Source: a virus
IMG/VR virus record: IMGVR_UViG_3300036780_000414
Location: 1-64,000 of that record
DNA: 64,000 bases
Strand: one strand, 5' to 3'
Positions within the stretch are counted from its first letter, which is position 1, and the number at the start of each line of letters is the position of its first letter. The notes under the pieces were generated by a model. That model was given only the letters and a program-made list of their open reading frames with translations, was not told the origin of the DNA and did no database searches. The translations under genes were made by a program, and so were the position numbers. Positions 1 to 64,000 of the stretch are shown here, piece after piece.

Positions 1-390
1 GCTGACGCCCGTGACCACGGGGTGCCCGTCGCGCCGCTGCTAGCCGACACCGACAAGGTGACCCGTGCGATCCCGGCGGCCGGCCGCGTCCACTCAGGCA
101 AGGCGTGGTTCCCCGCCGTGACCGCAGGCTGCCCGTGCGGTGAGTGCAAAGACGGCAACTGGCTTGACGAGTGGTGCGACGAACTGGCAATCTTCCCGCA
201 AGGCACACACGATGACCAGGTGGACACCCTGGCGTATGCTGCCAGAGTGGCGGTCGCTGAATGGACGCCCGCACCTACGCCCGCTAGGCCAGGGCTCTCT
301 CCGCACGAGAGGGCGATAGCAGCCGCGCACGACAGTGCAACCGGCGACGGCAGGCATGGCGACCTCGACATCATGAACCTGCCGTTCTGA
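1..390 (+). CDS. terL: Terminase large subunit, C-terminal nuclease end (5' truncated)
   Basis: DKVTRA...FPQGTHDDQVDTLAYA motif typical of TerL RNase H-like C-terminus; upstream of portal. Confidence 0.88.
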   Translation, partial: ADARDHGVPVAPLLADTDKVTRAIPAAGRVHSGKAWFPAVTAGCPCGECKDGNWLDEWCDELAIFPQGTHDDQVDTLAYAARVAVAEWTPAPTPARPGLSPHERAIAAAHDSATGDGRHGDLDIMNLPF

Positions 391-407
391 GGTGACAGGC
401 GGGCGAA

Positions 408-857
408 GTGGGCGAGATGCGCCAGGTGGCACCGTACCCTGATACGCTCGCGTACCTGGTGGCCCGGCTGGAGTACCGGCCCGGCTGGGAATTCACCCTC
501 GAAGACGACGACCGTGGCCAGGGCTCAGCTGGCCTCACGCTGACCATCACGACGTGCGGCTACAACAGCTACCACCCTGAGCGCGGCGAAACGTACCGGG
601 TCAACCACCTCATGCCGGTCCCCCCGGCCGCGTTCGACATCCGCTCATGGCAACACTGGCTGTTCGAGCAGCTGCTACTCGTCGAACGGCACGAGTGCAT
701 GGAGTTCTTCACCATGCACGACTCCCCCGGCAGCGAGCACACGGTGCGGCCCTACGCTCCGCAGCACGGACCTGGGAACGACCCGTACCGGGTGTGCGAG
801 TACGCCACCGACACCGACCGGCGTACATCGTTCCGCGGCAACCTGAACCCGGCGTAG
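408..857 (+). CDS. Hypothetical protein
   Basis: 149 aa ORF filling the terL-portal gap, coding-like composition. Confidence 0.7.
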   Translation: MGEMRQVAPYPDTLAYLVARLEYRPGWEFTLEDDDRGQGSAGLTLTITTCGYNSYHPERGETYRVNHLMPVPPAAFDIRSWQHWLFEQLLLVERHECMEFFTMHDSPGSEHTVRPYAPQHGPGNDPYRVCEYATDTDRRTSFRGNLNPA

Positions 858-861
858 CCCG

Positions 862-3120
862 ATGCCAGCCGCCGCGCGCACCCGCCCAGGGCTGCCCACC
901 GCCGACATCGGCGTCCCCGACCTGTATTACGAGTACCAGGGGTTCACCGACTGGTGGGAGAACACCGCTGACCTGATCTGGCCAGCGTCGATGATCACGT
1001 ACGGGCGGATGCGGCATGACCCGCAGCTGAAGGCCGTCCTGATGGCGTACATGCTGCCGATCATGCGGGCCACGTGGGTGATCGACCCGGACGGCGCACG
1101 CGACGAGGTGGTGCAGGCGGTCGCGGATGACCTCGGCGTGAACATCCTCGGTGCCGATGAGCGGCCCGGCACGGCGCGGCGGCGTGGTGTCATCTGGCTG
1201 AGGCACCTGCGGCAGGCGCTTTACAACAAGCTCACCTACGGTTACATGCCGTTCGAGCGCCGTTACCGCATCGACGACACGGGGATGGCCCGCCTCGACA
1301 ACCTGGGGCCGCGGATGCCGTGGACGATCGCGATGATCGACGTGAACCGTGACGGCACCCTCAACCAGGTGTGGCAGAACACCCAGCGGGACCCGCTGCC
1401 CGCGAACCGTCTCGTCTGGTACACCAACGACCTCCAGGGCGGCGACTGGACCGGGGTGAGCGACCTGCGGGCGTGCTTCGGCGCATGGCTGCTGAAACAC
1501 GAAACCTGGCGGGTCCACGCCACGAGCATCCGCCGGTTCGGGATGGGCATCCCCAGCGTCGAGGCCCCGCCGGGGGCAACCCAGACGCAGGTCATGCAAG
1601 CGCAGCAGCTCGCCACGCAGATGCGCGCCGGCGACCACGCGGGCATCGGCCTGCCGCAGGGCTTCAAGCCGGGCCTCATGGGCATGACCGGATCGGTGCC
1701 GGACGCGCTCGGCTTCATCGAGTACCTGGACCGTGTCATGGCCAAGCAGGCACTCGCCGCGCTGATCGAACTCGGGCAGACCGAAACCGGCAGCCGCGCC
1801 CTCGGTGACACGTTCATGGACCTGTTCCTGATGTCACTTCAGGCTGTTGCCGACGACACCGCGCTGATCGCCACATCCGGCGTGCCGGGGTGCCCAGGCA
1901 TCATCACCGACCTGGTAGACCAGAACTGGGGTGAGGACGAGCCCGCCCCACGGCTGGTCTGCACTGACGTAGGCACCCAGTACGAGGCGACCGCAGCGGC
2001 AGTCCAGCAGCTCACCGCGACCGGCGCACTCCAGCCGGACGCCAGCCTGGACGAGTGGATCCGCAAGCAGTGGCACCTCCCCGTGCGTACCGCCCCGTGG
2101 ATACAGCCGCAACCTAAGAGCGCACCGCAGCCCGCCCATCCGCCGGGCGGCGGCGGTGCCAGTCCGGGCGGCGCTTCGCCGGGCTCGCCCCCGGCCAGCC
2201 CGCCCGGACAGGGCGGAACCCCGGATTCCCCCGGTCCGGGTAGCCCGTCCGCCGCTGGTACCCCCTCAGCGGCGGCCAGCCGCAGCACGGGCGCAGCCCC
2301 CCAACTGCCGCCCGTGCTGCGGCGCCAGCCGTCCGCCGTCGAAGCACGCTCCGGGTTCAACCCGGAAGACCACCAGCGGGCATGGGAAACGGCGCTGGGC
2401 ACCCTGATGTCAGCGTGGCAGCAAGTCACCGCGACCCTCAAAACGGACATCGTCGACCAGGTAGCAGCAGCGCTGGCAGGCGGCAACGTGGCGCAGCTCG
2501 CAGCTATCACGGTGGACGCCGCACCGGGTGCGGCGGTACTCGTCCAGTCGATGACAAGCGCCTGGCACGCTGCTGCGCAGGCGATGACCGCTGAGGCAGC
2601 CAGCCAGGGTGTCACGATCGACCCGGCCAAGGTGAAAATGCCGCCGCTCAGCCAGATCGCGTCCGGCCGGGCGAGCCTCGCCGCCTCCTACCTCGCGCAG
2701 CAGGCCGGGTCACGGGCCATGCGGAGCGTGCAGCCGGCGGTACCCGCCGCGAAGCAAGCCGAGGCTGCCGCCCTGGACGTGGCTGGGTTCCTCGACGACC
2801 TGTCCACCCGTAACCTCCGTGACCAGCTCGGCGGGGCACTGACCGCAGCGCAGAACGCCGGCCGTGTCGCGGTACTCGAAGCAGCGCCCGCCTCAGCCGG
2901 GCAGGCCGTCTACACGGCCAGTGAGATCCTCGACGGCAACGTCTGCGACCGTTGCCGCACGGAGGACGGCCACGAGTTCGGGTCGCTCGCTGAGGCGAAC
3001 GCCGCCTACCCGACCGGCGGCTACATCAACTGCCAGGGCGAGCTGCGATGCCGGGGGACCGTCGTCGCCGTCTGGGGCGGAACGCAGGCGGGCAGCCGCC
3101 CAAAAGCGGGGGCGTCATGA
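862..3120 (+). CDS. Portal protein (Mu gp29/DUF935-like) fused to MuF-like head morphogenesis domain
   Basis: Portal motifs (MRHDPQL, RRFGMGIP, GSRALG); Pro/Gly/Ser linker; C-terminal SEILDGNVCDRC...CQGELRCRG Cys pattern of MuF. Confidence 0.85.
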   Translation: MPAAARTRPGLPTADIGVPDLYYEYQGFTDWWENTADLIWPASMITYGRMRHDPQLKAVLMAYMLPIMRATWVIDPDGARDEVVQAVADDLGVNILGADERPGTARRRGVIWLRHLRQALYNKLTYGYMPFERRYRIDDTGMARLDNLGPRMPWTIAMIDVNRDGTLNQVWQNTQRDPLPANRLVWYTNDLQGGDWTGVSDLRACFGAWLLKHETWRVHATSIRRFGMGIPSVEAPPGATQTQVMQAQQLATQMRAGDHAGIGLPQGFKPGLMGMTGSVPDALGFIEYLDRVMAKQALAALIELGQTETGSRALGDTFMDLFLMSLQAVADDTALIATSGVPGCPGIITDLVDQNWGEDEPAPRLVCTDVGTQYEATAAAVQQLTATGALQPDASLDEWIRKQWHLPVRTAPWIQPQPKSAPQPAHPPGGGGASPGGASPGSPPASPPGQGGTPDSPGPGSPSAAGTPSAAASRSTGAAPQLPPVLRRQPSAVEARSGFNPEDHQRAWETALGTLMSAWQQVTATLKTDIVDQVAAALAGGNVAQLAAITVDAAPGAAVLVQSMTSAWHAAAQAMTAEAASQGVTIDPAKVKMPPLSQIASGRASLAASYLAQQAGSRAMRSVQPAVPAAKQAEAAALDVAGFLDDLSTRNLRDQLGGALTAAQNAGRVAVLEAAPASAGQAVYTASEILDGNVCDRCRTEDGHEFGSLAEANAAYPTGGYINCQGELRCRGTVVAVWGGTQAGSRPKAGAS

Positions 3121-4463
3121 CGACGCCAACCAGCCAGCGGCCCGCCCGCGCCAAGTACAACCCTGAGCAGCCCCGTGACAAGGACGGCAAATGGGGGACC
3201 GGCGGCGGTGAAGCCGGCAAGATCGAGGACGCGGTGAAGCAGTGGACTGCGGACGGGAACACCGCGAACTACACGGGCAGCATGGGCATCAACCGGGCCG
3301 ACATGCCGCAGCTGTCCGGCACCGTCAACGGCACCTACCGGCCGTCAGCGGAGGTAACCCCGAAGTTCATCGCTCACCTCCGCGCCAAGGGCGCAACGGT
3401 AACCGCCAAGCGGGTACCCGCTGAGCAGCTGAAGCCGACGCAGGCAACCGGTGACCTCAAGGCGATCCGCGGCATCGCCGATGACCTGAAGTCAGGCAAG
3501 CTCAAGGACACCAAGACGATCATGGTGTCCAGCGACAACCACGTCCTAGACGGGCACCACAACTGGGCCGGGCGTGTCCTCGCAGACAGTGAGGGCGGCC
3601 GCAAAGACCTGCCCGCAGGGATGCCCGTGCAGCAGGTCGACATGCCGATGAGCAAGCTCCTCGGTGAGGCGTCCGCGTTCAGCAAGGACGAGGGCCTGCC
3701 GTCCCGCAAGCCCGGCGAGTTCGCGGCCCCGAAAGCGAAGCTCGGTGACCCGCAGCCGAACGACAGCATGGACCAGTACCGCAACGCGGACGGTGACTGG
3801 AAACCTGAGCGGGCCGAGCTCCACCAGAAGATCATCAAGAGTCTCGCCGGGGACGCTGAGCCGCAGGACAAGCCGATCGCGACGTTCTTCGGCGGCGGCC
3901 CCGCATCCGGGAAGTCAGCGCTGGCCGGCCCCGGCAACGCGGTGAAGATCGACCCGGATGAAATCAAGGCGCAACTGCCGGAGTACCAGCAGATGACTAC
4001 GGCCGGCGACCCGCAGGCCGCCGCGTACACCCATGAGGAGTCCAGCTTCATCAGCGCGTCTGCTGTCGCGCAGGCGCGGGCGAAGAAACTGAACTACACC
4101 CTTGACGGGACCGGGGACTCCTCCTACGCGAAGATGAAATCCAAGGTTGACGCGGCCCGCGCCGCAGGGCACGAGGTCCACGGCAAGTACGTCACCGCTG
4201 ACACCGACGAAGCCGTCAACCGGGCCATGAAACGCGCTGAGCACACCGGCCGGATGGTCCCCGAAGCGGTCATCCGGTCCACCCACGCGTCGGTGTCGCA
4301 GGTGTTCGGGCAGGCGGTCAAAGACGGGCTGTTCGACACCGTGGAACTGTGGGATAACAACGGCGCAGGCGCAGCACGGCTGATCGTCAGCGGCCACGGC
4401 AAGAACGTCACCGTCCATGACGCTAAGGCGTACCAGTCGTTCCTCGACAAGGCCAAGTCATGA
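3117..4463 (+). CDS. ParB/Srx-like domain + zeta-toxin-like P-loop kinase
   Basis: ATGA overlap with portal stop; VSSDNHVLDGHHNWA (ParB-like); GGGPASGKS Walker A, IDPDEIK, HEESS, LDGTG typical of zeta toxin family. Confidence 0.8.
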   Translation: MTTPTSQRPARAKYNPEQPRDKDGKWGTGGGEAGKIEDAVKQWTADGNTANYTGSMGINRADMPQLSGTVNGTYRPSAEVTPKFIAHLRAKGATVTAKRVPAEQLKPTQATGDLKAIRGIADDLKSGKLKDTKTIMVSSDNHVLDGHHNWAGRVLADSEGGRKDLPAGMPVQQVDMPMSKLLGEASAFSKDEGLPSRKPGEFAAPKAKLGDPQPNDSMDQYRNADGDWKPERAELHQKIIKSLAGDAEPQDKPIATFFGGGPASGKSALAGPGNAVKIDPDEIKAQLPEYQQMTTAGDPQAAAYTHEESSFISASAVAQARAKKLNYTLDGTGDSSYAKMKSKVDAARAAGHEVHGKYVTADTDEAVNRAMKRAEHTGRMVPEAVIRSTHASVSQVFGQAVKDGLFDTVELWDNNGAGAARLIVSGHGKNVTVHDAKAYQSFLDKAKS

Positions 4464-4672
4464 CCGCCCCCGACGGCGACACTGCGGTGCTGCTGCTGAA
4501 CGCGGTCCTCAACGGCCAGGACTACCCGCCTGACGGCGTACCCGACACCCCTGCGAACAAGGCCCTGTACGCGCAGATCGCCGCAGACGTGGACGCCATG
4601 CCGGGCGGGGTGCTGCCGGACGTGCCGTCCGACTGGTCGCAGATGCCCGACACGGGAGGCGACGGCCAGTGA
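4460..4672 (+). CDS. Small acidic protein, possible antitoxin/immunity protein
   Basis: 70 aa Asp-rich ORF translationally coupled (ATGA, GTGA overlaps) to both neighbours. Confidence 0.6.
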   Translation: MTAPDGDTAVLLLNAVLNGQDYPPDGVPDTPANKALYAQIAADVDAMPGGVLPDVPSDWSQMPDTGGDGQ

Positions 4673-6738
4673 CCACCGCCGCCAAGCCCGGCAACAAGGG
4701 CAACGAGGAAACCCTGATCCGCTACTGGACCGAGGGTGAGGGCGCCGCGAAGATTCGCTGGGGTGAGCCGGGCGACTTCGACCGCTGCGTCACCGAAGTC
4801 ACCAAAGACGCACACGGGAAAGTCCCCGAGGTCAAGGGGTACTGCGCGAACCTCCACCACCGGGCGCTGGGCGTGTGGCCAGGGCAGGAAGACGAAGGCG
4901 GCAGCCACGGGCACAAGGCGTCCGCAGCCGCATCAACAGGCAGCATGACGCTCCCCCCGCTGGTGACCATGCCGAACGTGGAGATCGTCGCCGCCGGCAC
5001 GTGGGCGCTGTCATCCGGTGAGGCCACGTTCACCCGCGACGACCTCACAGCAGCGGTAGAAGCGGCGCAGTGCCCGGCGGTCGGCTCCCCCGTCATCAAG
5101 ATCGGCCACGTTGACCCCCGGTTCGACGGGGAGCCCGCCGTGGGGCACGTCACCAACCTTGCCCTGTCCAGCCAGGGCAACAAGCTCAGCGGCGACCTCG
5201 CGGGGATGCCCGGCTGGCTCGGCGCGATATGCAGCAGCGCGTTCCCGTCCCGCTCGATCGAAGGCTGCTATGACTTCCGCTGCCAGGTCGGCCACGTGCA
5301 CCCGTTCGTCATCACCGCGCTCGCGCTGCTCGGCGTGACCCCGCCCGGCGTCGGCGTGCTCGGCACGCTGAACGACGTGGCGGCCCTTTACGGTGTCACG
5401 GCAGCCGCCGGCACCGGAGATACCTGGACCCTGAAGGGAGCAGCGATGGCCAGTCCGGTGCAGGCCAGCGTCACCATCGAGGACGTGCGGCGGGCCTACT
5501 ACGCGCAGGCGGGCACGAGCCTCACCAACTGGATCACGGAGATGCAGCTTGACCCGCCGCAGCTGATCGTCTGCGACGACGCCACTGACAGCGTGTACCG
5601 CGTGCCGGTGACGATCGCCAAGGACGGCTCAGTCGGGTTCGGTGACCCCGTGCAAGTCAAAGTCGAGTACCAGGATGTTGCCGCGTCCCGCAAGACCGGG
5701 CAGGCGGTCGTGTTCGCCAGCCTGGAAGAGTCCCGCGCCGGCGTCACCGCCGCCAGCGGGTGGGACGCGCAGCAGCAGGTCGGCAACCTGGGCGACGACC
5801 CGAGCGCCGCGCAGCTCAAGGGCATGTTCGCGATCCCCGGTGACACCAAGAGCGATTCGAAGCTGCCGCACCATGACGCGAGCGACGGCAAGGTCGGCGC
5901 GGCTAACCCCGCCGGCTGCTCAGCTGCGATCGGCGCGATCAACGGGGCGCACGGCGGCATGACAGGCGTGTCCGCGGCCGACCAGAAAGCCGCCTACGCG
6001 CACCTGGCCAAGCACCTGACTGACGCCGGGCAGGAAGCACCTGAGTACAGCGGGCCGTCAGCGTCGGCCGGCCCGCAGGTGGACGCCGCCGGCAACCACG
6101 GCGCGTACGACGGCTCGCACGCGCACCCGCACCCGGCGTTCGGCTCGCAAGGCGGCGACGCCACCCACACTCACGAGCACACGCACGCGGGTGACGCCGG
6201 ACATGACCATCACATGGCACAAGACCCGGCAGCAGCGGGCACCGACAAGAAAGGAACCTCGAAGGTGGACCTCACCAGCGAGCACATCACCAGCCTGCGC
6301 GCAAGCCTCGGGCTGGGCGACAACGACGAGCTGACCCCCGACCTCCTGGTGAGCGCGGCGGGCAAGCTCAAGGACCGGGCGGACGCCAAGGTGACCGCCA
6401 ACGCGCGCAGCCTCCCGCCAGGTGTCATCGCCGTGGAAAGGGAAGCGTGGGACGGCCTCAACAAGCGCGTCGAAGACGGCGAAGCGTACCGCCAGCGGCA
6501 AGCGGTCAAGGAACGCGACACGATCATCGCGTCCGCGATCCGCGAAGGCAAGTTCACCGTCGCACGAGCCGACCACTGGAAGCGGCTGTGGGACGCCGAC
6601 CCGGACGGCACCCGGCAGGTACTCGCGGGGCTTCAGAAGAACGTGGTGCCGGTCGGGGACATCGGCGCTGTCGGCGGCAGCAACCCGGACGACCCGGACG
6701 ACGAGTACAAGGCCCTGTTCGGCACCCCGGCTATTTAG
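4669..6738 (+). CDS. Capsid maturation protease (Mu gpI-like) with C-terminal scaffolding region
   Basis: PVIKIGH...EPAVG...FPSRSIE...ITALALLG.TPP motifs; coiled-coil-like C-terminus; precedes capsid genes. Confidence 0.82.
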   Translation: MTTAAKPGNKGNEETLIRYWTEGEGAAKIRWGEPGDFDRCVTEVTKDAHGKVPEVKGYCANLHHRALGVWPGQEDEGGSHGHKASAAASTGSMTLPPLVTMPNVEIVAAGTWALSSGEATFTRDDLTAAVEAAQCPAVGSPVIKIGHVDPRFDGEPAVGHVTNLALSSQGNKLSGDLAGMPGWLGAICSSAFPSRSIEGCYDFRCQVGHVHPFVITALALLGVTPPGVGVLGTLNDVAALYGVTAAAGTGDTWTLKGAAMASPVQASVTIEDVRRAYYAQAGTSLTNWITEMQLDPPQLIVCDDATDSVYRVPVTIAKDGSVGFGDPVQVKVEYQDVAASRKTGQAVVFASLEESRAGVTAASGWDAQQQVGNLGDDPSAAQLKGMFAIPGDTKSDSKLPHHDASDGKVGAANPAGCSAAIGAINGAHGGMTGVSAADQKAAYAHLAKHLTDAGQEAPEYSGPSASAGPQVDAAGNHGAYDGSHAHPHPAFGSQGGDATHTHEHTHAGDAGHDHHMAQDPAAAGTDKKGTSKVDLTSEHITSLRASLGLGDNDELTPDLLVSAAGKLKDRADAKVTANARSLPPGVIAVEREAWDGLNKRVEDGEAYRQRQAVKERDTIIASAIREGKFTVARADHWKRLWDADPDGTRQVLAGLQKNVVPVGDIGAVGGSNPDDPDDEYKALFGTPAI

Positions 6739-6779
6739 CAGACCAGCCCCCGCACGGAGGGCCAGACAGGAGGAAAACG

Positions 6780-7139
6780 ATGGCCGATTACACACCAGTC
6801 AACGAGGACGAGCGGTACACCCTCACAGCGTCCGCAGCTGTGACGCACGGGCAGCTCGTGGCTATCTCCGGCGTCAACACCTGCGCGCCGGCAGGCTCGG
6901 GTGACTGGCCGCTCGGCGTAGCCGCCTACGACGCTGCCGTCGGGGCACGCGTCACCATCATCGACGAGGACCTGATCCACGAGACGATGACCACCGCCGG
7001 GGTTACCGCCGGGGACCTGCTCAAGGCGGGGGCCGGCGGCACCGTCGAAACAGACGGCTCCCCCGCCGCCGGGGTCACGTTCGCTGTGGCGTTCACCACC
7101 GCAGCGGCCAACTCGCTGGCCCGCTGGAAGGGCCTGTAG
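6780..7139 (+). CDS. Capsid decoration/cement protein (DUF2190-like)
   Basis: AGGAGG SD then ATG at 6780; Ala/Gly-rich 119 aa with LGVAAYDAA.G; immediately before capsid. Confidence 0.7.
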   Translation: MADYTPVNEDERYTLTASAAVTHGQLVAISGVNTCAPAGSGDWPLGVAAYDAAVGARVTIIDEDLIHETMTTAGVTAGDLLKAGAGGTVETDGSPAAGVTFAVAFTTAAANSLARWKGL

Positions 7140-7201
7140 GCCGCACCTGTTCCGACCCCTGGCGCCCGAGGGGCTTCGTCTTAGGAAGGGACGAAAGCGA
7201 C

Positions 7202-8125
7202 ATGCCGAATGTCTACCCCCCGGCACCACCGACACTGTCCGGCGACGTTCTCTCTATCAGCCGGTTCCTGAACTCGCCTACGGCGATCAGGCGGCGGCTG
7301 CGCGACTACCGGGACCTGCGGTTCGTATCCGACCAGATCCTCACCCAGCGGTTCAACAGCTCCGGTGGCGCGGTGCTGTACGAGATGAGTGAGCCGTTCC
7401 TCACTGACCGGCCCGTTGAGTCGGTCTCCCCCGGTTCCACCTACCCCAGGGCGAACCTGCCCACCGGCACGGCGGCGGTCGCGTCGGTGCAGAAGTGGGG
7501 TCAGGTCGTGGAGCTGACCGATGAGGACATCGACCGCAACACCTACGGCGGCCAGCTAGTCGACCGGAACCTGAAGAAGGTCGTTAACTCGGTTATCGCG
7601 CAGGTCGACGGCATCACCATGTCGGCTATCGCGTCGGCGGTCACCCAGACGCAGGCGGCGTCCAGCGGGCACTGGAATGTCCTCGGCACGGCGGCGATCC
7701 TGCGTGACATCCTGCTCGCCAAGAAAGTAATCACGGACCTGAAGCTCGGCTACAACCCCGACACGCTGCTGCTCGACGACCTCATGTGGGCGTACCTCAT
7801 GAGTGACGACAAGATCACGAACGCGCTGCGCCGGGAGAACACGGACAACCCCATCTACACCGGGACGATCGACGTGCTGGCGGGGCTGACGCTGATCAAC
7901 TCCCCGAACGCCCCCGCCGACCCCATGGTGCTCGACTCCACGCAGCTCGGCGGCATGGCGGACGAGGTCGGCTCAGCTCCCGGCTACGCCGTGTCTGACC
8001 TCGCCGTGCAGATCAAGAGCATCCGCGTGGACGAGGCCGACAAGTGGGACCTCCAGGGCCGCCGTCTCACCGTCCCCGTGGTGCAGGAGCCCGGCTCCGG
8101 GTGCACCATCACCGGCACGCACTAG
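7202..8125 (+). CDS. Major capsid protein
   Basis: 307 aa, position after protease and cement, KWG..VELTDE and LGYNPDTLLL motifs. Confidence 0.85.
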   Translation: MPNVYPPAPPTLSGDVLSISRFLNSPTAIRRRLRDYRDLRFVSDQILTQRFNSSGGAVLYEMSEPFLTDRPVESVSPGSTYPRANLPTGTAAVASVQKWGQVVELTDEDIDRNTYGGQLVDRNLKKVVNSVIAQVDGITMSAIASAVTQTQAASSGHWNVLGTAAILRDILLAKKVITDLKLGYNPDTLLLDDLMWAYLMSDDKITNALRRENTDNPIYTGTIDVLAGLTLINSPNAPADPMVLDSTQLGGMADEVGSAPGYAVSDLAVQIKSIRVDEADKWDLQGRRLTVPVVQEPGSGCTITGTH

Positions 8126-8138
8126 GAAGGGGACGGTC

Positions 8139-8555
8139 ATGCCGAAGAAGTACGTGGTCACCGGCCAGTACGTGACGTTCAAGACGAACACCACCAGCGG
8201 CCCCGCCGTGCTCGGCTTCTACCGGGGCGCACCCGTGCCGGACGACGCTGAGGAAGCCGCGATCAAGCATCACCTCATGATGGGCCTGATCGAGGAGGTA
8301 CCGGAAAAGGCCATGCCTGCCGCCGCCCCGCTTCCCGGTGACAAGCCGGGCAGCACCGGCCAGGGGGAAACGACGCTCACCGGCAAGGACGCCGAGAAGG
8401 CAGCCAAGGCCGCCGGGGACAACGGCCCGAAGGGGGCAGGCGGCGCTGCTGCCAGCCCGGCCGCGCCCGCGTCCACCACATCACCCGCAACGGCCCCGGC
8501 CAGCCAGGGCGGCAAGCCCGCCACGGGCGGCCCCGCCAAGGGGAAGGCAGGGTAG
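8139..8555 (+). CDS. Hypothetical virion-module protein
   Basis: SD AGGAAGGG; low-complexity Ala/Pro/Gly C-terminus; follows capsid. Confidence 0.65.
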   Translation: MPKKYVVTGQYVTFKTNTTSGPAVLGFYRGAPVPDDAEEAAIKHHLMMGLIEEVPEKAMPAAAPLPGDKPGSTGQGETTLTGKDAEKAAKAAGDNGPKGAGGAAASPAAPASTTSPATAPASQGGKPATGGPAKGKAG

Positions 8556-8558
8556 CCG

Positions 8559-9050
8559 GTGCCGGGTGACTCCTGGGCTCCCACGCTCGGCGACGTAGCC
8601 CGGCACATCCCCCGGCGGACGCGGGACGTGAAGACGCCCGGCAGCGACAAGCTGCTGAACACCTTCACGGCCAGCACCACACCGACAGCTGAGCAGGCGC
8701 AGGCGGTCATCGACCAGGTGGTCGCCACGCTCACGGCGGACGCAGGCACGATCCCCGGCAACGCGGACGTGCAGGTGGCTGCCCGTGCGGCGGCGGAGTG
8801 GCGGGCGGCGGCGGACATCGAGGTCGCCTACCCGAACCGGAACGCGGACGTGCAGGTGTACGCGCAGCTGGACGCGCGGGCCAACGCCGCCTACGCCGTC
8901 CTGCTGCGCGTGCTGGCGGAAGCCGGCGCCGGGCAGGTGGACGTGGTGCCGGCGTGGAACATGCCGCCGTCACCACCGTGGGGTGACCTGTCACCCGGAT
9001 CAGGGGCTGACCCGCTCGAATGGCGGCTCTGGAGGAGGGAGAACTTCTGA
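8559..9050 (+). CDS. Head-to-tail adaptor (probable)
   Basis: Synteny; W.PT..DVA..I..RT N-terminus typical of actinophage adaptors. Confidence 0.65.
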   Translation: MPGDSWAPTLGDVARHIPRRTRDVKTPGSDKLLNTFTASTTPTAEQAQAVIDQVVATLTADAGTIPGNADVQVAARAAAEWRAAADIEVAYPNRNADVQVYAQLDARANAAYAVLLRVLAEAGAGQVDVVPAWNMPPSPPWGDLSPGSGADPLEWRLWRRENF

Positions 9051-9463
9051 TGGCCAACGCAGACGTGACCGTGGTGTGGGACAGCGCCGTGGTGCGGTCA
9101 CTAAGCCAGGACGCGGACGTGCGCGCGCTGATGGACCGGCTGGCGGCGTTCGCGGTGCAGGCGATGAAAAGGCACACGCCGGTTTCGCCGGTCGGGCCGC
9201 TGCACCGTTCCGGCAACTTGCGCAGCAGCGTGCACTCGGAACGGCAGCCGGACGGGACTGTGCTGGTGGGGCCGTCCGCGGATTACGGCAAGTACGTCAA
9301 CGACGGCACTCCCCCGCACCTGATCGAGTCGCACGGTGACTACCCGCTGCGGAACCGGGAGACCGGCCAGGTGTTCGGCCGCGTCGTCCACCACCCCGGC
9401 ACCAGGGCGCAGCCGTTCATCCAGCAGACCGCCGGCGACATCAACGGGATCACGATCTCATGA
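9050..9463 (+). CDS. HK97 gp10-like neck/tail completion protein
   Basis: SGNLRSS, YGKYVNDGT.PH.I, VHHPGTRAQPF motifs. Confidence 0.8.
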   Translation: MANADVTVVWDSAVVRSLSQDADVRALMDRLAAFAVQAMKRHTPVSPVGPLHRSGNLRSSVHSERQPDGTVLVGPSADYGKYVNDGTPPHLIESHGDYPLRNRETGQVFGRVVHHPGTRAQPFIQQTAGDINGITIS

Positions 9464-9879
9464 GCGCCGCTGCTGAGTCAGCTGTCTGCGCGTGGGTCAA
9501 CAGCCGCCCGATCGTGGGTGACGGGAACCCGCTGTCCCGTGGCGCGTACCTCCGCGACCAGGCGAGCCCCGCTGACGGCGCGTACGCGGTGATCGCCCGC
9601 ACCCCGGAAGGCGTCACGCCGTTCGGGGTGGCCGAGGAAGACAGCCTCACCCTGGCGCGCATCCAGGCGCAGGTGTTCGCCGGCGACGAGGACACAGCGG
9701 AACGGGCCGCCGCTGCGCTGCGCAGCGAGTTCGAGAAGCTGACCGGCAAGCCTGAGCCGTGCGGGGACACGGGCGTCACCGTCCTGGTGACCGACAACCG
9801 CAACGGCCCGTTCTTCGTGCCCGGCACAGCGGAAGCGTACTGCTTCCAGGTCGGCGCGGACTTCCTACTGACCGGATGA
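9460..9879 (+). CDS. Tail terminator (probable)
   Basis: Synteny after gp10-like gene; 139 aa with IQAQVFA. Confidence 0.6.
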   Translation: MSAAAESAVCAWVNSRPIVGDGNPLSRGAYLRDQASPADGAYAVIARTPEGVTPFGVAEEDSLTLARIQAQVFAGDEDTAERAAAALRSEFEKLTGKPEPCGDTGVTVLVTDNRNGPFFVPGTAEAYCFQVGADFLLTG

Positions 9880-9892
9880 GGAGAGAGATGAC

Positions 9893-10258
9893 ATGGCGGC
9901 ACTGGCAATCATCGGCGCGGCTGACCGCGTAACCGGCGTTGACCTCACGGCGGCGCTGACCGCCGCGACCGGGGGTGGCGACACCATCCCGCCTGGCCCG
10001 GACGTGTACCTGCGCGTCAAGAACGGCAACGCCGCAGCGTGCGTGGTCACGGTCATGCAGGCCGGGGCGAACTCCGGGCCGAACGGAACGTTCCTCGCGC
10101 CGCTCGAACTCGGCTCAGTCCCTGCCACCACGGGTGACCGCGTATTCGGCCCGTTCCCGGCGGGCACCTTCGCGGACCCGAGCGACGGTCAGGTCCACCT
10201 GGCCTACAGCGTGTCCGCCACGGTCACGGTGGGCGTGTACCGCTTCCCGAACTCATAG
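9893..10258 (+). CDS. Hypothetical structural protein
   Basis: 121 aa beta-rich ORF in tail module. Confidence 0.6.
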   Translation: MAALAIIGAADRVTGVDLTAALTAATGGGDTIPPGPDVYLRVKNGNAAACVVTVMQAGANSGPNGTFLAPLELGSVPATTGDRVFGPFPAGTFADPSDGQVHLAYSVSATVTVGVYRFPNS

Positions 10259-10268
10259 GGGTGTACTC

Positions 10269-10628
10269 GTGCCTACCAAGAGGACAGCAGACAGCCCCGC
10301 TCCGGATGACGCTCCCGTCCAGGGACCAGGAAACGGAGCTGGCGGGACGGACAGCCCGGAGGACACCAGCGCACCAGGGTCCGTCCCCGCAGCGCCCCCG
10401 CCGCCTGTACGCCCCGCGCCGCCCTACTACATCGCCAGGGAAGCTCTGTTCGTCGGCGGCAACGCCGGCACGATGCCCGTCCGCGCGTTCAACGCCGGCC
10501 AGAGAGTACCAGCCGACCTGGTGGCCCCCAACGGGTGGGCAAGCAAGGTCACCCGTCCCGGCGACACCGATACGCCTGCGCCCGCAGCCACACAGGAAGA
10601 GGACGCCGAACCGGCGGGACAGGAGTAA
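10269..10628 (+). CDS. Hypothetical Pro-rich protein
   Basis: In-frame GTG at 10269 within ORF 9975-10628; fills gap before major tail gene. Confidence 0.5.
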   Translation: MPTKRTADSPAPDDAPVQGPGNGAGGTDSPEDTSAPGSVPAAPPPPVRPAPPYYIAREALFVGGNAGTMPVRAFNAGQRVPADLVAPNGWASKVTRPGDTDTPAPAATQEEDAEPAGQE

Positions 10629-10631
10629 GCG

Positions 10632-11192
10632 ATGACAACGCGCGGCAATCCCGCTGCCCTCGCACTGGGACCGGGCAAGCTCTACATCGGGCCGCTGGGC
10701 ACGACAGAGCCAGCCGACCTGACTACGGACTGGGCGTCGGTGTCAGCGGCATGGGTGCTGCTGGGTTACACAGACACCGGGTCAGAGTTCAAGTACGCGC
10801 TGGCGACCGACCCGGTGGAAGTAGCCGAGGAACTGGACCCGATCAGCAACCAGACCACCGGCCGCACGTCCACCGTGACGTTCGCGCTCGCGGAGATCAC
10901 CGCGACGAACCTCCAGCGGGCCATGAACGGCGGCACCATCACCAGCGGGTCCGGCATCGTCACGTTCGAGCCGCCCGACCTGGGCACCGAAGTGCGGACC
11001 ATGCTCGGCTTCGAGTCTGAGGACGCCACCGAGCGGTGGGTTTACCGGCAGTGCTACCAGACCGGCGACTCAACCATCACCAGGGCCAAGGGCGCGGCCA
11101 AGGCGACTATCTCCTGCGAGTTCACCCTGGAGAAGCCCGCCACCGGCGCGAAGCTCTACAAGGCCATCATGCAGAGCCCGCTGCGGGCCTAG
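10632..11192 (+). CDS. Major tail protein
   Basis: GPGKLYIGPLGT.EP, W..LGYT..G motifs; precedes chaperone and tape measure. Confidence 0.85.
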   Translation: MTTRGNPAALALGPGKLYIGPLGTTEPADLTTDWASVSAAWVLLGYTDTGSEFKYALATDPVEVAEELDPISNQTTGRTSTVTFALAEITATNLQRAMNGGTITSGSGIVTFEPPDLGTEVRTMLGFESEDATERWVYRQCYQTGDSTITRAKGAAKATISCEFTLEKPATGAKLYKAIMQSPLRA

Positions 11193-11210
11193 CAGGAGGA
11201 GGCAAGGGAC

Positions 11211-11786
11211 ATGCGCTCGTTCACCAGCCAGCCGGATCCGGGGCAGGCAGAGGAAACCCCCGACATCACACCGGACGAATTCGAGTCGTTCACGTTCGCA
11301 CTGGACGGCGTGACGTTCACGTGCGCGCTGCGCACCGACGCTGACGCGCTGATCGAGTGGAGTGAGTTCGCGGCGGCGGTGCTCGACAGCGACATCGACA
11401 GTGAGAGCCCGGAGGGGGTGGCGCTGACAAGCAAGCTGCTGCGGCTCGCGATGCCGAACGGCGAGTACCGGCGGTTCCGGTCGCACCTGCGCCAGCAGCA
11501 CACCAAGCCGGACGTGCTGATGCAGGTGCTCCAGTGCATCAACGAGGAGATGGAGCAGGCGGTCGCCAGGCGCACCAGGCGCCCTACCGGGCAGCCGTCG
11601 CCCTCCTCCAGTGGGGCTACGGCGCCGGGCGGTCGCGTGTCGAAGGTCATCTCATTGCAGGCCGGGGACGTGACGGTGGTCCCGATGCCCGAGCCGCAGG
11701 ACCACAAGCCCAAGCAGGACGGGCGGCAGAGCAGCGCCAAGCAGGTACGCGGCGCGGGGCGCAAGAGGACCGCTTCCGCCAGCTGA
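11211..11786 (+). CDS. Tail assembly chaperone
   Basis: AGGAGGAGG SD; synteny; RPTGQPSPSSSG segment. Confidence 0.75.
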   Translation: MRSFTSQPDPGQAEETPDITPDEFESFTFALDGVTFTCALRTDADALIEWSEFAAAVLDSDIDSESPEGVALTSKLLRLAMPNGEYRRFRSHLRQQHTKPDVLMQVLQCINEEMEQAVARRTRRPTGQPSPSSSGATAPGGRVSKVISLQAGDVTVVPMPEPQDHKPKQDGRQSSAKQVRGAGRKRTASAS

Positions 11787-12025
11787 GCCTGCGGGACCAG
11801 TGCGACCTGGCCGAGCTGACATGGGGTGAGGAGGCAGACCGGCACGACACGCTGCGGCTCCTGGCGCTGGTCGCCAGGGGCTTGCGCATCAAGGGCCTCG
11901 AAGGGTACGAGCCGCCGTCCGAGCAGATCGCCGGCATGTTCGAGGAGGAGGACGAGCCGGACAGCGGCAGCGAGGAGCGCAGGTTGCACGTGATCAGGTT
12001 CATGAAGGCCACGGGCGGCGCCTGA
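11783..12025 (+). CDS. Second tail assembly chaperone segment (probable frameshift extension)
   Basis: -1 frame ORF (11534-12025) whose coding-like part lies between TAC stop and tape measure start; no obvious own start codon. Confidence 0.5.
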   Translation: MSLRDQCDLAELTWGEEADRHDTLRLLALVARGLRIKGLEGYEPPSEQIAGMFEEEDEPDSGSEERRLHVIRFMKATGGA

Positions 12026-15000
12026 TGCCGTCGATGGCTGACGCGTTCCTGCGGTTGCGGGTGGACCAGTCCCAGGTGCAGAAAGACACCCAGGCCGGGC
12101 TTAACAGCGTGGACACCACCAGCGCCGGGAAGAAAGCCGGGGCGTCGTACGGCGGCAGCTTCAGCAAGCAGGTGACCAGCAGCACCAAGGGGACCGCAGG
12201 GAAGGTCATCTCCGACGCGGACGCGCGCAGCAGCGGGTCGAAGGCGGGCACGTCGTTCGGGTCGGAGCTCAGGGCGTCGATCACCAAGGCGCTGTCCGGG
12301 TTCAGCCTGTCGAAGATCCTCGGCGGCGGCGGCGAGGGCGACAACGCGGCCACTAAGACGCTGAACAGCGGCGGCATCCTCGGCGGGCTGCTGCCCGGCA
12401 TCGCGGGGCTCTCGGGGCTGAAGGCGACGATCGTCGGCATCGGCGGGGCCGCAGTCGCCGCGCTGCCTGCCGTGACGGCGCTCGGGGCCGGGTTCGTCGG
12501 CATCGGCGGGGCCGTCTCCGCTATCGCGCTCGGCGCCAAGACGCTGATCGGCACGAAGCAGGACATGGGGCCGCTGTACGCGCAGGCGCAGGCGGTCGCG
12601 AAGTCGTACGAGGCGACCATGCAGACGGCCGCCCAGTCGATGCTGGTGCCGCTGCGTAACGCGATGGGCCAGCTCCCTGCGCTGCTCAAGTCGATCCAGC
12701 CGGCTATCAGCTCCGTGTTCGCCGGGGCGGGGACGCTGATCGCGCCGCTGCTGACACAGCTCACCTACACGGCACAGGACGTGCTGCCGCTGCTCGGCGG
12801 CGCGTTCCGCGCGGTGGCACCGCTGGTGACACCGCTGCTGACCGGCATACGGACGCTAGTCGTGTCCATCCTGCCGCCGATGGTCACCCTGATCCGGGCG
12901 GCGCAGCCGGCGTTCAACGCGTTCGCGTCGATCCTGACCACCCTCGGGGGCAACCTCGGCAAGATGTTCACCAGCTTTACCCCCGTCATCGCCGCCAGCA
13001 GCACCATCCTGCGCACCCTCCTTGACGTGCTGACGGCTATCCTGCCGATCGTCGGCTCCCTGGCAGGCGTGCTGGCGTCAGCCCTCGCACCCGTATTCGG
13101 GACGTTCGCGGCGGCCGTCAAGGCGGTCCTGCCCGCGCTGACCACCGTCGGCGGGGTCATCGCGTCCCTGGCAGGCGCGGTCCTCACCGACCTGTCCGGA
13201 GTGTTCTCCTCCCTGGCAAGGTTCGTCGCGGACATCGCACCCAGCCTGAACATCCTCGGCAAAGCGCTAGCCCAGTCGTTCGCGGTACTGGAGAACAGCG
13301 GTGTCTTCGCCATCCTGGGCGACGCGGTCGAGCGGCTGGTACCTGTCATCGCGCAGCTGGTCAACACGCTGGTAACCGGGCTTGCCCCGTCGTTCCCGCA
13401 GATCATCCAGGCGGCCAGCCAGCTGTCCACCATCCTGGTGTCGCTGCTGACCGCCGGGCTGACGCAGGTACTCACCGCTGTGACACCGCTGGTAGCGGTC
13501 CTCGCGTCCTCCGCGTCGTCGCTGATCACCTGGCTGAACAACACCGGGGCGCTTGTGCCTGTGCTAGCCGCCCTGCTGGCCGTCACCAAGGGCTGGACGA
13601 TCGCTGTGGCGACGGCCAAGGGCGCAATGGTGGCGTGGGGTGCCATCATGACCGCCTTCAACATCCTGACCGATTACCAGACCATCGCGCTCAAGGCCAT
13701 GTACGGCTGGGACCTGCTGATAGCCGCCGCTACCAAGGCATGGGCCATCGCGCAGGCGGCGCTGGACCTGGTGATGGACGCCGGGATCATCGGCCTGGTA
13801 GTGGTGGCCGTGGTGGCGCTCGCCGCCGCCCTGGTAGAGGCGTGGCAGCACAGCGCCACGTTCCGCGACGTGCTTATCGACACCTGGCACGGCATACAGG
13901 CTGCCTGGTCAGCGGCAGGCGCGTTCTTCGCCCAGGTTGGCGCCGCCCTGGTGGCCGCCTGGGGCACCATCACCGCCGCATGGGGTACTGCCGTAGCGTT
14001 CTTCGCTGGCATCGTGGCCAGCGTAACCGGCGTCTTCACCGGATTCGCGGGGGCGGTGACCGGCGAGTTCGACAAGATCATGACGTTCGTGACGAGCAGC
14101 TTCGATACCTGGTGGGCGGCCAACGGGGCGGCACTGGAAAAAATCTGGTCGGCGCTGTGGGGCGCGATCAGCGCGGTGGCGACCGCCGTGTGGGGCGTGA
14201 TCACCGCCGTCGCGCAGGCGGGTTGGGCGGCACTTGTCGCCCTGTTCACCCTGGAATGGGCGGGCCTGACAACAGTGTGGAACGCCGGCTGGGCGGTGAT
14301 CTCCGCTGTCGTGACCACCGTGTGGTCGGTGATCAGCACGATTATCCGGACCGCGTGGCAGGTCATCGTCGCGCTGTTCACCGCCGATGTTCAGATCCTC
14401 CAGGCGGCCTGGTCGGTGTTCTGGGCGGTCCTGCAAGCGGCAGCGACCGTCGCATGGTCGCTGATCACCAATGCCGTCAAGGTGGCTTGGGCTGGCGTGC
14501 AGCTCGTCTTCACGACGGAGATCGCCGTCATCCAAGGGGTCTGGTCTGTGTTCTGGGCGGTCCTCAAGGCGGCGGCAGCCGTGTTCTGGGCGGCGATCCA
14601 GGCGGCAGTCAAGGTCGCCTGGGATGTCGTGGTCGGGCTGTTCACCGTGGCGATCAACCTGCTGACCGGCAACTGGCACGGTGCGTGGGTCGCGATGCAG
14701 ACCATGTTCACGCAGGTGTGGAACGCGATCGAGGCGTTCCTGCGGACGACGCTGACCGCAATCGAGTCAGTGCTGACGACCGCCTGGACAACGGTCCAGA
14801 ACACCATCCGGTCAGTGTGGGGCGGGATCCAGTCGTATCTCAGTACGGTCTGGGGTGCGATCCGGTCGGTGTTCTCAACCGCTGTCGCCGCTGTGGCGTC
14901 GGTCCTGGCGACGGCCTGGTCGGGGATCTCGAAGGCGGCCCAGGCGGCGTTCAACGGGCTGAAGTCGGCGCTGTCCACCATCTGGGGCGGCATCAAGTCG

Positions 15001-16245
15001 GTCCTCGAAGCGCCGATCACCGCCGTGGTGAACGCGGTCATCAACCCGTTTATCGGCGGGATCGACACGGTGCTGTCATGGGTCGGCATCAAGGGCATCC
15101 CGAAGATCCCCGGCTTCGCGGCGGGCGGACTGCTCAACCTCGCAGCCGGCGGGCGGCTACCCGGTTACGGCGGCGGTGACCGCAGGATGATCATGGCTGA
15201 GGACGGGGAGACGGTGGTCAGCAAGACCACCAGCAAGGCGATGGCCCCGCTGTTCGGCGCGTACGGGGTGCCCGGTTACGCGGGCGGCGGCATCGTCGGT
15301 GACATCATCAGCTCGATCCCCGGCGCGTCGGCGGTCATCGACGCCACGAAGTTCATCAGCGGTGACGTGCTCAAGGCGCTGGACGTGATCGGGAACGCAG
15401 CCGGGCAGGTCGCCGCTGCGGTCGGCTCAGGCAACGTCGGGCACATGATCGGCGACATCGCGACGAAGGTGGTCACCGCGCCGGTCGCGAAAGTTGAGTC
15501 GCTGGTCAAGAGTAAGATCCTCGGGCCGGTCACCTCATTCCTGTCGTCGCTGCTGGCTCCCGCGCCGGGCTCCCCGCAGTCGATGGCGTCGATCGCACCA
15601 GGTGTGGCGGCAGCGCAGAAGTACGCGCTCGGGCTGGTTGAGCAGATGTGGCCGAACAGCTCCACCACCAACTACTCCTCGCTGGTCGCCCTGTGGAACG
15701 GCGAGTCCGGGTGGAACTACCAGGCTGACAACCCGAGCAGCGGCGCGTACGGGATCCCGCAGGCGCTCCCGGCCGACAAGATGGCCAGCGCCGGCGCGGA
15801 CTGGAAGACGAACGCGGCCACGCAGATCCGCTGGGGCCTCGGCTACATCCAGAGCGTGTACGGCAGCCCCAATGCGGCGCTGACACTGTGGGAGTCGCGG
15901 AACCCGCACTGGTACCGGGAAGGCGGCCAGGTCGGCCCGTACGGCGGCCGGTGGCAGCCGAAGACACGCCGGTACGCCAACGGCGGCAGCATCCCCGAAC
16001 CGGTCATCGGGCTCGGGGCGCGCAGCGGCGCAGGCTACCAGTTCGACCAGGGCGAGGAAGTCGCGAGCACGGCGGCGCTCGCGGCGACCTCCTCGAAGCT
16101 GGACGCGATCGAGTCGGCCGTGAACCGGCTTAACAGCACCACGTCACGCGTGCCCGCCGGGGTCGGGAAGTCGGTCGGCGGCGCACTCGGCGGCAGCGCT
16201 TCCGACGCGGCGTTCCGCGGTCGCTACCCGCGTAAGGGATGGTAG
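12025..16245 (+). CDS. Tape measure protein with C-terminal lytic transglycosylase domain
   Basis: 1406 aa Ala/Leu-rich with periodic Trp repeats; ESGWNYQADNPSSGAYGIPQALP SLT motif. Confidence 0.93.
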   Translation: MPSMADAFLRLRVDQSQVQKDTQAGLNSVDTTSAGKKAGASYGGSFSKQVTSSTKGTAGKVISDADARSSGSKAGTSFGSELRASITKALSGFSLSKILGGGGEGDNAATKTLNSGGILGGLLPGIAGLSGLKATIVGIGGAAVAALPAVTALGAGFVGIGGAVSAIALGAKTLIGTKQDMGPLYAQAQAVAKSYEATMQTAAQSMLVPLRNAMGQLPALLKSIQPAISSVFAGAGTLIAPLLTQLTYTAQDVLPLLGGAFRAVAPLVTPLLTGIRTLVVSILPPMVTLIRAAQPAFNAFASILTTLGGNLGKMFTSFTPVIAASSTILRTLLDVLTAILPIVGSLAGVLASALAPVFGTFAAAVKAVLPALTTVGGVIASLAGAVLTDLSGVFSSLARFVADIAPSLNILGKALAQSFAVLENSGVFAILGDAVERLVPVIAQLVNTLVTGLAPSFPQIIQAASQLSTILVSLLTAGLTQVLTAVTPLVAVLASSASSLITWLNNTGALVPVLAALLAVTKGWTIAVATAKGAMVAWGAIMTAFNILTDYQTIALKAMYGWDLLIAAATKAWAIAQAALDLVMDAGIIGLVVVAVVALAAALVEAWQHSATFRDVLIDTWHGIQAAWSAAGAFFAQVGAALVAAWGTITAAWGTAVAFFAGIVASVTGVFTGFAGAVTGEFDKIMTFVTSSFDTWWAANGAALEKIWSALWGAISAVATAVWGVITAVAQAGWAALVALFTLEWAGLTTVWNAGWAVISAVVTTVWSVISTIIRTAWQVIVALFTADVQILQAAWSVFWAVLQAAATVAWSLITNAVKVAWAGVQLVFTTEIAVIQGVWSVFWAVLKAAAAVFWAAIQAAVKVAWDVVVGLFTVAINLLTGNWHGAWVAMQTMFTQVWNAIEAFLRTTLTAIESVLTTAWTTVQNTIRSVWGGIQSYLSTVWGAIRSVFSTAVAAVASVLATAWSGISKAAQAAFNGLKSALSTIWGGIKSVLEAPITAVVNAVINPFIGGIDTVLSWVGIKGIPKIPGFAAGGLLNLAAGGRLPGYGGGDRRMIMAEDGETVVSKTTSKAMAPLFGAYGVPGYAGGGIVGDIISSIPGASAVIDATKFISGDVLKALDVIGNAAGQVAAAVGSGNVGHMIGDIATKVVTAPVAKVESLVKSKILGPVTSFLSSLLAPAPGSPQSMASIAPGVAAAQKYALGLVEQMWPNSSTTNYSSLVALWNGESGWNYQADNPSSGAYGIPQALPADKMASAGADWKTNAATQIRWGLGYIQSVYGSPNAALTLWESRNPHWYREGGQVGPYGGRWQPKTRRYANGGSIPEPVIGLGARSGAGYQFDQGEEVASTAALAATSSKLDAIESAVNRLNSTTSRVPAGVGKSVGGALGGSASDAAFRGRYPRKGW

Positions 16246-19200
16246 ATGGAAAGCCTGGTCCTCGGTGACATTGAGCTGCTGGGCGGCGGCATCGAGTCCG
16301 TCAACCCGATGTGCGACGGCGCGGTCTTCCGGCTGCTGCCCGGCTTCGACCCCGGCGCCCCGGACCCGACGACCAGTGAGGTCGCGTCGCTGCTGCTGGA
16401 CGGCACCATCAACTACGGCCGCAGGGCGGACAACCGCACGGTGACATTGCCGGTGTGGATCATCGCACCGAGCCGGGACGTGCTGTCCGGTGCGCGTGAG
16501 CACATCCAGCAGGTCATCGACCAGGAGATGTGGGCGCTGACGTGGGCGCGGGAACGTGACCTGGCCGGGGAGCTGCCGGCGCTGCCGATGATCCTCGACT
16601 GCCAGCGGGCGGCGGCAACGCAGGTTGAGGCGGACCTGATCCGCGAGAAGCAGTTCTGCATGAAGCTGACCGTCAGCTTCCCGGCGCTCCCGTACGGCAG
16701 GAGTGACACCCAGCAGCGGCTCCAGTTCGCGAGCCCTGTGCCGTCCGGGCCGCCCGCCCCGCCGTCGCCGGTGCTGATCGACGACTACTCGACTATCAGC
16801 TCCCCGGTCTGCTACCAGTCCACCCGGTGCGTTGTCGGGCCGCACAGCTGCGCGTGGGACCCGGACGGGTTCGGTGACCCCGGCGGGCAGAACAGCCTGT
16901 TCGATTACAGTGCGGTCCTGGCCAACGTCGTCAACCTGGCTGGCATGTCGTCGGTGTCGGTGTACCTGGGGTTCGGGTCACGCTGGTACTGGAACCTGCC
17001 GTACCACGGGCAGCACGTCGCCCGCGTCACCCTCACCTTGACTGACACGTCAGGTAAAACGCTGTCGATGACGCGGAACGATGTCCGGCTGCCGGTCACG
17101 CCGCTGCCGCAGTCGCCGTTCTTCAGCCCGGTCACGATGCGCATCCCGACCACCGACCCGGTGTTCAACTACGGGAACGTAGCCGGGTACGAGCTGACCG
17201 TCTCGAACCATCACCCGTTCGGCCGGCATCACCTGCGGTGGGTGACGCTGTACGTGGACGACCTGACCGCTTACCCGGACTCGCAGACGGTGACACCGGT
17301 CACCAGGGGCGCGGTCTACACGCTGCGCGGCCTCAAGGGGACCGCCCGCGCGCCGATGTCGAGTTCGTTCACCCAGCCGCCGACGCCGGGTACCGCGACT
17401 ACCGTAACGGCGGCGGGCCTCGGCAGTTACACCGCCCCGGCGGGCACCGCATGGCTTGCGGTGCAGGGTGAGGGGTCCGGCGGGCCGGGCGCGTCCTTGA
17501 CGGGTGCCGGGCTGGGTGCCGGCGGCGGCGCGGCTGAGAGCGCACGCGAGGACGTGTTCCCCGCGTCGGCTGGCGATGTCATCCCGTACAACGTGGGGGC
17601 TGGCGGCACGCCCGGCAACGACGGGCAGGCGACGACGTTCGGGCCTGGCCCGGCCGGGCCGCTGGTGCTGACCGCGAACGGCGGGAAGGCGGCCAGCGGG
17701 ACCACGGGCGGCCTCGGCGGCACCGGCTCAACCAACAGCGTGCACTACGACGGCGGGAAAGGCCGGGATGCTACGGGGTCGCTCGGTGCGGGCGGCGGCT
17801 CGTCTGGTGGCACGTCGGGGCCTGGGCAGACGCCGATGGGTACCACGTCGACGAGTTTTACCAGTGCGGGCACCACCAGCTGGACTTCGCCGTTCACCGG
17901 CCTGATCTACGCGGAGGTGTGGGGCTCGGGTGCGGGCGGTGCGACCGGCTACTTCGGCGGTAACGGGCAGGCCGGGTCTGGTGGTGAGTACGCGGCTCAG
18001 TTCGTGCCGGTCACCAAGGGCAGCAACTACGCGGTTGTCGTCGCCGCACCTGGTGCGGGGGCGTCCGGCGGCAACCAGCTGCCCGGCAGCAACGGGAACA
18101 GCTCGTCGTTCACCGCTGACGGCGGCGTGCAGGTCACCGGGCACGGCGGCACCAGGGGCGTGGCCAGTAACTCCTCAGGTAACGGGCCGGCTGGCGGCAC
18201 CGGCTCAGCGAACAGCGTCCACCATGACGGCGGGCGGGGCGGCGGCGCGGAACCGTACGGCGGCGGCGGCGGGTCATCCGGGTCACCGTCAGGTAACGGG
18301 AACAACGGCGACAGTTACGGCAACCCCGGATCGGCGCCGGCTGACGGTGGCGCGGGCGGTGCCGGGTCCGGGCCGAACACCTCCACTCACGGGTCGAACG
18401 GGTCGGCTCCCGGCGGTGGCGGCGGCGGCACGTACTTCAGCACCACGGCGGGTAACGGCGCGGCGGGCAAGGTGCGGCTGTCCGTCCCCGGAGGCACCCC
18501 GGACCAGTTCGGCGCGCCCGCAGTTACGGGCGGCGGCGCGGGCGGGAACGGCGGGGCCACGGCGAACAGCGGTGGCACGGCTGGTGCTCAGCCGGGCGGC
18601 GGCGGCGGCGGCGCGAACAGCACCGGGTCGGCTGAGGTGGGCGGGGACGGCGGGGACGGGAGGCTGGTCATCACCCCCTATGCGCCGGTCGCGTTCAAGT
18701 CGCTGCTGGTGCACCGGCCGCCGAAGGGCAGCTCGAAGCTGTTCCAGCCGCTCGTGTCGGTGGGCGGCGGGGCGGACACGCCGAACGGGGCCACCTGGTA
18801 CACGCTGCCCCAGCCGGTCAGCGGCGTATCCGCCGTGTTCCTCGGCACCTACACGTTCTACCTGATCGCGTCGTCGCTGAACGGGTCCGGTACGCGGACG
18901 GTCACCCTCACGGTGCGGCAGACAGAGTACAGCGGGGGGCCGACGTACAGCATCGCGACGGTGCCGGTGACGTTCTCCCCGGCGCAGCTGACGAACGGGC
19001 TGCTGTGCGCGGGGGTGCTGACGCTGCCGGTGAAGAAAGTCCCGCCGGACAACACGCAGGCGTCATGGGCGGTGTCAGTGACTGACACGAACACGGCAGA
19101 CCGCTGGTATGACTGCATCGCGCTGGACACTCAGGGGCAGACGGCGATCATCAATGAGCCGAGCACCGGATTCCAGACGTACTTCCTCGACGCACCGGAC

Positions 19201-19413
19201 CCGAACAAGAACCTGGGAAACGTGCTCGGCACCCAGACGGACAGGTCCGCTGCGGTGTCGGTGATGGGTGAGATGACCGCGTACACGGGCGGGCCGATGG
19301 TGGTCGAGCCGACTGACGGGGAGAACATGCTGTTCGCTTACTGCCCTGGGGCTCTGGCCCCGGCGGTCGGCGTCACGTACTTCGACACGTACTACTTCGA
19401 CCGCATCGACTGA
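16246..19413 (+). CDS. Minor tail protein with long glycine-rich region
   Basis: Directly after tape measure; Gly-rich repeats in the central part. Confidence 0.8.
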   Translation: MESLVLGDIELLGGGIESVNPMCDGAVFRLLPGFDPGAPDPTTSEVASLLLDGTINYGRRADNRTVTLPVWIIAPSRDVLSGAREHIQQVIDQEMWALTWARERDLAGELPALPMILDCQRAAATQVEADLIREKQFCMKLTVSFPALPYGRSDTQQRLQFASPVPSGPPAPPSPVLIDDYSTISSPVCYQSTRCVVGPHSCAWDPDGFGDPGGQNSLFDYSAVLANVVNLAGMSSVSVYLGFGSRWYWNLPYHGQHVARVTLTLTDTSGKTLSMTRNDVRLPVTPLPQSPFFSPVTMRIPTTDPVFNYGNVAGYELTVSNHHPFGRHHLRWVTLYVDDLTAYPDSQTVTPVTRGAVYTLRGLKGTARAPMSSSFTQPPTPGTATTVTAAGLGSYTAPAGTAWLAVQGEGSGGPGASLTGAGLGAGGGAAESAREDVFPASAGDVIPYNVGAGGTPGNDGQATTFGPGPAGPLVLTANGGKAASGTTGGLGGTGSTNSVHYDGGKGRDATGSLGAGGGSSGGTSGPGQTPMGTTSTSFTSAGTTSWTSPFTGLIYAEVWGSGAGGATGYFGGNGQAGSGGEYAAQFVPVTKGSNYAVVVAAPGAGASGGNQLPGSNGNSSSFTADGGVQVTGHGGTRGVASNSSGNGPAGGTGSANSVHHDGGRGGGAEPYGGGGGSSGSPSGNGNNGDSYGNPGSAPADGGAGGAGSGPNTSTHGSNGSAPGGGGGGTYFSTTAGNGAAGKVRLSVPGGTPDQFGAPAVTGGGAGGNGGATANSGGTAGAQPGGGGGGANSTGSAEVGGDGGDGRLVITPYAPVAFKSLLVHRPPKGSSKLFQPLVSVGGGADTPNGATWYTLPQPVSGVSAVFLGTYTFYLIASSLNGSGTRTVTLTVRQTEYSGGPTYSIATVPVTFSPAQLTNGLLCAGVLTLPVKKVPPDNTQASWAVSVTDTNTADRWYDCIALDTQGQTAIINEPSTGFQTYFLDAPDPNKNLGNVLGTQTDRSAAVSVMGEMTAYTGGPMVVEPTDGENMLFAYCPGALAPAVGVTYFDTYYFDRID

Positions 19414-19423
19414 GGGGCTGACC

Positions 19424-20119
19424 ATGGGCAAGTTCGGGATACTCGCGTCGGTCGCGGCGGCTGAGCTGGCAGGGCACTGGCTCGGCCTCGGGTACGGGTT
19501 CCTGGTGATGCTGGCCGCGTTCACGTTCGTAGCGCTGCGGATGAGCGCCACGATGGCCACGGGCAGCAACGCGCTGGTCAAGGCGCAGGCAGCGCACCAG
19601 CGGCTGGACCTGCTGGTGCCGAAGGTCGGCACGATCGAGACGACAGCGAACGGCGCGCAGACCACGGCGAACAACGCCCTGCCTAAGAGCGGCGGCACGG
19701 TCACCGGCAACCTGACGGTGAACGGTGACCACACCATCGCCGGCAACCTGCTCGGCAGCGGCGGCACCCTGACCACGGGCAGCAACTTCCACGTCAGCGG
19801 CGGCGGCGCCACCGTCGACCTCGGGCTGACGGTGCACGGCAACCACAGCGTGGACGGCAACGCGGCGATCGGCGGGACCCTGAGCGGAGCCAGCGGCGGC
19901 ACGGTGGAGTCAACCGCGATCCACGCGGGCGGCACGATCCTCGCTGACGGCCAGGTGAACGCCGTAGGGAACATGAGCGCAGGCAACTTCGGCGGGCCGT
20001 ACCAGGGCGGCCAGGGCGCGGTGACACCGGTACCCACCACCGGCTTCACCCTCGCGGAGACCGCCACGGCGGTTAACGGGGTCATCAACCGGCTAGACTC
20101 GTCCGGGCTGATCAGCTAG
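19424..20119 (+). CDS. Tail fibre-like/minor virion protein with hydrophobic N-terminus
   Basis: ALPKSGGTVTGNLTV and Gly/Thr/Val beta-repeats. Confidence 0.6.
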   Translation: MGKFGILASVAAAELAGHWLGLGYGFLVMLAAFTFVALRMSATMATGSNALVKAQAAHQRLDLLVPKVGTIETTANGAQTTANNALPKSGGTVTGNLTVNGDHTIAGNLLGSGGTLTTGSNFHVSGGGATVDLGLTVHGNHSVDGNAAIGGTLSGASGGTVESTAIHAGGTILADGQVNAVGNMSAGNFGGPYQGGQGAVTPVPTTGFTLAETATAVNGVINRLDSSGLIS

Positions 20120-20127
20120 GAGGGCTC

Positions 20128-21255
20128 GTGGTTGACTACCCGGATGCGGGGCTGTCACAGGTCGCGGTGATCCCGCAGGGCACCTCGCAGATGACCTGGC
20201 TGGGCAATGAGGGGCACGTCACGCCGCCGAAGTACAGCTTCACCTACTCAGGCGGCTGCGAGAAGATGAGCTGCACGCTGCCCGCCCCGGCAACGTACCG
20301 GGCTGAGTGGATGCTGGCCGGATCGGCGGTGAGCATCTTCCGCGGCGGCCACCAGGTGTGGGCCGGGCAGCTGGACGAGCCGGACCCCGGTGACGGCGGC
20401 TGGTCGATCACCGGGGCGGGAGTCGGCGTGCAGGGCGCTGACTTTGAGGCTGTGTTTACTGACACGTGGCCGACCGGTGAGCCGGACGAGTTCGTGAATA
20501 ACGCGATAAGCAGGGGACTCCCCTGGGTTAACCCTGGGATCGGGACACCCAGCGGGATCTGGCTGGGGCAGCCGCCGGATTCTGGTGCCCAGTACGTGGA
20601 CGCAGTGCTGAACACCTGCTGCACGAAAGGCGGCCTCGGCTGGTACGTGAACAGTCAGCCGGGCGGGGTGATCGGGAACAGCCTGGCGCTGGGGCCGCTG
20701 CCGACGACGGTGAACCGGATACTCGTCGCGGTCAACCCGGTCGCGCGGACGCTCGGCGGTGACGTGCGGGCGATCTTCATCCGCTACCAGGCCACCACGG
20801 ACAGCACCGACACGTCGACCGCCGCGACGTACGCGCTGACCAGCGTGACGAACACCGGGCACAGCGGGCGCGAGTACTACCTGGACTTGTCTAACGCCGG
20901 GGTGATGACGCAGGCGGCGGCGCAGGGGGTCGCGTCGGCGCTGCTGAAGATCTACCAGAACGCGAGCTTCGCCGGGTCGTTCACCGTGATGCCCGGTCAG
21001 CTGCTCACCACGGGCGGGGTGCCGGTGGACCTGGGCTGCGAGCAGGCCGGGACGGTCGTCAAGCTGATCCTGGCGGACTTCGCGTACGGCGGGGGGCTGC
21101 TGCCCGCGCAGCCGGCGCAGTTCATCACCGGGGCGTACGAGTGGGATGATGCCGCCTGCCAGGCGACGATGACGCCGTTCCAGGCGGTGGACCAGTCGCT
21201 GGCGTCGCTGCTGTCGGCGACCTCCCAGACGATGGTCCCCGTGACGAGCTCCTAG
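20128..21255 (+). CDS. Minor tail protein
   Basis: 375 aa, VWAGQLDEP motif, last gene of tail module. Confidence 0.7.
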   Translation: MVDYPDAGLSQVAVIPQGTSQMTWLGNEGHVTPPKYSFTYSGGCEKMSCTLPAPATYRAEWMLAGSAVSIFRGGHQVWAGQLDEPDPGDGGWSITGAGVGVQGADFEAVFTDTWPTGEPDEFVNNAISRGLPWVNPGIGTPSGIWLGQPPDSGAQYVDAVLNTCCTKGGLGWYVNSQPGGVIGNSLALGPLPTTVNRILVAVNPVARTLGGDVRAIFIRYQATTDSTDTSTAATYALTSVTNTGHSGREYYLDLSNAGVMTQAAAQGVASALLKIYQNASFAGSFTVMPGQLLTTGGVPVDLGCEQAGTVVKLILADFAYGGGLLPAQPAQFITGAYEWDDAACQATMTPFQAVDQSLASLLSATSQTMVPVTSS

Positions 21256-21274
21256 CCGGCCGTACGGGGACCGG

Positions 21275-21286
21275 CGCACATGTGCG
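21275..21286. promoter_or_regulatory. CGCACATGTGCG palindrome upstream of endolysin (operator-core copy)
   Basis: Perfect 12-bp palindrome in intergenic gap; identical 12-mer at 55394-55405. Confidence 0.5.
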
Positions 21287-21406
21287 GGGGTGTTAGCAAC
21301 CTGTTGCCTAAGAGGCGGTTAAGCAGCTGCTGGGACTCCCCCGGATGGAGTACCTTTTCAGCGGACACGGACGCGCCCGCGAGACCGCACCACTGACCCG
21401 CAGGAG

Positions 21407-22465
21407 ATGCCCGTGACGATCTACTTCCCGGACATCAGCTCTTTCCAGGGCGGTATCAGCCTGTCCGGGGCGCTGGCTGTGGCGGTCAAGCTCTGTGAGG
21501 GCACCGGCTACGTCAACCCTTACTACGCGTCGCAGGCGCTGGAGGCGCAGCGGCGGAAGTCGTTCCAGCTGGGTTACCACTTCCTCCACCAGGGGAACGG
21601 CGCCGCTCAGGGTGACTTCGCGCACGCGCACGCGGGAGCGGTGCCGATGATGGTGGACGCTGAGCCGCTGACCGGGCTGGACGGGACACCGAACCCCCGT
21701 TCGGCGCTGGTCAGCGACCCGGAGATGATGCGCGGCGTCAAGCTGTCGTCCGCGCCGTCGATCGCGGACATCTGCGCATTCACCGATGAGTACCGGGCTA
21801 AGGGCGGGGTGCTGCACTGGGTGTACCTGCCGCGCTGGTACTGGCTGGAGATGGGCTCACCGTCGCTGGCCCCGCTCGCTGAGCGGGGGCTGCTGCTGTG
21901 GTCGAGCCAGTACACCAGCTACACCGACGCGGGCAGCGGCGCCGGCTGGCAGCCGTACGGGGGGATGACCCCGCAGTGCTGGCAGTACACGGCGTCGCTC
22001 AGCTTCGGCGGCATCGCCAACGTGGACTTCAGCGCGTTCCGCGGATCGAGGTACGCGGGCAAGCAGGACAGTGCGAGCGTTAAGGCGGCGCTCGCTGAGT
22101 TTGAGGCGCTGTCCCGCACCGGCAAGGTGGCCCCGCCTGCGGCTGTGCTGCCGCCTGTGCGGGACCTGCGGGTCGTCGCTGTCGGTAAGACGACGGTGAA
22201 GCTGCAATGGCAGTCCCCTACCGGGCAGTCACCGTTTGGGGTGAGCTGGTACGAGATCGGCGCGCAGTACGCCGAGGGTCCGAAGAAAGGGCAGGACGTG
22301 TGGCCGGGCCGGTGGGTGAACAAGAACCTCAGCAGCAGCCTGGAAGTCCACCAGTTCGGGTCCATCCCGCACGGGGTGAAAGTCAACATGATCGTCCGCG
22401 CCGCCGACCGGGACCGCCTGCACGGCTCCGAGTGGGCGACCGTGCAGATCGAGATCACCACCTGA
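21407..22465 (+). CDS. Endolysin: GH25 muramidase + C-terminal FN3-like domain
   Basis: PDISSFQ, KLCEG..YVNP, GYHF, MVDAE, WQYT, VDFS GH25 motifs; GTG start after AGGAG. Confidence 0.88.
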   Translation: MPVTIYFPDISSFQGGISLSGALAVAVKLCEGTGYVNPYYASQALEAQRRKSFQLGYHFLHQGNGAAQGDFAHAHAGAVPMMVDAEPLTGLDGTPNPRSALVSDPEMMRGVKLSSAPSIADICAFTDEYRAKGGVLHWVYLPRWYWLEMGSPSLAPLAERGLLLWSSQYTSYTDAGSGAGWQPYGGMTPQCWQYTASLSFGGIANVDFSAFRGSRYAGKQDSASVKAALAEFEALSRTGKVAPPAAVLPPVRDLRVVAVGKTTVKLQWQSPTGQSPFGVSWYEIGAQYAEGPKKGQDVWPGRWVNKNLSSSLEVHQFGSIPHGVKVNMIVRAADRDRLHGSEWATVQIEITT

Positions 22466-22651
22466 TCAGCTAGGAGCTGGCTTGGCGCCGAACGACGCGC
22501 CCGCCCCTGAGATCACCGCAGCCTGGTTGCTGACACTCAACTGCGGTCATATCACCCGTATTGAGGGCGGGCCGGTACAACCCTTGGTACATTGCGCCTC
22601 ATGCGGGCAGGACAGCATGGTTTCGCTGGCCGTCCGGCAGTAGGAGGAACG

Positions 22652-22960
22652 ATGAGTGACCTGGTTGTCTCGTGGATCCGAACCGGCTGCGCGGTGCTCG
22701 CCGGGGCGCTTATCACCTGGGCGGTCCGGCAGGGCCTGATCGCGGATGCTTCCGTGCAGGGGCCGCTGACGGAAGTGCTGGTGGTCGGCATCACGGCAGC
22801 CTGGTACTTCATCGTCCGGGTGCTCGAAAAGGTCAACCCGGCGTTCGGGTTCTTCCTCGGCGTCCCGAAGGCACCCACCTACACGCCGCCCCCCACCGCT
22901 GTCACGCAGCCCAGCCGCGTGCGTGGCAGCGGGGCGCAGCCGCCGACTGAGCGGTTCTGA
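22652..22960 (+). CDS. Holin
   Basis: AGGAGG SD; two hydrophobic segments; SWIRT...WY..VR.LE...G.FLG.PKAP.Y pattern; follows endolysin. Confidence 0.8.
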   Translation: MSDLVVSWIRTGCAVLAGALITWAVRQGLIADASVQGPLTEVLVVGITAAWYFIVRVLEKVNPAFGFFLGVPKAPTYTPPPTAVTQPSRVRGSGAQPPTERF

Positions 22961-23049
22961 CCGCTGCCGGGTTGAACCGGGTACCCGGCAACGCGAACGC
23001 CCGCCCTGGACGGCCTGTGGCCGCGCCGGGGCGGGCGTTCCGCTTGCTG

Positions 23050-23220
23050 CTACTTCTTGCCCCTGCCGTCTTTGCCTGCGTTCTTGGCGTCCTTCGCGGC
23101 ACGCGCGTTGTGCGCGGCCATCTGCCGGTTCAGCTTGGTCGCAGCCGCGCCGTTCGCCCGGAGGCGGCTGACCCATTCCTCTTCTGACTCGCCCGGCCGG
23201 CGGTCGCCTGGCTGTGCCAT
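23050..23220 (-). CDS. Small basic hypothetical protein (56 aa)
   Basis: GAGAGAGG SD upstream of ATG at 23220. Confidence 0.6.
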   Translation of the reverse strand: MAQPGDRRPGESEEEWVSRLRANGAAATKLNRQMAAHNARAAKDAKNAGKDGRGKK

Positions 23221-23328
23221 GGTGTTTCCTCTCTCATGGTGACGATCCCGCAGGGTAGCAGCATAGCGCACGTGTGAGCGGTACCCTGGGTGACGGGCAC
23301 CCTGCGCGAACTGGGCGCGCTCCCCCGC

Positions 23329-23529
23329 CTACAGCCAGTCGATGTCACCGATGGTGCCGAGCGGCTGCGCGTAGCGGAACGTCTCCTCTGCCGTGACCGT
23401 GCGCGGGCAGCCCTCACCGTCGAAGCCGAGGCACTCCCAGGTGTCCATCGCGAAGTTCAGGTGCATCTGCCCGTGCACGGGGCACTCGGGTTGCGGGACG
23501 GTGAATACCTCACCAGTGTCAGCTGGCAT
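23329..23529 (-). CDS. Small Cys-containing hypothetical protein
   Basis: CPVH...WEC...GC pattern. Confidence 0.55.
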   Translation of the reverse strand: MPADTGEVFTVPQPECPVHGQMHLNFAMDTWECLGFDGEGCPRTVTAEETFRYAQPLGTIGDIDWL

Positions 23530-23598
23530 GCTGGCCAGGGTACGCGCGAAAGCCCGCCGCAGGCATTCTACGGCGGGCCTTCGTCGTTGCTCTGGGGC

Positions 23599-23739
23599 CT
23601 ACTTGCCCTCGCCCTTCGGGAGGTCCCTGACGTCCAGCTTGTCCAGGTCGTCGCGGCTGATCCGGCCGACGAACGTCAGGCCAGGGCCAACCTTGTCGCC
23701 GGGCTCTGCGTCTTCGAGGTTCCCGCTGTCCTTCGGCAT
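23599..23739 (-). CDS. Small hypothetical protein (46 aa)
   Basis: GAGAGAGGG SD upstream of ATG. Confidence 0.55.
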   Translation of the reverse strand: MPKDSGNLEDAEPGDKVGPGLTFVGRISRDDLDKLDVRDLPKGEGK

Positions 23740-23940
23740 CTGATGTGCCCCTCTCTCGCTGCTCACCTGCGATGGTGACTGCACACATGTTATGTGGGCA
23801 GGTGCGGCCTCACAACCCCCGAACTTTTATGTAACGTTGTGCTACTAGCGCCACGGGGGGCGGCACCACCACTCCCGGTACCAGGCCGGGCACCAGCCGA
23901 GGCACGCGAGGAAGCACAGCAGGTCATCCACGGCGGCAGC

Positions 23941-24579
23941 TTAGATCAGCAGGTGCTCCATGGCCAGCGCTACGGGCCACTCACCGTCCGGGCCTGGGAT
24001 CCACAGCCGGCCGCGCGTGCACCCGTTGCCGGGGGGAAGCTCCTCACGGCGCACACCGGGGGCCAGGGCGCGGCCGAGCGGAACCCCGGCGTCCAGCAGC
24101 AGCTCAGCTGACGGGGGCATCCGCTGCGGCAGGTACACCGACACGATCTCAGCGACGGGCCGTTCCGACAGGGTGACCAGTGTGCCCTCCCGCCGCCAGG
24201 CGACCCCGGCGCCGGGCAGGCCCGGCATCAGGTCCGGGTAGATGCGGGCGCTGACCTGTACGCATGAGATGATGCGGGCATTCACGTCCTCGCCTGCTAC
24301 CCGTGCGGCGTAGTCGGTGAACAGGGCGGGTGAGTGTGTCCCGGCAGAGCCAGCCGTCTCACCCGCCCTGCCTTCCCCGGGGGCAGGGAAGCCCGGTGGC
24401 GGCGCGTGCTCGTCCAGCAGCCGCTCGATCGCTATCAGCTTGGCGTCGTTTTGCAGGTCCGGGTGGATGAGGATGCGGCGGCCCTCGCGGATCAGGGCGC
24501 AGAAGTTCGCGGCGAGTTCGTCGCGGGTCTGGCTGTTGATGCGGGCGTAGGAAAACACCATCACAGCGTAACGGGGCAA
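23941..24579 (-). CDS. Protein with C-terminal chorismate pyruvate-lyase/UTRA-like domain
   Basis: WRREGTL...AEIVSVYLP.RMP...GVPLGRAL...RRE...PVALAMEHL resembles UbiC/DUF98 pattern. Confidence 0.5.
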   Translation of the reverse strand: MPRYAVMVFSYARINSQTRDELAANFCALIREGRRILIHPDLQNDAKLIAIERLLDEHAPPPGFPAPGEGRAGETAGSAGTHSPALFTDYAARVAGEDVNARIISCVQVSARIYPDLMPGLPGAGVAWRREGTLVTLSERPVAEIVSVYLPQRMPPSAELLLDAGVPLGRALAPGVRREELPPGNGCTRGRLWIPGPDGEWPVALAMEHLLI

Positions 24580-24684
24580 CTACTGAACGTCTATGACATA
24601 CCTGTGTCTTTCCGGTCATCTCCGCCCAGCGGCTTCCGCCCCCACGCCGCCCGGACCTCATTCACCGACTCGTCAGTCGCCCGG

Positions 24685-24903
24685 TCACGGGTACTCGATG
24701 CCGTAGACCCTGGCCAGGTGCCGGGCCATCTCGTCCTGAGCTTCGCGCCACTGGTCACGCGCCGCGCACCAGCGGGCCGCCGCGTCGTCGGGGACCTGGA
24801 CCATCCGGGCGCGCTTGTAGCCACCCAGGCCGGCGTCATCCTCGAAGTCGACCGTGACCTCCGGGTACAGCTCAACGTCGGTGTCGATGTAGGCCAGTGT
24901 CAC
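24685..24903 (-). CDS. Hypothetical protein
   Basis: GTG start overlapping upstream stop. Confidence 0.55.
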   Translation of the reverse strand: MTLAYIDTDVELYPEVTVDFEDDAGLGGYKRARMVQVPDDAAARWCAARDQWREAQDEMARHLARVYGIEYP

Positions 24904-25499
24904 GGGTGCGCCCCTTCCCACGCTGGCAGCAGCGCCCCGATGTCAGACGGCATCACGTCACCTGGCCACCGGTCATCCGAGTACAGGTGCACGCCGCCGT
25001 CCAGCTTGCAACGGTCAGCGAAGTACGCACACTGCATGTGATGCGTTGTCTCAATGTAGCTGCGCAGGCCCGGCACCGGCACATGAGCGTGGTGCGCTGC
25101 TATCGCCCCGTAGTCGAGGAACGAGTACGGCACCCCGTGGTTACCCCACGGCCCCGGCCGCGTATACCGCACGGCGGCAGCAGCGACCACCTGGCTTGTG
25201 GGCAGCACCCCCGTCGACCAGACGTGCGGCACGTTCCCGTACGACCACGGCACCTCCACCGCGCCGCCCGGTTGCGCCTCCGCAACCCAGATCACCGGGG
25301 AGTCCGCGGACAGCCCCCGGCCGGACGGCATCCGCTTCGGGTAGTCAATGCGGGTGCACACCACCACGTGGTTCCACTGGCTGAAGCTCGGGCTGGCCAG
25401 CCGCTCCATCAGCTCCACGATCGCGCTGACCGTGGTCAGCGTGTTGACTACCGCCAGGTCACCCGGCTCAGGCAGGACATCAGTCACGTGCCCCACCAT
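24900..25499 (-). CDS. Permuted papain-like (YiiX/NlpC-P60) protein
   Basis: PGDL, WNHVVV, EAQPGGA, GVPYSFLDY, late Cys (MQCAYFAD), VMPSD. Confidence 0.75.
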   Translation of the reverse strand: MVGHVTDVLPEPGDLAVVNTLTTVSAIVELMERLASPSFSQWNHVVVCTRIDYPKRMPSGRGLSADSPVIWVAEAQPGGAVEVPWSYGNVPHVWSTGVLPTSQVVAAAAVRYTRPGPWGNHGVPYSFLDYGAIAAHHAHVPVPGLRSYIETTHHMQCAYFADRCKLDGGVHLYSDDRWPGDVMPSDIGALLPAWEGAHP

Positions 25500-25504
25500 G
25501 GCAC

Positions 25505-25546
25505 AAAAGGAACCGCGCCGCCCAGGTTGCCCTGGGGCGGCGCGGT
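25505..25546 (-). terminator. Intrinsic terminator
   Basis: ACCGCGCCGCCCAGG/CCTGGGGCGGCGCGGT hairpin followed on - strand by TCCTTTT. Confidence 0.7.
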
Positions 25547-25565
25547 CGCAGCGCGCTGCCTCGCG

Positions 25566-25736
25566 CTACTTGCCGTGCTTGTTGGCCTCACCGCGCAGTT
25601 CTGCGAGGATTCCGCGGCCCCTGATGACCGCTTTGGTGTCATCTCGGTTACCGTTGTTCTCATGGGCCAGGGCCCTGCGTTCCCTGGGGGTCAGGTCAGA
25701 ATCGTCTCTTTCCGGGTGGCTGTCGAAGCCGAACAT
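25566..25736 (-). CDS. 56 aa micro-protein (paralog A), not in ORF track
   Basis: Translated by hand: MFGFDSHPERDDSDLTPRERRALAHENNGNRDDTKAVIRGRGILAELRGEANKHGK; AAGGGG SD. Confidence 0.7.
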   Translation of the reverse strand: MFGFDSHPERDDSDLTPRERRALAHENNGNRDDTKAVIRGRGILAELRGEANKHGK

Positions 25737-25820
25737 TGTTGACCCCTTTTCTGTAAGGTTGGGTTTCCCTGGGGAAACGAGCCGCGCAAGACCCGGCTTG
25801 TGCGGTGCTCCCGCCGTTTT

Positions 25821-25991
25821 CTACAACTTCCACCACGCTTCGAGGCAGCGTTCCTCGATGGCTGCTTTCACGCCCTTGCCGGTGCCCGTCTTGTCGTTCT
25901 CGTCGAACAGGGCCTTGCGCTCCCTGGGGGTCAGGTCGTCGTCTCCCCGGTCAGGGTTCGGGTCGAACCAGCCGCCCGTTAGTATGCCCAC
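25821..25991 (-). CDS. 56 aa micro-protein (paralog B), not in ORF track
   Basis: Translated by hand: MGILTGGWFDPNPDRGDDDLTPRERKALFDENDKTGTGKGVKAAIEERCLEAWWKL; GAGAGGAG SD. Confidence 0.7.
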   Translation of the reverse strand: MGILTGGWFDPNPDRGDDDLTPRERKALFDENDKTGTGKGVKAAIEERCLEAWWKL

Positions 25992-26038
25992 TGCCTGCTC
26001 CTCTCCCGGTTTCCCTCTTGTGGCGGGGGCCGCGCCGG

Positions 26039-26353
26039 CTACTTGCCCGGCGGGGGGATCAGGACCGGCAGGACGTCCTCGTCCTTGTCGTCTTCCCGGC
26101 GAAGGGCGGCCTCGTCGCAGCGCATGAGGATCGTGCCTGCCGGGTCGATGTACTCCAGGGTCAGCGCGACGCGCTCCCGTGTGGTGAGCAGCGTGTTACG
26201 CGGGTCACGCGGCGGGAGCTGGATGTGCCGGACGGCGAGTGACATGCGTGCGCTGACCACAGCTGCGCGCTGCTCCCTGGTGCCGATGTTCTCATCACCT
26301 GTTGCCATGGTGATCAGGGTCGCTGTGTCGAAGTCCTCGACGGTTCCGTTCAC
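26039..26353 (-). CDS. Hypothetical protein
   Basis: GAGAGAGGGGAGGG SD, GTG start. Confidence 0.65.
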   Translation of the reverse strand: MNGTVEDFDTATLITMATGDENIGTREQRAAVVSARMSLAVRHIQLPPRDPRNTLLTTRERVALTLEYIDPAGTILMRCDEAALRREDDKDEDVLPVLIPPPGK

Positions 26354-26379
26354 TTGACCCTCCCCTCTCTCTGTGTAAC

Positions 26380-26401
26380 GGCATCATACACGTGGGGAGT
26401 A
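26380..26401 (-). promoter_or_regulatory. Degenerate copy of the 22-bp operator dyad
   Basis: - strand TACTCCC-CACGTGTA-TGATGCC upstream of gene start. Confidence 0.5.
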
Positions 26402-26488
26402 AGGATGTGGCAAACGTCAAGGCCACCGCATATAGCAGGACCCCCGGCCCGTGGAACACCAGCCGGGGGTCCTGTGCCATGCCCCTCA

Positions 26489-26890
26489 TCAGCCAGCGTA
26501 CAGCAGCCGCACCCACGTTGCCGCGTACCGGCCCATCGGCTCATCATGCTGCGCGTGCCAGCCCCGGAGGAACTCCGTGATGACGCGGGCGTCCGGGGCG
26601 AGCCCGGCTTCCTCCAGGTCCCCGTACGCGCGGGCGCGCATCGCCGCAGGGAACTCCAGGTCCGCCCGTCCGGGGCCATCAGGCGGGAAGACGGCGGCCC
26701 GCCAGGCCCGCGCAGCGGTCAGCGTCGCCGCGTACACCTCCAAGTCCGGGGCGTCAGCGGTGTGCCTGCGGTTCCGCTCAGCCTTGTCCTTGACGGAGAT
26801 GACCAGCTCCACCGCGCTTTCCGCAGCCTCCACCAGGAGGTACGGGTTGAGCTGCCACTGGCGGACGATCCGCGCTTCTGCCCGGTCCAT
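26489..26890 (-). CDS. Hypothetical protein
   Basis: Coupled ORF in leftward operon. Confidence 0.6.
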   Translation of the reverse strand: MDRAEARIVRQWQLNPYLLVEAAESAVELVISVKDKAERNRRHTADAPDLEVYAATLTAARAWRAAVFPPDGPGRADLEFPAAMRARAYGDLEEAGLAPDARVITEFLRGWHAQHDEPMGRYAATWVRLLYAG

Positions 26891-27135
26891 CAGCGTTCCC
26901 TTTCCGGTACCAGCGGTATCAGCTCACCGCCGACCTCGCTGGCGGCGGCCAGCGACACGGCCGGGTACTGGCTGAGGACTGCGCGCAGCAGCTGACCGCT
27001 TAGCGGCATGTAGGTGTCCGGCCCGACCCTAATCCACTTGTAGCCGTCCACGTCCTCGAACACGGGAAGCCCGGCCGCGAGCGCTTCAGGCTGGACTAGC
27101 AGCGTGTCGGGCAGCATCCCGTCCGCCCGGTTCAT
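26890..27135 (-). CDS. Hypothetical protein
   Basis: Coupled ORF. Confidence 0.55.
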   Translation of the reverse strand: MNRADGMLPDTLLVQPEALAAGLPVFEDVDGYKWIRVGPDTYMPLSGQLLRAVLSQYPAVSLAAASEVGGELIPLVPERER

Positions 27136-27398
27136 GTGCCGCCCTCCCCGCCTGCCGGGTACCAGCGCTGCCCCTTCGGGTCGGGTACCGCGCGCACCTT
27201 ACCGTCCTTGGCCAGCTCACCGAGGAGCGCCAGCATGAGCGTCATCGGGACTGGCCGGTGCAGCTCACCGATCGGCGGTTCCGGCATCGGCAGGCCGGGG
27301 CTCAGCTGGTAAGCGGTGCGGCCCGGCTGCCCGGTGACGGCGGCCAGGACGAACGCCAGCTGTTCGGAGTGCCGTTCGCGGGGCAGCACGGTTGTCAT
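27132..27398 (-). CDS. Winged-helix-like small protein
   Basis: QPGRTAYQL...LLGELAKDGKV...RWY wHTH pattern. Confidence 0.55.
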   Translation of the reverse strand: MTTVLPRERHSEQLAFVLAAVTGQPGRTAYQLSPGLPMPEPPIGELHRPVPMTLMLALLGELAKDGKVRAVPDPKGQRWYPAGGEGGT

Positions 27399-27772
27399 GG
27401 TGCTACCTCTACTGCGACGACGAACCGCCCGCAGGTTGCGCAGCTGACTCGGATCTTCCCGGCGTAGTAGGTTGCCGTGACCGGCTTGCCGGGGTGGCAC
27501 CTGCCGGTCACGGTGAGCGGTGAGTCGTGGGTGGTGTGGTCGCAGAACATGTTGGAGCAGCCCAGCGCGTCCAGGTACTCGCAGCTGACTACTGCGCCGG
27601 CCGGCAGCTGCTCCGGCAGCTGCTGCGGCGTGGGGGTTACGGCCAGCACTTCCCATCCGTCCACGGTGAACAGCTCGCTGCTGCGCATCGCGTCCGCCGT
27701 GGCGTCCGCTACGTCGGTGTCGCTGGTGGCGTCGGAGACTTTGACGGCCCCCGTGACCCTGATCGTCTTCAC
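27395..27772 (-). CDS. Hypothetical Cys/His protein
   Basis: Coupled ORF; C..C and CH motifs. Confidence 0.6.
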   Translation of the reverse strand: MKTIRVTGAVKVSDATSDTDVADATADAMRSSELFTVDGWEVLAVTPTPQQLPEQLPAGAVVSCEYLDALGCSNMFCDHTTHDSPLTVTGRCHPGKPVTATYYAGKIRVSCATCGRFVVAVEVAP

Positions 27773-28260
27773 GGTGCCTCCTGCGGCTGGCCGGTGCCGG
27801 AAAGCTCCGCGTACGCGGTTTTGAGTGCGGTGAGCTGCGGCGTGTCGTGGAAGGTGAGGTACTGGCTGGCGCCCATGCGGATCAGCATGGCCTCTGCGAT
27901 CCGCTGCGCGTGCGCCCAGCCCATGTTGGCGAGCGCGTCTTGCAGGTTGACCAGCTGACCGCTGGCCAGCGACGACGCGAGGCGCAGGAACCGCTTCTCA
28001 TGGCCTTCCGGGTACAGCTTCGGGTCGCGCACCAGGTTCTGCCATGACTTGATCCACGCGCCGGGCAAGCTCGCATGGTCGGCCATCGAGTAGTGGGTGT
28101 CCAGTACCACGTGCCGGGCGAATGCCCTGGTGCCGGGCAGGTGGGTGAACGTCACCAGGTGCATCGCCGCCTGGCTGGCCGTCACGCCGTCGATCCGCGC
28201 GCCTTCGGCCAGCAGCGCGCACAGCTCCTCACGGGTGCAGCCCTCAACGGGGTCAGTCAT
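27769..28260 (-). CDS. Hypothetical protein
   Basis: AGGAG SD; RFLRLASSL..G..VNL.DAL pattern. Confidence 0.65.
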   Translation of the reverse strand: MTDPVEGCTREELCALLAEGARIDGVTASQAAMHLVTFTHLPGTRAFARHVVLDTHYSMADHASLPGAWIKSWQNLVRDPKLYPEGHEKRFLRLASSLASGQLVNLQDALANMGWAHAQRIAEAMLIRMGASQYLTFHDTPQLTALKTAYAELSGTGQPQEAP

Positions 28261-28595
28261 CGGACTTGGCTCCTTCCTGGTCGTGCCAGTCTTGCCATAC
28301 CTTGCGGGCTTCGCTGGTCGCCCAGCAGCTCCGCGTCTCGATCTCCGCGCCGCACGTGCAGCCGAGCAGCAGGTCACGGTGCTTCCCGGCTGTGGCCAGG
28401 GTCAGCTGGTGCTCCCCCGGCGTTTCTTCGAGCGGCGGCCAGTGCGGCAGGGTCAGCCCGTCCTGCGTCGGCCCTTTCGCCCGTGCCGCGACCAGCATGG
28501 GGTCCGGCAGTGTCCCAGGCTGCCCGTGGCGGAGGAAGCCGAGCCCCTGGGTCAGCAGGTGCAGCATTACCTGCTTCCGCGCCAGTGCGCTCGTG

Positions 28596-28805
28596 TCAAC
28601 TCGCGTCCACGTCACCCGGCTCACCCCCGAGCGGCGGGAGGATCAGGCCCTTGTCGATCGCGGCGAGCGTCGCGTAACCGTGGCTGATGCGGAGAAGCGC
28701 CGCCGTTTTCTCACCCTTGGTGTACGTGCTGGCCATGGTCAGCTCATGCGCTTCATGCAGCGCCCGTGCCGCGTCAGCGAGGTAGCCGCTGCCGTCGTAG
28801 CTCAC
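28596..28805 (-). CDS. Hypothetical protein (YAxLAAIDK paralog 1)
   Basis: GTG start overlapping upstream stop; shares motif with 29457-29639. Confidence 0.6.
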   Translation of the reverse strand: MSYDGSGYLADAARALHEAHELTMASTYTKGEKTAALLRISHGYATLAAIDKGLILPPLGGEPGDVDAS

Positions 28806-29407
28806 TGGGTCACCCCGCGCACGTGCTCGATAACCCAGCCGCCCGCCTGGTGGCCCATGCCGAGCACGTCGACGCGGGCTTGCGGGAACAGCAGGCTGCG
28901 CTCCTTGCACCACGCGGCTGCCAGCAGCAGCACTTCCATGAACGTCTTCTCGCCCAGTTCGTTCAGTGAAGAGAGGTACCGGCCGTCTGCCGCGAACTTC
29001 AGGTATACGGCCACCAGTTGGTCCCGTTCCTGCGCGACGATGCTGAGGCCGCCGTCGTCGCAGCACCAGCCCCGGTCATGCACGATCAGGCCCGCCCCGA
29101 CCAGGTACTCAGCGGCGGCGTCCACCGCGCTGGTAATCCCCGACGCCGGGAACTGCGTCACCTGCACACCGCCGGCGCCGGGCCGCCGTTCTATCACCGC
29201 GCAGGCCAGCGCCAGGATGTCAGCCTCACTGACCCACAAGCCGGTGACCGGCTTGCCCCTGGCGTTGCGGATGACAACCGGCCACGGTTCCCCGTTGTCC
29301 GGCACCGTGACGCGCAGCGACTGAAGCGGCCGCACCGCGACGCCTGGTGGCGGTGACTCGGCCAGGATGAATACTTCCTGGCCGTGCTCGTTACTCAGGT
29401 TCTCCAT
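28802..29407 (-). CDS. Hypothetical protein
   Basis: GAGAGAGGGAG SD. Confidence 0.65.
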   Translation of the reverse strand: MENLSNEHGQEVFILAESPPPGVAVRPLQSLRVTVPDNGEPWPVVIRNARGKPVTGLWVSEADILALACAVIERRPGAGGVQVTQFPASGITSAVDAAAEYLVGAGLIVHDRGWCCDDGGLSIVAQERDQLVAVYLKFAADGRYLSSLNELGEKTFMEVLLLAAAWCKERSLLFPQARVDVLGMGHQAGGWVIEHVRGVTQ

Positions 29408-29456
29408 CGTTCGTTCTCCCTCTCTCAGGGTCACCGGGCGGAGGTGCCCGGTGATG

Positions 29457-29639
29457 TCATAACGGTGACTTCGGGGTAAGCAGCGTTCCGGGTGGCAGGC
29501 GCTTGTCGATCGCGGCGAGGACCGCGTAGACGCGGGCGATGTCGATGTGCGCCTGAGCTGCGCTCCCCGGCGGCAACCCGGCCGCCGCCCGGCTGGCCTC
29601 AGTCAGCGCCTGCTCGGCCATGGCCTCGTACCTGGCCAT
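29457..29639 (-). CDS. Hypothetical protein (YAxLAAIDK paralog 2)
   Basis: Coupled to YraN-like gene. Confidence 0.6.
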   Translation of the reverse strand: MARYEAMAEQALTEASRAAAGLPPGSAAQAHIDIARVYAVLAAIDKRLPPGTLLTPKSPL

Positions 29640-30100
29640 CAGCCCACCGCCCGAACGTGCTCGATCGTGCCGTCACCGAGGACGCCGATCACGTCCACCC
29701 GGATCCGGTCGGCCCGCCGGCCGTGCTGCTGCATCCACAGGGTGAGGAGCCGCCGCATGACCTGCTTCCTGACGTTGCTCATCCGGTCCAGCCGGCTCCC
29801 GTGGCGTTCCTTGTTGACCCGCAGGTCGACCGCGACCAGCACCCCGTGATCATCAGCGACCAGCGGCAGGCGGTAATCACCTTCTGACCAGTTGCGGTCC
29901 AGCACCGTGAACCCGCACTCGCCCAGATGCCTGACGGCCCGTGCCATCGCCGTGTCCGCGTCCCGGTGCCAGGTGACGTGCTTGATCTGGTCTGCCTGAG
30001 CCGGGTGGCAGTCGGTGCGCAGCTCACCTCGGTAACCGCACCTGGTGCACACGGCCCGGTGGAGGGTCTCCACGCTGACGGCGGTGTCCTGAATGGTCAC
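29639..30100 (-). CDS. YraN (UPF0102)-like protein with N-terminal Cys/His finger
   Basis: A.RHL...GFTVLDRNW and IRVDVIGV...IEHVR hallmark motifs. Confidence 0.75.
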   Translation of the reverse strand: MTIQDTAVSVETLHRAVCTRCGYRGELRTDCHPAQADQIKHVTWHRDADTAMARAVRHLGECGFTVLDRNWSEGDYRLPLVADDHGVLVAVDLRVNKERHGSRLDRMSNVRKQVMRRLLTLWMQQHGRRADRIRVDVIGVLGDGTIEHVRAVG

Positions 30101-30864
30101 CGCAGGCGCTCCGTGGTGATCTTCGCAGTCTGGTTGAGGCGGCGGGTCACGGCAGCGCGCACCCGCTCGTCATCCGGGTAGACGCCGAGGTCCGCGAGGA
30201 TGTAGCGGACTGTGTCCGCCAGCCGTTCCGCGCTGCGCTCCGCGGCCTCGGGCGTGTCAGGGCCTGCCCGCTCGATCACCCACTGGTCACCGGCCTCGAC
30301 CACATGGGGGGCCTGCGCCATGGTGACCAGCGTGCGGGCCAGCCACCCCTGGTCGAAACGCTGCACGTACCTGCCGCCTTCGCGGGTGCGGAGGGTGACG
30401 GTGAACTCGCCGGGATCGGCCGGGTCGGTGATGCTGTCGAGGAACGCCGCGACGCCTGCCATGAACGCGGTCTCCTCGGCTGCTGCCCGCGCCGCCTCAG
30501 CCTCCTGCTCCTCGCCGGTTAGCTCAGCCGGCGGCGGGTTCAGCGCGGCCCACTGCTCGTAAGCCAGCCGGGGGTTCCAGCTGACCGTGGCCTGCCGGTG
30601 CGGCGTGCTGTGCTGCACTGTGTACGGGGCACCCTGCTCGATCACCAGGTGGACCCCGCTGTGGGTGGTGCCGCCTACCAGTGACATGACGCTGAGGGGA
30701 ACGTCGCCTTGCGGCACCTCCCCTTCCGGCATCTTCACTGTCACGATCGCAGGGTGGCCAGTCTCGAACCGCACCACCTTCCCGTCTGCGAGTACGGCGG
30801 TGAGCCGCACCTGGAGCGCCTTGGCCAGCAGGCCACCGTCCGGGTACGCGGTCAAATCAGGCAT
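30097..30864 (-). CDS. Hypothetical protein
   Basis: 255 aa with GAGAGAGGG SD. Confidence 0.65.
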   Translation of the reverse strand: MPDLTAYPDGGLLAKALQVRLTAVLADGKVVRFETGHPAIVTVKMPEGEVPQGDVPLSVMSLVGGTTHSGVHLVIEQGAPYTVQHSTPHRQATVSWNPRLAYEQWAALNPPPAELTGEEQEAEAARAAAEETAFMAGVAAFLDSITDPADPGEFTVTLRTREGGRYVQRFDQGWLARTLVTMAQAPHVVEAGDQWVIERAGPDTPEAAERSAERLADTVRYILADLGVYPDDERVRAAVTRRLNQTAKITTERLR

Positions 30865-31228
30865 CTTGCTTGTCCCTCTCTCTTTCCGGTTCGCATGCGC
30901 ACCAGCCCATAGTGTGGGCGAGTGACCGCAGGTGCTGCTCCCGCCACCGCTCGTCGCGGTACCGCTCCCACACCGTCCAGTCCCACAGCCCGGCGCTGAG
31001 CACGGTGCGGGTCACCTGGTACGGGCGCCTGTGGGAGTAGGGCCACTCGGCTGAGGCCCGTGCCGCCTCTGCGGTGCAGTGCTCGCAGGTCATCGTCGTG
31101 CCGACCCGGCGCAGGCACGCAGGGTCACCCATCGACGCGGGCATCTGCGGGTGAAGCATCACGACGTGCTTGCAGTCGAGGACCGCCATCCAGTCCAGCA
31201 GCTCCTCACCGAGCATGTTGAGCACCAT
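30857..31228 (-). CDS. Hypothetical Cys-containing protein
   Basis: First gene after promoter at 31285. Confidence 0.55.
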   Translation of the reverse strand: MVLNMLGEELLDWMAVLDCKHVVMLHPQMPASMGDPACLRRVGTTMTCEHCTAEAARASAEWPYSHRRPYQVTRTVLSAGLWDWTVWERYRDERWREQHLRSLAHTMGWCACEPERERDKQDA

Positions 31229-31284
31229 CAGCCCTCTCCCTCTCTCGGGGTTACCAGGCTCTTTCAGCGGGGTCTCACAACCCC

Positions 31285-31310
31285 AGTATACCGCACACAT
31301 GTTAGGTGTA
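31285..31310 (-). promoter_or_regulatory. Leftward promoter/operator unit
   Basis: - strand TACACCT-AACATGTG-TGCGG-TATACT. Confidence 0.75.
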
Positions 31311-31727
31311 GGGGGGCAACAGGTTAGCGGGTATCGCTGCCGCCGCGTACCCGGCCACGGCGAGGCGCGCGTGCACCCACGCCAGGTCGTTGAGGGTCAC
31401 CGCAGACTCGTAGCAGCTGTCCAGAATCCGGTCCAGCGTCCGGTAGTACGTGAAGGTACCCAGGTAGTCATCCGGCGGGATGGCATCGGCGGGCACGTTC
31501 CCCAGCAGCAGGACACGGTTCGGGCTGCCCTGCTGCTGCGCGTACACGTCCCCGGTGTCCTGCACGTAGGAGACCCGCCACTCAGGCCAGTGATGGTCTC
31601 GGAGCCGCCAGTGGACACCGTAAGCAGCTTCCGGGCTGAACATCCGGCGGATGTCGTCCATCCAGAAGTCATCCAGGTTCTCGAACAGCACCCGGTGCGG
31701 CCCCGGCCGGTCCAGCTCAGCGGTCAT
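31302..31727 (-). CDS. Hypothetical protein
   Basis: YGVHWR...WRVSYVQDTGDVYA segment; coding-like. Confidence 0.6.
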   Translation of the reverse strand: MTAELDRPGPHRVLFENLDDFWMDDIRRMFSPEAAYGVHWRLRDHHWPEWRVSYVQDTGDVYAQQQGSPNRVLLLGNVPADAIPPDDYLGTFTYYRTLDRILDSCYESAVTLNDLAWVHARLAVAGYAAAAIPANLLPPYT

Positions 31728-32082
31728 CGTCTTCACCGGGCCTGCGGAGGCGCGGGACCGGCTTGAACGGCTCATTCGCCATGAGGTGGTCGATGGCCTC
31801 GTTCCTGGTTCGTGAGTCATCGCCGGGCAGCACAGCTACGGTGATCTTGTCCCGTGGCAGGCCGGTCACCTGCATCGCGTAGGTGATGGTCGCTGCCGCC
31901 TGCTCCGGGGCGGGCGGCCACGTGCTCGCGTCGACATAGACGGTGGCCTCGACCAGCTGGAGCGTCCGGCTGCGGGATTGCCGGCGGTACAGCGGCTGTA
32001 TCCCCTCCACGTGCAGCAGGCCAAGGGTGATCTGTTCCACGACAGGATGTCCGATCGCCTGGGTGACGGGGTAGTCGGTCAT
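31717..32082 (-). CDS. Hypothetical protein
   Basis: GAGAGAGG SD. Confidence 0.6.
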   Translation of the reverse strand: MTDYPVTQAIGHPVVEQITLGLLHVEGIQPLYRRQSRSRTLQLVEATVYVDASTWPPAPEQAAATITYAMQVTGLPRDKITVAVLPGDDSRTRNEAIDHLMANEPFKPVPRLRRPGEDDDR

Positions 32083-32117
32083 AGCTTTTCCTCTCTCGGT
32101 GCCGCGCAGCTGCGCGG

Positions 32118-32378
32118 CTATTCCCTGATGGCCTGGTCCACGGGCACCAGGCCCGCCAGCCGCACGATGTCCGCGGACACCTTGCCGCCGGACAGCGCGT
32201 AGTACGCCTCCACGAATGAGCTGAACGCCGCCGGGTCATGCGGCTGGGCGTCACGGAACCGCTGCGGCAGCTCCCCGCCGCACGCGGTCACCAGGCGGTT
32301 GTAGCTGTCTACCAGCTGCCGCTGCCATTCACTGGCCAGCTTGATCACGATCATGTGCTGTTCCGGGTCGGCGCTCAT
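32118..32378 (-). CDS. Hypothetical protein
   Basis: Coupled ORF. Confidence 0.55.
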   Translation of the reverse strand: MSADPEQHMIVIKLASEWQRQLVDSYNRLVTACGGELPQRFRDAQPHDPAAFSSFVEAYYALSGGKVSADIVRLAGLVPVDQAIRE

Positions 32379-32626
32379 CCGGCTGGCTCCCATCCGCCGT
32401 CCCAGCCTGGCGTCATCGCGGGCTCAGTCGGCACGACGTACCCGGATGACATGATGCCGGCGGCGTCGATGCTGATAATCCGGGTGTCGCTGTCATAGAG
32501 CACCAGCACGTCATCGTCGCCGGCGCTGCCCTCGAACACGTGGCAGGGGCCGGGTGAGTCAACGATCTCGTCGTCCTCCACCCGTGACCTGATGTCGTCC
32601 ACGGCTGCCTGCTGCTGCGGTGTCAT
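32375..32626 (-). CDS. Acidic hypothetical protein
   Basis: AGGAGG SD. Confidence 0.6.
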   Translation of the reverse strand: MTPQQQAAVDDIRSRVEDDEIVDSPGPCHVFEGSAGDDDVLVLYDSDTRIISIDAAGIMSSGYVVPTEPAMTPGWDGGWEPAG

Positions 32627-33195
32627 CCCTGTTCCTCCTTCGGCTCATGCAGCACTACCGATGCGGTCGCGGTCGGCATCGGCACGTTCCTGCACGCGTA
32701 GCTGTTGTCGTCGTCCACCCACTCGTCCCCGTGCGGGCCTGGGCGCCAGTGCAGTCCCGCGCCGCAGTGCACGCAGGTACGGCCGTTCCGGCTGGCTCCC
32801 ATCCGCCGTCTGGCGTCTTCAGCCCGCCGCGCTGCGCACCACAGGCAGTCGGGCTCAGTACCGAAGTGCTCCTCCCCGTGGGTGAACTCGTCCCGGCCGA
32901 ACTCGCGCCCGTGTTCCCACACCTCCGCGTAGATCTCCGCGAACGTCATGCCGTCCTTATTAGCCAGCGCCTCAGTGACCGCGTGCTGCCGGGCTGCGGC
33001 CTCGATGCTCAGCTCACTGCCGCCGCTGTCACCTGCCGCATGGCTGTGGTCCTGGTCGCCGGGGAACCTCTCGTGCTTCGCGTCGTGCGCCCACACCAGG
33101 TCCTCAGCAGGCCGCCCGTCCGGGTGCGCGATGCTGGTCAGCCTGACGCCGGGGTGCCTCGCGGCCAGGTGCGCGCGCAGCTCGCCCTCGTTCAC
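32623..33195 (-). CDS. Hypothetical protein with Cys pairs
   Basis: Coupled ORF; CLWC, CVHC. Confidence 0.6.
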   Translation of the reverse strand: MNEGELRAHLAARHPGVRLTSIAHPDGRPAEDLVWAHDAKHERFPGDQDHSHAAGDSGGSELSIEAAARQHAVTEALANKDGMTFAEIYAEVWEHGREFGRDEFTHGEEHFGTEPDCLWCAARRAEDARRRMGASRNGRTCVHCGAGLHWRPGPHGDEWVDDDNSYACRNVPMPTATASVVLHEPKEEQG

Positions 33196-34481
33196 GATCC
33201 TGTTCCCTCACTGGTCGCAGCCGCTGCGACGGGAGGCGTCGCGATGGTCGCAGGTGCGACGCTGCCGGTCTCAGCCTGCGTATCCGTGCGACTCTTAGCG
33301 TCGCGGGCGCGTATGTCGTGGATACGCTGCGGCTTCAGGGCTGGGTAGCCGTGGTCGCGGAGGTGTCGCAGTGCGACCAGGTTTGAGTCCGCTGCGTCGG
33401 GGACGTTCGCGAGTACCCAGCGGATTGCGTCGGACTGAGACATCTGCGTAAGGTCCGGCGGCGCGGGTGCGTCATCCCGGTCCTCGTCGTGCGTCTCCTC
33501 GTCCTCATCCTGGTCGCGGTCAGTGTCGCGGCGGGTCGCACTGCCGCCGCCGTGTGCGTCACTATCGGTCGCAGCGGGTGCAAGCTGAGACGCGGCGAGT
33601 GCCTTCGCGAGTCGCAGCTTGATCGCCTCACGCCACGCGTCGAACGCTTCCCCTGGCTGGCCGAGGCCCGGCACGAACACCAGCAGCCCCAGCCGGGGCA
33701 GCGGCTCAACCCGCTCACGGCTCTTGATCCCGTGCTGCGCGCGGCGTGCCTCTCTGCGGGCGGCAGAGAGCACCAGGTGAACGATTGTGTACGCGGCAAG
33801 GCTCATGACGGGGAAGAACACTTCGGCCGTCACGTTGCCGCTCTGGAGCGCGTAGCGCCAGTTAATCCAGGCGCCTGTTGCCACCAGGCCAGCGGACACC
33901 ACCCGGAAGCCGAAACCGGACTCGCCCTTGTCGATCTGCATCAGGGCAAGGAGGGTGCAGGCCAGGGCGGCAACATCGAGTGCGACCGGCACCATCAGGG
34001 CGCGGACCCACAGCCAGTGCAGGTCATTCAGTGCCCACTCGTACTCGCCGGTCCAGCTCATGTACCCGACGCAGAACAGTACGGCAGCTAGCGCCGCGTA
34101 TGCGGCGATGCGGCGGCCGGTAGTCGCAAACCCGACGCGCTCATAATGGCGGCCGGTCGCATGCGACACCAGCTCGCGTGCCCGCTTACGCAGTGCGTCC
34201 CTGGCTGAGTCACGCTGGTCGCGGCGGGCGGCCTTGCGTGCGTCACGTGAGACCCTGGGCTGCGTCGCCTTGCGACCGTGGGGCGTCGCAGGTGTCGCGG
34301 GCTGAGTTGCCGGTGACTCGGGTTGCGTAGCCGGTGCGACCGGCTGCGTCTCCTCTTGAGTACCCGGTGCGCCGGTTGCGTCAGCTGGTGGTGTCGCACC
34401 TGGGGCCGGATGGTCGCTGTCTTCCTCACGGTGTCGCAGCTGCGTCCACGGTGGTCGCAGCTCCGTCGGCTTGAGTCGCAT
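33192..34481 (-). CDS. DUF2637-like membrane protein with C-terminal helical (possible DNA-binding) domain
   Basis: About four TM segments with ALMVPVALDVAALAC motif; C-terminal MSQSDAIRWVL...LRDHGY. Confidence 0.7.
   Translation of the reverse strand: MRLKPTELRPPWTQLRHREEDSDHPAPGATPPADATGAPGTQEETQPVAPATQPESPATQPATPATPHGRKATQPRVSRDARKAARRDQRDSARDALRKRARELVSHATGRHYERVGFATTGRRIAAYAALAAVLFCVGYMSWTGEYEWALNDLHWLWVRALMVPVALDVAALACTLLALMQIDKGESGFGFRVVSAGLVATGAWINWRYALQSGNVTAEVFFPVMSLAAYTIVHLVLSAARREARRAQHGIKSRERVEPLPRLGLLVFVPGLGQPGEAFDAWREAIKLRLAKALAASQLAPAATDSDAHGGGSATRRDTDRDQDEDEETHDEDRDDAPAPPDLTQMSQSDAIRWVLANVPDAADSNLVALRHLRDHGYPALKPQRIHDIRARDAKSRTDTQAETGSVAPATIATPPVAAAATSEGTGS
33214..34480. repeat. 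Dispersed TGCGAC/GTCGCA hexamer array inside the DUF2637 gene
   Basis: 10 exact copies in 33214-33616, 10 in 34123-34480, 1 at 33981, plus TGCGTC/TGAGTC/TGAGAC variants. Confidence 0.8.
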
Positions 34482-34487
34482 GACTAC

Positions 34488-34892
34488 TCACCCCTCCCAG
34501 GCCACAGGCTCAGCGGTGATCGTCGTCCCCGGCCCGCGCACCCAGCGGGCCGCCGGCTTAACCTGGCGGCCGTCGATGCTCACCACGACACCGCCGGACT
34601 GGTACGCCTCGTACGCCCACAGGCCCGGCTCCTCGAACGTCACCAGGCGGGCGGTGACGAGTGCCTTGACCGGCAGGCTGTGCGGTGGGACCGCCATCCG
34701 CAGGTCACGGACGACGCTGTAGTGCGCGCCTGCCTTCTGGAGCATCGCGTCAAGGTGGTTCTTCGTCTGGGCGACCGCGACCAGGTACGCCTGGCCGATG
34801 GTCCTGTCGCGGGTCAGCCACTCGTGCGGGACGATCGTCATGCCGCGTGAGACGTACAGCTTCATCGGTGCCCTCTCTCCCTGGGTAGTCAT
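34488..34892 (-). CDS. Hypothetical protein
   Basis: Coding-like ORF; alternative start at 34865 after GAGAGAGGG. Confidence 0.6.
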   Translation of the reverse strand: MTTQGERAPMKLYVSRGMTIVPHEWLTRDRTIGQAYLVAVAQTKNHLDAMLQKAGAHYSVVRDLRMAVPPHSLPVKALVTARLVTFEEPGLWAYEAYQSGGVVVSIDGRQVKPAARWVRGPGTTITAEPVAWEG

Positions 34893-34916
34893 CGGTTGGC
34901 GTCTCCTGTCTCTCGG

Positions 34917-35189
34917 TTACTCACTGGTTTCGGTCAGCTTGACCTGGAAGGCGCGGGTAGTCCCGTTGGTGAGCTGCACGCGGATCACGGTCACCGTGGC
35001 GCTGACGGCCTCACCGGTGACCTCACTGACCTCGTCCGGCTGGCCGGTCAGCTCCGGGCGGGCCTGGCCGGTGACGAGTGCGTGCTGCACGGCGGCGGCG
35101 ATCATCCGCTTCACGTCGTCGTCCAGCTCGTCCAGCTGCGGCAGGTGATTGAACCGCTTATCCGGGTTAGCCCTGTACGGTCGCGCCAT
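34917..35189 (-). CDS. Hypothetical protein
   Basis: GAGGGGG SD. Confidence 0.6.
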   Translation of the reverse strand: MARPYRANPDKRFNHLPQLDELDDDVKRMIAAAVQHALVTGQARPELTGQPDEVSEVTGEAVSATVTVIRVQLTNGTTRAFQVKLTETSE

Positions 35190-35478
35190 CCGGTCCCCCC
35201 TCTTCTGCGGCCTGCGGGCTCTCGGGGAGCAGCTCAGCGCGGATCTTGCTGGTGCGCGTGAAGTAGCCGGCGGTGTCCTCGGGCGGCATGTCGGCTACCG
35301 CTGCCTCCCACTCGGAGCGCACTTGGTCAAGGTCACGCTGGAGCTGGAGGGTGCTGCGGTACAGCTCGACGGCCCTGGCCCCCTTCGCGCTCCACGTGTG
35401 CCTGGCGACGCCCCTCAGCGGGCGACCCTCAGCAGGTGCGGTTTCCTCCTGGGTTGGGGTGTCCTCGGTGCCTGTCAT
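35167..35478 (-). CDS. Hypothetical protein
   Basis: GGAGG SD. Confidence 0.6.
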   Translation of the reverse strand: MTGTEDTPTQEETAPAEGRPLRGVARHTWSAKGARAVELYRSTLQLQRDLDQVRSEWEAAVADMPPEDTAGYFTRTSKIRAELLPESPQAAEEGGPDGATVQG

Positions 35479-35490
35479 GCGGTGATCCTC

Positions 35491-35913
35491 CTAGTTGGCC
35501 CGCCGGATCTTCATCCGGTAGTCAGCGACGATGGCGTCCACCGTCTCGGTGGTGGTGCCATACTCGATCCCGGTCCGCGCCGGGGTCCACCCGTGCATCA
35601 GCACGGCCTCAGCGACCGCTGTCAGGTAGGTGGCGGTGTGGTTCTCCCAGCCGGGGTCTACCTTGGCGGCGACCGTGCGCAGCGGCATGCGGCGCATCCA
35701 GTCGGTGAGCTTGTTCGCGTCGTAGCCGGTGCCGTCGCCGTCGAGCACGTCACCCAGGGTGGTTAGCATCCGGTCGGCGCTGGCGGTGGCACCGCGCTCA
35801 GGCAGCTGATGCTGGGCGGCCAGTGCGCGTACCCGGCTTACCTGCTCAGCTGTCGGCCTGGTGCTGGCGTCGTAGTGGCGGGTGATCGACCCCCGCGCGC
35901 TGCGGCGCGGCAC
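35491..35913 (-). CDS. Hypothetical protein
   Basis: GAGGG SD, GTG start. Confidence 0.55.
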   Translation of the reverse strand: MPRRSARGSITRHYDASTRPTAEQVSRVRALAAQHQLPERGATASADRMLTTLGDVLDGDGTGYDANKLTDWMRRMPLRTVAAKVDPGWENHTATYLTAVAEAVLMHGWTPARTGIEYGTTTETVDAIVADYRMKIRRAN

Positions 35914-35969
35914 TACCGGTCACCCTCACGGGTTATCGCCATCATGTTCGGTTCCCTCTCTCGCCCGTT

Positions 35970-35995
35970 ACGCTACCACGCACACGTGGGTTTTA
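35970..35995 (-). promoter_or_regulatory. Leftward promoter/operator unit (variant)
   Basis: - strand TAAAACC-CACGTGTG-CGTGG-TAGCGT. Confidence 0.6.
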
Positions 35996-36005
35996 GCGGG
36001 CTTAC

Positions 36006-36446
36006 TCACTGTGCGGCCAGCAGGTCGTTGCTCTCGTCATGCGGCTGACATCCGCATGACAGCCGCACCCAGTAGCAGGAACCGCCTGCGAAGCCGGTGT
36101 AGCTGCCCCAGTCCATGACGTTGACCTGCCCGTGCTTCGGGCACTCGTCCTCGTCCTCGTTGTCGTCGGTCCAGTCGTGCCAGTCGGCGGCGTCCAGGCC
36201 GAGCGCGGCGGGGCTGATCACCTGGTAACCCTGGCAGCCGATCACGACTGCGCCGTTGGCGACGACGTGCCGCCTGGTGCCGGTGACCACGACGACGTAG
36301 CTATCGGTCACCGGGCTGCCGTCAGCGCGCACCAGCTCCTCGCACTCGGGGCAGGTGCTGGTGCGCCACCGGCCGATCACGGTCAGGTCTGCGCTGAGCG
36401 CGGCGTTCAGGTAGGCGGCCTGGTCGGTGGTCTTGTAAGGCTTCAT
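36006..36446 (-). CDS. Hypothetical Cys-rich protein
   Basis: GAGAGAGG SD; CPEC, CPKH, LSCGC. Confidence 0.65.
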   Translation of the reverse strand: MKPYKTTDQAAYLNAALSADLTVIGRWRTSTCPECEELVRADGSPVTDSYVVVVTGTRRHVVANGAVVIGCQGYQVISPAALGLDAADWHDWTDDNEDEDECPKHGQVNVMDWGSYTGFAGGSCYWVRLSCGCQPHDESNDLLAAQ

Positions 36447-37141
36447 GGGCTGGTTTCCTCTCTCGGGCGGGGTCAGTTGACGCGGGGGACGTACCGGATG
36501 GGCTGGCCGTCCTGGTGGCGGGCGCCGGCGCTGGCCCAGCGGTTGTTCCGCTCGGCCGACTGGCGGGCCAGGGTCAGTTCCTGCTGCTCGGGGCTCAGCA
36601 CGTCGTGGAATACGCAGTCCAGGTAAGCCTCTTCCAGGTCTGCTACCGTGCCGCGCATCCAGTAGTTCGCTTCCACGGTCACGCGGGGGAGGTGCAGCGA
36701 TATCGCGCTTAGCAGCTCGCGCTTGGTCATCCCCATGGTGGGCTTCCTGCGTACTCGCCCTCTGGTGTCTCGCATGCTGCTCGTCTCCTCTGCTGCCCGG
36801 TTACCGGGCTTGGTGGTCCGCCGCCGCCAGGCAGCGCTTGCAGGTGACCGGCTTGGCGGTCTCCCGGTAGGTGGTGCGCTTGCGGCCTGTGGTCCCGAGG
36901 CCGGTGCTGTGACCGGGCTGGCACAGGGGCCGCTTGCCGCTTGGCATCGGTGCGTGCACGGCTCCCCCGGTGACTGCGGTCAGGTTCGTCACGGGGTCAC
37001 CTCCCTTGGCGTCGCGTCGCAGGCTGGCCTGGTCTCGGCAGTCCGCGCAGTAGGCCAGGAAGTGCAGCTCGCACTGCTCACCGCTGGTCCAGGCGGTCAC
37101 GGTCATTGCGGTCACTGGGGGCCTCTCTCTCTTACAACCCC

Positions 37142-37167
37142 AGTATACCACCCACATGTGAGGAGTA
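37142..37167 (-). promoter_or_regulatory. Leftward promoter/operator unit
   Basis: - strand TACTCCT-CACATGTG-GGTGG-TATACT; 37140-37169 identical to 57920-57949. Confidence 0.8.
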
Positions 37168-37292
37168 GGAGGGGGCGGGGAGGTAAGTTACGGCAGCTCA
37201 CACGTTGGCCCTGCTAGGATCTGCATCACCACGCACGTGAGGGAAAGGAAGCGCCCGCCCTGTCCCCCGCGCACAGAGAGAGGAAGCACCAG

Positions 37293-38063
37293 ATGCCTAA
37301 CAGGCGTGCCGTCATCGCACTCGCGTCAGCGGGTGCCCTCGCAGCCGCGATCCCGCTCACGCTCACCGCGTCCAGCGCCAGCGCCGTCACCGTCCAGTGC
37401 CAGAACACGCCCCGGCCCGTATCCGGTCCCGTAGGGTGCGGGACGTTCTTCCTCCCGCAGGTCGGCTACCCGCACGCCACCAGCGCCCTCGCGCTCAGCG
37501 CCGCCGGGTCCAGCTTCGGCAGCCGCGCCGAGGTCGAGCCGATGAACGGCAGCCCGATGCAGGACTGGACCGCCTACCAGGTCTGCACCGGCCTCACCCA
37601 GGACCGTTCCGCGGCCGCCCCGTGCGGCTCAGGCGGGAAGGTCGTCGCCGGGGAACTCGTGCTGCGGCTGTCTCCCGGCGGCACGCAGCCCGCCGGGGGT
37701 GTCAACAGCTTCCACTCGCTGTGCCTGGTAGACGACAACGGCCGGGTGGGGCTCGGCTGGTGCCAGTCCGGGGCGGCGTTCTACGACGAAGGGTTCCCCA
37801 ACCCGCCGGACAGCAACGGGGTCCCGCCGGTTGTCAGCCGTCCGAACCCGTCCGAGACGTGGAAGCTCGTCAAGGCGGGCAAGGCCGTCATCATGGTCAA
37901 CGTGTACTCCGGTCGCGCGCTCGACGACGCGGCGAACGGCGGCCCGTCGCACAAGCTGATCACGTACGAGCGGAACGGCCTGGCAGACCAGGACTGGGAG
38001 ACGGCCGGCTGCACGGCACCGTACACTAGCGAGCCCGGCGCGTACGGCTGCATCACCGGGTAG
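37293..38063 (+). CDS. Secreted ricin-B (beta-trefoil) lectin-like protein
   Basis: N-terminal RR + hydrophobic signal + ASA cleavage; QDW, LCL.D...LGWC, ETW, NVYSGRALD...DQDW repeats. Confidence 0.75.
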   Translation: MPNRRAVIALASAGALAAAIPLTLTASSASAVTVQCQNTPRPVSGPVGCGTFFLPQVGYPHATSALALSAAGSSFGSRAEVEPMNGSPMQDWTAYQVCTGLTQDRSAAAPCGSGGKVVAGELVLRLSPGGTQPAGGVNSFHSLCLVDDNGRVGLGWCQSGAAFYDEGFPNPPDSNGVPPVVSRPNPSETWKLVKAGKAVIMVNVYSGRALDDAANGGPSHKLITYERNGLADQDWETAGCTAPYTSEPGAYGCITG

Positions 38064-38083
38064 GACCAGGGACGTGCGCGGAT

Positions 38084-38303
38084 CACGGGAGGCTGGTGCC
38101 GGCGCCCGTGGGAGTACCAGGTACGCAGCAGAAGCACCCGGCGCGGGTGAGGTGGCCACCGGCCCCGCGCCTAGCCTGGGGTTGTAAAGCCTCGTGAGCC
38201 CCCGCCAACGCGCTGGTCTCCTACGGGAGGGTAAAAGGGGCGGCAGATGACCGGGGCAAGTGGCGAGGAAGGGTGACGGGCGCTCCTGCTGCGGCCTGGT
38301 GCT
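38084..38303 (+). ncRNA. Candidate structured non-coding RNA
   Basis: ORF-free in the track; 38113-38140 pairs with 38277-38303; internal hairpins with GUAA and cUACGg tetraloops; followed by terminator. Confidence 0.5.
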
Positions 38304-38306
38304 GAC

Positions 38307-38355
38307 AAAAGACGCGAGACGCCCCCTGCTTTCCGCTCAGGGGGCGTCTCGTTTT
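38307..38355 (+). terminator. Intrinsic terminator (possibly bidirectional)
   Basis: 14-bp perfect stem CGAGACGCCCCCTG/CAGGGGGCGTCTCG + TTTT; AAAA on the left; at convergence of + and - transcription. Confidence 0.85.
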
Positions 38356-38415
38356 ACCGGCTAAGACCAGCTCCCGTGCTGGGAGCGGCAGATCGAGCCT
38401 GGCTGGCCGCCGGGC

Positions 38416-38724
38416 CTACAGGTAGTCAGGGGACGGGGTGACCATCTCCTCGCGCCGCAGGGACGGTGCCGCCTCGGCTTTGCGGGTGCCGGCCAGCCGC
38501 CACGCCGCCGGGAGCGGGAAGCCGGCGGACAGCCAGTCGTCTAGCAGGTCCACGCACTGCACCAGGTCCGCGGACTCCGCTTCGGTCAGGCCGCCGTTCT
38601 CAACGTATGCGTGCAGCAGGTCACGGATCTGATCGTGCAGCATGTCCGGGTCAGGCTGGTCATCGCCGCCTTCCCAGTCGAACAGCGGCTCAGGGCCTGC
38701 GTACTGGTCACCGGGGTCAGTCAT
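38416..38724 (-). CDS. Hypothetical protein
   Basis: LDDWLSAGFPLPAAW motif; coupled ORF. Confidence 0.6.
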   Translation of the reverse strand: MTDPGDQYAGPEPLFDWEGGDDQPDPDMLHDQIRDLLHAYVENGGLTEAESADLVQCVDLLDDWLSAGFPLPAAWRLAGTRKAEAAPSLRREEMVTPSPDYL

Positions 38725-39053
38725 CCGGCTACTTCCCTGATGACGGCGATCTCAGCGACCCGGTAGCCGGTCGGGGTAGAGGTGAGGTGCCATTTCCGGC
38801 AGCCGGGGCAACGGTAACTCCAGCGCTTGACACGCTTCTGCTCCCACAGGCTGGCGACGGCCTGGAGCGCGGACCTCTCGGTGGGGTAGGTGCCCTTGGC
38901 CTGCTTGTTGCAGACGCGGGCCCAGCCGCGCCTGCGGTGCTTGTAGCGGAGCCGGCCGCAGCGCTCGGAGCAGTACAGCTTCTGGCCGCCGCCGAGTACC
39001 GTCGTGTCAGCGTCGTCCCAGCAGAACACGCCCCCGCAGTACAGGCAGACCAT
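38721..39053 (-). CDS. Zinc-finger protein
   Basis: CLYC, YCSERC, YRCPGCRKWHLTS. Confidence 0.65.
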   Translation of the reverse strand: MVCLYCGGVFCWDDADTTVLGGGQKLYCSERCGRLRYKHRRRGWARVCNKQAKGTYPTERSALQAVASLWEQKRVKRWSYRCPGCRKWHLTSTPTGYRVAEIAVIREVAG

Positions 39054-39055
39054 GG

Positions 39056-39268
39056 CTAGGCGTGCTCATGCGGGATGCCGAGCAGGTCCAGTGCCTGCTC
39101 AAGCACCAGGGCGGTGTGCATCTCGAACAGTTCCTCTGCTGAGTCGTTGTCGTCGTCCTGGTAGGCGCTGATGGTGTCGTTGTCCAGCACCAGTACCGGC
39201 AGCGGGCGGCCGAAGTCCCTGGCCCGGTCGCATTCCGCCTTGAGTTCGGCCAGCGTCTGGTAGATCAC
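39056..39268 (-). CDS. Small acidic hypothetical protein
   Basis: GGAGG SD. Confidence 0.6.
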   Translation of the reverse strand: MIYQTLAELKAECDRARDFGRPLPVLVLDNDTISAYQDDDNDSAEELFEMHTALVLEQALDLLGIPHEHA

Positions 39269-39463
39269 GGTCGCTTGTACCTCCGGTCATAGAACAGGGT
39301 GTCGCCTTCGAGGCGCGGCAGCGGGCCGGCGGCCGGGTCGGACAGCTCCCAGCCTGACTCGGTGAGCCGGGGGTAGCCGGGCGGGCACTTATTACCGTCG
39401 TCGCAGACATGGCCTGCGTAGTCGAACCCGCCGGGGCACGTCCTGCGGCTGGACTCGTCGGTG

Positions 39464-39706
39464 TCACGCATCGGTGGCTGCCTCCCTGTTGGTTTCGGCC
39501 GGGACTGCGGCCCGCCTGTCGAGTGCGATCTTCGTGAACAGGCCGACCGAACCGCCCATCGTGCGGAAGTCGGTGAGCGCCACCCACTCGTCGTCGGACA
39601 GCGGCCGGGGGTTGGGTGCCTCGCAGCGGACGCATACCGGGGTGCGCAGGCCAGGTGCACCGTAGACACTGAACCAATGCCGCCGGCCGTACTTGCAGCC
39701 GCTCAT
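39464..39706 (-). CDS. Small Cys/His hypothetical protein
   Basis: C...RH...CVRC..PNP. Confidence 0.55.
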   Translation of the reverse strand: MSGCKYGRRHWFSVYGAPGLRTPVCVRCEAPNPRPLSDDEWVALTDFRTMGGSVGLFTKIALDRRAAVPAETNREAATDA

Positions 39707-40019
39707 GACTGCGGCCCGGTGTGCTCGCACGGGCACAGCGCGTCGGCCAGTGAGTTTCCGGGGAACAGCCTCGCTGAGCACCCGTGCTCTTTGTGCAGCG
39801 ACCAGAGGTGCCAGCACGCCTCGCAGTTCGTAGCGCTAGGCTGGCTGGCCCTCTCGTCAGCGCGGATCATCGGCTCGATCGCCTCGACGATCGCACGGGC
39901 GATCGCCATGCGCTCGCTCAGCGGCACGAACCACTCATCGCCGGACATCATCTCGCTGAGCTTGTTGAAAGCGACCGCGTTGACGCGGTACCCGATGCTG
40001 GCCGGGTCGACGGTGCCGC

Positions 40020-40319
40020 TCACGGGTCCCACCCATGTCCTTGCTCGATCTTGATCCGGGCGAGGAGCCCGGCATCCAGCGCCTGGCCCCAGTACAGGCG
40101 GACACCCGCCTGCACGATGGTCCGGCCGGGTTGCCGGCAAGCGTCGTGGACCTCGTAAGCCCAGCGGCATGCCCCGTCCTTGTAGACCTTCAGCCGGAAC
40201 CTGCACCAGGTGCCGCCGAATGCGATCCGCACATTCGGGTCACCCGCTCGCAGCGGCACGCGCACGTTCACGGTGAACGGCATGTCCGGCAGCAGGTGCG
40301 CCAGCGGGTCGTCAGCCAT
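40020..40319 (-). CDS. Hypothetical protein
   Basis: GGAGG SD. Confidence 0.55.
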   Translation of the reverse strand: MADDPLAHLLPDMPFTVNVRVPLRAGDPNVRIAFGGTWCRFRLKVYKDGACRWAYEVHDACRQPGRTIVQAGVRLYWGQALDAGLLARIKIEQGHGWDP

Positions 40320-40521
40320 TGGTGGCCTCCGGGGTGCCGCTGAGCGTCTTGAGGTAGCCGCCCATTGTGGTCACCGCCTTGATGTCCTGGTCGCCTGGTA
40401 CGCCGGACTCGCGGGCGGCTTGCACCCATTCGGCCACGTCGTCCAGCTTCAGCCGCTGGTGCGCGTAGTCAGGAGCTGGCACCATCGTGACCGGCTCAGG
40501 CTTCGGCTTCTTGATCGGCAT
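40312..40521 (-). CDS. Hypothetical protein
   Basis: Coupled ORF. Confidence 0.55.
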   Translation of the reverse strand: MPIKKPKPEPVTMVPAPDYAHQRLKLDDVAEWVQAARESGVPGDQDIKAVTTMGGYLKTLSGTPEATNG

Positions 40522-40928
40522 CAGGGGGTCATCCCGTCTACTTCGGTCTTGATGCAGGCCGGGCAGTCCACCTTGCCGGTGCCGGGCAGCCCGTTGATCG
40601 GGTGGCCGCACCAGGTGACCGGCGGGATGACCGCGCCTTTCGCCGGGGTGACCAGCCGGTGCACCTGTCCGCCTGCCTGCCCGGTCGGGTGGTCGGTGTA
40701 CGGCACCGACATGACATGGCCGTCGTACTTGCGCCACATCTGGGTGGTCTTCTCCCACAGGCTCGACCCGCGCGGCCCTGAGCACTGGAGGAACGCGGTG
40801 AACGCTTTCAGGTGGCCCTGCTCATTGTCCGGTACGGGGATGTCAGCCATGCCCTCTACGATCGACGGGCGCAGCGGCGTATTGATGTCATCCAGGCCCA
40901 GCCAGTGCTTGATCTCAGCCTCAGTCAC
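40521..40928 (-). CDS. Hypothetical protein with C-terminal Zn-ribbon
   Basis: VH...TWCG...VDCPAC. Confidence 0.6.
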   Translation of the reverse strand: MTEAEIKHWLGLDDINTPLRPSIVEGMADIPVPDNEQGHLKAFTAFLQCSGPRGSSLWEKTTQMWRKYDGHVMSVPYTDHPTGQAGGQVHRLVTPAKGAVIPPVTWCGHPINGLPGTGKVDCPACIKTEVDGMTP

Positions 40929-41115
40929 CGCTTCGCGCTCCTGCCTCGGGCGGCTCCACGGCTTCTACTGTGATGTGCAGGCTGCCGGTCTGCCGGTAGG
41001 TTTCGTACTCGGCGGCGGTCATGTAGATGCGGCCGCGCACGTCAACCGCCGTCATGCCCTCATATGGCCCCATGTCGCAGTAGAAAGCTGAGCTGTAGTC
41101 CAGCTTCGCGTTCAT
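40921..41115 (-). CDS. Hypothetical protein (paralog of 41134-41481)
   Basis: GAGAGAGGG SD; CDxG..RG..YMT motif. Confidence 0.65.
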   Translation of the reverse strand: MNAKLDYSSAFYCDMGPYEGMTAVDVRGRIYMTAAEYETYRQTGSLHITVEAVEPPEAGARSGD

Positions 41116-41133
41116 GATCTTTCCCTCTCTCAG

Positions 41134-41481
41134 TTAGCCGGCGGGGGCTTCCAGGTACGCGGTGAACTTGACCTGAGCGCCGGCCCGGTACTCGTCAAGC
41201 TGCGCGGGGGTTAGAAGCGCGACTACCAGCGCTGCCACGCCGTAGCTGCCGTCCTCGTAGAGGGCGGCAGGGTCAGCGGCCTCATAGCGTGCCGGCAGTT
41301 CCGTGCGCTCCCCCGGCCCGGCTGGCTGCACGGTGACGGTCAGGCCGCCGTTCCGGGTGGCGTCGGCGTGCTCGTCGGTGGTCATGTACGCGGTGCCCCG
41401 GAACTGGCGTGCCAGCTGCCCCTGGTGCTGTCCGGCGTCGCAGAAGTACGGCTCCGGCATGAACTCAAAGCTGGTATCCAC
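41134..41481 (-). CDS. Hypothetical protein (paralog of 40921-41115)
   Basis: GAGAGAGGAG SD; CDxG..RG..YMT motif. Confidence 0.65.
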   Translation of the reverse strand: MDTSFEFMPEPYFCDAGQHQGQLARQFRGTAYMTTDEHADATRNGGLTVTVQPAGPGERTELPARYEAADPAALYEDGSYGVAALVVALLTPAQLDEYRAGAQVKFTAYLEAPAG

Positions 41482-41494
41482 GTGCTCTCCTCTC

Positions 41495-41983
41495 TCAAGA
41501 GCCGACGGGTTCGATCTCAGCTAGGACCGACCCGTACGGCGGGGTTCCGTCCAGGCGGCCCCCCTCTTCGTCTTCTTCTCCGGGCTTGCTGGCGATGTAG
41601 TCCAGGTACAGGCGGTCGCCCGGCTGGCCGGGGACGTGCCGGTTCAGCCATTCCGCCTGCTGTACCTCGCCCTTGAACCGCTTGACCGCTGTCTCGATCA
41701 CGGCGGCGGCGGACTTGAACTGAGCCGGGCCGTCGCCCTCGAAGCTGCTGGCCGCGTACCTGTTGAACCGTTCCCTGGTCCAGTCGGCGTCCACGTTCCA
41801 TTCTGCCTGCGGGGGGATCTCGTGCCCTTCGTCGCACGTCAGCTTGCCGCGCGCCGACGGGGCGTTGTAGTGGGTGCCGCCGTGGCACGATCGCGGGTGC
41901 GGTCCTTCCACGCGGCCCTGGTAGTGGGTGGCGCCGGGCACTACCGCGCCGTAGTGCATGATCTTCAGCACGTAGTCGGTCAC
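41495..41983 (-). CDS. Hypothetical protein
   Basis: GTGA-coupled start. Confidence 0.55.
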   Translation of the reverse strand: MTDYVLKIMHYGAVVPGATHYQGRVEGPHPRSCHGGTHYNAPSARGKLTCDEGHEIPPQAEWNVDADWTRERFNRYAASSFEGDGPAQFKSAAAVIETAVKRFKGEVQQAEWLNRHVPGQPGDRLYLDYIASKPGEEDEEGGRLDGTPPYGSVLAEIEPVGS

Positions 41984-42231
41984 AGCAGAACCTGGTACGT
42001 GTAGTGCTCCACGGCGTTCTCGTCCCGCCAGGTCAGCTTGTCGGTGGACACGGCAATCACCGCGTAGTCGATCGGCCCGACGCCGCTGGGCAGCTTCACC
42101 CAGTTCCCGGCCTTGACCTTCCGGCGCTGCTGCTCGGTGCTGCTGCGCGTGCCCTCCATTGACAGGGTGCGGCTGAACGGCAGGCCGGACACCCTGATCG
42201 TCCCGCCGCTCGGCGTCATCATCTCGATCAT
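41980..42231 (-). CDS. Hypothetical protein
   Basis: First gene after promoter at 42265. Confidence 0.55.
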   Translation of the reverse strand: MIEMMTPSGGTIRVSGLPFSRTLSMEGTRSSTEQQRRKVKAGNWVKLPSGVGPIDYAVIAVSTDKLTWRDENAVEHYTYQVLL

Positions 42232-42264
42232 TGCTGCTTCTTTCCTGTCGTCTCTCACACCACC

Positions 42265-42290
42265 ATTGTACCGCATACATGTGTGGAGTA
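42265..42290 (-). promoter_or_regulatory. Leftward promoter/operator unit
   Basis: - strand TACTCCA-CACATGTA-TGCGG-TACAAT. Confidence 0.75.
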
Positions 42291-42759
42291 CGGTGGGCTT
42301 CGGTGCCTGGCTCACCGGATGTCGTGGCGCTCGCGAACGTCAGCGGTACCGTGCTTGTAGAAGCGGTCCATGACGTCGAACAGCAGGTCGTAGACCTCAC
42401 CGCCGGGCAGGGTCATCTCCACGGTGCCCTGCTCGCGGATGCGCGGGTCGGTGCCGTTGTCGACCAGCCAGCGCTTGAGGCGGGCGTCGTTGCTGTTCCC
42501 GGCCGGGTAGTCGCGGTCGTCTTCGGGTGCTGGCGCGTTCATCCGCCGCCCCCGTTGAATACCTGCTCCTTGGGGTGGGTGCACGCCGGGTCGAGGCAGC
42601 AGTACCGGCCCGGTGCGGGCAGCGGCATGCCGGGGTAAGCAGCCCACATCATCTCCCCGTGCCGCTCAGCGCACGCCGCCCCGTCGACGCAGCGGAACAC
42701 ACCCGGCCGGATCTCCTTGACCTCGCGGATGGTGTTGCACCAATAGCACCTCACCGGGT

Positions 42760-43779
42760 CTACCTCGCCAGCTTGAATACGGTCTTGTCGGATGCGCGCA
42801 GCGGCAGCCCGTCCGGTCCCTTGAGGTACGCGCGGACCCAGGTGAGTTCCTGGGCGCACGCGGTGCAGTGCTTGCCCGTGCCGGATGCGATGGCATGGTG
42901 CCCGTCTGCGGGGCGTTCCTGGTGCCGGTAGTGGCCCTGGACCGGCCAGCGGCAGGAGTAGAACCTGGTGGAGGACTGCCCGTCGCCCGGCTCGGTGACC
43001 CCCGTGATGCGGCGCAGCAGCACCACGCGGACTTCCGCGTGCCTGATCGACTTCTGCGCCCGCTTCCTGGTGCCGACAGGTATACCGCGCTTCTCGCTGC
43101 TGGTGATCTCCATCCCCAGGTATATCCACAGCAGGTGGATAAGCCCGAGGAACGACGCCGTGGACTCATGATCGGCGGGGTTGCGCGGCTTCGAGAACCG
43201 CAGGCCGAACGGCATCAGGGTGGTATGCGTCAGCACCAGCGGGCCTAGCTGGCTGGTGGCCCGCTCACCAGCGGTGGTGTCGGTGTCGTGCCGCCACAGT
43301 GACATCCGCGCGCACGGCAGCAGGTGCTCGCCGCCGTCGTTGCTCCACGTTTCGGTGAATTCCCATGACAGGGCGCGGGCCAGGAACCCGCCGTCGCTGG
43401 TGCCGATCCGCCACGGGTCGTCCAGCCACGCGAACCCCGCCGGGGAGGGGATCTCCCGCTCGTCGATGTGGTCGATGTCCCTCATGGCGTTGTCGTAGGT
43501 GGCCCGCATGTCAGCGACCATGCCGGCGGTCACCTGGTACGTCACCGCCTTGGCCAGGCCCCGGCCGAGCAGCCTCGCCAGCTGGCCCCCGTGCTCAACG
43601 GTGGGGATCACGTCGGGGCCTTGCGGGATGACCGGGTAGAACGACATTGTGTAGCCGTGGTCGGACAGGTTCCGCTGCATGTGGTAGCGGATGAAGTCAG
43701 CCAGGTCCGCGGACGGGCACTGCATCCGGCTGGCCAGCTGCGCGTGGACGTTCAGCACGCCGACCGGGTTCAGGTTCAC
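42760..43779 (-). CDS. Hypothetical phage protein (339 aa)
   Basis: PSPAGF, RVVLLRR, RWPVQGHYR...WVRAYLKGP.G.PL motifs. Confidence 0.7.
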   Translation of the reverse strand: MNLNPVGVLNVHAQLASRMQCPSADLADFIRYHMQRNLSDHGYTMSFYPVIPQGPDVIPTVEHGGQLARLLGRGLAKAVTYQVTAGMVADMRATYDNAMRDIDHIDEREIPSPAGFAWLDDPWRIGTSDGGFLARALSWEFTETWSNDGGEHLLPCARMSLWRHDTDTTAGERATSQLGPLVLTHTTLMPFGLRFSKPRNPADHESTASFLGLIHLLWIYLGMEITSSEKRGIPVGTRKRAQKSIRHAEVRVVLLRRITGVTEPGDGQSSTRFYSCRWPVQGHYRHQERPADGHHAIASGTGKHCTACAQELTWVRAYLKGPDGLPLRASDKTVFKLAR

Positions 43780-44060
43780 AGGATCTGCCTCAGGTTGAGT
43801 ACCAGCGCCCAGATGGCTTCCGGCGGGTACCGGAGGCTGATCCAGTACTCCCTGACTTTCCGCTTGTACTCGGGGGCCTGCTTGCGGTAGCCGGTGACCT
43901 TGACTTCGATCACGTCACCGCGATGGCCGCTGTCCTCGGACAGGATCACCGTCAGGCCGGTCGCGACGACGGTTGTCACCGGCCCGCTGTAGTACTCGAT
44001 CTGCTCCGTGTCGTCCAGCTCAGCGGTGACTTTCCGGTAGCGGTGCACGCTGGTCTTCAC
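43776..44060 (-). CDS. Hypothetical protein
   Basis: Coupled ORF. Confidence 0.55.
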   Translation of the reverse strand: MKTSVHRYRKVTAELDDTEQIEYYSGPVTTVVATGLTVILSEDSGHRGDVIEVKVTGYRKQAPEYKRKVREYWISLRYPPEAIWALVLNLRQIL

Positions 44061-44063
44061 CGC

Positions 44064-44462
44064 TCAGCCCTCCCGGCTGGTGTGCCAGCTGAGCCCGTGC
44101 GGGTGCTGCGGCTCACGGCACCCGCACAGCTGCACCTCACCGATCGCGAGGCTGGCGGGGACGCTGAACAGCGGCTGAAGCCGGTACCTTCGGGTGATCT
44201 CCCCGCCCTTGTCGGCCGGGTAGATGTCGCACCAGTTGCCGGCACCGAAGATCTCGATCACCCTGGCGCGGGCCTGCGCGGCGGTGTCCGCGAGGATCAC
44301 CGCGCAGAACTTCCCGAGTGGCAGGCCACCCAGCTCGGGGGCGGCCAGCTGCACGCGCCCGCTGCGGAGCACGTGGTCACCGCCGAACGTGACAATCCAC
44401 TGCGTCTCCGGCAGCTCGGGTTTCGCTGGCCCGCGATCGGGGCTCGGGTAGTAAGCGACCAT
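44064..44462 (-). CDS. Hypothetical protein
   Basis: GAGAGAGGGAG SD; WIVTFG..H, ARA....FG..WC.IY. Confidence 0.6.
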   Translation of the reverse strand: MVAYYPSPDRGPAKPELPETQWIVTFGGDHVLRSGRVQLAAPELGGLPLGKFCAVILADTAAQARARVIEIFGAGNWCDIYPADKGGEITRRYRLQPLFSVPASLAIGEVQLCGCREPQHPHGLSWHTSREG

Positions 44463-44485
44463 CGTGTTCTCCCTCTCTCCAGGGT

Positions 44486-44776
44486 CTACTGCGGGCCAGG
44501 GAGCCCGGCGGCGAAGCACAGCGCCATGATGACCTGCTGCCGGCTCGGTACGGTCCCCGCCGGGAAGCGAGTCAGGGTGACAGCCTCCGTGCACTGCCAC
44601 AGTGTCTGCCCGATCGCGCTCATCTGCGGGGCCACCACGATCGACCGGGCGTCCTCCCAGGTGACCGGATCCGGGTTGCGGATGCACGCCGTCAGGCGTT
44701 TCTTGATGCCCGTCCCCAGCTCCCGGCCGGTCTCACGCTCGAACTGGGGCCAGGTGAACGGCAGCCCGTCAGACAT
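44486..44776 (-). CDS. Hypothetical protein
   Basis: GAGAGAGAGG SD; TLWQ motif. Confidence 0.6.
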   Translation of the reverse strand: MSDGLPFTWPQFERETGRELGTGIKKRLTACIRNPDPVTWEDARSIVVAPQMSAIGQTLWQCTEAVTLTRFPAGTVPSRQQVIMALCFAAGLPGPQ

Positions 44777-45200
44777 CGGCGTCTTCCTCTCTCTCATCGG
44801 CCGCCCGACGCCGGGCGATGATCTTCATCAGGTACCGCGCTCTCGCGCGGGCGTCTGGGCCAGGGTCTCCCAGGTCCCGCCTGCCGTGCTCAGCTGCCTC
44901 AGCCCCGCTGGCGAACAGCGGCACCGGGGACTGGTAGTCGAATACGGCCGGGTCAATGTCACGCCCGTGCAGCCGCATCGCGAGGTTGTTATCCATGTCG
45001 TGGGTGCCGACCCATCCGGCGCACAGCAGGTCAGGGGTCGAATGGCAGTGGAACAAGCTGAATGCGCCGACGGTTGCCTGCTCGCCCGTCTCCCCGTCGT
45101 ACTGGGGTAGCTTGTCGTATTCGCTGGCCGCCCAGATGCCCGATGGCACATCCTTCCGGTACGGGCAGGACGGGCACGGGCGGGGGCGCACGGTGGTCAT
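44769..45200 (-). CDS. DUF6283-like Cys-rich protein
   Basis: PCPSCPYRKDVPSGIW..SEY.KL..YD...Q, FHCH, LCAGW. Confidence 0.7.
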   Translation of the reverse strand: MTTVRPRPCPSCPYRKDVPSGIWAASEYDKLPQYDGETGEQATVGAFSLFHCHSTPDLLCAGWVGTHDMDNNLAMRLHGRDIDPAVFDYQSPVPLFASGAEAAEHGRRDLGDPGPDARARARYLMKIIARRRAADEREEDADV

Positions 45201-45204
45201 CGTG

Positions 45205-45651
45205 TCACCATCCGGCTGACCGTGAGATGCGGCGGATGACGTGCGCGGTGAACGCGTCCCGGTCAGCGCCGTTGCGCAGCTTCTTGGCGAGCTCCACCAG
45301 CGGGTCCAGCAGCTCGTCCAGCGGGTCGGTGCCCTTAGCTTTCCGCTCGGCGGCTTTACGGGCGAGGTAGGTCTCGGCTGCGATCTCCTCAGCCCGCCAT
45401 GCTTGCAGCAGCTCAGGGTCGGTCTCCCGGCCGGTGTAGGACTGCGGGCCGTAGATCCCGCTGAGCGTACCGTCAGTGTGCTCGATCTTGAACTCGTACT
45501 TGCCGCCGATCGGGTGGCTGCTACGGCCGATTAGGTAGGTGAGGGTGCCTTCGCTGTCCATCCACCCGACGACGCGCTTACCGCTGCTGCCGACCCGCGC
45601 GCCGACGCACGTCCACGTCTCAGTGACCGGCTCAGGCGTGGTCACGGCCAC
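45205..45651 (-). CDS. Hypothetical protein
   Basis: GGGAG SD, GTG start. Confidence 0.6.
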   Translation of the reverse strand: MAVTTPEPVTETWTCVGARVGSSGKRVVGWMDSEGTLTYLIGRSSHPIGGKYEFKIEHTDGTLSGIYGPQSYTGRETDPELLQAWRAEEIAAETYLARKAAERKAKGTDPLDELLDPLVELAKKLRNGADRDAFTAHVIRRISRSAGW

Positions 45652-45998
45652 TGGCTCCCCGCCTCGAACGCGGTACGCCGCCCGGCATCCTCATCGGGCA
45701 GGCTCTGCACCGCCCACTGGCCGACCCGCTGGCCGTTGTCGTCCATGATCCCGCTGCTTAGCAGCGTGCCTCTGAGCATCGGCTCCTCCACGTCCTGGCC
45801 TGCGGGCGGCGCGACGGTGACCATGCCCAGCTCATCGCGGACACCTTGGAACAAGGCGGTCAGCTCTGCGTCCTCGGCTGCCTCCGGGTGCCGTTCGATC
45901 AGCTTGGCCCGGAGTGCTTCGAGCCGCCCGATCGCCCAGGCGGGGTTCCAGTCAGCATTGGGGACCGCTGTGGTAGCTGGCTGCGGGTCAGCGCTCAT
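45642..45998 (-). CDS. Hypothetical protein
   Basis: GAGAGG SD. Confidence 0.55.
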   Translation of the reverse strand: MSADPQPATTAVPNADWNPAWAIGRLEALRAKLIERHPEAAEDAELTALFQGVRDELGMVTVAPPAGQDVEEPMLRGTLLSSGIMDDNGQRVGQWAVQSLPDEDAGRRTAFEAGSQWP

Positions 45999-46554
45999 CG
46001 TCGTTGTCCTCTCCCAGGTAGGGGTCTGCGCAGACCTGGTACTGGCCGAACACCAGCGTCTCGCCGCTGCGGCAGGTGGTGTCAGCGTCGAACGTGACGA
46101 CCCGGCCGAACTTGTCGAGCCAGAAGCGGTCATACTTGGCGTCGTTTGCGGTGAACAGCGCCTCGGGTACCAGGCCGATCAGCCCGGAGTCGACCAGGTA
46201 CTCACCGCCGTGCTGATCGGTGCCGTTGTCAGAGCCGAACGCGTTGAACGCGAGCACCTGCACGCTGCGGGCTACGCCGACCGGCTTGGCGTCGAACATG
46301 CCCGCGTCCTCGATCAGCAGCGGCCACTCGGATTCGGGTACCGCGTAGCAGGGGTCACCGAGGAAGTAGGTGCCGGGCGGTACCCGCACCTCCCAGTCGG
46401 TGGGCTTGTACGTCATCGGGGCGGGCAGCGCGAGCACGCCGAGCCCGGCGTTCCAGCCGCGCTGGTAGTCGTTCTCCGGGTGGCTGTAGGGGTTGGGCCG
46501 GGAGTGGCTGGCGTAGTCTCTGGCCTGCTTGACACCCGTGTCGTAGTCGTTCAC
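45988..46554 (-). CDS. Hypothetical protein
   Basis: GAGAGAGGG SD; YFLGDPCY...VDSGLIGLVP motif. Confidence 0.65.
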   Translation of the reverse strand: MNDYDTGVKQARDYASHSRPNPYSHPENDYQRGWNAGLGVLALPAPMTYKPTDWEVRVPPGTYFLGDPCYAVPESEWPLLIEDAGMFDAKPVGVARSVQVLAFNAFGSDNGTDQHGGEYLVDSGLIGLVPEALFTANDAKYDRFWLDKFGRVVTFDADTTCRSGETLVFGQYQVCADPYLGEDNDDER

Positions 46555-47090
46555 TACGCTGTCCCTCTCTCGGTGTCGAGCTGCTGGCCGGTGCGTGACT
46601 CGGGGCACTGGTAGCAGCGGTAGGTGGCGTCCGGGTGGTGGCCGCCGCTGCTGACCAGCTCCCAGCGGTGCGGTTCGGCGCTGGTGCCGTGGGCGGGTGT
46701 CCAGGTGCAGGTGGCGTACCGGGTCCAGTGGACGAAATGGCTGCTGGCCCCGGTGTTGTGCGCGTGCTGCATCGCGTACGGGAGGACATGATGGTGGGTG
46801 GTCATGTGGTCGAGCCACAGCGGCTCATCCCACGCTGCGGTCAGGTCGCATGCGGCCTCAGCGTCGTCGTGGTCAACCTCGATCGCGCTGTACCCCTGGC
46901 TGCGCAGGTGCGCGGTCAGCTGCCCGGCGGTGCCGGTGAACGTCTCATCGGGGCCGGCTCCCGCGTGGTTGGCGTGGCTCTCGGTGCTGACGCAGGCCAG
47001 CCCCTCGACGCCGTGCGTGACGTGCGTGTCGTAGTACCAGGTGCGCGTGCCTGCTGGCACCTGGTGCTTGAACTTGAACTGCTCGCTCAT
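46554..47090 (-). CDS. His-rich hypothetical protein
   Basis: First gene after promoter at 47114; GAGAGAGGG SD. Confidence 0.65.
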   Translation of the reverse strand: MSEQFKFKHQVPAGTRTWYYDTHVTHGVEGLACVSTESHANHAGAGPDETFTGTAGQLTAHLRSQGYSAIEVDHDDAEAACDLTAAWDEPLWLDHMTTHHHVLPYAMQHAHNTGASSHFVHWTRYATCTWTPAHGTSAEPHRWELVSSGGHHPDATYRCYQCPESRTGQQLDTERGTA

Positions 47091-48919
47091 CGCCTCACCC
47101 TCTCTCTAACATCAGTGTACCACACACATGTAAGCAGTAGCGGGTGGCCGGGCGGTTCCTTTGAGCACCTGGTCACCCTGCACGGCGCCGCCCGGTAGCT
47201 GAACGCCTGCCCGTGGCCCGGTAACGACCTGACGGCAGGTGCCGCCTGACTCGCGAGGAAGAACACGTCAGCGGCCCGTATCCCCGTGCCGTCCTCGGTC
47301 ACCAGGTTGTTGCTCCGCAAGGTTGACAGGTAAGAGCCGAAGGTGCTGCCCACCGGGTTGATGCCGGCGAGGGTCGCCAGGTCGGAACGGGAAACTGGTT
47401 CCGGGTAGCGTTCCAGCAGGCAATCGAGCATCCCCCGCGCCCCGGCCTTGAGGACGCTGCGCCAGCGGGCGCGGATCTCCTCGGGCCTCGGCGGCGCGGC
47501 GTCCGCTGCGGCACCTGCGGCCGCCAGCCCGTCAGCCGTGATCACCACGAACACGCCGTCCTGGACGACCAAGCCGTTCATCCGCAGCGCCGAGAGATAG
47601 GAGCCGAAGGTGCTGCCGGACCCCTTGATGCCGGCAAGGGCGGCGAGCTGGCCACGGGTCATCTTCAGCGGGTGATGCCGTGCAAGCTGTTCGAGCATGT
47701 CCCGCGCGCCTGCCTTCAGCGCCCTCGAACCGCCGGCCGGCACCGGCCGGGCCACTTCACCATGCGACGGCTCCACAGCCTGGCGCTGCGGCTGCACGGT
47801 TACCGGCGGCTTGGCGGCCCGGCTGAGCGCCAGTTCGACGCTCCCCGCAATATCCCGCAGGCCAGTGATGGCCTGCTCAAGCGCAGCGATGTCACCGGCT
47901 GTCAGGACGGGCACCTCAACGCGCTCCGGTTCGCGGTGGCTAGCCTGGGCCAGCTGCGCGCGCAGCGTAGCGACTTCCCGGCGGAGGCTAGCAGCCGGGT
48001 CGTCGGGGACGCCGCCCTGTTGCAGCAGCACCGCCATCCGCTCAAGGTCTGCGGGGTTCACCGGCGCGAACCGGCGCGGCGTGACAGCCTGCTCGCCGAC
48101 CTTCGGCGTAGCTGAGGAGTCGAACGTGCTGCGAGGGCGGACCTGGATCTTCCGCATGACTTCCAGCCAGCCCGGCGACCACACCCACGCTGTTCCTACG
48201 GGCAGCGACGGCAGGGAGTCCTTCAGCTCCCTCGCGTCCTCGTCGCTGGCGTGCAGCCGGATCCACTCGTCTATCGCGGCGACGTCGAGCTTGCCGAGCA
48301 GCCGCATCGCGATCAGTACCTCCACCTGCGAGCGGATCGCGGAGTGCAGCTGAGCAGGGCGCAGGGTGATGCTCGTTGAGCCGATGCCGGGCTTGCGGCC
48401 GCGCAGCACGATGTCCTCATAGGCGCCGAGCAGCCGGGGGTCACGCTCACCGGCCTGGCTGGCGAAGCGGTCTGCCTCGTCTATGACCAGGTGCAGCGGT
48501 TCCCGGTTCGCGCGGAACAGGCGCTCCATGAAATCGGTGGCGAACTTCCGCTGCTGCGTCTTCGACATCAGGAACATGTCCAGGACGACAGGTAGCCGCT
48601 CAGATGCCACCAGGTCCGCGACGGCTGTTCCCGACCTCGGGTCAAGTGGCAAGTCGGCGTGCTCACCGCCGAGGATCGTCACCGGCAGCCCTGGCCCCTG
48701 CCCGTCAGCGGAGGACCGCAGGCCCCACCAGGAGCCCATCGGGTCAAGCACGCACGCGGGCAGGCCCGCGCCGATCAGCTCCTCAACCAGGACTGACGCA
48801 GTAGCGGTCTTCCCGCTGCCGCGCTTGCCGAAGATCAGGAACGTCTCGGTTACCGCGTCGATCGGCAATGCGAGGTCGCCTGCGATCCGCAGGTCACTAG
48901 CTGCGGGCGCGGCTGGCAT
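47087..48919 (-). CDS. HerA/FtsK-family (DUF87) ATPase with tandem C-terminal winged-helix domains
   Basis: GKRGSGKT Walker A, VLDPMG, LVIDEAD Walker B, RGRK.GIG; duplicated LKAGAR.ML...GSTFGSYLS.LR.N.LV. Confidence 0.82.
   Translation of the reverse strand: MPAAPAASDLRIAGDLALPIDAVTETFLIFGKRGSGKTATASVLVEELIGAGLPACVLDPMGSWWGLRSSADGQGPGLPVTILGGEHADLPLDPRSGTAVADLVASERLPVVLDMFLMSKTQQRKFATDFMERLFRANREPLHLVIDEADRFASQAGERDPRLLGAYEDIVLRGRKPGIGSTSITLRPAQLHSAIRSQVEVLIAMRLLGKLDVAAIDEWIRLHASDEDARELKDSLPSLPVGTAWVWSPGWLEVMRKIQVRPRSTFDSSATPKVGEQAVTPRRFAPVNPADLERMAVLLQQGGVPDDPAASLRREVATLRAQLAQASHREPERVEVPVLTAGDIAALEQAITGLRDIAGSVELALSRAAKPPVTVQPQRQAVEPSHGEVARPVPAGGSRALKAGARDMLEQLARHHPLKMTRGQLAALAGIKGSGSTFGSYLSALRMNGLVVQDGVFVVITADGLAAAGAAADAAPPRPEEIRARWRSVLKAGARGMLDCLLERYPEPVSRSDLATLAGINPVGSTFGSYLSTLRSNNLVTEDGTGIRAADVFFLASQAAPAVRSLPGHGQAFSYRAAPCRVTRCSKEPPGHPLLLTCVWYTDVRERVRR
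47114..47139 (-). promoter_or_regulatory. Leftward promoter/operator unit
   Basis: - strand TACTGCT-TACATGTG-TGTGG-TACACT. Confidence 0.75.
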
Positions 48920-49091
48920 CTGCTTCCTCCTCAACAGCCCTGGCAACGGCCTCCTGCTCGTTGCAGTACACGGTCACCAGGTCAACGGCGACTTCACTCA
49001 TGCTCTTGCCGTTCCTCGCGGTGGCGGCCTTGAACCGCCTGCGCAGGTCGTCTGGGAAGCTACTGATCTCCAGCTTGTTCGGCCTGTCCAT
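48897..49091 (-). CDS. Ribbon-helix-helix (Arc/ParG-like) DNA-binding protein
   Basis: LEISSFPDDLRRRFKAATARNGKSMSEVAVDLV. Confidence 0.72.
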   Translation of the reverse strand: MDRPNKLEISSFPDDLRRRFKAATARNGKSMSEVAVDLVTVYCNEQEAVARAVEEEADASRARS

Positions 49092-49452
49092 CTGCCCTCT
49101 CCTCTCCCGTGATCCGGTAGTCCGCCGTCAGCAGCACCATCCCGAGCCGCCAGTGCCGCACGGGGATCTCCTCCGGGGGGCGCTTGTCGTACTTGCTGAT
49201 GATCCAGCCGTTCTCGCGGGCGGTGCCGCTGCGCTGGTGCACGAAACCGTGGCACCACTCGTTGCCGTCAGCGTCGTGCAGGTTGTTGCCGAAGCCGCAT
49301 AGCGTGATCCGGTTCGGGCACGCGTTGGTGCCGTGGCCGCCGCCGAGCCGGTGGTGGCAGTTGCTCGGCACGCCGCTGGTGATGACCCGGCCGCAGCGGA
49401 AGCACCTGCCCTCGTCACGCACCAGCACCAGCTGCCCGATGCTGCTCACCAC
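49060..49452 (-). CDS. HNH endonuclease
   Basis: RD.GRCFRCG...HHR...N.ITLCG...CHGFVH. Confidence 0.78.
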   Translation of the reverse strand: MVSSIGQLVLVRDEGRCFRCGRVITSGVPSNCHHRLGGGHGTNACPNRITLCGFGNNLHDADGNEWCHGFVHQRSGTARENGWIISKYDKRPPEEIPVRHWRLGMVLLTADYRITGEERADGQAEQAGDQ

Positions 49453-49477
49453 GTGTACCGCTGCGGTGCGGGCGGCG

Positions 49478-49759
49478 TCACGGCTTCACCGTCGCCCGGT
49501 CAGCTAGCGCGCCCCGGCCGTCCGGGGTCAGCTCCCACAGCCACGCGCTGGAATGACCGGGGCGTGAGGACTGGCACAGGCCGGCGAACGCGGCGTCGGT
49601 GAGCAGCCGGTAGACGAACCTGTTGTCCAGCGTGACCGTGGCCTGGCTGAGCCCGGCCGTGATCACCCTTGCGGAGAAGCGGTGCGGCGGTGTCGCGGCG
49701 ATGTAGCGCAGCACCGGCCACGTGTAGTCGCTCAGCGTCTCCAGGCTCACAGTCTCCAT
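49478..49759 (-). CDS. Winged-helix-like protein
   Basis: VYRLL......GL...WELTPDGR. Confidence 0.55.
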   Translation of the reverse strand: METVSLETLSDYTWPVLRYIAATPPHRFSARVITAGLSQATVTLDNRFVYRLLTDAAFAGLCQSSRPGHSSAWLWELTPDGRGALADRATVKP

Positions 49760-50244
49760 CCCTCCTGATAGCCCGGATGGTCGTCCCAGATCGCGGCGAT
49801 CCAGTGATAGAGCGTGGAAGAGGTCACCGGCCTGATTTCCCCTGCCTCCTCCATCCGGCCGATCACCTCCACCTGCATCAGCAGGGCCTCAGCCACGCGG
49901 ACCATGCGGTCAGGGTCATTGAGCAGGATGTGCCGGGCGTCTTCCGGGCGCACCGGCTCAACCGTGTCGATAACCAGGTGGGGCATCAGCGCGGTGGCGG
50001 TGGGGTATTCCTCGATGCTGCGCAGGCTTGTCCGCCAGTCATCGCAGTGGAACAGCATCCGCCCGCCAGCACCGCCGTAAACGTCCGTGTCCAGGTTGAG
50101 CGCCACGTCATCGGCGGTGCACTCCCACCGCCAGTGCTCGGGCTTGACCGTGGCCTGGTCACCGTCGCCGCTGGCCGCCATCGCCGCCTGCTTAATCTCC
50201 GCTAGGCGCGCCCTGATGAACTCGCTGACGGTCGTCACGGGCAC
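49747..50244 (-). CDS. DUF6221-like protein
   Basis: EFIRARLAE, ARHI..NDP.R, W.DHPGYQEGW. Confidence 0.7.
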   Translation of the reverse strand: MPVTTVSEFIRARLAEIKQAAMAASGDGDQATVKPEHWRWECTADDVALNLDTDVYGGAGGRMLFHCDDWRTSLRSIEEYPTATALMPHLVIDTVEPVRPEDARHILLNDPDRMVRVAEALLMQVEVIGRMEEAGEIRPVTSSTLYHWIAAIWDDHPGYQEGWRL

Positions 50245-50573
50245 TCCTGAACTGGGAGTACAGGAACGGCGCCAACCCAGGTGGCCGGGTCACCGATACC
50301 TGTGGGTACCCAGTTCGGGCACCAGCCCCCATGCCCGCCGTTGCCGCTCGCACCGCAGTACCCGCACGTCAGGTCACCGCTGCCCAGGCCGCCGGCACCG
50401 CCGGCGCCGAAGGTGATCCCGACAGCCGCCAGGAGCGCCAGCTGCCGCCCGGTGGGGATGCCGTCTGCGGCGGCCTCCTCGCACCAGGTGCGGATCAGAG
50501 TCTTCATCTCAGCTGCGTGATGGCCGTTCGCGGCCCAGTCGGCCACCAGTGCGGCCAGGTCACGGGTCGTCAT
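50235..50573 (-). CDS. Hypothetical protein
   Basis: Coupled ORF; CGYC...H...CP. Confidence 0.55.
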   Translation of the reverse strand: MTTRDLAALVADWAANGHHAAEMKTLIRTWCEEAAADGIPTGRQLALLAAVGITFGAGGAGGLGSGDLTCGYCGASGNGGHGGWCPNWVPTGIGDPATWVGAVPVLPVQECP

Positions 50574-50851
50574 GGGATGTCCTCGAATTCCACGCTGTAC
50601 GCGGTCAGGGGCCGGTTCGGTTTCCCGTCGCCGCGCAGCGGCCGGGTCGCGGATACCTTCCGCCAGGTCTCGTACGCGGCGATCATCGACGGGAAGCGGA
50701 TCGCCTCCGCCCGGCTGGCCACCCAGCGGGCCATGCCGACACCGCCGGCGTACTCCAGGTTGAACTCAGCGAGGTACCGGCCAACCGGGGACCGGCCGTC
50801 CCCGCGCATGACGTTCGGGCCGGCCCCCGCGCACTTCATGACGACGCTCAC
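50570..50851 (-). CDS. Hypothetical protein
   Basis: RPLR.DGKPNRPLTAY motif; coupled to recT. Confidence 0.65.
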   Translation of the reverse strand: MSVVMKCAGAGPNVMRGDGRSPVGRYLAEFNLEYAGGVGMARWVASRAEAIRFPSMIAAYETWRKVSATRPLRGDGKPNRPLTAYSVEFEDIP

Positions 50852-51786
50852 CGCTGCCCGCTGTCCTCTCCCGGCTGCCCGCTCGGCTCGGGTACGGCGC
50901 GGATCACCGGGGCTGTGTCGTCGTCTTCAGCAGCCCCGATCGCGGCGGCCCCGCTGCCCACGGGGATCGGGTCGGCCTGCGCGGTGGCCAGCGCGTGAGC
51001 CATCTCGTACTGGTACTCAGTCGAGTGCGGGACCTGCCCGTACAGGCGGCGGATGGAGGTCTTCCGCCACATCATGTGGGTGTCCTTGCCTTCCTGTGGC
51101 CAGTTCGGACCCCAGAACTCGAACGTCTTCGCCCTGGCCCGGTAGGACAGCACGTCGTCTACGCCCAGGACGGCCGGCTGACTGTGGCCGCCGCCGGCCA
51201 TCGCGGCGAACGACCAGACGCCGGTCAGGAACTCGCGTTCCTTCGCGCCGCCCAGGCCGACTTGCCCGTACTCGTTGGCCGGGACGACGTGCTTCGGTAG
51301 GTCCTCACCGGGTGCCCAGTTGAACTTGTCGCCCCTGCGGACCACATAGCAGCTCACGGCGGTGACCTGCCCGGTGCGGTACACCATGTCGAGCATGCCC
51401 TTGTAGCCGACGATTCCGCTGATCGAGTAGGTGCCCTTGTCCGGGTTCGGCTGCCCGCCGACCTTGTCCCGGCCGTCCTTGAACGGGACGAAGTAGAAGT
51501 GCTCGGTGCCCGGCACCAGGCCGAGGCGGGCGCACTCGCTGAGCTGGTCGAAGAACGTCTCCGGGTGCTGCCACAGCGCCATCTGAAGGTTGACGCTGCC
51601 GCGCCGGATCGCCGCGATGCCCAGCTCAACGAACCGCTCGGCGTCGACGTGGCTCGGGGCCACCTTGGCGAACCAGCCGCCGTGCTTGCGGATCTTCGCC
51701 TCGGTCAGCTCCATGGCCTTGGCCAGTTCGCCCTCACGGTGAGTCTGACGGTGAGTGGCGACTTGTCCGCGGATTGTCGGTGGCAT
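50848..51786 (-). CDS. recT: RecT-family single-strand annealing recombinase
   Basis: CARLGL.PG...YFVPF, IVGYKG...YRTG, MWRKT.IRR. Confidence 0.88.
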   Translation of the reverse strand: MPPTIRGQVATHRQTHREGELAKAMELTEAKIRKHGGWFAKVAPSHVDAERFVELGIAAIRRGSVNLQMALWQHPETFFDQLSECARLGLVPGTEHFYFVPFKDGRDKVGGQPNPDKGTYSISGIVGYKGMLDMVYRTGQVTAVSCYVVRRGDKFNWAPGEDLPKHVVPANEYGQVGLGGAKEREFLTGVWSFAAMAGGGHSQPAVLGVDDVLSYRARAKTFEFWGPNWPQEGKDTHMMWRKTSIRRLYGQVPHSTEYQYEMAHALATAQADPIPVGSGAAAIGAAEDDDTAPVIRAVPEPSGQPGEDSGQR

Positions 51787-52022
51787 TAGCTTTCCTCCTT
51801 GTCACCCGCGCCGCTTGCCGGCGCGGGTTGCTGCTGCGCGCGCCACGTCTTCATGCGCGCGGTGTGCGGGTGGTGGGGGACGAACGGCAGGTTGTTGTAC
51901 CTGCTGCGTCCCCGGCACCACACGCCGGGGTGGGCACCGCAGTACAGGCAGCGCACCGTCCGGGTGGCTGCCTCCTCGTCGTCGCGGCGCTGCTGCTGGC
52001 CTGGTGTCCGCTGCGGGGTCAC
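51786..52022 (-). CDS. Phage zinc-finger protein
   Basis: VRCLYCGA.PG.WC...PH.AR. Confidence 0.65.
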   Translation of the reverse strand: MTPQRTPGQQQRRDDEEAATRTVRCLYCGAHPGVWCRGRSRYNNLPFVPHHPHTARMKTWRAQQQPAPASGAGDKEES

Positions 52023-52246
52023 AGTGCCGGCGTCCCGTCTTCCACGGGTACCAGCACGATGCCGTCAGCCATGAGCTTGACGGGGCTGCTCAGCAGGTAC
52101 GTGGTCATCAGCGTCTGCTCCTCGCGGCTGGCCATCGCCAGTGCCACGCCCAGTTCCTTGAGGGCCAGGTCCAGCACCGCCACCTTCTGGCTTATGGTCA
52201 GGTCATGCTCGTGCTCCAGGTCACCGAGCCGCACCATGCGGATCAC
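52019..52246 (-). CDS. Hypothetical protein (paralog of 52221-52490)
   Basis: GGAGG SD; VRL...LT..Q...DG.V.VPV.DG. Confidence 0.6.
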   Translation of the reverse strand: MIRMVRLGDLEHEHDLTISQKVAVLDLALKELGVALAMASREEQTLMTTYLLSSPVKLMADGIVLVPVEDGTPAL

Positions 52247-52490
52247 TCGTGCTCGCCTCCTCGGCCTTGTCGGGCTCGTCACCGTCCGGCACGGGCACCA
52301 TGACGTTGCCGTCGTGGTCGAACCGGACCATGCCGCCGTGGTCGGCGTACACGCGCGGGGCGCGGCTGCCGTGGATGACCTGGAGGCCCATCATGATGCC
52401 CAGGTCGTTGATCGCCAGGGTGAGTGCGCTGAGCATCTGGTCGGTGGTCAGCCCTTCCTCGCGCATCTTGTCGAGCCGCACGTACCTCAT
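52221..52490 (-). CDS. Hypothetical protein (paralog of 52019-52246)
   Basis: Same motif; coupled. Confidence 0.6.
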   Translation of the reverse strand: MRYVRLDKMREEGLTTDQMLSALTLAINDLGIMMGLQVIHGSRAPRVYADHGGMVRFDHDGNVMVPVPDGDEPDKAEEASTSDPHGAAR

Positions 52491-52789
52491 GCCAGCCCCT
52501 CAATCGGGTGCTGGTGGTAGAAGCTGACCTTCAGCCCGCACACGTCGCAGCCGCCGCCGTAAGACACCGTGATAAGGCCGGTGTCCGCACCCCGGATCTC
52601 GTAGTCCTCGCGGAACGTCAGCGCGCCAGGGTGCTGTGCGGCGGCCTGCCTGGATTTCTCCAGCAGGGCCAGGTACTCAGCCTGCGACACCCGGCCGTAA
52701 GCCTCAGCGGCTTCGTCCGTCGCGGCGTCTGCCTTGGCCGTGGCCAGCGCCGCGCAGCGGGGGCACTTCGCCCAGTTATTCGCGCTCAT
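52487..52789 (-). CDS. Hypothetical Zn-ribbon protein
   Basis: MSANNWAKCPRC...FREDYE...CDVCG. Confidence 0.65.
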   Translation of the reverse strand: MSANNWAKCPRCAALATAKADAATDEAAEAYGRVSQAEYLALLEKSRQAAAQHPGALTFREDYEIRGADTGLITVSYGGGCDVCGLKVSFYHQHPIEGLA

Positions 52790-53115
52790 CACCACTCCTG
52801 CACGTGGGGGATCGTCATGGACGGCAGCGCGTGCGCGTACACGCTGAAGTGCCGCTTCGCGTCCTGCTGCGGCATGCCGAGCCCGACCTTGACGCTGGTG
52901 ATCCCGCCGCCGGTCTTCCACGCCACGTAGCGGGCCGCGAGTACCCGAGCGTCATCGAAGCGTGCCTCGTGCGCGCCCCCGTACCAAGACGCCTTCGCCA
53001 CGCGGCGCAGGAACTCGCGCAGGTCAGCTTCCGGGTCCGACTCGTGGAACAGGTGCACCACCGCGCACTCAAGCCCGGAGGCGTCATGGAACGCGACTGT
53101 GGCGTCCGGTGTCAT
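52789..53115 (-). CDS. Hypothetical protein
   Basis: Coupled ORF; RFDD...LAARYVAW. Confidence 0.6.
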   Translation of the reverse strand: MTPDATVAFHDASGLECAVVHLFHESDPEADLREFLRRVAKASWYGGAHEARFDDARVLAARYVAWKTGGGITSVKVGLGMPQQDAKRHFSVYAHALPSMTIPHVQEW

Positions 53116-54215
53116 GACCGGCCCAGGTTCATCCACCGGCGGCCGGGGGTCCACTTGTCCACCGGGGTCTTCCGCTCCAGTGACCGCGCCAGCGCCGGCT
53201 TCGTCTTGCGCAGCTGCTCCACGTCGATCGTGGACATGTCGTAGGTGCTGCGGGACATGACGGTCACGTCCTGGCCCTCACGCTCAGGGTCAGGGAAGGT
53301 GATCTTCTGCGCGCCGGCGGCCTTCGCGCCCAGCATGTTCTGGAGCTTCCCGTAGCGCTCCTCGGCGGCTTTCATCCGCAGGTACGCGGAGCGCAGGCGG
53401 GTGGCGTCGGTCTTGGTGGCCCGGTAGGTGCGGCCTTCTTCCAGCGGGTGCAGGGTGCGCAGTGCGCGGCCGGTCTCCGGGGTCCAGTCCAGGTCCGGCG
53501 GGTCATCGTTGTCGAGGCGCTCCAGGAACAGCGCGGCCTCCTTGACCATGAACTGGATGTCGGCCTCGGCGTCGTCGGTGCGGCTGACCACGTACAGCTC
53601 GGTCTTGTCCTGGCCCATGAACGTGACCGGCACGTGCACCATGTCGCCGCCCCAGATGGCCATCTGCCAGTACGCCTGGCACTTGTAGTGGTCGGGGATC
53701 TCGTCGGTGTACGGCTCACCCCAGACCTGCTCGCCGGTCGCGGGGTCGCTGTGGCTGAGCGCGGTCTTCACCTCGGCGGGCGTCATGCGGGCGCGCAGGC
53801 CGGCGATGTCATCCGCCTGCCCGTCTCCGGCCAGCGCCTTGAGGTAATCCTCCTTGTGCGGCCCGGCGACCTCGCGGCTGACGGTGAAGCGGTCGTAGGT
53901 GGCGGTCATCCACGGGCAGTGCTCATCGCGGTACAGGCCGCCGGGTAGCACCAGCAGGTCAGGGCGGAGGTCCGCGAGGTCTTCGGCTACCAGGTCTTCC
54001 CACCGCCTGCCGCGCCGCATGTGCCGGTTCTCGCCTTCGAGCCGCAGCCCGGTCTTCTTCTGGACGAACAGGCTGAACGGGTTGCCGTGGCTCTTGGGTG
54101 CGAGGCCGAGCAGCACGGCGATCTCCGACGCGCCGATGCTGGACTCCCGGTACTCGTGCCACTCGTCCGGGTTGCGGGTGATCTCGTCTGCTGTCATGAG
54201 CAGCTTGGCTGGCAT
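53112..54215 (-). CDS. YqaJ/RecE-like exonuclease
   Basis: W...R..SIGASEIA..LG, G...E, A T.D, EVKT, Y.CQ..WQM motifs; near recT. Confidence 0.87.
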   Translation of the reverse strand: MPAKLLMTADEITRNPDEWHEYRESSIGASEIAVLLGLAPKSHGNPFSLFVQKKTGLRLEGENRHMRRGRRWEDLVAEDLADLRPDLLVLPGGLYRDEHCPWMTATYDRFTVSREVAGPHKEDYLKALAGDGQADDIAGLRARMTPAEVKTALSHSDPATGEQVWGEPYTDEIPDHYKCQAYWQMAIWGGDMVHVPVTFMGQDKTELYVVSRTDDAEADIQFMVKEAALFLERLDNDDPPDLDWTPETGRALRTLHPLEEGRTYRATKTDATRLRSAYLRMKAAEERYGKLQNMLGAKAAGAQKITFPDPEREGQDVTVMSRSTYDMSTIDVEQLRKTKPALARSLERKTPVDKWTPGRRWMNLGRS

Positions 54216-54248
54216 GTGCGCCCCTCTCTCGGGTGGGGTCATGGTTTG

Positions 54249-54291
54249 CATGTAACCAGTACTTTACATGGAACCACTGACATTCGTGGTT
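54249..54291. promoter_or_regulatory. Two adjacent inverted repeats upstream of the exonuclease
   Basis: CATGTAA-N8-TTACATG and AACCAC-N8-GTGGTT. Confidence 0.45.
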
Positions 54292-54419
54292 TCCGTGGCT
54301 GGTGTGTTGCGGGGGCTGCGGGTGGCACCTGGCAGCAGGTGCGGTTATGCTTGGCGGCAGGGTTCTGCACTGGTGGTCTCGTTGCGGCGGGCATGGTGCT
54401 TCTCCCTCTCTCAAGCGGA

Positions 54420-54452
54420 AGCCCCGCCAGGGTTCACACGCCTGGCGGGGCT
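54420..54452 (-). terminator. GC-rich hairpin, probable terminator
   Basis: 12-bp stem AGCCCCGCCAGG/CCTGGCGGGGCT just after the stop of 54469-54963; weak U tract. Confidence 0.55.
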
Positions 54453-54468
54453 GATGCCGTTCCGGGGG

Positions 54469-54963
54469 CTACCCGGCTGACTTGATCTGGATCATCCACG
54501 ACCCTACGGCCTGCACGTTCAGCCGGTCGGTACCGTCAGCGCCGGTCACCTCAGTGCTGCCGCTGCCGCTGCCTGCGATGTCATTCGGCAGGCCCAGGCC
54601 GATCCCGTCGCCAGCCTCGGTGATCGCGAAGTTCGACGGCTGCGAGTCGCCGAAGCTGTCATCGATGTTCCCGCTGTACGACCAGGTGACGATGTAGTCG
54701 CCGTCGTCTGGCACGTTGAACGCGGGGGTGACCTGGTTGCCCTTGTTGGTGAACGTCTTCAGGACGGTGCCCTGCTCGGGTGGCGGCGGGGCGACCGTCG
54801 TGGTGTCACCCGGCTCGGTGACGGTGACGGTGGGGCCGGGGACGGCCTGCCCGGTGACGGTGACAGCCGGGTTGCTGCTGCCTGCGCTGCCGATCGCCGC
54901 GCCGATCCCGATAAGGGCGGCGGCGCTGACTGTGCCGGTGATGATCTTGACGGTCCTGTGCAT
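54469..54963 (-). CDS. Membrane-anchored/secreted protein
   Basis: N-terminal hydrophobic segment, PTVTVT linker, beta-rich acidic domain. Confidence 0.7.
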   Translation of the reverse strand: MHRTVKIITGTVSAAALIGIGAAIGSAGSSNPAVTVTGQAVPGPTVTVTEPGDTTTVAPPPPEQGTVLKTFTNKGNQVTPAFNVPDDGDYIVTWSYSGNIDDSFGDSQPSNFAITEAGDGIGLGLPNDIAGSGSGSTEVTGADGTDRLNVQAVGSWMIQIKSAG

Positions 54964-55052
54964 GGTCCTGCTTCTCTCTCTCACGCGGTAACTAGTTAGC
55001 TGCTGCTCGCGCGGCCTTGCGGGGCCGCTGGCGTATACGGGGCTATAAACCG

Positions 55053-55373
55053 CTAGGCGGGCACCACCTCCAGCACGGGCATCGCCTGCCCTGGGAACCA
55101 GTGCAGCGTCTCGTCACCCTCGGGCTGATCGTCAAACCGGACCACCGGCCCTTCGCTGTCGCACAGCACCTCGTACGCGCCGTCCTTCAGCACGGGGTAC
55201 AGCTCGCGGAACATGCGGTCGGCCTCGGTGCCGCGTCCCCAGCAGACGACCGACCCGGCCCGCCCTGGGTCCACGGCGCTGTCTTCGCGCACGTGCACCC
55301 GCGCGCCGGTTGCATACGGTGCCCACACGCCGGCCGCGTCGATGTCTGCCTCGTCCATCCGGATCCATTCCAT
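55053..55373 (-). CDS. Hypothetical protein
   Basis: GAGAGAGGGG SD. Confidence 0.6.
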   Translation of the reverse strand: MEWIRMDEADIDAAGVWAPYATGARVHVREDSAVDPGRAGSVVCWGRGTEADRMFRELYPVLKDGAYEVLCDSEGPVVRFDDQPEGDETLHWFPGQAMPVLEVVPA

Positions 55374-55388
55374 TACTTCTCCCCTCTC

Positions 55389-55410
55389 TCGCCCGCACAT
55401 GTGCGCGGTA
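55389..55410 (-). promoter_or_regulatory. Operator dyad copy adjacent to SD
   Basis: - strand TACCGCG-CACATGTG-CGGGCGA directly upstream of GAGAGAGGG. Confidence 0.6.
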
Positions 55411-55472
55411 CGTTTTACGGTAGCGTCCGCGGCCAGCGGCTGACCCCCCGGCGGGCAGCTGGTGCGCGACGC

Positions 55473-55679
55473 TCAGGCTTCCACGTAGTACAGGTCACCG
55501 GGGTCGGCTTCCTGGGTGTAGGTGCGGCCACGGTGCTCCACCGTGATGACCAGCCGCTCACCGTCGCTGGCGTCCTCCTTGCCTGTGACCTTCCCCCGGT
55601 CGGGCAGGCCGTCTTTCCTGACGCCCGCCGTGCGCAGCACGGCCCCCGGCTGGAGCTCGTCGGCGCTGCGCAGTTCCAT
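55473..55679 (-). CDS. Small hypothetical protein
   Basis: GAGG SD; coupled. Confidence 0.55.
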   Translation of the reverse strand: MELRSADELQPGAVLRTAGVRKDGLPDRGKVTGKEDASDGERLVITVEHRGRTYTQEADPGDLYYVEA

Positions 55680-55882
55680 CAGTGCACCTCGCGCAGGCCG
55701 CGCATGTCCGGGTTGTGGGTGAAGTAACCGGGGCCGGGTGTCACGCGGGTGACCTTCGCCCCGGCCCCCGCTATGCCGGTCAGCTCCATGGCCTTGTCGT
55801 AGGCGGCGGGGCCGCTGTGGGCGCGGACGGTGATCGCGACGCGCAGGCCCCCTTCGGCGTCGGGCATGTAGACGGTGAACAT
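55679..55882 (-). CDS. Small hypothetical protein
   Basis: GAGAGAGGAG SD. Confidence 0.6.
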   Translation of the reverse strand: MFTVYMPDAEGGLRVAITVRAHSGPAAYDKAMELTGIAGAGAKVTRVTPGPGYFTHNPDMRGLREVH

Positions 55883-56273
55883 CGGTCTCCTCTCTCAGGG
55901 CGTGTCGGTCAGGTGCTCGACTCGCACTGACCACGGGTACTGCGGCTGGTCCGGCCGGCAGACGACCGCGTACCTGTCCCCCGGCCTGACCGGGTAGACC
56001 AGCTCGGTATCCGCCTGGTTGTAGCTCACGGTCACGCGCGCCCCTGCGGGACGGGCGTCGGCTTCGGTTGCGGGCACTGGTGCGGCCACAGGGGTTACTC
56101 CTTTGGCTCGTAGGTGGCCACGCCGTCGTCGTCGTAGGTGACGGTGCAGTTGGCTTCCAGCCACCGCTGCCGTTCCCTCGCCTCCCACAGGCGCTGGTCG
56201 GCTTCGGCGTCGGCGTTGTCGCGGGCTACCTGCTGCTCGTACATTTCCTGGTCGTGCTGCTCGGGTGTCATCG

Positions 56274-56504
56274 TCAGTGGCCGGCTTCCCACTCAGCAAG
56301 CCGCGTCTCGGCTTGCTCGATCGCCTCAGCTGCGGACTCTCCCCAGCTTTCTCGCTGCGCACCGTTGGGAAGTTGGAAACGGCACACCCAGCTTGCACGG
56401 AACATCGGGCTGGGTTCATAGGTGGTCGTGAGGTCCACGGCCCGCTCCCCTGGGTCGTTCGCGGTGGTCTTGGTGTCATTCCCGGTCCAGATCCTGCCGG
56501 CCAT
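56274..56504 (-). CDS. Small hypothetical protein
   Basis: First gene after promoter at 56534; GAGAGGGG SD. Confidence 0.6.
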   Translation of the reverse strand: MAGRIWTGNDTKTTANDPGERAVDLTTTYEPSPMFRASWVCRFQLPNGAQRESWGESAAEAIEQAETRLAEWEAGH

Positions 56505-56533
56505 CTTGCGTCCCCTCTCATGCTTACAACCCC

Positions 56534-56559
56534 ATTGTACCACCCACATGTGGGTGGTG
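56534..56559 (-). promoter_or_regulatory. Leftward promoter/operator unit with perfect 20-bp palindrome
   Basis: ACCACCCACATGTGGGTGGT (56539-56558) overlapping TACAAT -10. Confidence 0.8.
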
Positions 56560-56605
56560 GGGGATGTACGGCGAGGAGACTCAGGCATCACCCGCTGCTG
56601 CTTCG

Positions 56606-56809
56606 TCACGGCGGAAGCACCCGCACGCGCAGGTCACTGATGTGGCGGTACAGGCGGAACCGCTTGTACGCGACGACGCATGAGCCGTCCGCGCTGACCT
56701 CGCGCAGCTCACCGACGACGTACCGGGTGCCGTTCAGCTGCATCCACACCAGTTCGGTCAGGTAGCGCTTGTACTCCTCCGGGGTCATCCGGTACAGGTA
56801 GTTCGGCAT
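56606..56809 (-). CDS. Small hypothetical protein
   Basis: GAGAGAGGG SD. Confidence 0.6.
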   Translation of the reverse strand: MPNYLYRMTPEEYKRYLTELVWMQLNGTRYVVGELREVSADGSCVVAYKRFRLYRHISDLRVRVLPP

Positions 56810-56820
56810 GGTGCCCTCTC

Positions 56821-57312
56821 TCAGTTGGTGGTGCTGAACAGCAGGTCCGCCCCGGCGGGGTTGCTCGCGAGGCTCGGCCCCCACGCCATCTCCAGCGAGT
56901 GCCCCGACAGCTGGCACAGGCCGGGACCGCGCGGCCAGTCGTCGAACGTCACGCCGACGTACCGGCTGCCCGGTTCCCGCCAGGTCCGCTCGATCACCAG
57001 CCCGTATGCGTTGACCACCCACGCGTGGTGGACCCACAGGCCCAGCGGCGACAGCGCGAACCCTTCCGCGTAAGCGCACCCTTCCGGGTCGAACGCGGTC
57101 ACGCCGAGCACCGTGCGGGCGGCGTTGGTGAAGCACATGCGCGGTGTCATCAGCGGGCCGCCCCGGTACGGCCGGCCGTCCGGGTAGCGGGCCACCTCCC
57201 ACTCGTGGCCGCGCTCAGCGATCACGTCCCAGGCCCTGTACTCCGGCATCCGGCCGCGTGTGGCGTCTGCGCACCGCTGCGCGAACTCGCGGGCCTCCCT
57301 GGTGCTGGTCAT
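56821..57312 (-). CDS. Putative papain/transglutaminase-fold protein
   Basis: CFTNA, YAEGFA, HHAWV, VIERTW, YVGV. Confidence 0.55.
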   Translation of the reverse strand: MTSTREAREFAQRCADATRGRMPEYRAWDVIAERGHEWEVARYPDGRPYRGGPLMTPRMCFTNAARTVLGVTAFDPEGCAYAEGFALSPLGLWVHHAWVVNAYGLVIERTWREPGSRYVGVTFDDWPRGPGLCQLSGHSLEMAWGPSLASNPAGADLLFSTTN

Positions 57313-57323
57313 GCTGCCCTCTC

Positions 57324-57692
57324 TCAGGTTCCGGTGCTCGCGCGTGGCTCGGTAAAGTCGGTGACCGCGACGCTGACCCAGGCGTTCAGGGTGGCGTAAC
57401 CGCGCAGCTCGCGGCGCTTTCCCAGTGCCGGGGTGTAGGTGCCGCCGCCGTACCTGGTGGTCTTGCGGTGCCCGCCCTGGCCGTCCCAGGTCATGAAGCC
57501 GAAGTTGTAGCGCCCGTCGAACCACCGCCGGGCGGCGGTGACCCATACCCAGGTGCGCCCGTCGAGCATGACGCCGTCGCCGTTCGGGTAGTGCTCGGCG
57601 TCGTGGTGCTCGACGGTGACCTCAACCGTCCAGCCGGCCGCGCGCAGCTTGTCCGCGTACTTGCCGGCACGGGCCTCAGCCTGGGTGGTCAC
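57324..57692 (-). CDS. Hypothetical protein
   Basis: Coupled ORF. Confidence 0.6.
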   Translation of the reverse strand: MTTQAEARAGKYADKLRAAGWTVEVTVEHHDAEHYPNGDGVMLDGRTWVWVTAARRWFDGRYNFGFMTWDGQGGHRKTTRYGGGTYTPALGKRRELRGYATLNAWVSVAVTDFTEPRASTGT

Positions 57693-57877
57693 TGCTCGTC
57701 CTTCCGGGTGACGCTGGTGACGGTGTACGCGCCGCCCATGCCGTCTGCCCGCTTGCCTGCGGTGAACGGCGGCGGCAGGGTCGCGTCGGCGGACACCTGC
57801 TCGGTGACCTCGATCCCCTCCAGCACGCCGTGCAGCTGCTTGACGACCATGTAAGTGACCAGTGCAGTGGTGATCAT
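57689..57877 (-). CDS. Small hypothetical protein
   Basis: AAGGAGG SD; first gene after promoter at 57922. Confidence 0.62.
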   Translation of the reverse strand: MITTALVTYMVVKQLHGVLEGIEVTEQVSADATLPPPFTAGKRADGMGGAYTVTSVTRKDEQ

Positions 57878-57921
57878 CGCGGCCTCCTTCCCGACCCGGC
57901 CCTACCGGGTCTCACAGCACC

Positions 57922-57947
57922 AGTATACCACCCACATGTGAGGAGTA
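57922..57947 (-). promoter_or_regulatory. Leftward promoter/operator unit
   Basis: - strand TACTCCT-CACATGTG-GGTGG-TATACT. Confidence 0.8.
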
Positions 57948-57963
57948 GGGGATTCGCGGTCCG

Positions 57964-58296
57964 TCAGCAGGGCCTGCCGTGGATGTCGTAGCCGCGCGCG
58001 GTCTCCTCACGGCTCAGCTCGCGCGGCTGGCCGTGCATCCTCGCGTGCTCCTCCAGGCCCAGCTGCCAGGTGACCGGGGAGACCTGGCCGGGGCGTTCGA
58101 GGGTAAACCCGTCGTAGAAGCCGGCTTCCTCCCGTTCGGCCCCGGTCATCGTGTCGAACTCCGGGTACAGCGGGGCGGGCGGGGTCGCGTGGTAGCGGTC
58201 ACGCTGCGCGTCGCGGTAGCGGTCGCGTGCGTAGCTGTCGCGCCACTCGTCCATCTGCCGGGCCAGCTCGCCCGGCTGCGGGAACCAGGTGAACAT
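57964..58296 (-). CDS. Hypothetical protein
   Basis: AAGGAGG SD. Confidence 0.6.
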   Translation of the reverse strand: MFTWFPQPGELARQMDEWRDSYARDRYRDAQRDRYHATPPAPLYPEFDTMTGAEREEAGFYDGFTLERPGQVSPVTWQLGLEEHARMHGQPRELSREETARGYDIHGRPC

Positions 58297-58595
58297 CAGG
58301 GTGCCTCCTTGCCGCTGACGTAGCTTGTCACCGCGTCGCGGGCCTCGGCGGGGACCGGCACCGGCTTGCCGCCGAAGGTCTCGGCGCGCAGGAAGCCGTC
58401 CTCGCTGCGGTGCACGTACATGATCCCGTGGACGGGCACGTTCACCACCCGGTACAGCACGCCCGCGCCGACCTGCTGGTACTCGGCCACGTACGCGGGC
58501 TGCGCCTCGGCGTTGGCCGCGTCGGTCCGGTCGTGGCAGTAGCAGCGCAGGCCGCCGTGCCACGACAGCCGGTAGACATGCCCTGGGACGGTCAT
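58296..58595 (-). CDS. Hypothetical protein
   Basis: AAGGGAG SD. Confidence 0.6.
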   Translation of the reverse strand: MTVPGHVYRLSWHGGLRCYCHDRTDAANAEAQPAYVAEYQQVGAGVLYRVVNVPVHGIMYVHRSEDGFLRAETFGGKPVPVPAEARDAVTSYVSGKEAP

Positions 58596-58885
58596 GAGGT
58601 CAGCTCCCTTTCCAGTGCGGCCACGGCCTGCCCGGCGGTGGGGTAGGTCTGCGGCTCCGTGCTGCTGGCAGACTGCCAGTCCCACACGTCTTCCGGTTGC
58701 CAGCTCACGATGTCACCGAGCCAGGCGGCCTGGAGGGCTTCCGGGCTGCTCGCGTCAACGTCGGTGCCGGCCCGGTAGACCTCCCAGCGCGTCGCGCCGT
58801 TGCGGCCTCCGGCGACCCTGCGGGCCACGACCCCATCAGGCAGGGGCACCTTGAATGCTGTCACGCTGCTCAGCCTCTCTTTCAT
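58592..58885 (-). CDS. Hypothetical protein
   Basis: ATGA-coupled. Confidence 0.55.
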   Translation of the reverse strand: MKERLSSVTAFKVPLPDGVVARRVAGGRNGATRWEVYRAGTDVDASSPEALQAAWLGDIVSWQPEDVWDWQSASSTEPQTYPTAGQAVAALERELTS

Positions 58886-59145
58886 GCCATCGCCGGCGCG
58901 AACGCCCAGCTCACCTTGTTTGACCGGGCCAGGTTGCAGCGCCGGCACGCCGGCTGGACGTTGTCGCGCCGGTACGACCCGCCGGGGACGATCCGGTCGG
59001 CCTCGACGGTGGCGAAGGTCAGCGGGCACCCGCAGTGGACGCACGGGCAGCTGGCGCCGTTGCCCCAGGTTGCCAGCATCCACGTCTTGCGGGCTCGCCG
59101 GTCTGCTGCGTTTCCGCGTTTCTCGCCGCCTGGCCTCGCGCTCAC
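58882..59145 (-). CDS. HNH endonuclease (small)
   Basis: CVHCG..L...TVEADRIVPGGSY..DNVQPAC..CN..R. Confidence 0.8.
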   Translation of the reverse strand: MSARPGGEKRGNAADRRARKTWMLATWGNGASCPCVHCGCPLTFATVEADRIVPGGSYRRDNVQPACRRCNLARSNKVSWAFAPAMA

Positions 59146-59176
59146 GGGTGCCTCGCCCTCTCGCTGCTCACACCTT

Positions 59177-59202
59177 ATTGTACCACACACATGTGGGTAG
59201 TA
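59177..59202 (-). promoter_or_regulatory. Leftward promoter/operator unit
   Basis: - strand TACTACC-CACATGTG-TGTGG-TACAAT. Confidence 0.8.
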
Positions 59203-59398
59203 GGGGGTGGTCAGGCGGTCAGGTTCTGCCGCCGCCGCAGCTCACGCTGCCTGCACGCGAGCGCGGTGTCTTCCCTGGTGTGCCGGTGCGGGCACTGCCA
59301 GCCGGGCAGCGTCGCCGCCCACGCCGGCCGCCGCCTGCGTGACCGCCATATCGTGTCGCTGAGCGTGAGCGGCCCCCAGCCCAGGTGCCAGCCGAGTC

Positions 59399-59620
59399 TC
59401 ATGCCGGCTCCCCGGTGGCCGTGACCAGCAGGGTCCGGGTGGTGCCGGCGCTGGTTACCTCGCGGGTGTAGGTGACCGCGTACGTGCGGGCGGCGTGGGT
59501 ACCGTGGCTGACGGCCCTGTCGACGGCGCGCTTGGCGGTGCCGACGCTGACGCCGAAGGTGTCGCGTATGTGGCTGACGGCGGCGTTCTCCTCGCGTACC
59601 GCGTCGAATGCCCTGCTCAT
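59399..59620 (-). CDS. Small hypothetical protein
   Basis: ATGA-coupled. Confidence 0.55.
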   Translation of the reverse strand: MSRAFDAVREENAAVSHIRDTFGVSVGTAKRAVDRAVSHGTHAARTYAVTYTREVTSAGTTRTLLVTATGEPA

Positions 59621-59985
59621 GACTGCCCACCCTCTGACCTCACGGTGACGACCACGCTGCCGCCTGCGATGTGCCCGGCGGTCTTCCAGGTGTTGATCTC
59701 GGCGACGCGCTTCGCGTACCGCTTGATCAGGGTCTGGCCGGTTATCCTCTCGGCGCTGGCGGCGTTCATGCTGACCGCTATGTCGTTCCAGGTGTAGCCC
59801 TTGGCCCGCAGGGCGGCCATGACGCGCACCGCTGCCTGCTCCATCTCGGCGGCGAGGTCGAACATGTCGGTCATCATCCACGGGTCCTCTTCGACGGCCC
59901 GCTTCTCGGCCGACTTGACTTGCCGGCGCAGGCCGCTGACGACCTCTTCGGGTGTCTTGGGGGCTCGCTCGCGGGTGGTGGCCAT
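59617..59985 (-). CDS. HTH-like DNA-binding protein, candidate regulator
   Basis: AAGGAG SD; LRAKGYTWNDIA......ITGQTLIKRY pattern. Confidence 0.62.
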   Translation of the reverse strand: MATTRERAPKTPEEVVSGLRRQVKSAEKRAVEEDPWMMTDMFDLAAEMEQAAVRVMAALRAKGYTWNDIAVSMNAASAERITGQTLIKRYAKRVAEINTWKTAGHIAGGSVVVTVRSEGGQS

Positions 59986-60036
59986 GATCCTCGCTCCTTG
60001 GGGTCTTACTACCAACCTGTACGCTCTAAGTGTACC

Positions 60037-60062
60037 AGGATACCACCCACATGTGTGGGGTA
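60037..60062 (-). promoter_or_regulatory. Rightmost leftward promoter/operator unit
   Basis: - strand TACCCCA-CACATGTG-GGTGG-TATCCT; next to TAAATATTTA palindrome at 60068-60077. Confidence 0.75.
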
Positions 60063-60512
60063 GGTAGTAAATATTTAGCACCGGGAAAGCCCAGGGAGAA
60101 CTCCGCGGAAAGGAGGCGGAAATCGACGTGGCCGGACGAAAACGCGCCAGGGGGTAAACGGTACCCGGAAGGGCTCACGGAAGGGCTCAGGCGGCCCTGG
60201 GAGACACCACGCCGGCCGGTCCCGAATACAGGGTCAAACCCGTTAGCCGGCGGTAAGGTAACCCCACAAAGTCAAAGGGCCGCGCCCGCGCCCGAAGGCG
60301 AGTGCGCGGCCCCTGTGAACCCTTAGCAGCGGACCAACGCTACTTCGGACCCTACGACCACATATGGATCCGGGTGCTCGACTACCCGGTTCCCCTACTA
60401 CCAGCCACCAGAAGGCAGGCAACATGTCCAATGTAGCAGCCCGCGCTCACATTCAGGCGTGCGACACGACCGCAGCCGGTTACATGATGCGTCAGGGGCC
60501 GGTGAGCGCAGC

Positions 60513-60794
60513 ATGACGACTCTGCGCGTGCACCCGGACTACGCGGACCCTGACTACAGCCTGGAGCTTGACCGGAACCCGGGGCTTCCCCGGCAGCTGG
60601 TCTCAGACCGGGCGCTGACCCTCACCGAGTACCGGCTGGCCTACTACGTCTTCTCGCACCAGGCGACCCCGCCGCTGCCGACAGCCGCGCAGATCGCCGC
60701 GCGCTGGTGGGTGAGCGTCACCGAGGCCGAGGCGCAGGCGGCACTCGACAAGCTGGCAGCGCGCGGCTACCTGGTCGCAGGTGAGCAGCGGTGA
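60513..60794 (+). CDS. Small HTH/wHTH protein
   Basis: LVSDRALT...RL...S, TAAQIA...ALDKLAARGYL. Confidence 0.62.
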   Translation: MTTLRVHPDYADPDYSLELDRNPGLPRQLVSDRALTLTEYRLAYYVFSHQATPPLPTAAQIAARWWVSVTEAEAQAALDKLAARGYLVAGEQR

Positions 60795-61681
60795 GCGGCG
60801 ACGGGGCCACCTACACGCGCAAGCGGTACCACCACGGCGGCGGTTTCGTGCACGCCACCAATGACTTCGCCCGCAACGTCCCCAGCACCGACGCCGTTGC
60901 CATCTGGCTACGGCTGTACTCCCACCAGGACGGCTGGGAGTTCACCGTCAAGAGCATCGCTGCCGAGTGGAACATCAGCTTCAAGCGCGCCGAGACGGCG
61001 ATCAGGCTGCTGCGCGACCTGGGCTACTGCCACTTCTGCCGCGTCAGCCTGGGGCGCGGCAAGTTCGAGAGCTGGTACGACCTGACCGACGTGCCGGTCA
61101 TGGCCTGCGGCGAGCAGCAGTGCGTGGACTGCGCGGCCCGGAGTTCATCGGTATCGGGTAGTCAAAAACAACCACCCGATACGACCTGCGACGATACCCC
61201 TGTTTCCGCAGGTCGTATCGGGTGGTCGGATTACGGGGTCCGTAAAACAACCACCCAAGTAGAAGAACATCTACTAGAAGACCAAGAAGACAAAGACCTT
61301 AAAACCTTTGCGCAAGCAGGCTCGCGCGAGCCTGAGTCTGATGCCCTGTTCCTGGTGCCTGAGCAGCCCAAGCCAGCAGCTGGCCGAGCCCGCAAGCCCG
61401 GTGACCTGACTGCGTTCGATGAGTTCTGGCGGGCGTACCCGCGCAAGAAAGGCGGGAAGGCGGGCGCCCAGAGGAAGTTCCTCGCCGCGCTGAGGCAGGC
61501 CAGCGCCGAGACGATCATCGCGGCGGCGGCGGCGTTCGCTGACCGGTGCGAGCGGGCGAGGACCGAGGAGCAGTTCATCCCGTACCCGTCAACCTGGCTG
61601 CACCAGGGGCGGTGGACGGACGAGCACGCGGAGGAGGAACCGGAGGCAGCCGCCGCCGCATTTACGTCGTTCGATATCTGA
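60791..61681 (+). CDS. Replication initiator protein
   Basis: N-terminal wHTH (SHQDGWEF..., AIRLLRDLGY); C-terminal FDEFW.AYPRK.G.K...FIPYPSTWL.Q.RW; precedes helicase. Confidence 0.8.
   Translation: MSGDGATYTRKRYHHGGGFVHATNDFARNVPSTDAVAIWLRLYSHQDGWEFTVKSIAAEWNISFKRAETAIRLLRDLGYCHFCRVSLGRGKFESWYDLTDVPVMACGEQQCVDCAARSSSVSGSQKQPPDTTCDDTPVSAGRIGWSDYGVRKTTTQVEEHLLEDQEDKDLKTFAQAGSREPESDALFLVPEQPKPAAGRARKPGDLTAFDEFWRAYPRKKGGKAGAQRKFLAALRQASAETIIAAAAAFADRCERARTEEQFIPYPSTWLHQGRWTDEHAEEEPEAAAAAFTSFDI
61164..61305. other. Candidate replication origin inside initiator gene
   Basis: 20-bp perfect inverted repeat 61171-61190/61207-61226, AAAACAACCACCC twice, A-rich tract. Confidence 0.6.
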
Positions 61682-61697
61682 GAGAGGGAGAAAGACG

Positions 61698-63029
61698 ATG
61701 CAGGACGATTACGAGCTACCCAGCGACATCGACGCGGAACGGTACCTGCTGGCATCGATGATGCAGAGCAGGGAAGCGATAGCCGCAGCAGCGGAGTACC
61801 TGGACCCCGGTGACTTCTACCGGGCGGCGCACCAGGTGATGTTCCGGGCGATGGTGTTCATGTTCGCGGCCGACGAGCGAACCGACCCGGTGACGCTGCG
61901 CGCGTGGATCACTGGCGACGGCGACATGAAGGTGTTCGGCCAGCAGGGCGCGGTCTACATCGCGGAGCTGTACGGGCTCCCGGCCAACCCCATCTCGGCG
62001 GTGCACTACGCGCGGCTGGTGCGCGCCGCAGCGCTGCGCCGCCGTGGCATCGAGCAGGCGCTGAAGTTCCGGCAGGCGCTGATGATCGAGTCCAACGACC
62101 CGGATGAGATCCTGTCCCGCTATGACGCGCAGCTGGAGGCCGCCCGGCAGATCGCCGCGCCGCAGCAGCTCGCCGTGCTCGACTACGCCGCCGTCACCGA
62201 GCGCGTCCACAAGGAGCACGCCCCCGTCGTGCCCGGCCTGATCGGCGAGCAGGACCGCGTAGTCGTCGTGGCTGAGGAAGGCGTCGGCAAGACAACCCTC
62301 GCGCACCAGGTCGCGTTCTGCGCCGCCGCCGGCATTCACCCGTTCCAGTGGGGCACCCGGACCATCCCGAAGCGCGTGCTGATAGCCGACTTCGAGAATC
62401 CCGCGCTGGAGCTCGGCTCGCGGTTCTCGAAGCTGGGCGAGGCGGCGGCCCGCTACCCCGGCTGGGATGAGGGGAATGTCCGGTTCTACCTGCGGATGGG
62501 CGGCATCAACCTGCTGCGCGCGCAGGACGCGTTCGAGTTCATGGACGCCATCCGCCGGTTCGAGCCGCACCTGGTGGTCGCCGGGCCGATCTACAAGATG
62601 ATCACCGGGATCAAGCAGAGCGACGACGGGCTCCGCGCCCATGCGGCCGTCGCCGCGTTCTTCGACAAGGTGCGGGAACGGTACGGGTCGGCCGTCTGGC
62701 TGGAAGCGCACGCACCGTACGGGTCAGGCGGCCACCAGCGGGAGCTGCGGCCGGAAGGCTGGAACGGGTGGGCGAAGTGGCCTGAGTTCGGCCTGGCGCT
62801 CCACAAGGCGACGAAGGCGCACGGCGGCGACCAGGGCGCGGTGGAAGTCAGGCGGTTCCGCGGGGACCGGATCGCGTCCCGCCCGTGGCCGTCGTGGATG
62901 ACCCGCAACCTGATGTTCCCGAGCAGCGGGTTCCCGTGGACCGGCTGCTGGGCGAAAGGCGTACTCGATACCCCGCTGGACCTGCGTGCCGAGGACAACG
63001 GGTACGAGGACAAGCGCTATGGCGACTGA
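61698..63029 (+). CDS. Replicative helicase: DnaB N-terminal domain + RecA-fold (AAA_25-like) domain
   Basis: P.DIDAER.LL, L.PGDFYR.AHQ, AEEGVGKT Walker A, DFEN, GP.YKM. Confidence 0.83.
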   Translation: MQDDYELPSDIDAERYLLASMMQSREAIAAAAEYLDPGDFYRAAHQVMFRAMVFMFAADERTDPVTLRAWITGDGDMKVFGQQGAVYIAELYGLPANPISAVHYARLVRAAALRRRGIEQALKFRQALMIESNDPDEILSRYDAQLEAARQIAAPQQLAVLDYAAVTERVHKEHAPVVPGLIGEQDRVVVVAEEGVGKTTLAHQVAFCAAAGIHPFQWGTRTIPKRVLIADFENPALELGSRFSKLGEAAARYPGWDEGNVRFYLRMGGINLLRAQDAFEFMDAIRRFEPHLVVAGPIYKMITGIKQSDDGLRAHAAVAAFFDKVRERYGSAVWLEAHAPYGSGGHQRELRPEGWNGWAKWPEFGLALHKATKAHGGDQGAVEVRRFRGDRIASRPWPSWMTRNLMFPSSGFPWTGCWAKGVLDTPLDLRAEDNGYEDKRYGD

Positions 63030-63627
63030 CCTGTTGCGGGTGCTGGGCTTCGACCAGTCGCTCACGTCGTTCGGCGTCGCCGCGATCTACGGCGCGGAAG
63101 CGGAGGCGTGGCGGCTGCGGTACCCGCCCAGGAAGCCAGCGTACGACGTGCGCGCCTACCAGCATGAGCGCCTGGCGTACCTGGAAGACGGCGTGCGCAG
63201 CGCGGCCAGCGGCGCTCACGTCGCCGCGCTGGAGGACGTGACGTACGCGGCTAAGGGTGACGCGCTGACCGACCTGGCGGGCCTGTTCTGGATGGTGCGC
63301 CACGTCCTGTGGGAGATGCACGTCCCGTACGCCGTGGTCAACAGCAGCCACCGCCGCAAGTGGATCACCGGCCGTGGCGACGCGCCCAAGGACGAGGTGC
63401 TGGCGGCGGTGATCAAGCGGTTCCCTCGCGTCAACGTGTGCGGCAACGACGAGGCTGACGCGCTGGTGCTGGCCGCCATGACCGCCGACCGCTACGGCTG
63501 CCCGATCGTGCAGATGCCCGCCGACCGGGCGGCCATCCTGAACGGCGTGCACACGACCAAGCCGAAGCGCGGCCAGCCGCTGATCGACTGGCCACAGCTG
63601 CGGGAGACGGTAAGACGGACACCATGA
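63019..63627 (+). CDS. ruvC: RuvC-like Holliday junction resolvase
   Basis: VLGFDQSLTSFG, ALE, KWITGRG.A.K..V, NDEADALVLA. Confidence 0.85.
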   Translation: MATDLLRVLGFDQSLTSFGVAAIYGAEAEAWRLRYPPRKPAYDVRAYQHERLAYLEDGVRSAASGAHVAALEDVTYAAKGDALTDLAGLFWMVRHVLWEMHVPYAVVNSSHRRKWITGRGDAPKDEVLAAVIKRFPRVNVCGNDEADALVLAAMTADRYGCPIVQMPADRAAILNGVHTTKPKRGQPLIDWPQLRETVRRTP

Positions 63628-64000
63628 GTAGTCTGTTTCCCGAGCCCGTCGCGGAGCCTGGCGCCGGCCAGGCGCCCAGCAGGTTCAGTAACAGGCTGCG
63701 GTACCGCCGGGAAGATCACCCGAACCAGTGCCAGATCACCCCGGAGTACGTACTGATCCCCGTCCGGGCGGCGCTCGGCGGGATCATCGGCCTCGACCCG
63801 TGCACCACGCCAGACAACCCCGTGGGGGCTGAGCGGTTCTTCTGCCCGCCCGCTGACGGTGCCGCTCTCCCCTGGGACTCGGGCAGCATCTTCGTTAATC
63901 CGCCGTACGGCAAGGCCCGCGAGCGGTGGGTTAGGAAGTGCCTTACGGCGGGGTTCGCCGGCAGCACGGTCATCTTGCTGATCCCCGCCGCGACGGACAC
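63624..64000 (+). CDS. Phage N6-adenine DNA methyltransferase (3' truncated), not in ORF track
   Basis: Translated by hand: ITPEYV...LDPCT...PW...IFVNPPYG...W..K...ILLIPAATD. Confidence 0.85.
   Translation, partial: MSSLFPEPVAEPGAGQAPSRFSNRLRYRREDHPNQCQITPEYVLIPVRAALGGIIGLDPCTTPDNPVGAERFFCPPADGAALPWDSGSIFVNPPYGKARERWVRKCLTAGFAGSTVILLIPAATD

Follow-up and report, generated by a model that had tools for sequence, protein, structure and literature searches.

The window analysed here is a 64,000-nucleotide stretch (positions 1 to 64,000) of the virus record IMGVR_UViG_3300036780_000414, from a soil actinophage, which comprises 82,795 bp and is 86% complete. The stretch is present in one soil-metagenome DNA sequencing run, which may be where it came from, with no RNA run listed. 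The locus under study is a membrane protein gene dense in the hexamer TGCGAC and its complement GTCGCA. Its features, together with two further genes that enter the interpretation, are the following:

33192..34481, minus strand: DUF2637 membrane protein gene, 429 aa (open reading frame and Pfam PF10935)
34491..34498, minus strand: ribosome-binding site GGGAGGGG, 9 nt before the ATG at 34481
34116..34481, no strand assigned: upstream half of the array, 16 TGCG[AT]C in both orientations, in the codons for aa 1-122
34156-34167: 12-bp palindrome GTCGCATGCGAC in the upstream half of the array
33696..34115, minus strand: site-poor transmembrane (TM) core, aa 123-262, with only two TGCG[AT]C, at 33981 and 34068
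33195..33695, no strand assigned: downstream half of the array, 15 TGCG[AT]C, in the codons for aa 263-429
33365-33377: near-palindrome GTCGCAGTGCGAC in the downstream half of the array
33267..33455, minus strand: C-terminal three-helix domain, candidate DNA-binding module, aa ~343-405
35491..35913, minus strand: conserved 140-aa protein with an HTH-like C-terminus, alternative candidate binder
47087..48946, minus strand: HerA/FtsK-superfamily ATPase, 619 aa, possible DNA pump and candidate partner

The gene belongs to the DUF2637 family, as the original prediction had it: Pfam PF10935 matches aa 160-270 at E 4.3e-11 (43.4 bits, the cut-off being 22.8), and phrog_10376 matches the 429-aa protein at 1.9e-10. 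NCBIfam holds no family for this protein or for nine neighbours. The protein starts with a basic, disordered part that includes a long helix. Three to four hydrophobic helices follow, then an acidic linker, a three-helix domain and, at the very end, a short tail. Hydrophobic segments (Kyte-Doolittle at least 1.6) lie at aa 125-143, 157-180 and 221-239, with a weaker fourth at ~190-211, and the multi-pass membrane core is supported both by hydropathy and by helices in the AF2 model. The full-length model has a mean pLDDT of 55, and the Foldseek search made with it was uninformative. The ribosome-binding site GGGAGGGG lies inside the end of the upstream gene, the stop codon of which is at 34488-34490, and it favours the start that gives 429 aa, where the database call (P0001) has 325 aa. 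The N-terminus MRLxxxxLR is common to P0002-P0004. The GC3 of the gene is 0.75, against 0.81-0.94 for the other GC3-selected open reading frames of the window. Searches with the gene by blastn and tblastn against 50,697 GenBank phage records gave no match, and two pattern scans of GTDB genome contigs with the alignments A1 and A2 gave no relative.

All 21 positions listed beforehand for TGCGAC/GTCGCA (20 named in series, and 33981) are exact. The window contains 56 copies, of which 21 fall within the 1.29-kb gene and 35 are spread across the other 62.7 kb; in the whole record the gene holds 21 of 71 copies, and from base composition 0.68 per kb would be expected with both orientations counted. 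When the gene is compared with the remainder of the record in an unbiased, strand-symmetric ranking of k-mers, GTCGCA/TGCGAC comes out on top (21 copies where 0.80 are expected, Poisson p 8e-23) and GACGCA/TGCGTC takes second place (12 where 0.58 are expected, p 1.6e-12), for a total of 33 TGCG[AT]C sites in the gene: 21 A-type and 12 T-type. A genome-wide scan in 600-bp windows ranks the two halves of the gene first and second among all hexamer clusters, making this the top local hexamer cluster of the record. The densest 400-bp windows of the gene hold 16 and 14 TGCG[AT]C sites; the best one outside it holds 3, and there is no second cluster genome-wide. In the remaining 81.5 kb the 50 TGCGAC copies amount to neither depletion nor enrichment. 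The one-off variants described earlier fare unequally. TGCGTC is strongly enriched, as the ranking shows, while TGAGAC (4 against 0.26 expected) and TGAGTC (3 against 0.29) are enriched only weakly. Further enriched single-base variants are TGCGTA (4 against 0.20) and CGCGAC (7 against 1.84); most of the others tested in the gene show no enrichment.

The array is under selection at the DNA level, because its excess survives three kinds of shuffle, its codon choice is unusual and GC3 drops in the parts of the gene that carry it. Permuting synonymous codons within the gene gives a mean of 2.3 TGCGAC and a maximum of 9, redrawing codons from the phage's own usage a mean of 1.4 and a maximum of 8, and shuffling codon order a mean of 1.2 and a maximum of 6, each over 5000 shuffles and each against the 21 observed. 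For TGCG[AT]C, synonymous shuffling yields a mean of 7.3 and a maximum of 15 in 3000 shuffles, against 33 observed. Asp-Ala pairs are spelt GACGCA in 7 of 9 cases in the gene and in 4 of 124 across 84 other phage open reading frames; in the homologous loci L001 and L002 the count is 8 of 13 each. GCA is a rare codon, yet it is the one picked after GAC in those 7 of 9 cases. In all four phage genes that we compared, the array parts have a GC3 of 0.67-0.80 and the core has one of 0.83-0.92. The sites occupy five frame/orientation classes: TGCGAC occurs 13 times on the sense strand (five in frame 1, eight in frame 2), and GTCGCA eight times (five in frame 0, two in frame 1, one in frame 2). The classes, the shuffle excess and the GACGCA choice bear out the claim that this is a DNA-level pattern and not a peptide repeat.

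The sites crowd the regions that encode the termini and spare the TM core, as had been noticed: 16, 2 and 15 TGCG[AT]C fall in the codons for aa 1-122, 123-262 and 263-429. The upstream half has 43.7 sites per kb at a GC3 of 0.67, the TM-coding core 4.8 per kb at 0.83, and the downstream half 29.9 per kb at 0.75. The head-to-head pairs reported at 34156 and 33365 are both present. The spacing is irregular and the orientation free, and the hexamer is a bare word: its flanks are not conserved, which fits one small recognition helix per site. The array parts encode low-complexity sequence rich in Ala, Asp, Thr and Arg.

The array is conserved among related phages, with changed words. Each of the three other complete phage homologues compared at the DNA level, representing about two independent lineages, has an array of its own, and the words differ at letters 5-6: TGCGTC in two (L001, L002) and TGCGAG in one (L008). 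The homologue at L003 is truncated and was left out of this tally. There are 17 TGCGTC in L001 and 18-19 in L002, both with 0 TGCGAC, and 22 TGCGAG in L008 against 0.15 expected. Together with the window gene, four of four complete genes carry a word-specific array that survives shuffling, placed in the N- and C-terminal coding parts; the site gap over the TM core is also seen in L001 and L002 and is weaker in L008. In whole records, 22 of the 30 TGCGAG copies of G001 fall in the one 1-kb bin of the gene and 18 of the 36 TGCGTC copies of G002 in its two 1-kb bins, and neither record shows cross-enrichment of the other lineage's word. At three aligned positions an A-type site of the window gene corresponds to a T-type one in L001 and L002. 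Between L001 and L002, 10 of 17 sites are retained, and identity is 87.8% at site bases and 75.3% at other non-core bases (Fisher p 0.007). Judging from these alignments, sites have changed at their own positions and turn over. In one homologue, P0022, the linker contains tandem peptide repeats. A metagenome locus scan returned L002 and the truncated L003 only, and scanning viral contigs with single proteins (P0017, P0016) added no further locus.

The expectation that DUF2637 occurs on actinomycete mobile elements is borne out by plasmids of these bacteria, which carry genes annotated as DUF2637. None of three plasmid DUF2637 genes has an in-gene word array: the idea that homologues bear their own k-mer arrays thus holds for the phages (3 of 3) and fails for the plasmids (0 of 3), and does not extend to DUF2637 as a whole. 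Since the plasmid proteins end in a similar tail, such a tail does not depend on an array inside its gene. These relatives lie in transfer-type operons, not in replication operons. On two of the three plasmids (L004, L005) the DUF2637 gene is followed by a small open reading frame and then by a FtsK/HerA-like ATPase gene, with Pfam matches below the cut-off (PF01580 at 1e-3 and 9.5e-3). On plasmid pPR2, a cluster of 14 GTCCGG copies within 600 bp, just downstream of the ATPase gene, has an array-like look.

DNA binding had been suggested for the C-terminal helical domain, and structure prediction for the last ~90 residues yields a confident three-helix domain: the AF2 model of aa 331-429 has a mean pLDDT of 79.5, with blocks over model residues 11-60 at 89-94. 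The modelled tail weakly resembles HTH and winged-helix DNA-binding domains, which make up almost all of its best structural neighbours in VIA-align (best Z 5.5); they include ArgR (rmsd 1.5 A over 45 residues), Fur/Nur/Zur, WhiA and Myb, at Z values of 4-5.5 that lie below VIA-align's own trust level for helical domains. Foldseek with the tail returned nothing at E up to 0.001 in PDB or BFVD, a PDB profile search a single row at E 1.3, and a Pfam scan at E up to 5 chance-level rows only. The domain is conserved in 26 relatives and also exists as a stand-alone protein. Its last helix bears the family motif QR[IV]xD[IV]xRRD, and residue x of QR[IV]xD[IV] is H, T or N, differing between lineages with different words. 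This co-variation spans three words in about three lineages, L001 and L002 being close kin; with few lineages, close kinship and many differing residues, it links no residue to a base.

Two other gene products could also handle the sites. The 140-aa protein is present in all four related loci (L001, L002, L003 and L014) and has no Pfam, PHROG or NCBIfam match; its C-terminal HTH-like stretch hardly changes between lineages whose words differ. The HerA-like ATPase, 12.6 kb from the array, matches Pfam DUF87 at 3.5e-6 and HerA-type helicases in PDB at 5e-7 to 4e-3, its atlas neighbours are DUF87/HerA_C clusters, mostly viral, and it has a homologue in G001. The centromere proposed by the original prediction found no support from a partner ATPase: the 86%-complete record has no FtsK_SpoIIIE (PF01580) partner ATPase and no ParA-type AAA_31 (PF13614), an absence that at this completeness is not proof. 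A ParABS system would differ from the locus in the same respect, the single ParB_N-like match being sub-threshold (25 against 26.3 bits) and lying inside a deazaguanine operon. We found no tyrosine or serine integrase and no tRNA in the phage. Three other roles for the array were dropped. For a pac site, the gene lies outside the packaging module, with TerS at 81.5 kb and the head genes at the window start; for a tie to the deazaguanine operon, a modification of the whole genome would not account for one local cluster; for a restriction-site effect, the word is not depleted elsewhere in the genome.

We propose that the array is a set of selected cis-acting docking sites, that their likeliest reader is the protein's own three-helix tail, and that the two would tether phage DNA to the membrane; the binding is what we infer, and we regard the reading as evenly poised between right and wrong. 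Since related phages do likewise with slightly different words, docking sites for membrane tethering are the most likely content of the gene. The sites would be read by a sequence-specific module spanning about six base pairs and would have been written into the least constrained coding parts, namely the disordered N-terminus, the acidic linker and the tail. The protein would enter the membrane through its three to four helices, leaving the tail on a flexible linker of ~80 residues, from which it could grip irregularly spaced hexamers in either orientation. Through many contacts, each with a single site and weak by itself, the phage genome may then be held firmly at the membrane by one locus. 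Sites and reader in one gene would stay linked, and could therefore change together, as TGCGTC, TGCGAC and TGCGAG by lineage. The tether might serve to position phage DNA for replication, to transport it along or between hyphal compartments, or to secure its inheritance. Reader identity, multivalency and purpose are the parts of this proposal that we infer.

Several observations count against reading by the protein's own tail. The window gene mixes two words; plasmid DUF2637 proteins have similar tails encoded by arrayless genes; the shared TGCG core could suit an invariant reader protein; and the 140-aa neighbour, the HerA-like ATPase and host proteins are other candidate readers. In favour of the tail, its last helix differs between the word lineages and the HTH-like stretch of the 140-aa neighbour does not.

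The sites might instead form a clt- or centromere-like locus read by another phage protein (the HerA-like ATPase, acting as TraB does at clt, or the 140-aa neighbour), the DUF2637 gene being the host of the sites or a membrane partner. The order of genes on two of the three plasmids, with the ATPase two genes after DUF2637 on sub-cut-off Pfam evidence, speaks for this, as do the HerA-like ATPase encoded by both the phage and G001, the array-like GTCCGG cluster of pPR2 beside its ATPase gene, and the presence of the 140-aa neighbour in all four related loci. However, a PF01580 match is absent from the phage, its ATPase is far from the array, the HTH-like stretch of the neighbour hardly varies although the word changes, and in four of four phages the array lies inside the DUF2637 gene and not beside an ATPase gene; we consider this rather unlikely. 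A replication origin, with iteron-like sites in the gene of the origin-binding protein, would have a precedent in lambda gene O. There, four phased ~19-bp iterons and an AT-rich stretch are bound by a soluble initiator, the sites lie in the linker-coding part of their own binder's gene, and sites and domain differ together between phages. The phage array is dense and the sole such cluster of its genome, it occupies stretches that encode linkers in the gene of a protein with a DNA-binding-like domain, and no other origin was identified in the phage. An origin is nevertheless very unlikely: the array consists of ~33 bare, unphased hexamers in both orientations, not of iterons of 15 bp or more, and sits in the gene of a membrane protein; an AT-rich stretch for unwinding is absent (no 40 bp within 33.0-34.7 kb have a GC content below 52.5%); the DnaB-like helicase gene (61698-63029) is 27 kb away, beside the lowest-GC stretch of the window; and the plasmid relatives are in transfer-type operons.

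A host protein could be the reader, for instance a regulator that is titrated or recruited, a nucleoid protein or a defence nuclease, with the words reflecting different hosts. Many host factors recognise such short bare words, and the words do differ among phages from different samples. This leaves unexplained why the array keeps its place in one gene in four phages and why sites change in place alongside a linked tail; moreover, TGCGAC is neither depleted nor enriched elsewhere in the genome. We give the idea only a slight chance. Close to refuted is the view that the array has no DNA-level function and is a by-product of a low-complexity peptide, codon habits or local mutation bias. The composition of the peptide in the array parts and the tandem peptide repeats in the P0022 linker would fit it. 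Against it stand the five frame/orientation classes, the excess that outlasts synonymous shuffles, GCA after GAC at a frequency far from that of other genes, the different words of homologous genes, and site bases better conserved than their surroundings.

As the original prediction stated for SpdA and TraB, proteins of Streptomyces plasmids bind short repeats: TraB and SpdA2 do so, SpdA2 inside its own gene (PMC4170104, in the part cited here). TraB binds 8-bp repeats (TRS) at clt of Streptomyces conjugative plasmids, according to the same part of that paper. Both clusters are made of a short word on an actinomycete mobile element, and in clt/TraB, as that part describes it, the repeats are read by the DNA-binding domain of a membrane-associated protein and mark DNA for membrane handling, which is what we propose here. 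The phage differs in having a 6-bp word in ~33 copies across 1.3 kb of coding sequence, and a DUF2637 membrane protein in place of a FtsK/TraB (PF01580) translocase. SpdA2 of pIJ101, also from a Streptomyces mobile element, binds sps inside its own coding region and is tied to stable inheritance (Thoma et al. 2014, PMC4170104, cited part); the sites of the phage likewise lie within the gene of the candidate binder. Unlike the array, sps is described there as a palindrome in one or two copies, and SpdA2 as small and soluble.

SpdB2 of pSVH1, an integral membrane protein, has a length of ~409 aa, four predicted helices, a helical part at the N-terminus and a domain at the C-terminus; it forms oligomers and binds dsDNA, reportedly non-specifically, and its authors suggest that homologues on actinophages might aid the spread of phage DNA (Thoma et al. 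2015, PMC4447253, in the part cited here). The order of parts resembles that of the phage protein, which we set beside SpdB2 by description only, and the cited part describes no site array for SpdB2. From an SpdB2-type tra/spd operon the phage differs in having no TraB translocase, its HerA-like ATPase being remote from the array. pSVH1 SpdB2 is not among the 60 listed of 72 plasmid hits to the DUF2637 query. The open reading frames of pIJ101, SpdA2 and SpdB included, gave no hit with profiles A1 and A2 at E up to 10, and pIJ101 SpdB has no Pfam family and is not DUF2637. Nor does phiC31, named in the cited part of PMC4447253 as having an SpdB2 homologue, match PF10935, A1 or A2.

Outside the actinomycetes, the Bacillus phage phi29 has a membrane protein, p16.7, whose soluble domain holds phage DNA at the membrane; it binds without sequence specificity and is not known to have a site array. 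Neither sequence nor fold gives evidence of kinship between p16.7 and the DUF2637 protein. The titles and abstracts searched yielded nothing on DUF2637 function, and a search for these hexamers in Streptomyces gave only unrelated work among the matches listed; hexamer arrays inside DUF2637 genes are unreported in the literature searched.

A bolder version of the tethering proposal, which we think unlikely, treats the gene as an 'address label plus membrane receptor' that is self-contained and co-evolves. The protein would be inserted in the membrane while its own gene is still being transcribed, and would therefore load in cis onto that gene's array. The genome might then be passed to a DNA translocase at the membrane, be it the HerA-like ATPase of the phage or one belonging to the host or a resident plasmid, so that naked phage DNA could cross hyphal compartments without virions. 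TGCGAC, TGCGTC and TGCGAG would record a stepwise change of specificity that prevents cross-reaction of related phages.

Overall, the original prediction is partly supported: the DNA-level pattern, the family, the arrays of phage homologues and the tail fold stood, the DUF2637-wide generalisation failed, and the centromere gained no support from a partner ATPase. The locus also carries a lesson for annotation: strong cis-elements can hide in coding sequence, lowering GC3 and shaping the amino acids of disordered regions. TGCGAC, TGCGTC and TGCGAG, with their in-place changes, form a natural series for the joint change of specificity of a small DNA-binding domain and its sites. Should the array be read by the tail, the gene would be a one-gene module that fixes the phage genome to the membrane, and its specificity would be readable straight from the DNA, since each lineage spells its own word dozens of times. 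This would give DUF2637, which is widespread on actinomycete plasmids and phages, its first testable function, and would open a route to how the DNA of mobile elements is positioned and moved in mycelial bacteria.

The gene of a DUF2637 membrane protein carries a dense array of two hexamers, TGCGAC (A-type) and TGCGTC (T-type), within its own coding sequence. The gene and the other features considered here are the following.

33192-34481 (-): DUF2637 gene, 429 aa, above the curated Pfam cut-off for DUF2637 and matching phrog_10376
31285, 35970, 37142, 42265, 47114 (-): promoter-like element, ~ACATGTGnGnGGTAnAnTG after TAC
35491-35913: gene of a 140-aa neighbour with an HTH-like C-terminus, present in all four related loci
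47087-48946 (-): gene of a HerA/FtsK-superfamily ATPase (DUF87), 619 aa, with a homologue in the related phage record G001
60794-61698: gap of ~900 bp with a single 57-aa ORF, preceding the DnaB-like helicase gene
61698-63029 (+): DnaB-like helicase gene

All 21 positions listed for TGCGAC/GTCGCA in the original prediction are exact, and the gene holds 21 of the 71 copies in the whole record. An unbiased k-mer ranking places this word first (21 vs 0.80 expected) and TGCGTC/GACGCA second (12 vs 0.58), and a whole-genome scan for local clusters of any hexamer ranks the two halves of the gene 1 and 2. TGCG[AT]C forms no second cluster in the genome: 400-bp windows reach 16 and 14 sites in the gene and never exceed 3 elsewhere. 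The word comprises the hexamer alone, its flanking positions being unconserved; a modest excess among 21 further variants is confined to TGAGAC, TGAGTC, TGCGTA and CGCGAC.

The array is selected at the level of DNA, and an artefact of peptide sequence or codon usage is all but excluded as its explanation. The enrichment, which the original prediction had proposed to compare with codon shuffles, survives 5000 shuffles of each type: the 21 observed TGCGAC copies compare with a mean of 2.3 and a maximum of 9 when synonymous codons are permuted within the gene, 1.4 and 8 when codons are redrawn from phage usage, and 1.2 and 6 when codon order is shuffled. For TGCG[AT]C, 33 sites are observed vs a maximum of 15 in 3000 shuffles. 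The sites occupy five classes of frame and orientation. The clearest single figure is the spelling of Asp-Ala pairs, which is GACGCA in 7 of 9 cases in the gene vs 4 of 124 in 84 other phage ORFs; the Ala codon of this spelling is uncommon in the phage. The GC3 of the gene is 0.75 (N-terminal part 0.67, transmembrane-coding core 0.83, C-terminal part 0.75) vs 0.81-0.94 in the other window ORFs passing the GC3 filter.

The public gene call P0001 begins at an internal GTG (aa 105) and yields 325 aa, so that 312 bp with 13 TGCG[AT]C sites would count as 'non-coding'. We prefer the 429-aa form, because GGGAGGGG provides a ribosome-binding site 9 nt upstream of its ATG, the stop of the upstream gene lies 6 nt ahead of this ATG, and the N-terminal MRLxxxxLR is common to the 429-aa protein and its homologues P0002-P0004. 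NCBIfam has no family for the protein. The promoter-like element noticed earlier was seen at all five of the listed places examined, and its copies at 35970 and 31285 flank the gene block with the DUF2637 gene. A sigma-70 consensus scan of 31000-36200 returned 0 promoters and 0 terminators.

A word-index search recovered nine homologues with 50-78% identity (alignment A1), and a profile search of 1.84 billion representatives recovered 133 at E <=1e-3, 18 of them at <=1e-30. Four relatives, all syntenic phages, were compared at the DNA level: L001 and L008 from IMG/VR contigs (L008 and L014 are one record), and L002 and the truncated L003 from metagenomes.

Dominant words in the complete genes of related phages
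L001: TGCGTC, 17 copies in the gene; TGCGAC 0; best synonymous shuffle 12
L002: TGCGTC, 18-19 copies in the gene; TGCGAC 0; best synonymous shuffle 13
L008: TGCGAG (mostly TGCGAGC), 22 copies in the gene vs 0.15 expected; best synonymous shuffle 9; TGCGA 35 in all, with TGCGAC 5-6, TGCGAA 6 and TGCGAT 3

The array is thus conserved with changed words. The suggestion that each homologue carries its own array holds for all three complete phage genes (L001, L002 and L008) and fails for DUF2637 homologues generally: none of three plasmid genes (pPR2, a Streptomyces sp. plasmid, pNO33) has a comparable array, and the trait therefore belongs to this phage subfamily, not to the whole of DUF2637. The gene's 1-kb bin holds 22 of the 30 TGCGAG copies of G001, and its two bins hold 18 of the 36 TGCGTC copies of the phage record G002; enrichment for another lineage's word is absent in every record compared. 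The genes of the window, L001 and L002 carry their sites in the sequence coding for the N- and C-terminal parts, with few in that for the membrane core; L008 shows this gap less clearly, its core having 14 sites per kb. In P0022, known as a protein only, the linker contains tandem peptide repeats (TQDTHALT..., about six times), which would fit growth of an array by tandem duplication.

Mapping of the sites onto a protein alignment of four genes showed that words change in place. At three places an A-type site in the window faces a T-type site in L001 and L002, with the alignment columns coinciding or adjacent (SHAT vs ADAAT, ALRHL vs VTHLR, SRT vs ART), which looks like word change through point mutation at existing sites. 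L001 and L002 (76% protein identity) retain 10 of 17 sites in place; outside the core, identity is 87.8% at site bases (n=90) vs 75.3% at others (n=582; Fisher p 0.007), and total site number is steady at 17-19. The sites are thus under purifying selection, with turnover at a maintained number.

In the full-length AF2 model, which is poor (mean pLDDT 55), a long helix begins at aa 79, the membrane core is helical and the acidic linker is disordered. When modelled by itself from an alignment of 27 sequences, the C-terminal tail (aa 331-429) reaches a mean pLDDT of 79.5, with 89-94 in 10-residue blocks over model residues 11-60, and has helices at model residues 19-29, 31-35, 37-46 and 54-74. 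Most relatives end in this domain, which is also found as a free-standing 94-aa protein (P0108) and as the N-terminal part of a different protein (P0137). Foldseek found no match to the tail in PDB or BFVD at E <=0.001. An exhaustive VIA-align search gave a best Z of 5.5, where according to the tool's note a value below 8 may reflect merely a common arrangement; its top rows (Z <=5.5) include many DNA-binding three-helix and winged-helix domains (GT-1, Nur/Fur/Zur, WhiA, Myb), among them ArgR, which superposes with an rmsd of 1.5 A over 45 residues. Because of the low Z and the lack of a Foldseek match, we grade the tail as tentatively HTH-like, a candidate DNA-binding domain. The last tail helix has the family motif QR[IV]xD[IV]xRRD, with H at x in the window protein, T in both L001 and L002, and N in L008; the variation of x alongside the word is suggestive, and many other residues also differ.

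The record is a single contig of 82,795 bp, of which the window is the first 64 kb (GC ~68%); CheckV completeness is 86%, and one soil-metagenome sequencing run contains the stretch. Gene order follows that of a tailed actinophage: plus-strand head and tail genes extend to ~23 kb and are followed by long blocks of small leftward genes. RecE- and RecT-like proteins, HNH endonucleases, a HerA-like ATPase, a DnaB-like helicase and a small terminase are encoded. Although classed as a provirus by IMG/VR, this 86%-complete record yielded no match for a tyrosine or serine integrase, a ParA-type ATPase, a tRNA or PF01580. Its terminase genes lie at both contig ends. CCGCCG/CGGCGG clusters (20-27 per 600 bp) at syntenic tail-gene positions (window ~18101-18700, G001 ~25801, G002 ~23001) are probably low-complexity Pro/Gly/Ala-rich coding sequence.

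Other readers of the array, and another role for it, have to be weighed against the tail. The 140-aa neighbour could read the common TGCG core, but its HTH-like C-terminus hardly varies between lineages whose words differ, leaving letters 5-6 unexplained; a 134-aa neighbour is absent from L014. The 619-aa ATPase, part of which bears a large-terminase-like PHROGs label, is a candidate reader and gains relevance because two of the three plasmids have an FtsK/HerA-like ATPase gene two positions after the DUF2637 gene, with a small ORF in between. In pPR2 (NC_019291.1) this ATPase gene spans 8514-9731, and the 600 bp shortly downstream of it (~10401-11000) contain 14 copies of GTCCGG/CCGGAC, in what looks like a clt-type repeat cluster; GGGGAA/TTCCCC reaches 12-13 per 600 bp at each end of this record, linear according to PLSDB. 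The reading of the array as a replication origin is weak, with no phased long iterons, no AT-rich stretch and the helicase gene 27 kb distant. The gap at 60794-61698 is a candidate origin or regulatory region, and GC reaches its window minimum (0.65) in the 60-62 kb bin.

Lambda O/ori and phi29 p16.7 offer parallels. By analogy, the gene with its array resembles a blend of TraB/clt, SpdA2 and SpdB2, rather than a demonstrated member of any. TraB is described as assembling on 8-bp repeats at clt, and SpdA2 as binding a palindrome within its own coding region with an effect on plasmid stability (Thoma et al. 2014, PMC4170104). SpdB2 is described as an oligomeric four-helix membrane protein with non-specific dsDNA binding and pore formation, and the authors suggest that actinophage homologues might aid the spread of phage DNA (Thoma et al. 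2015, PMC4447253). The likeness to pSVH1 SpdB2 is drawn from its published description. The SpdB of pIJ101 shows no relation to the DUF2637 protein by Pfam or by profiles A1 and A2, and phiC31 has no match to the family. A literature search found no title or abstract bearing the term DUF2637, and nothing relevant to the hexamer words among the matches listed.

The best-supported reading is that the array has been selected as a set of docking sites, recognised by a small domain with sequence specificity; the tail of the protein itself is the most likely such domain. Carried on a flexible linker, this predicted reader would tether the phage genome to the membrane through the array at this locus; we infer the identity of the reader, its multivalent binding and the purpose of the attachment. 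The window contributes words that form a close series (TGCGAC, TGCGTC and TGCGAG), evidence that sites change in place, and the clear lack of an array in three plasmid DUF2637 genes.
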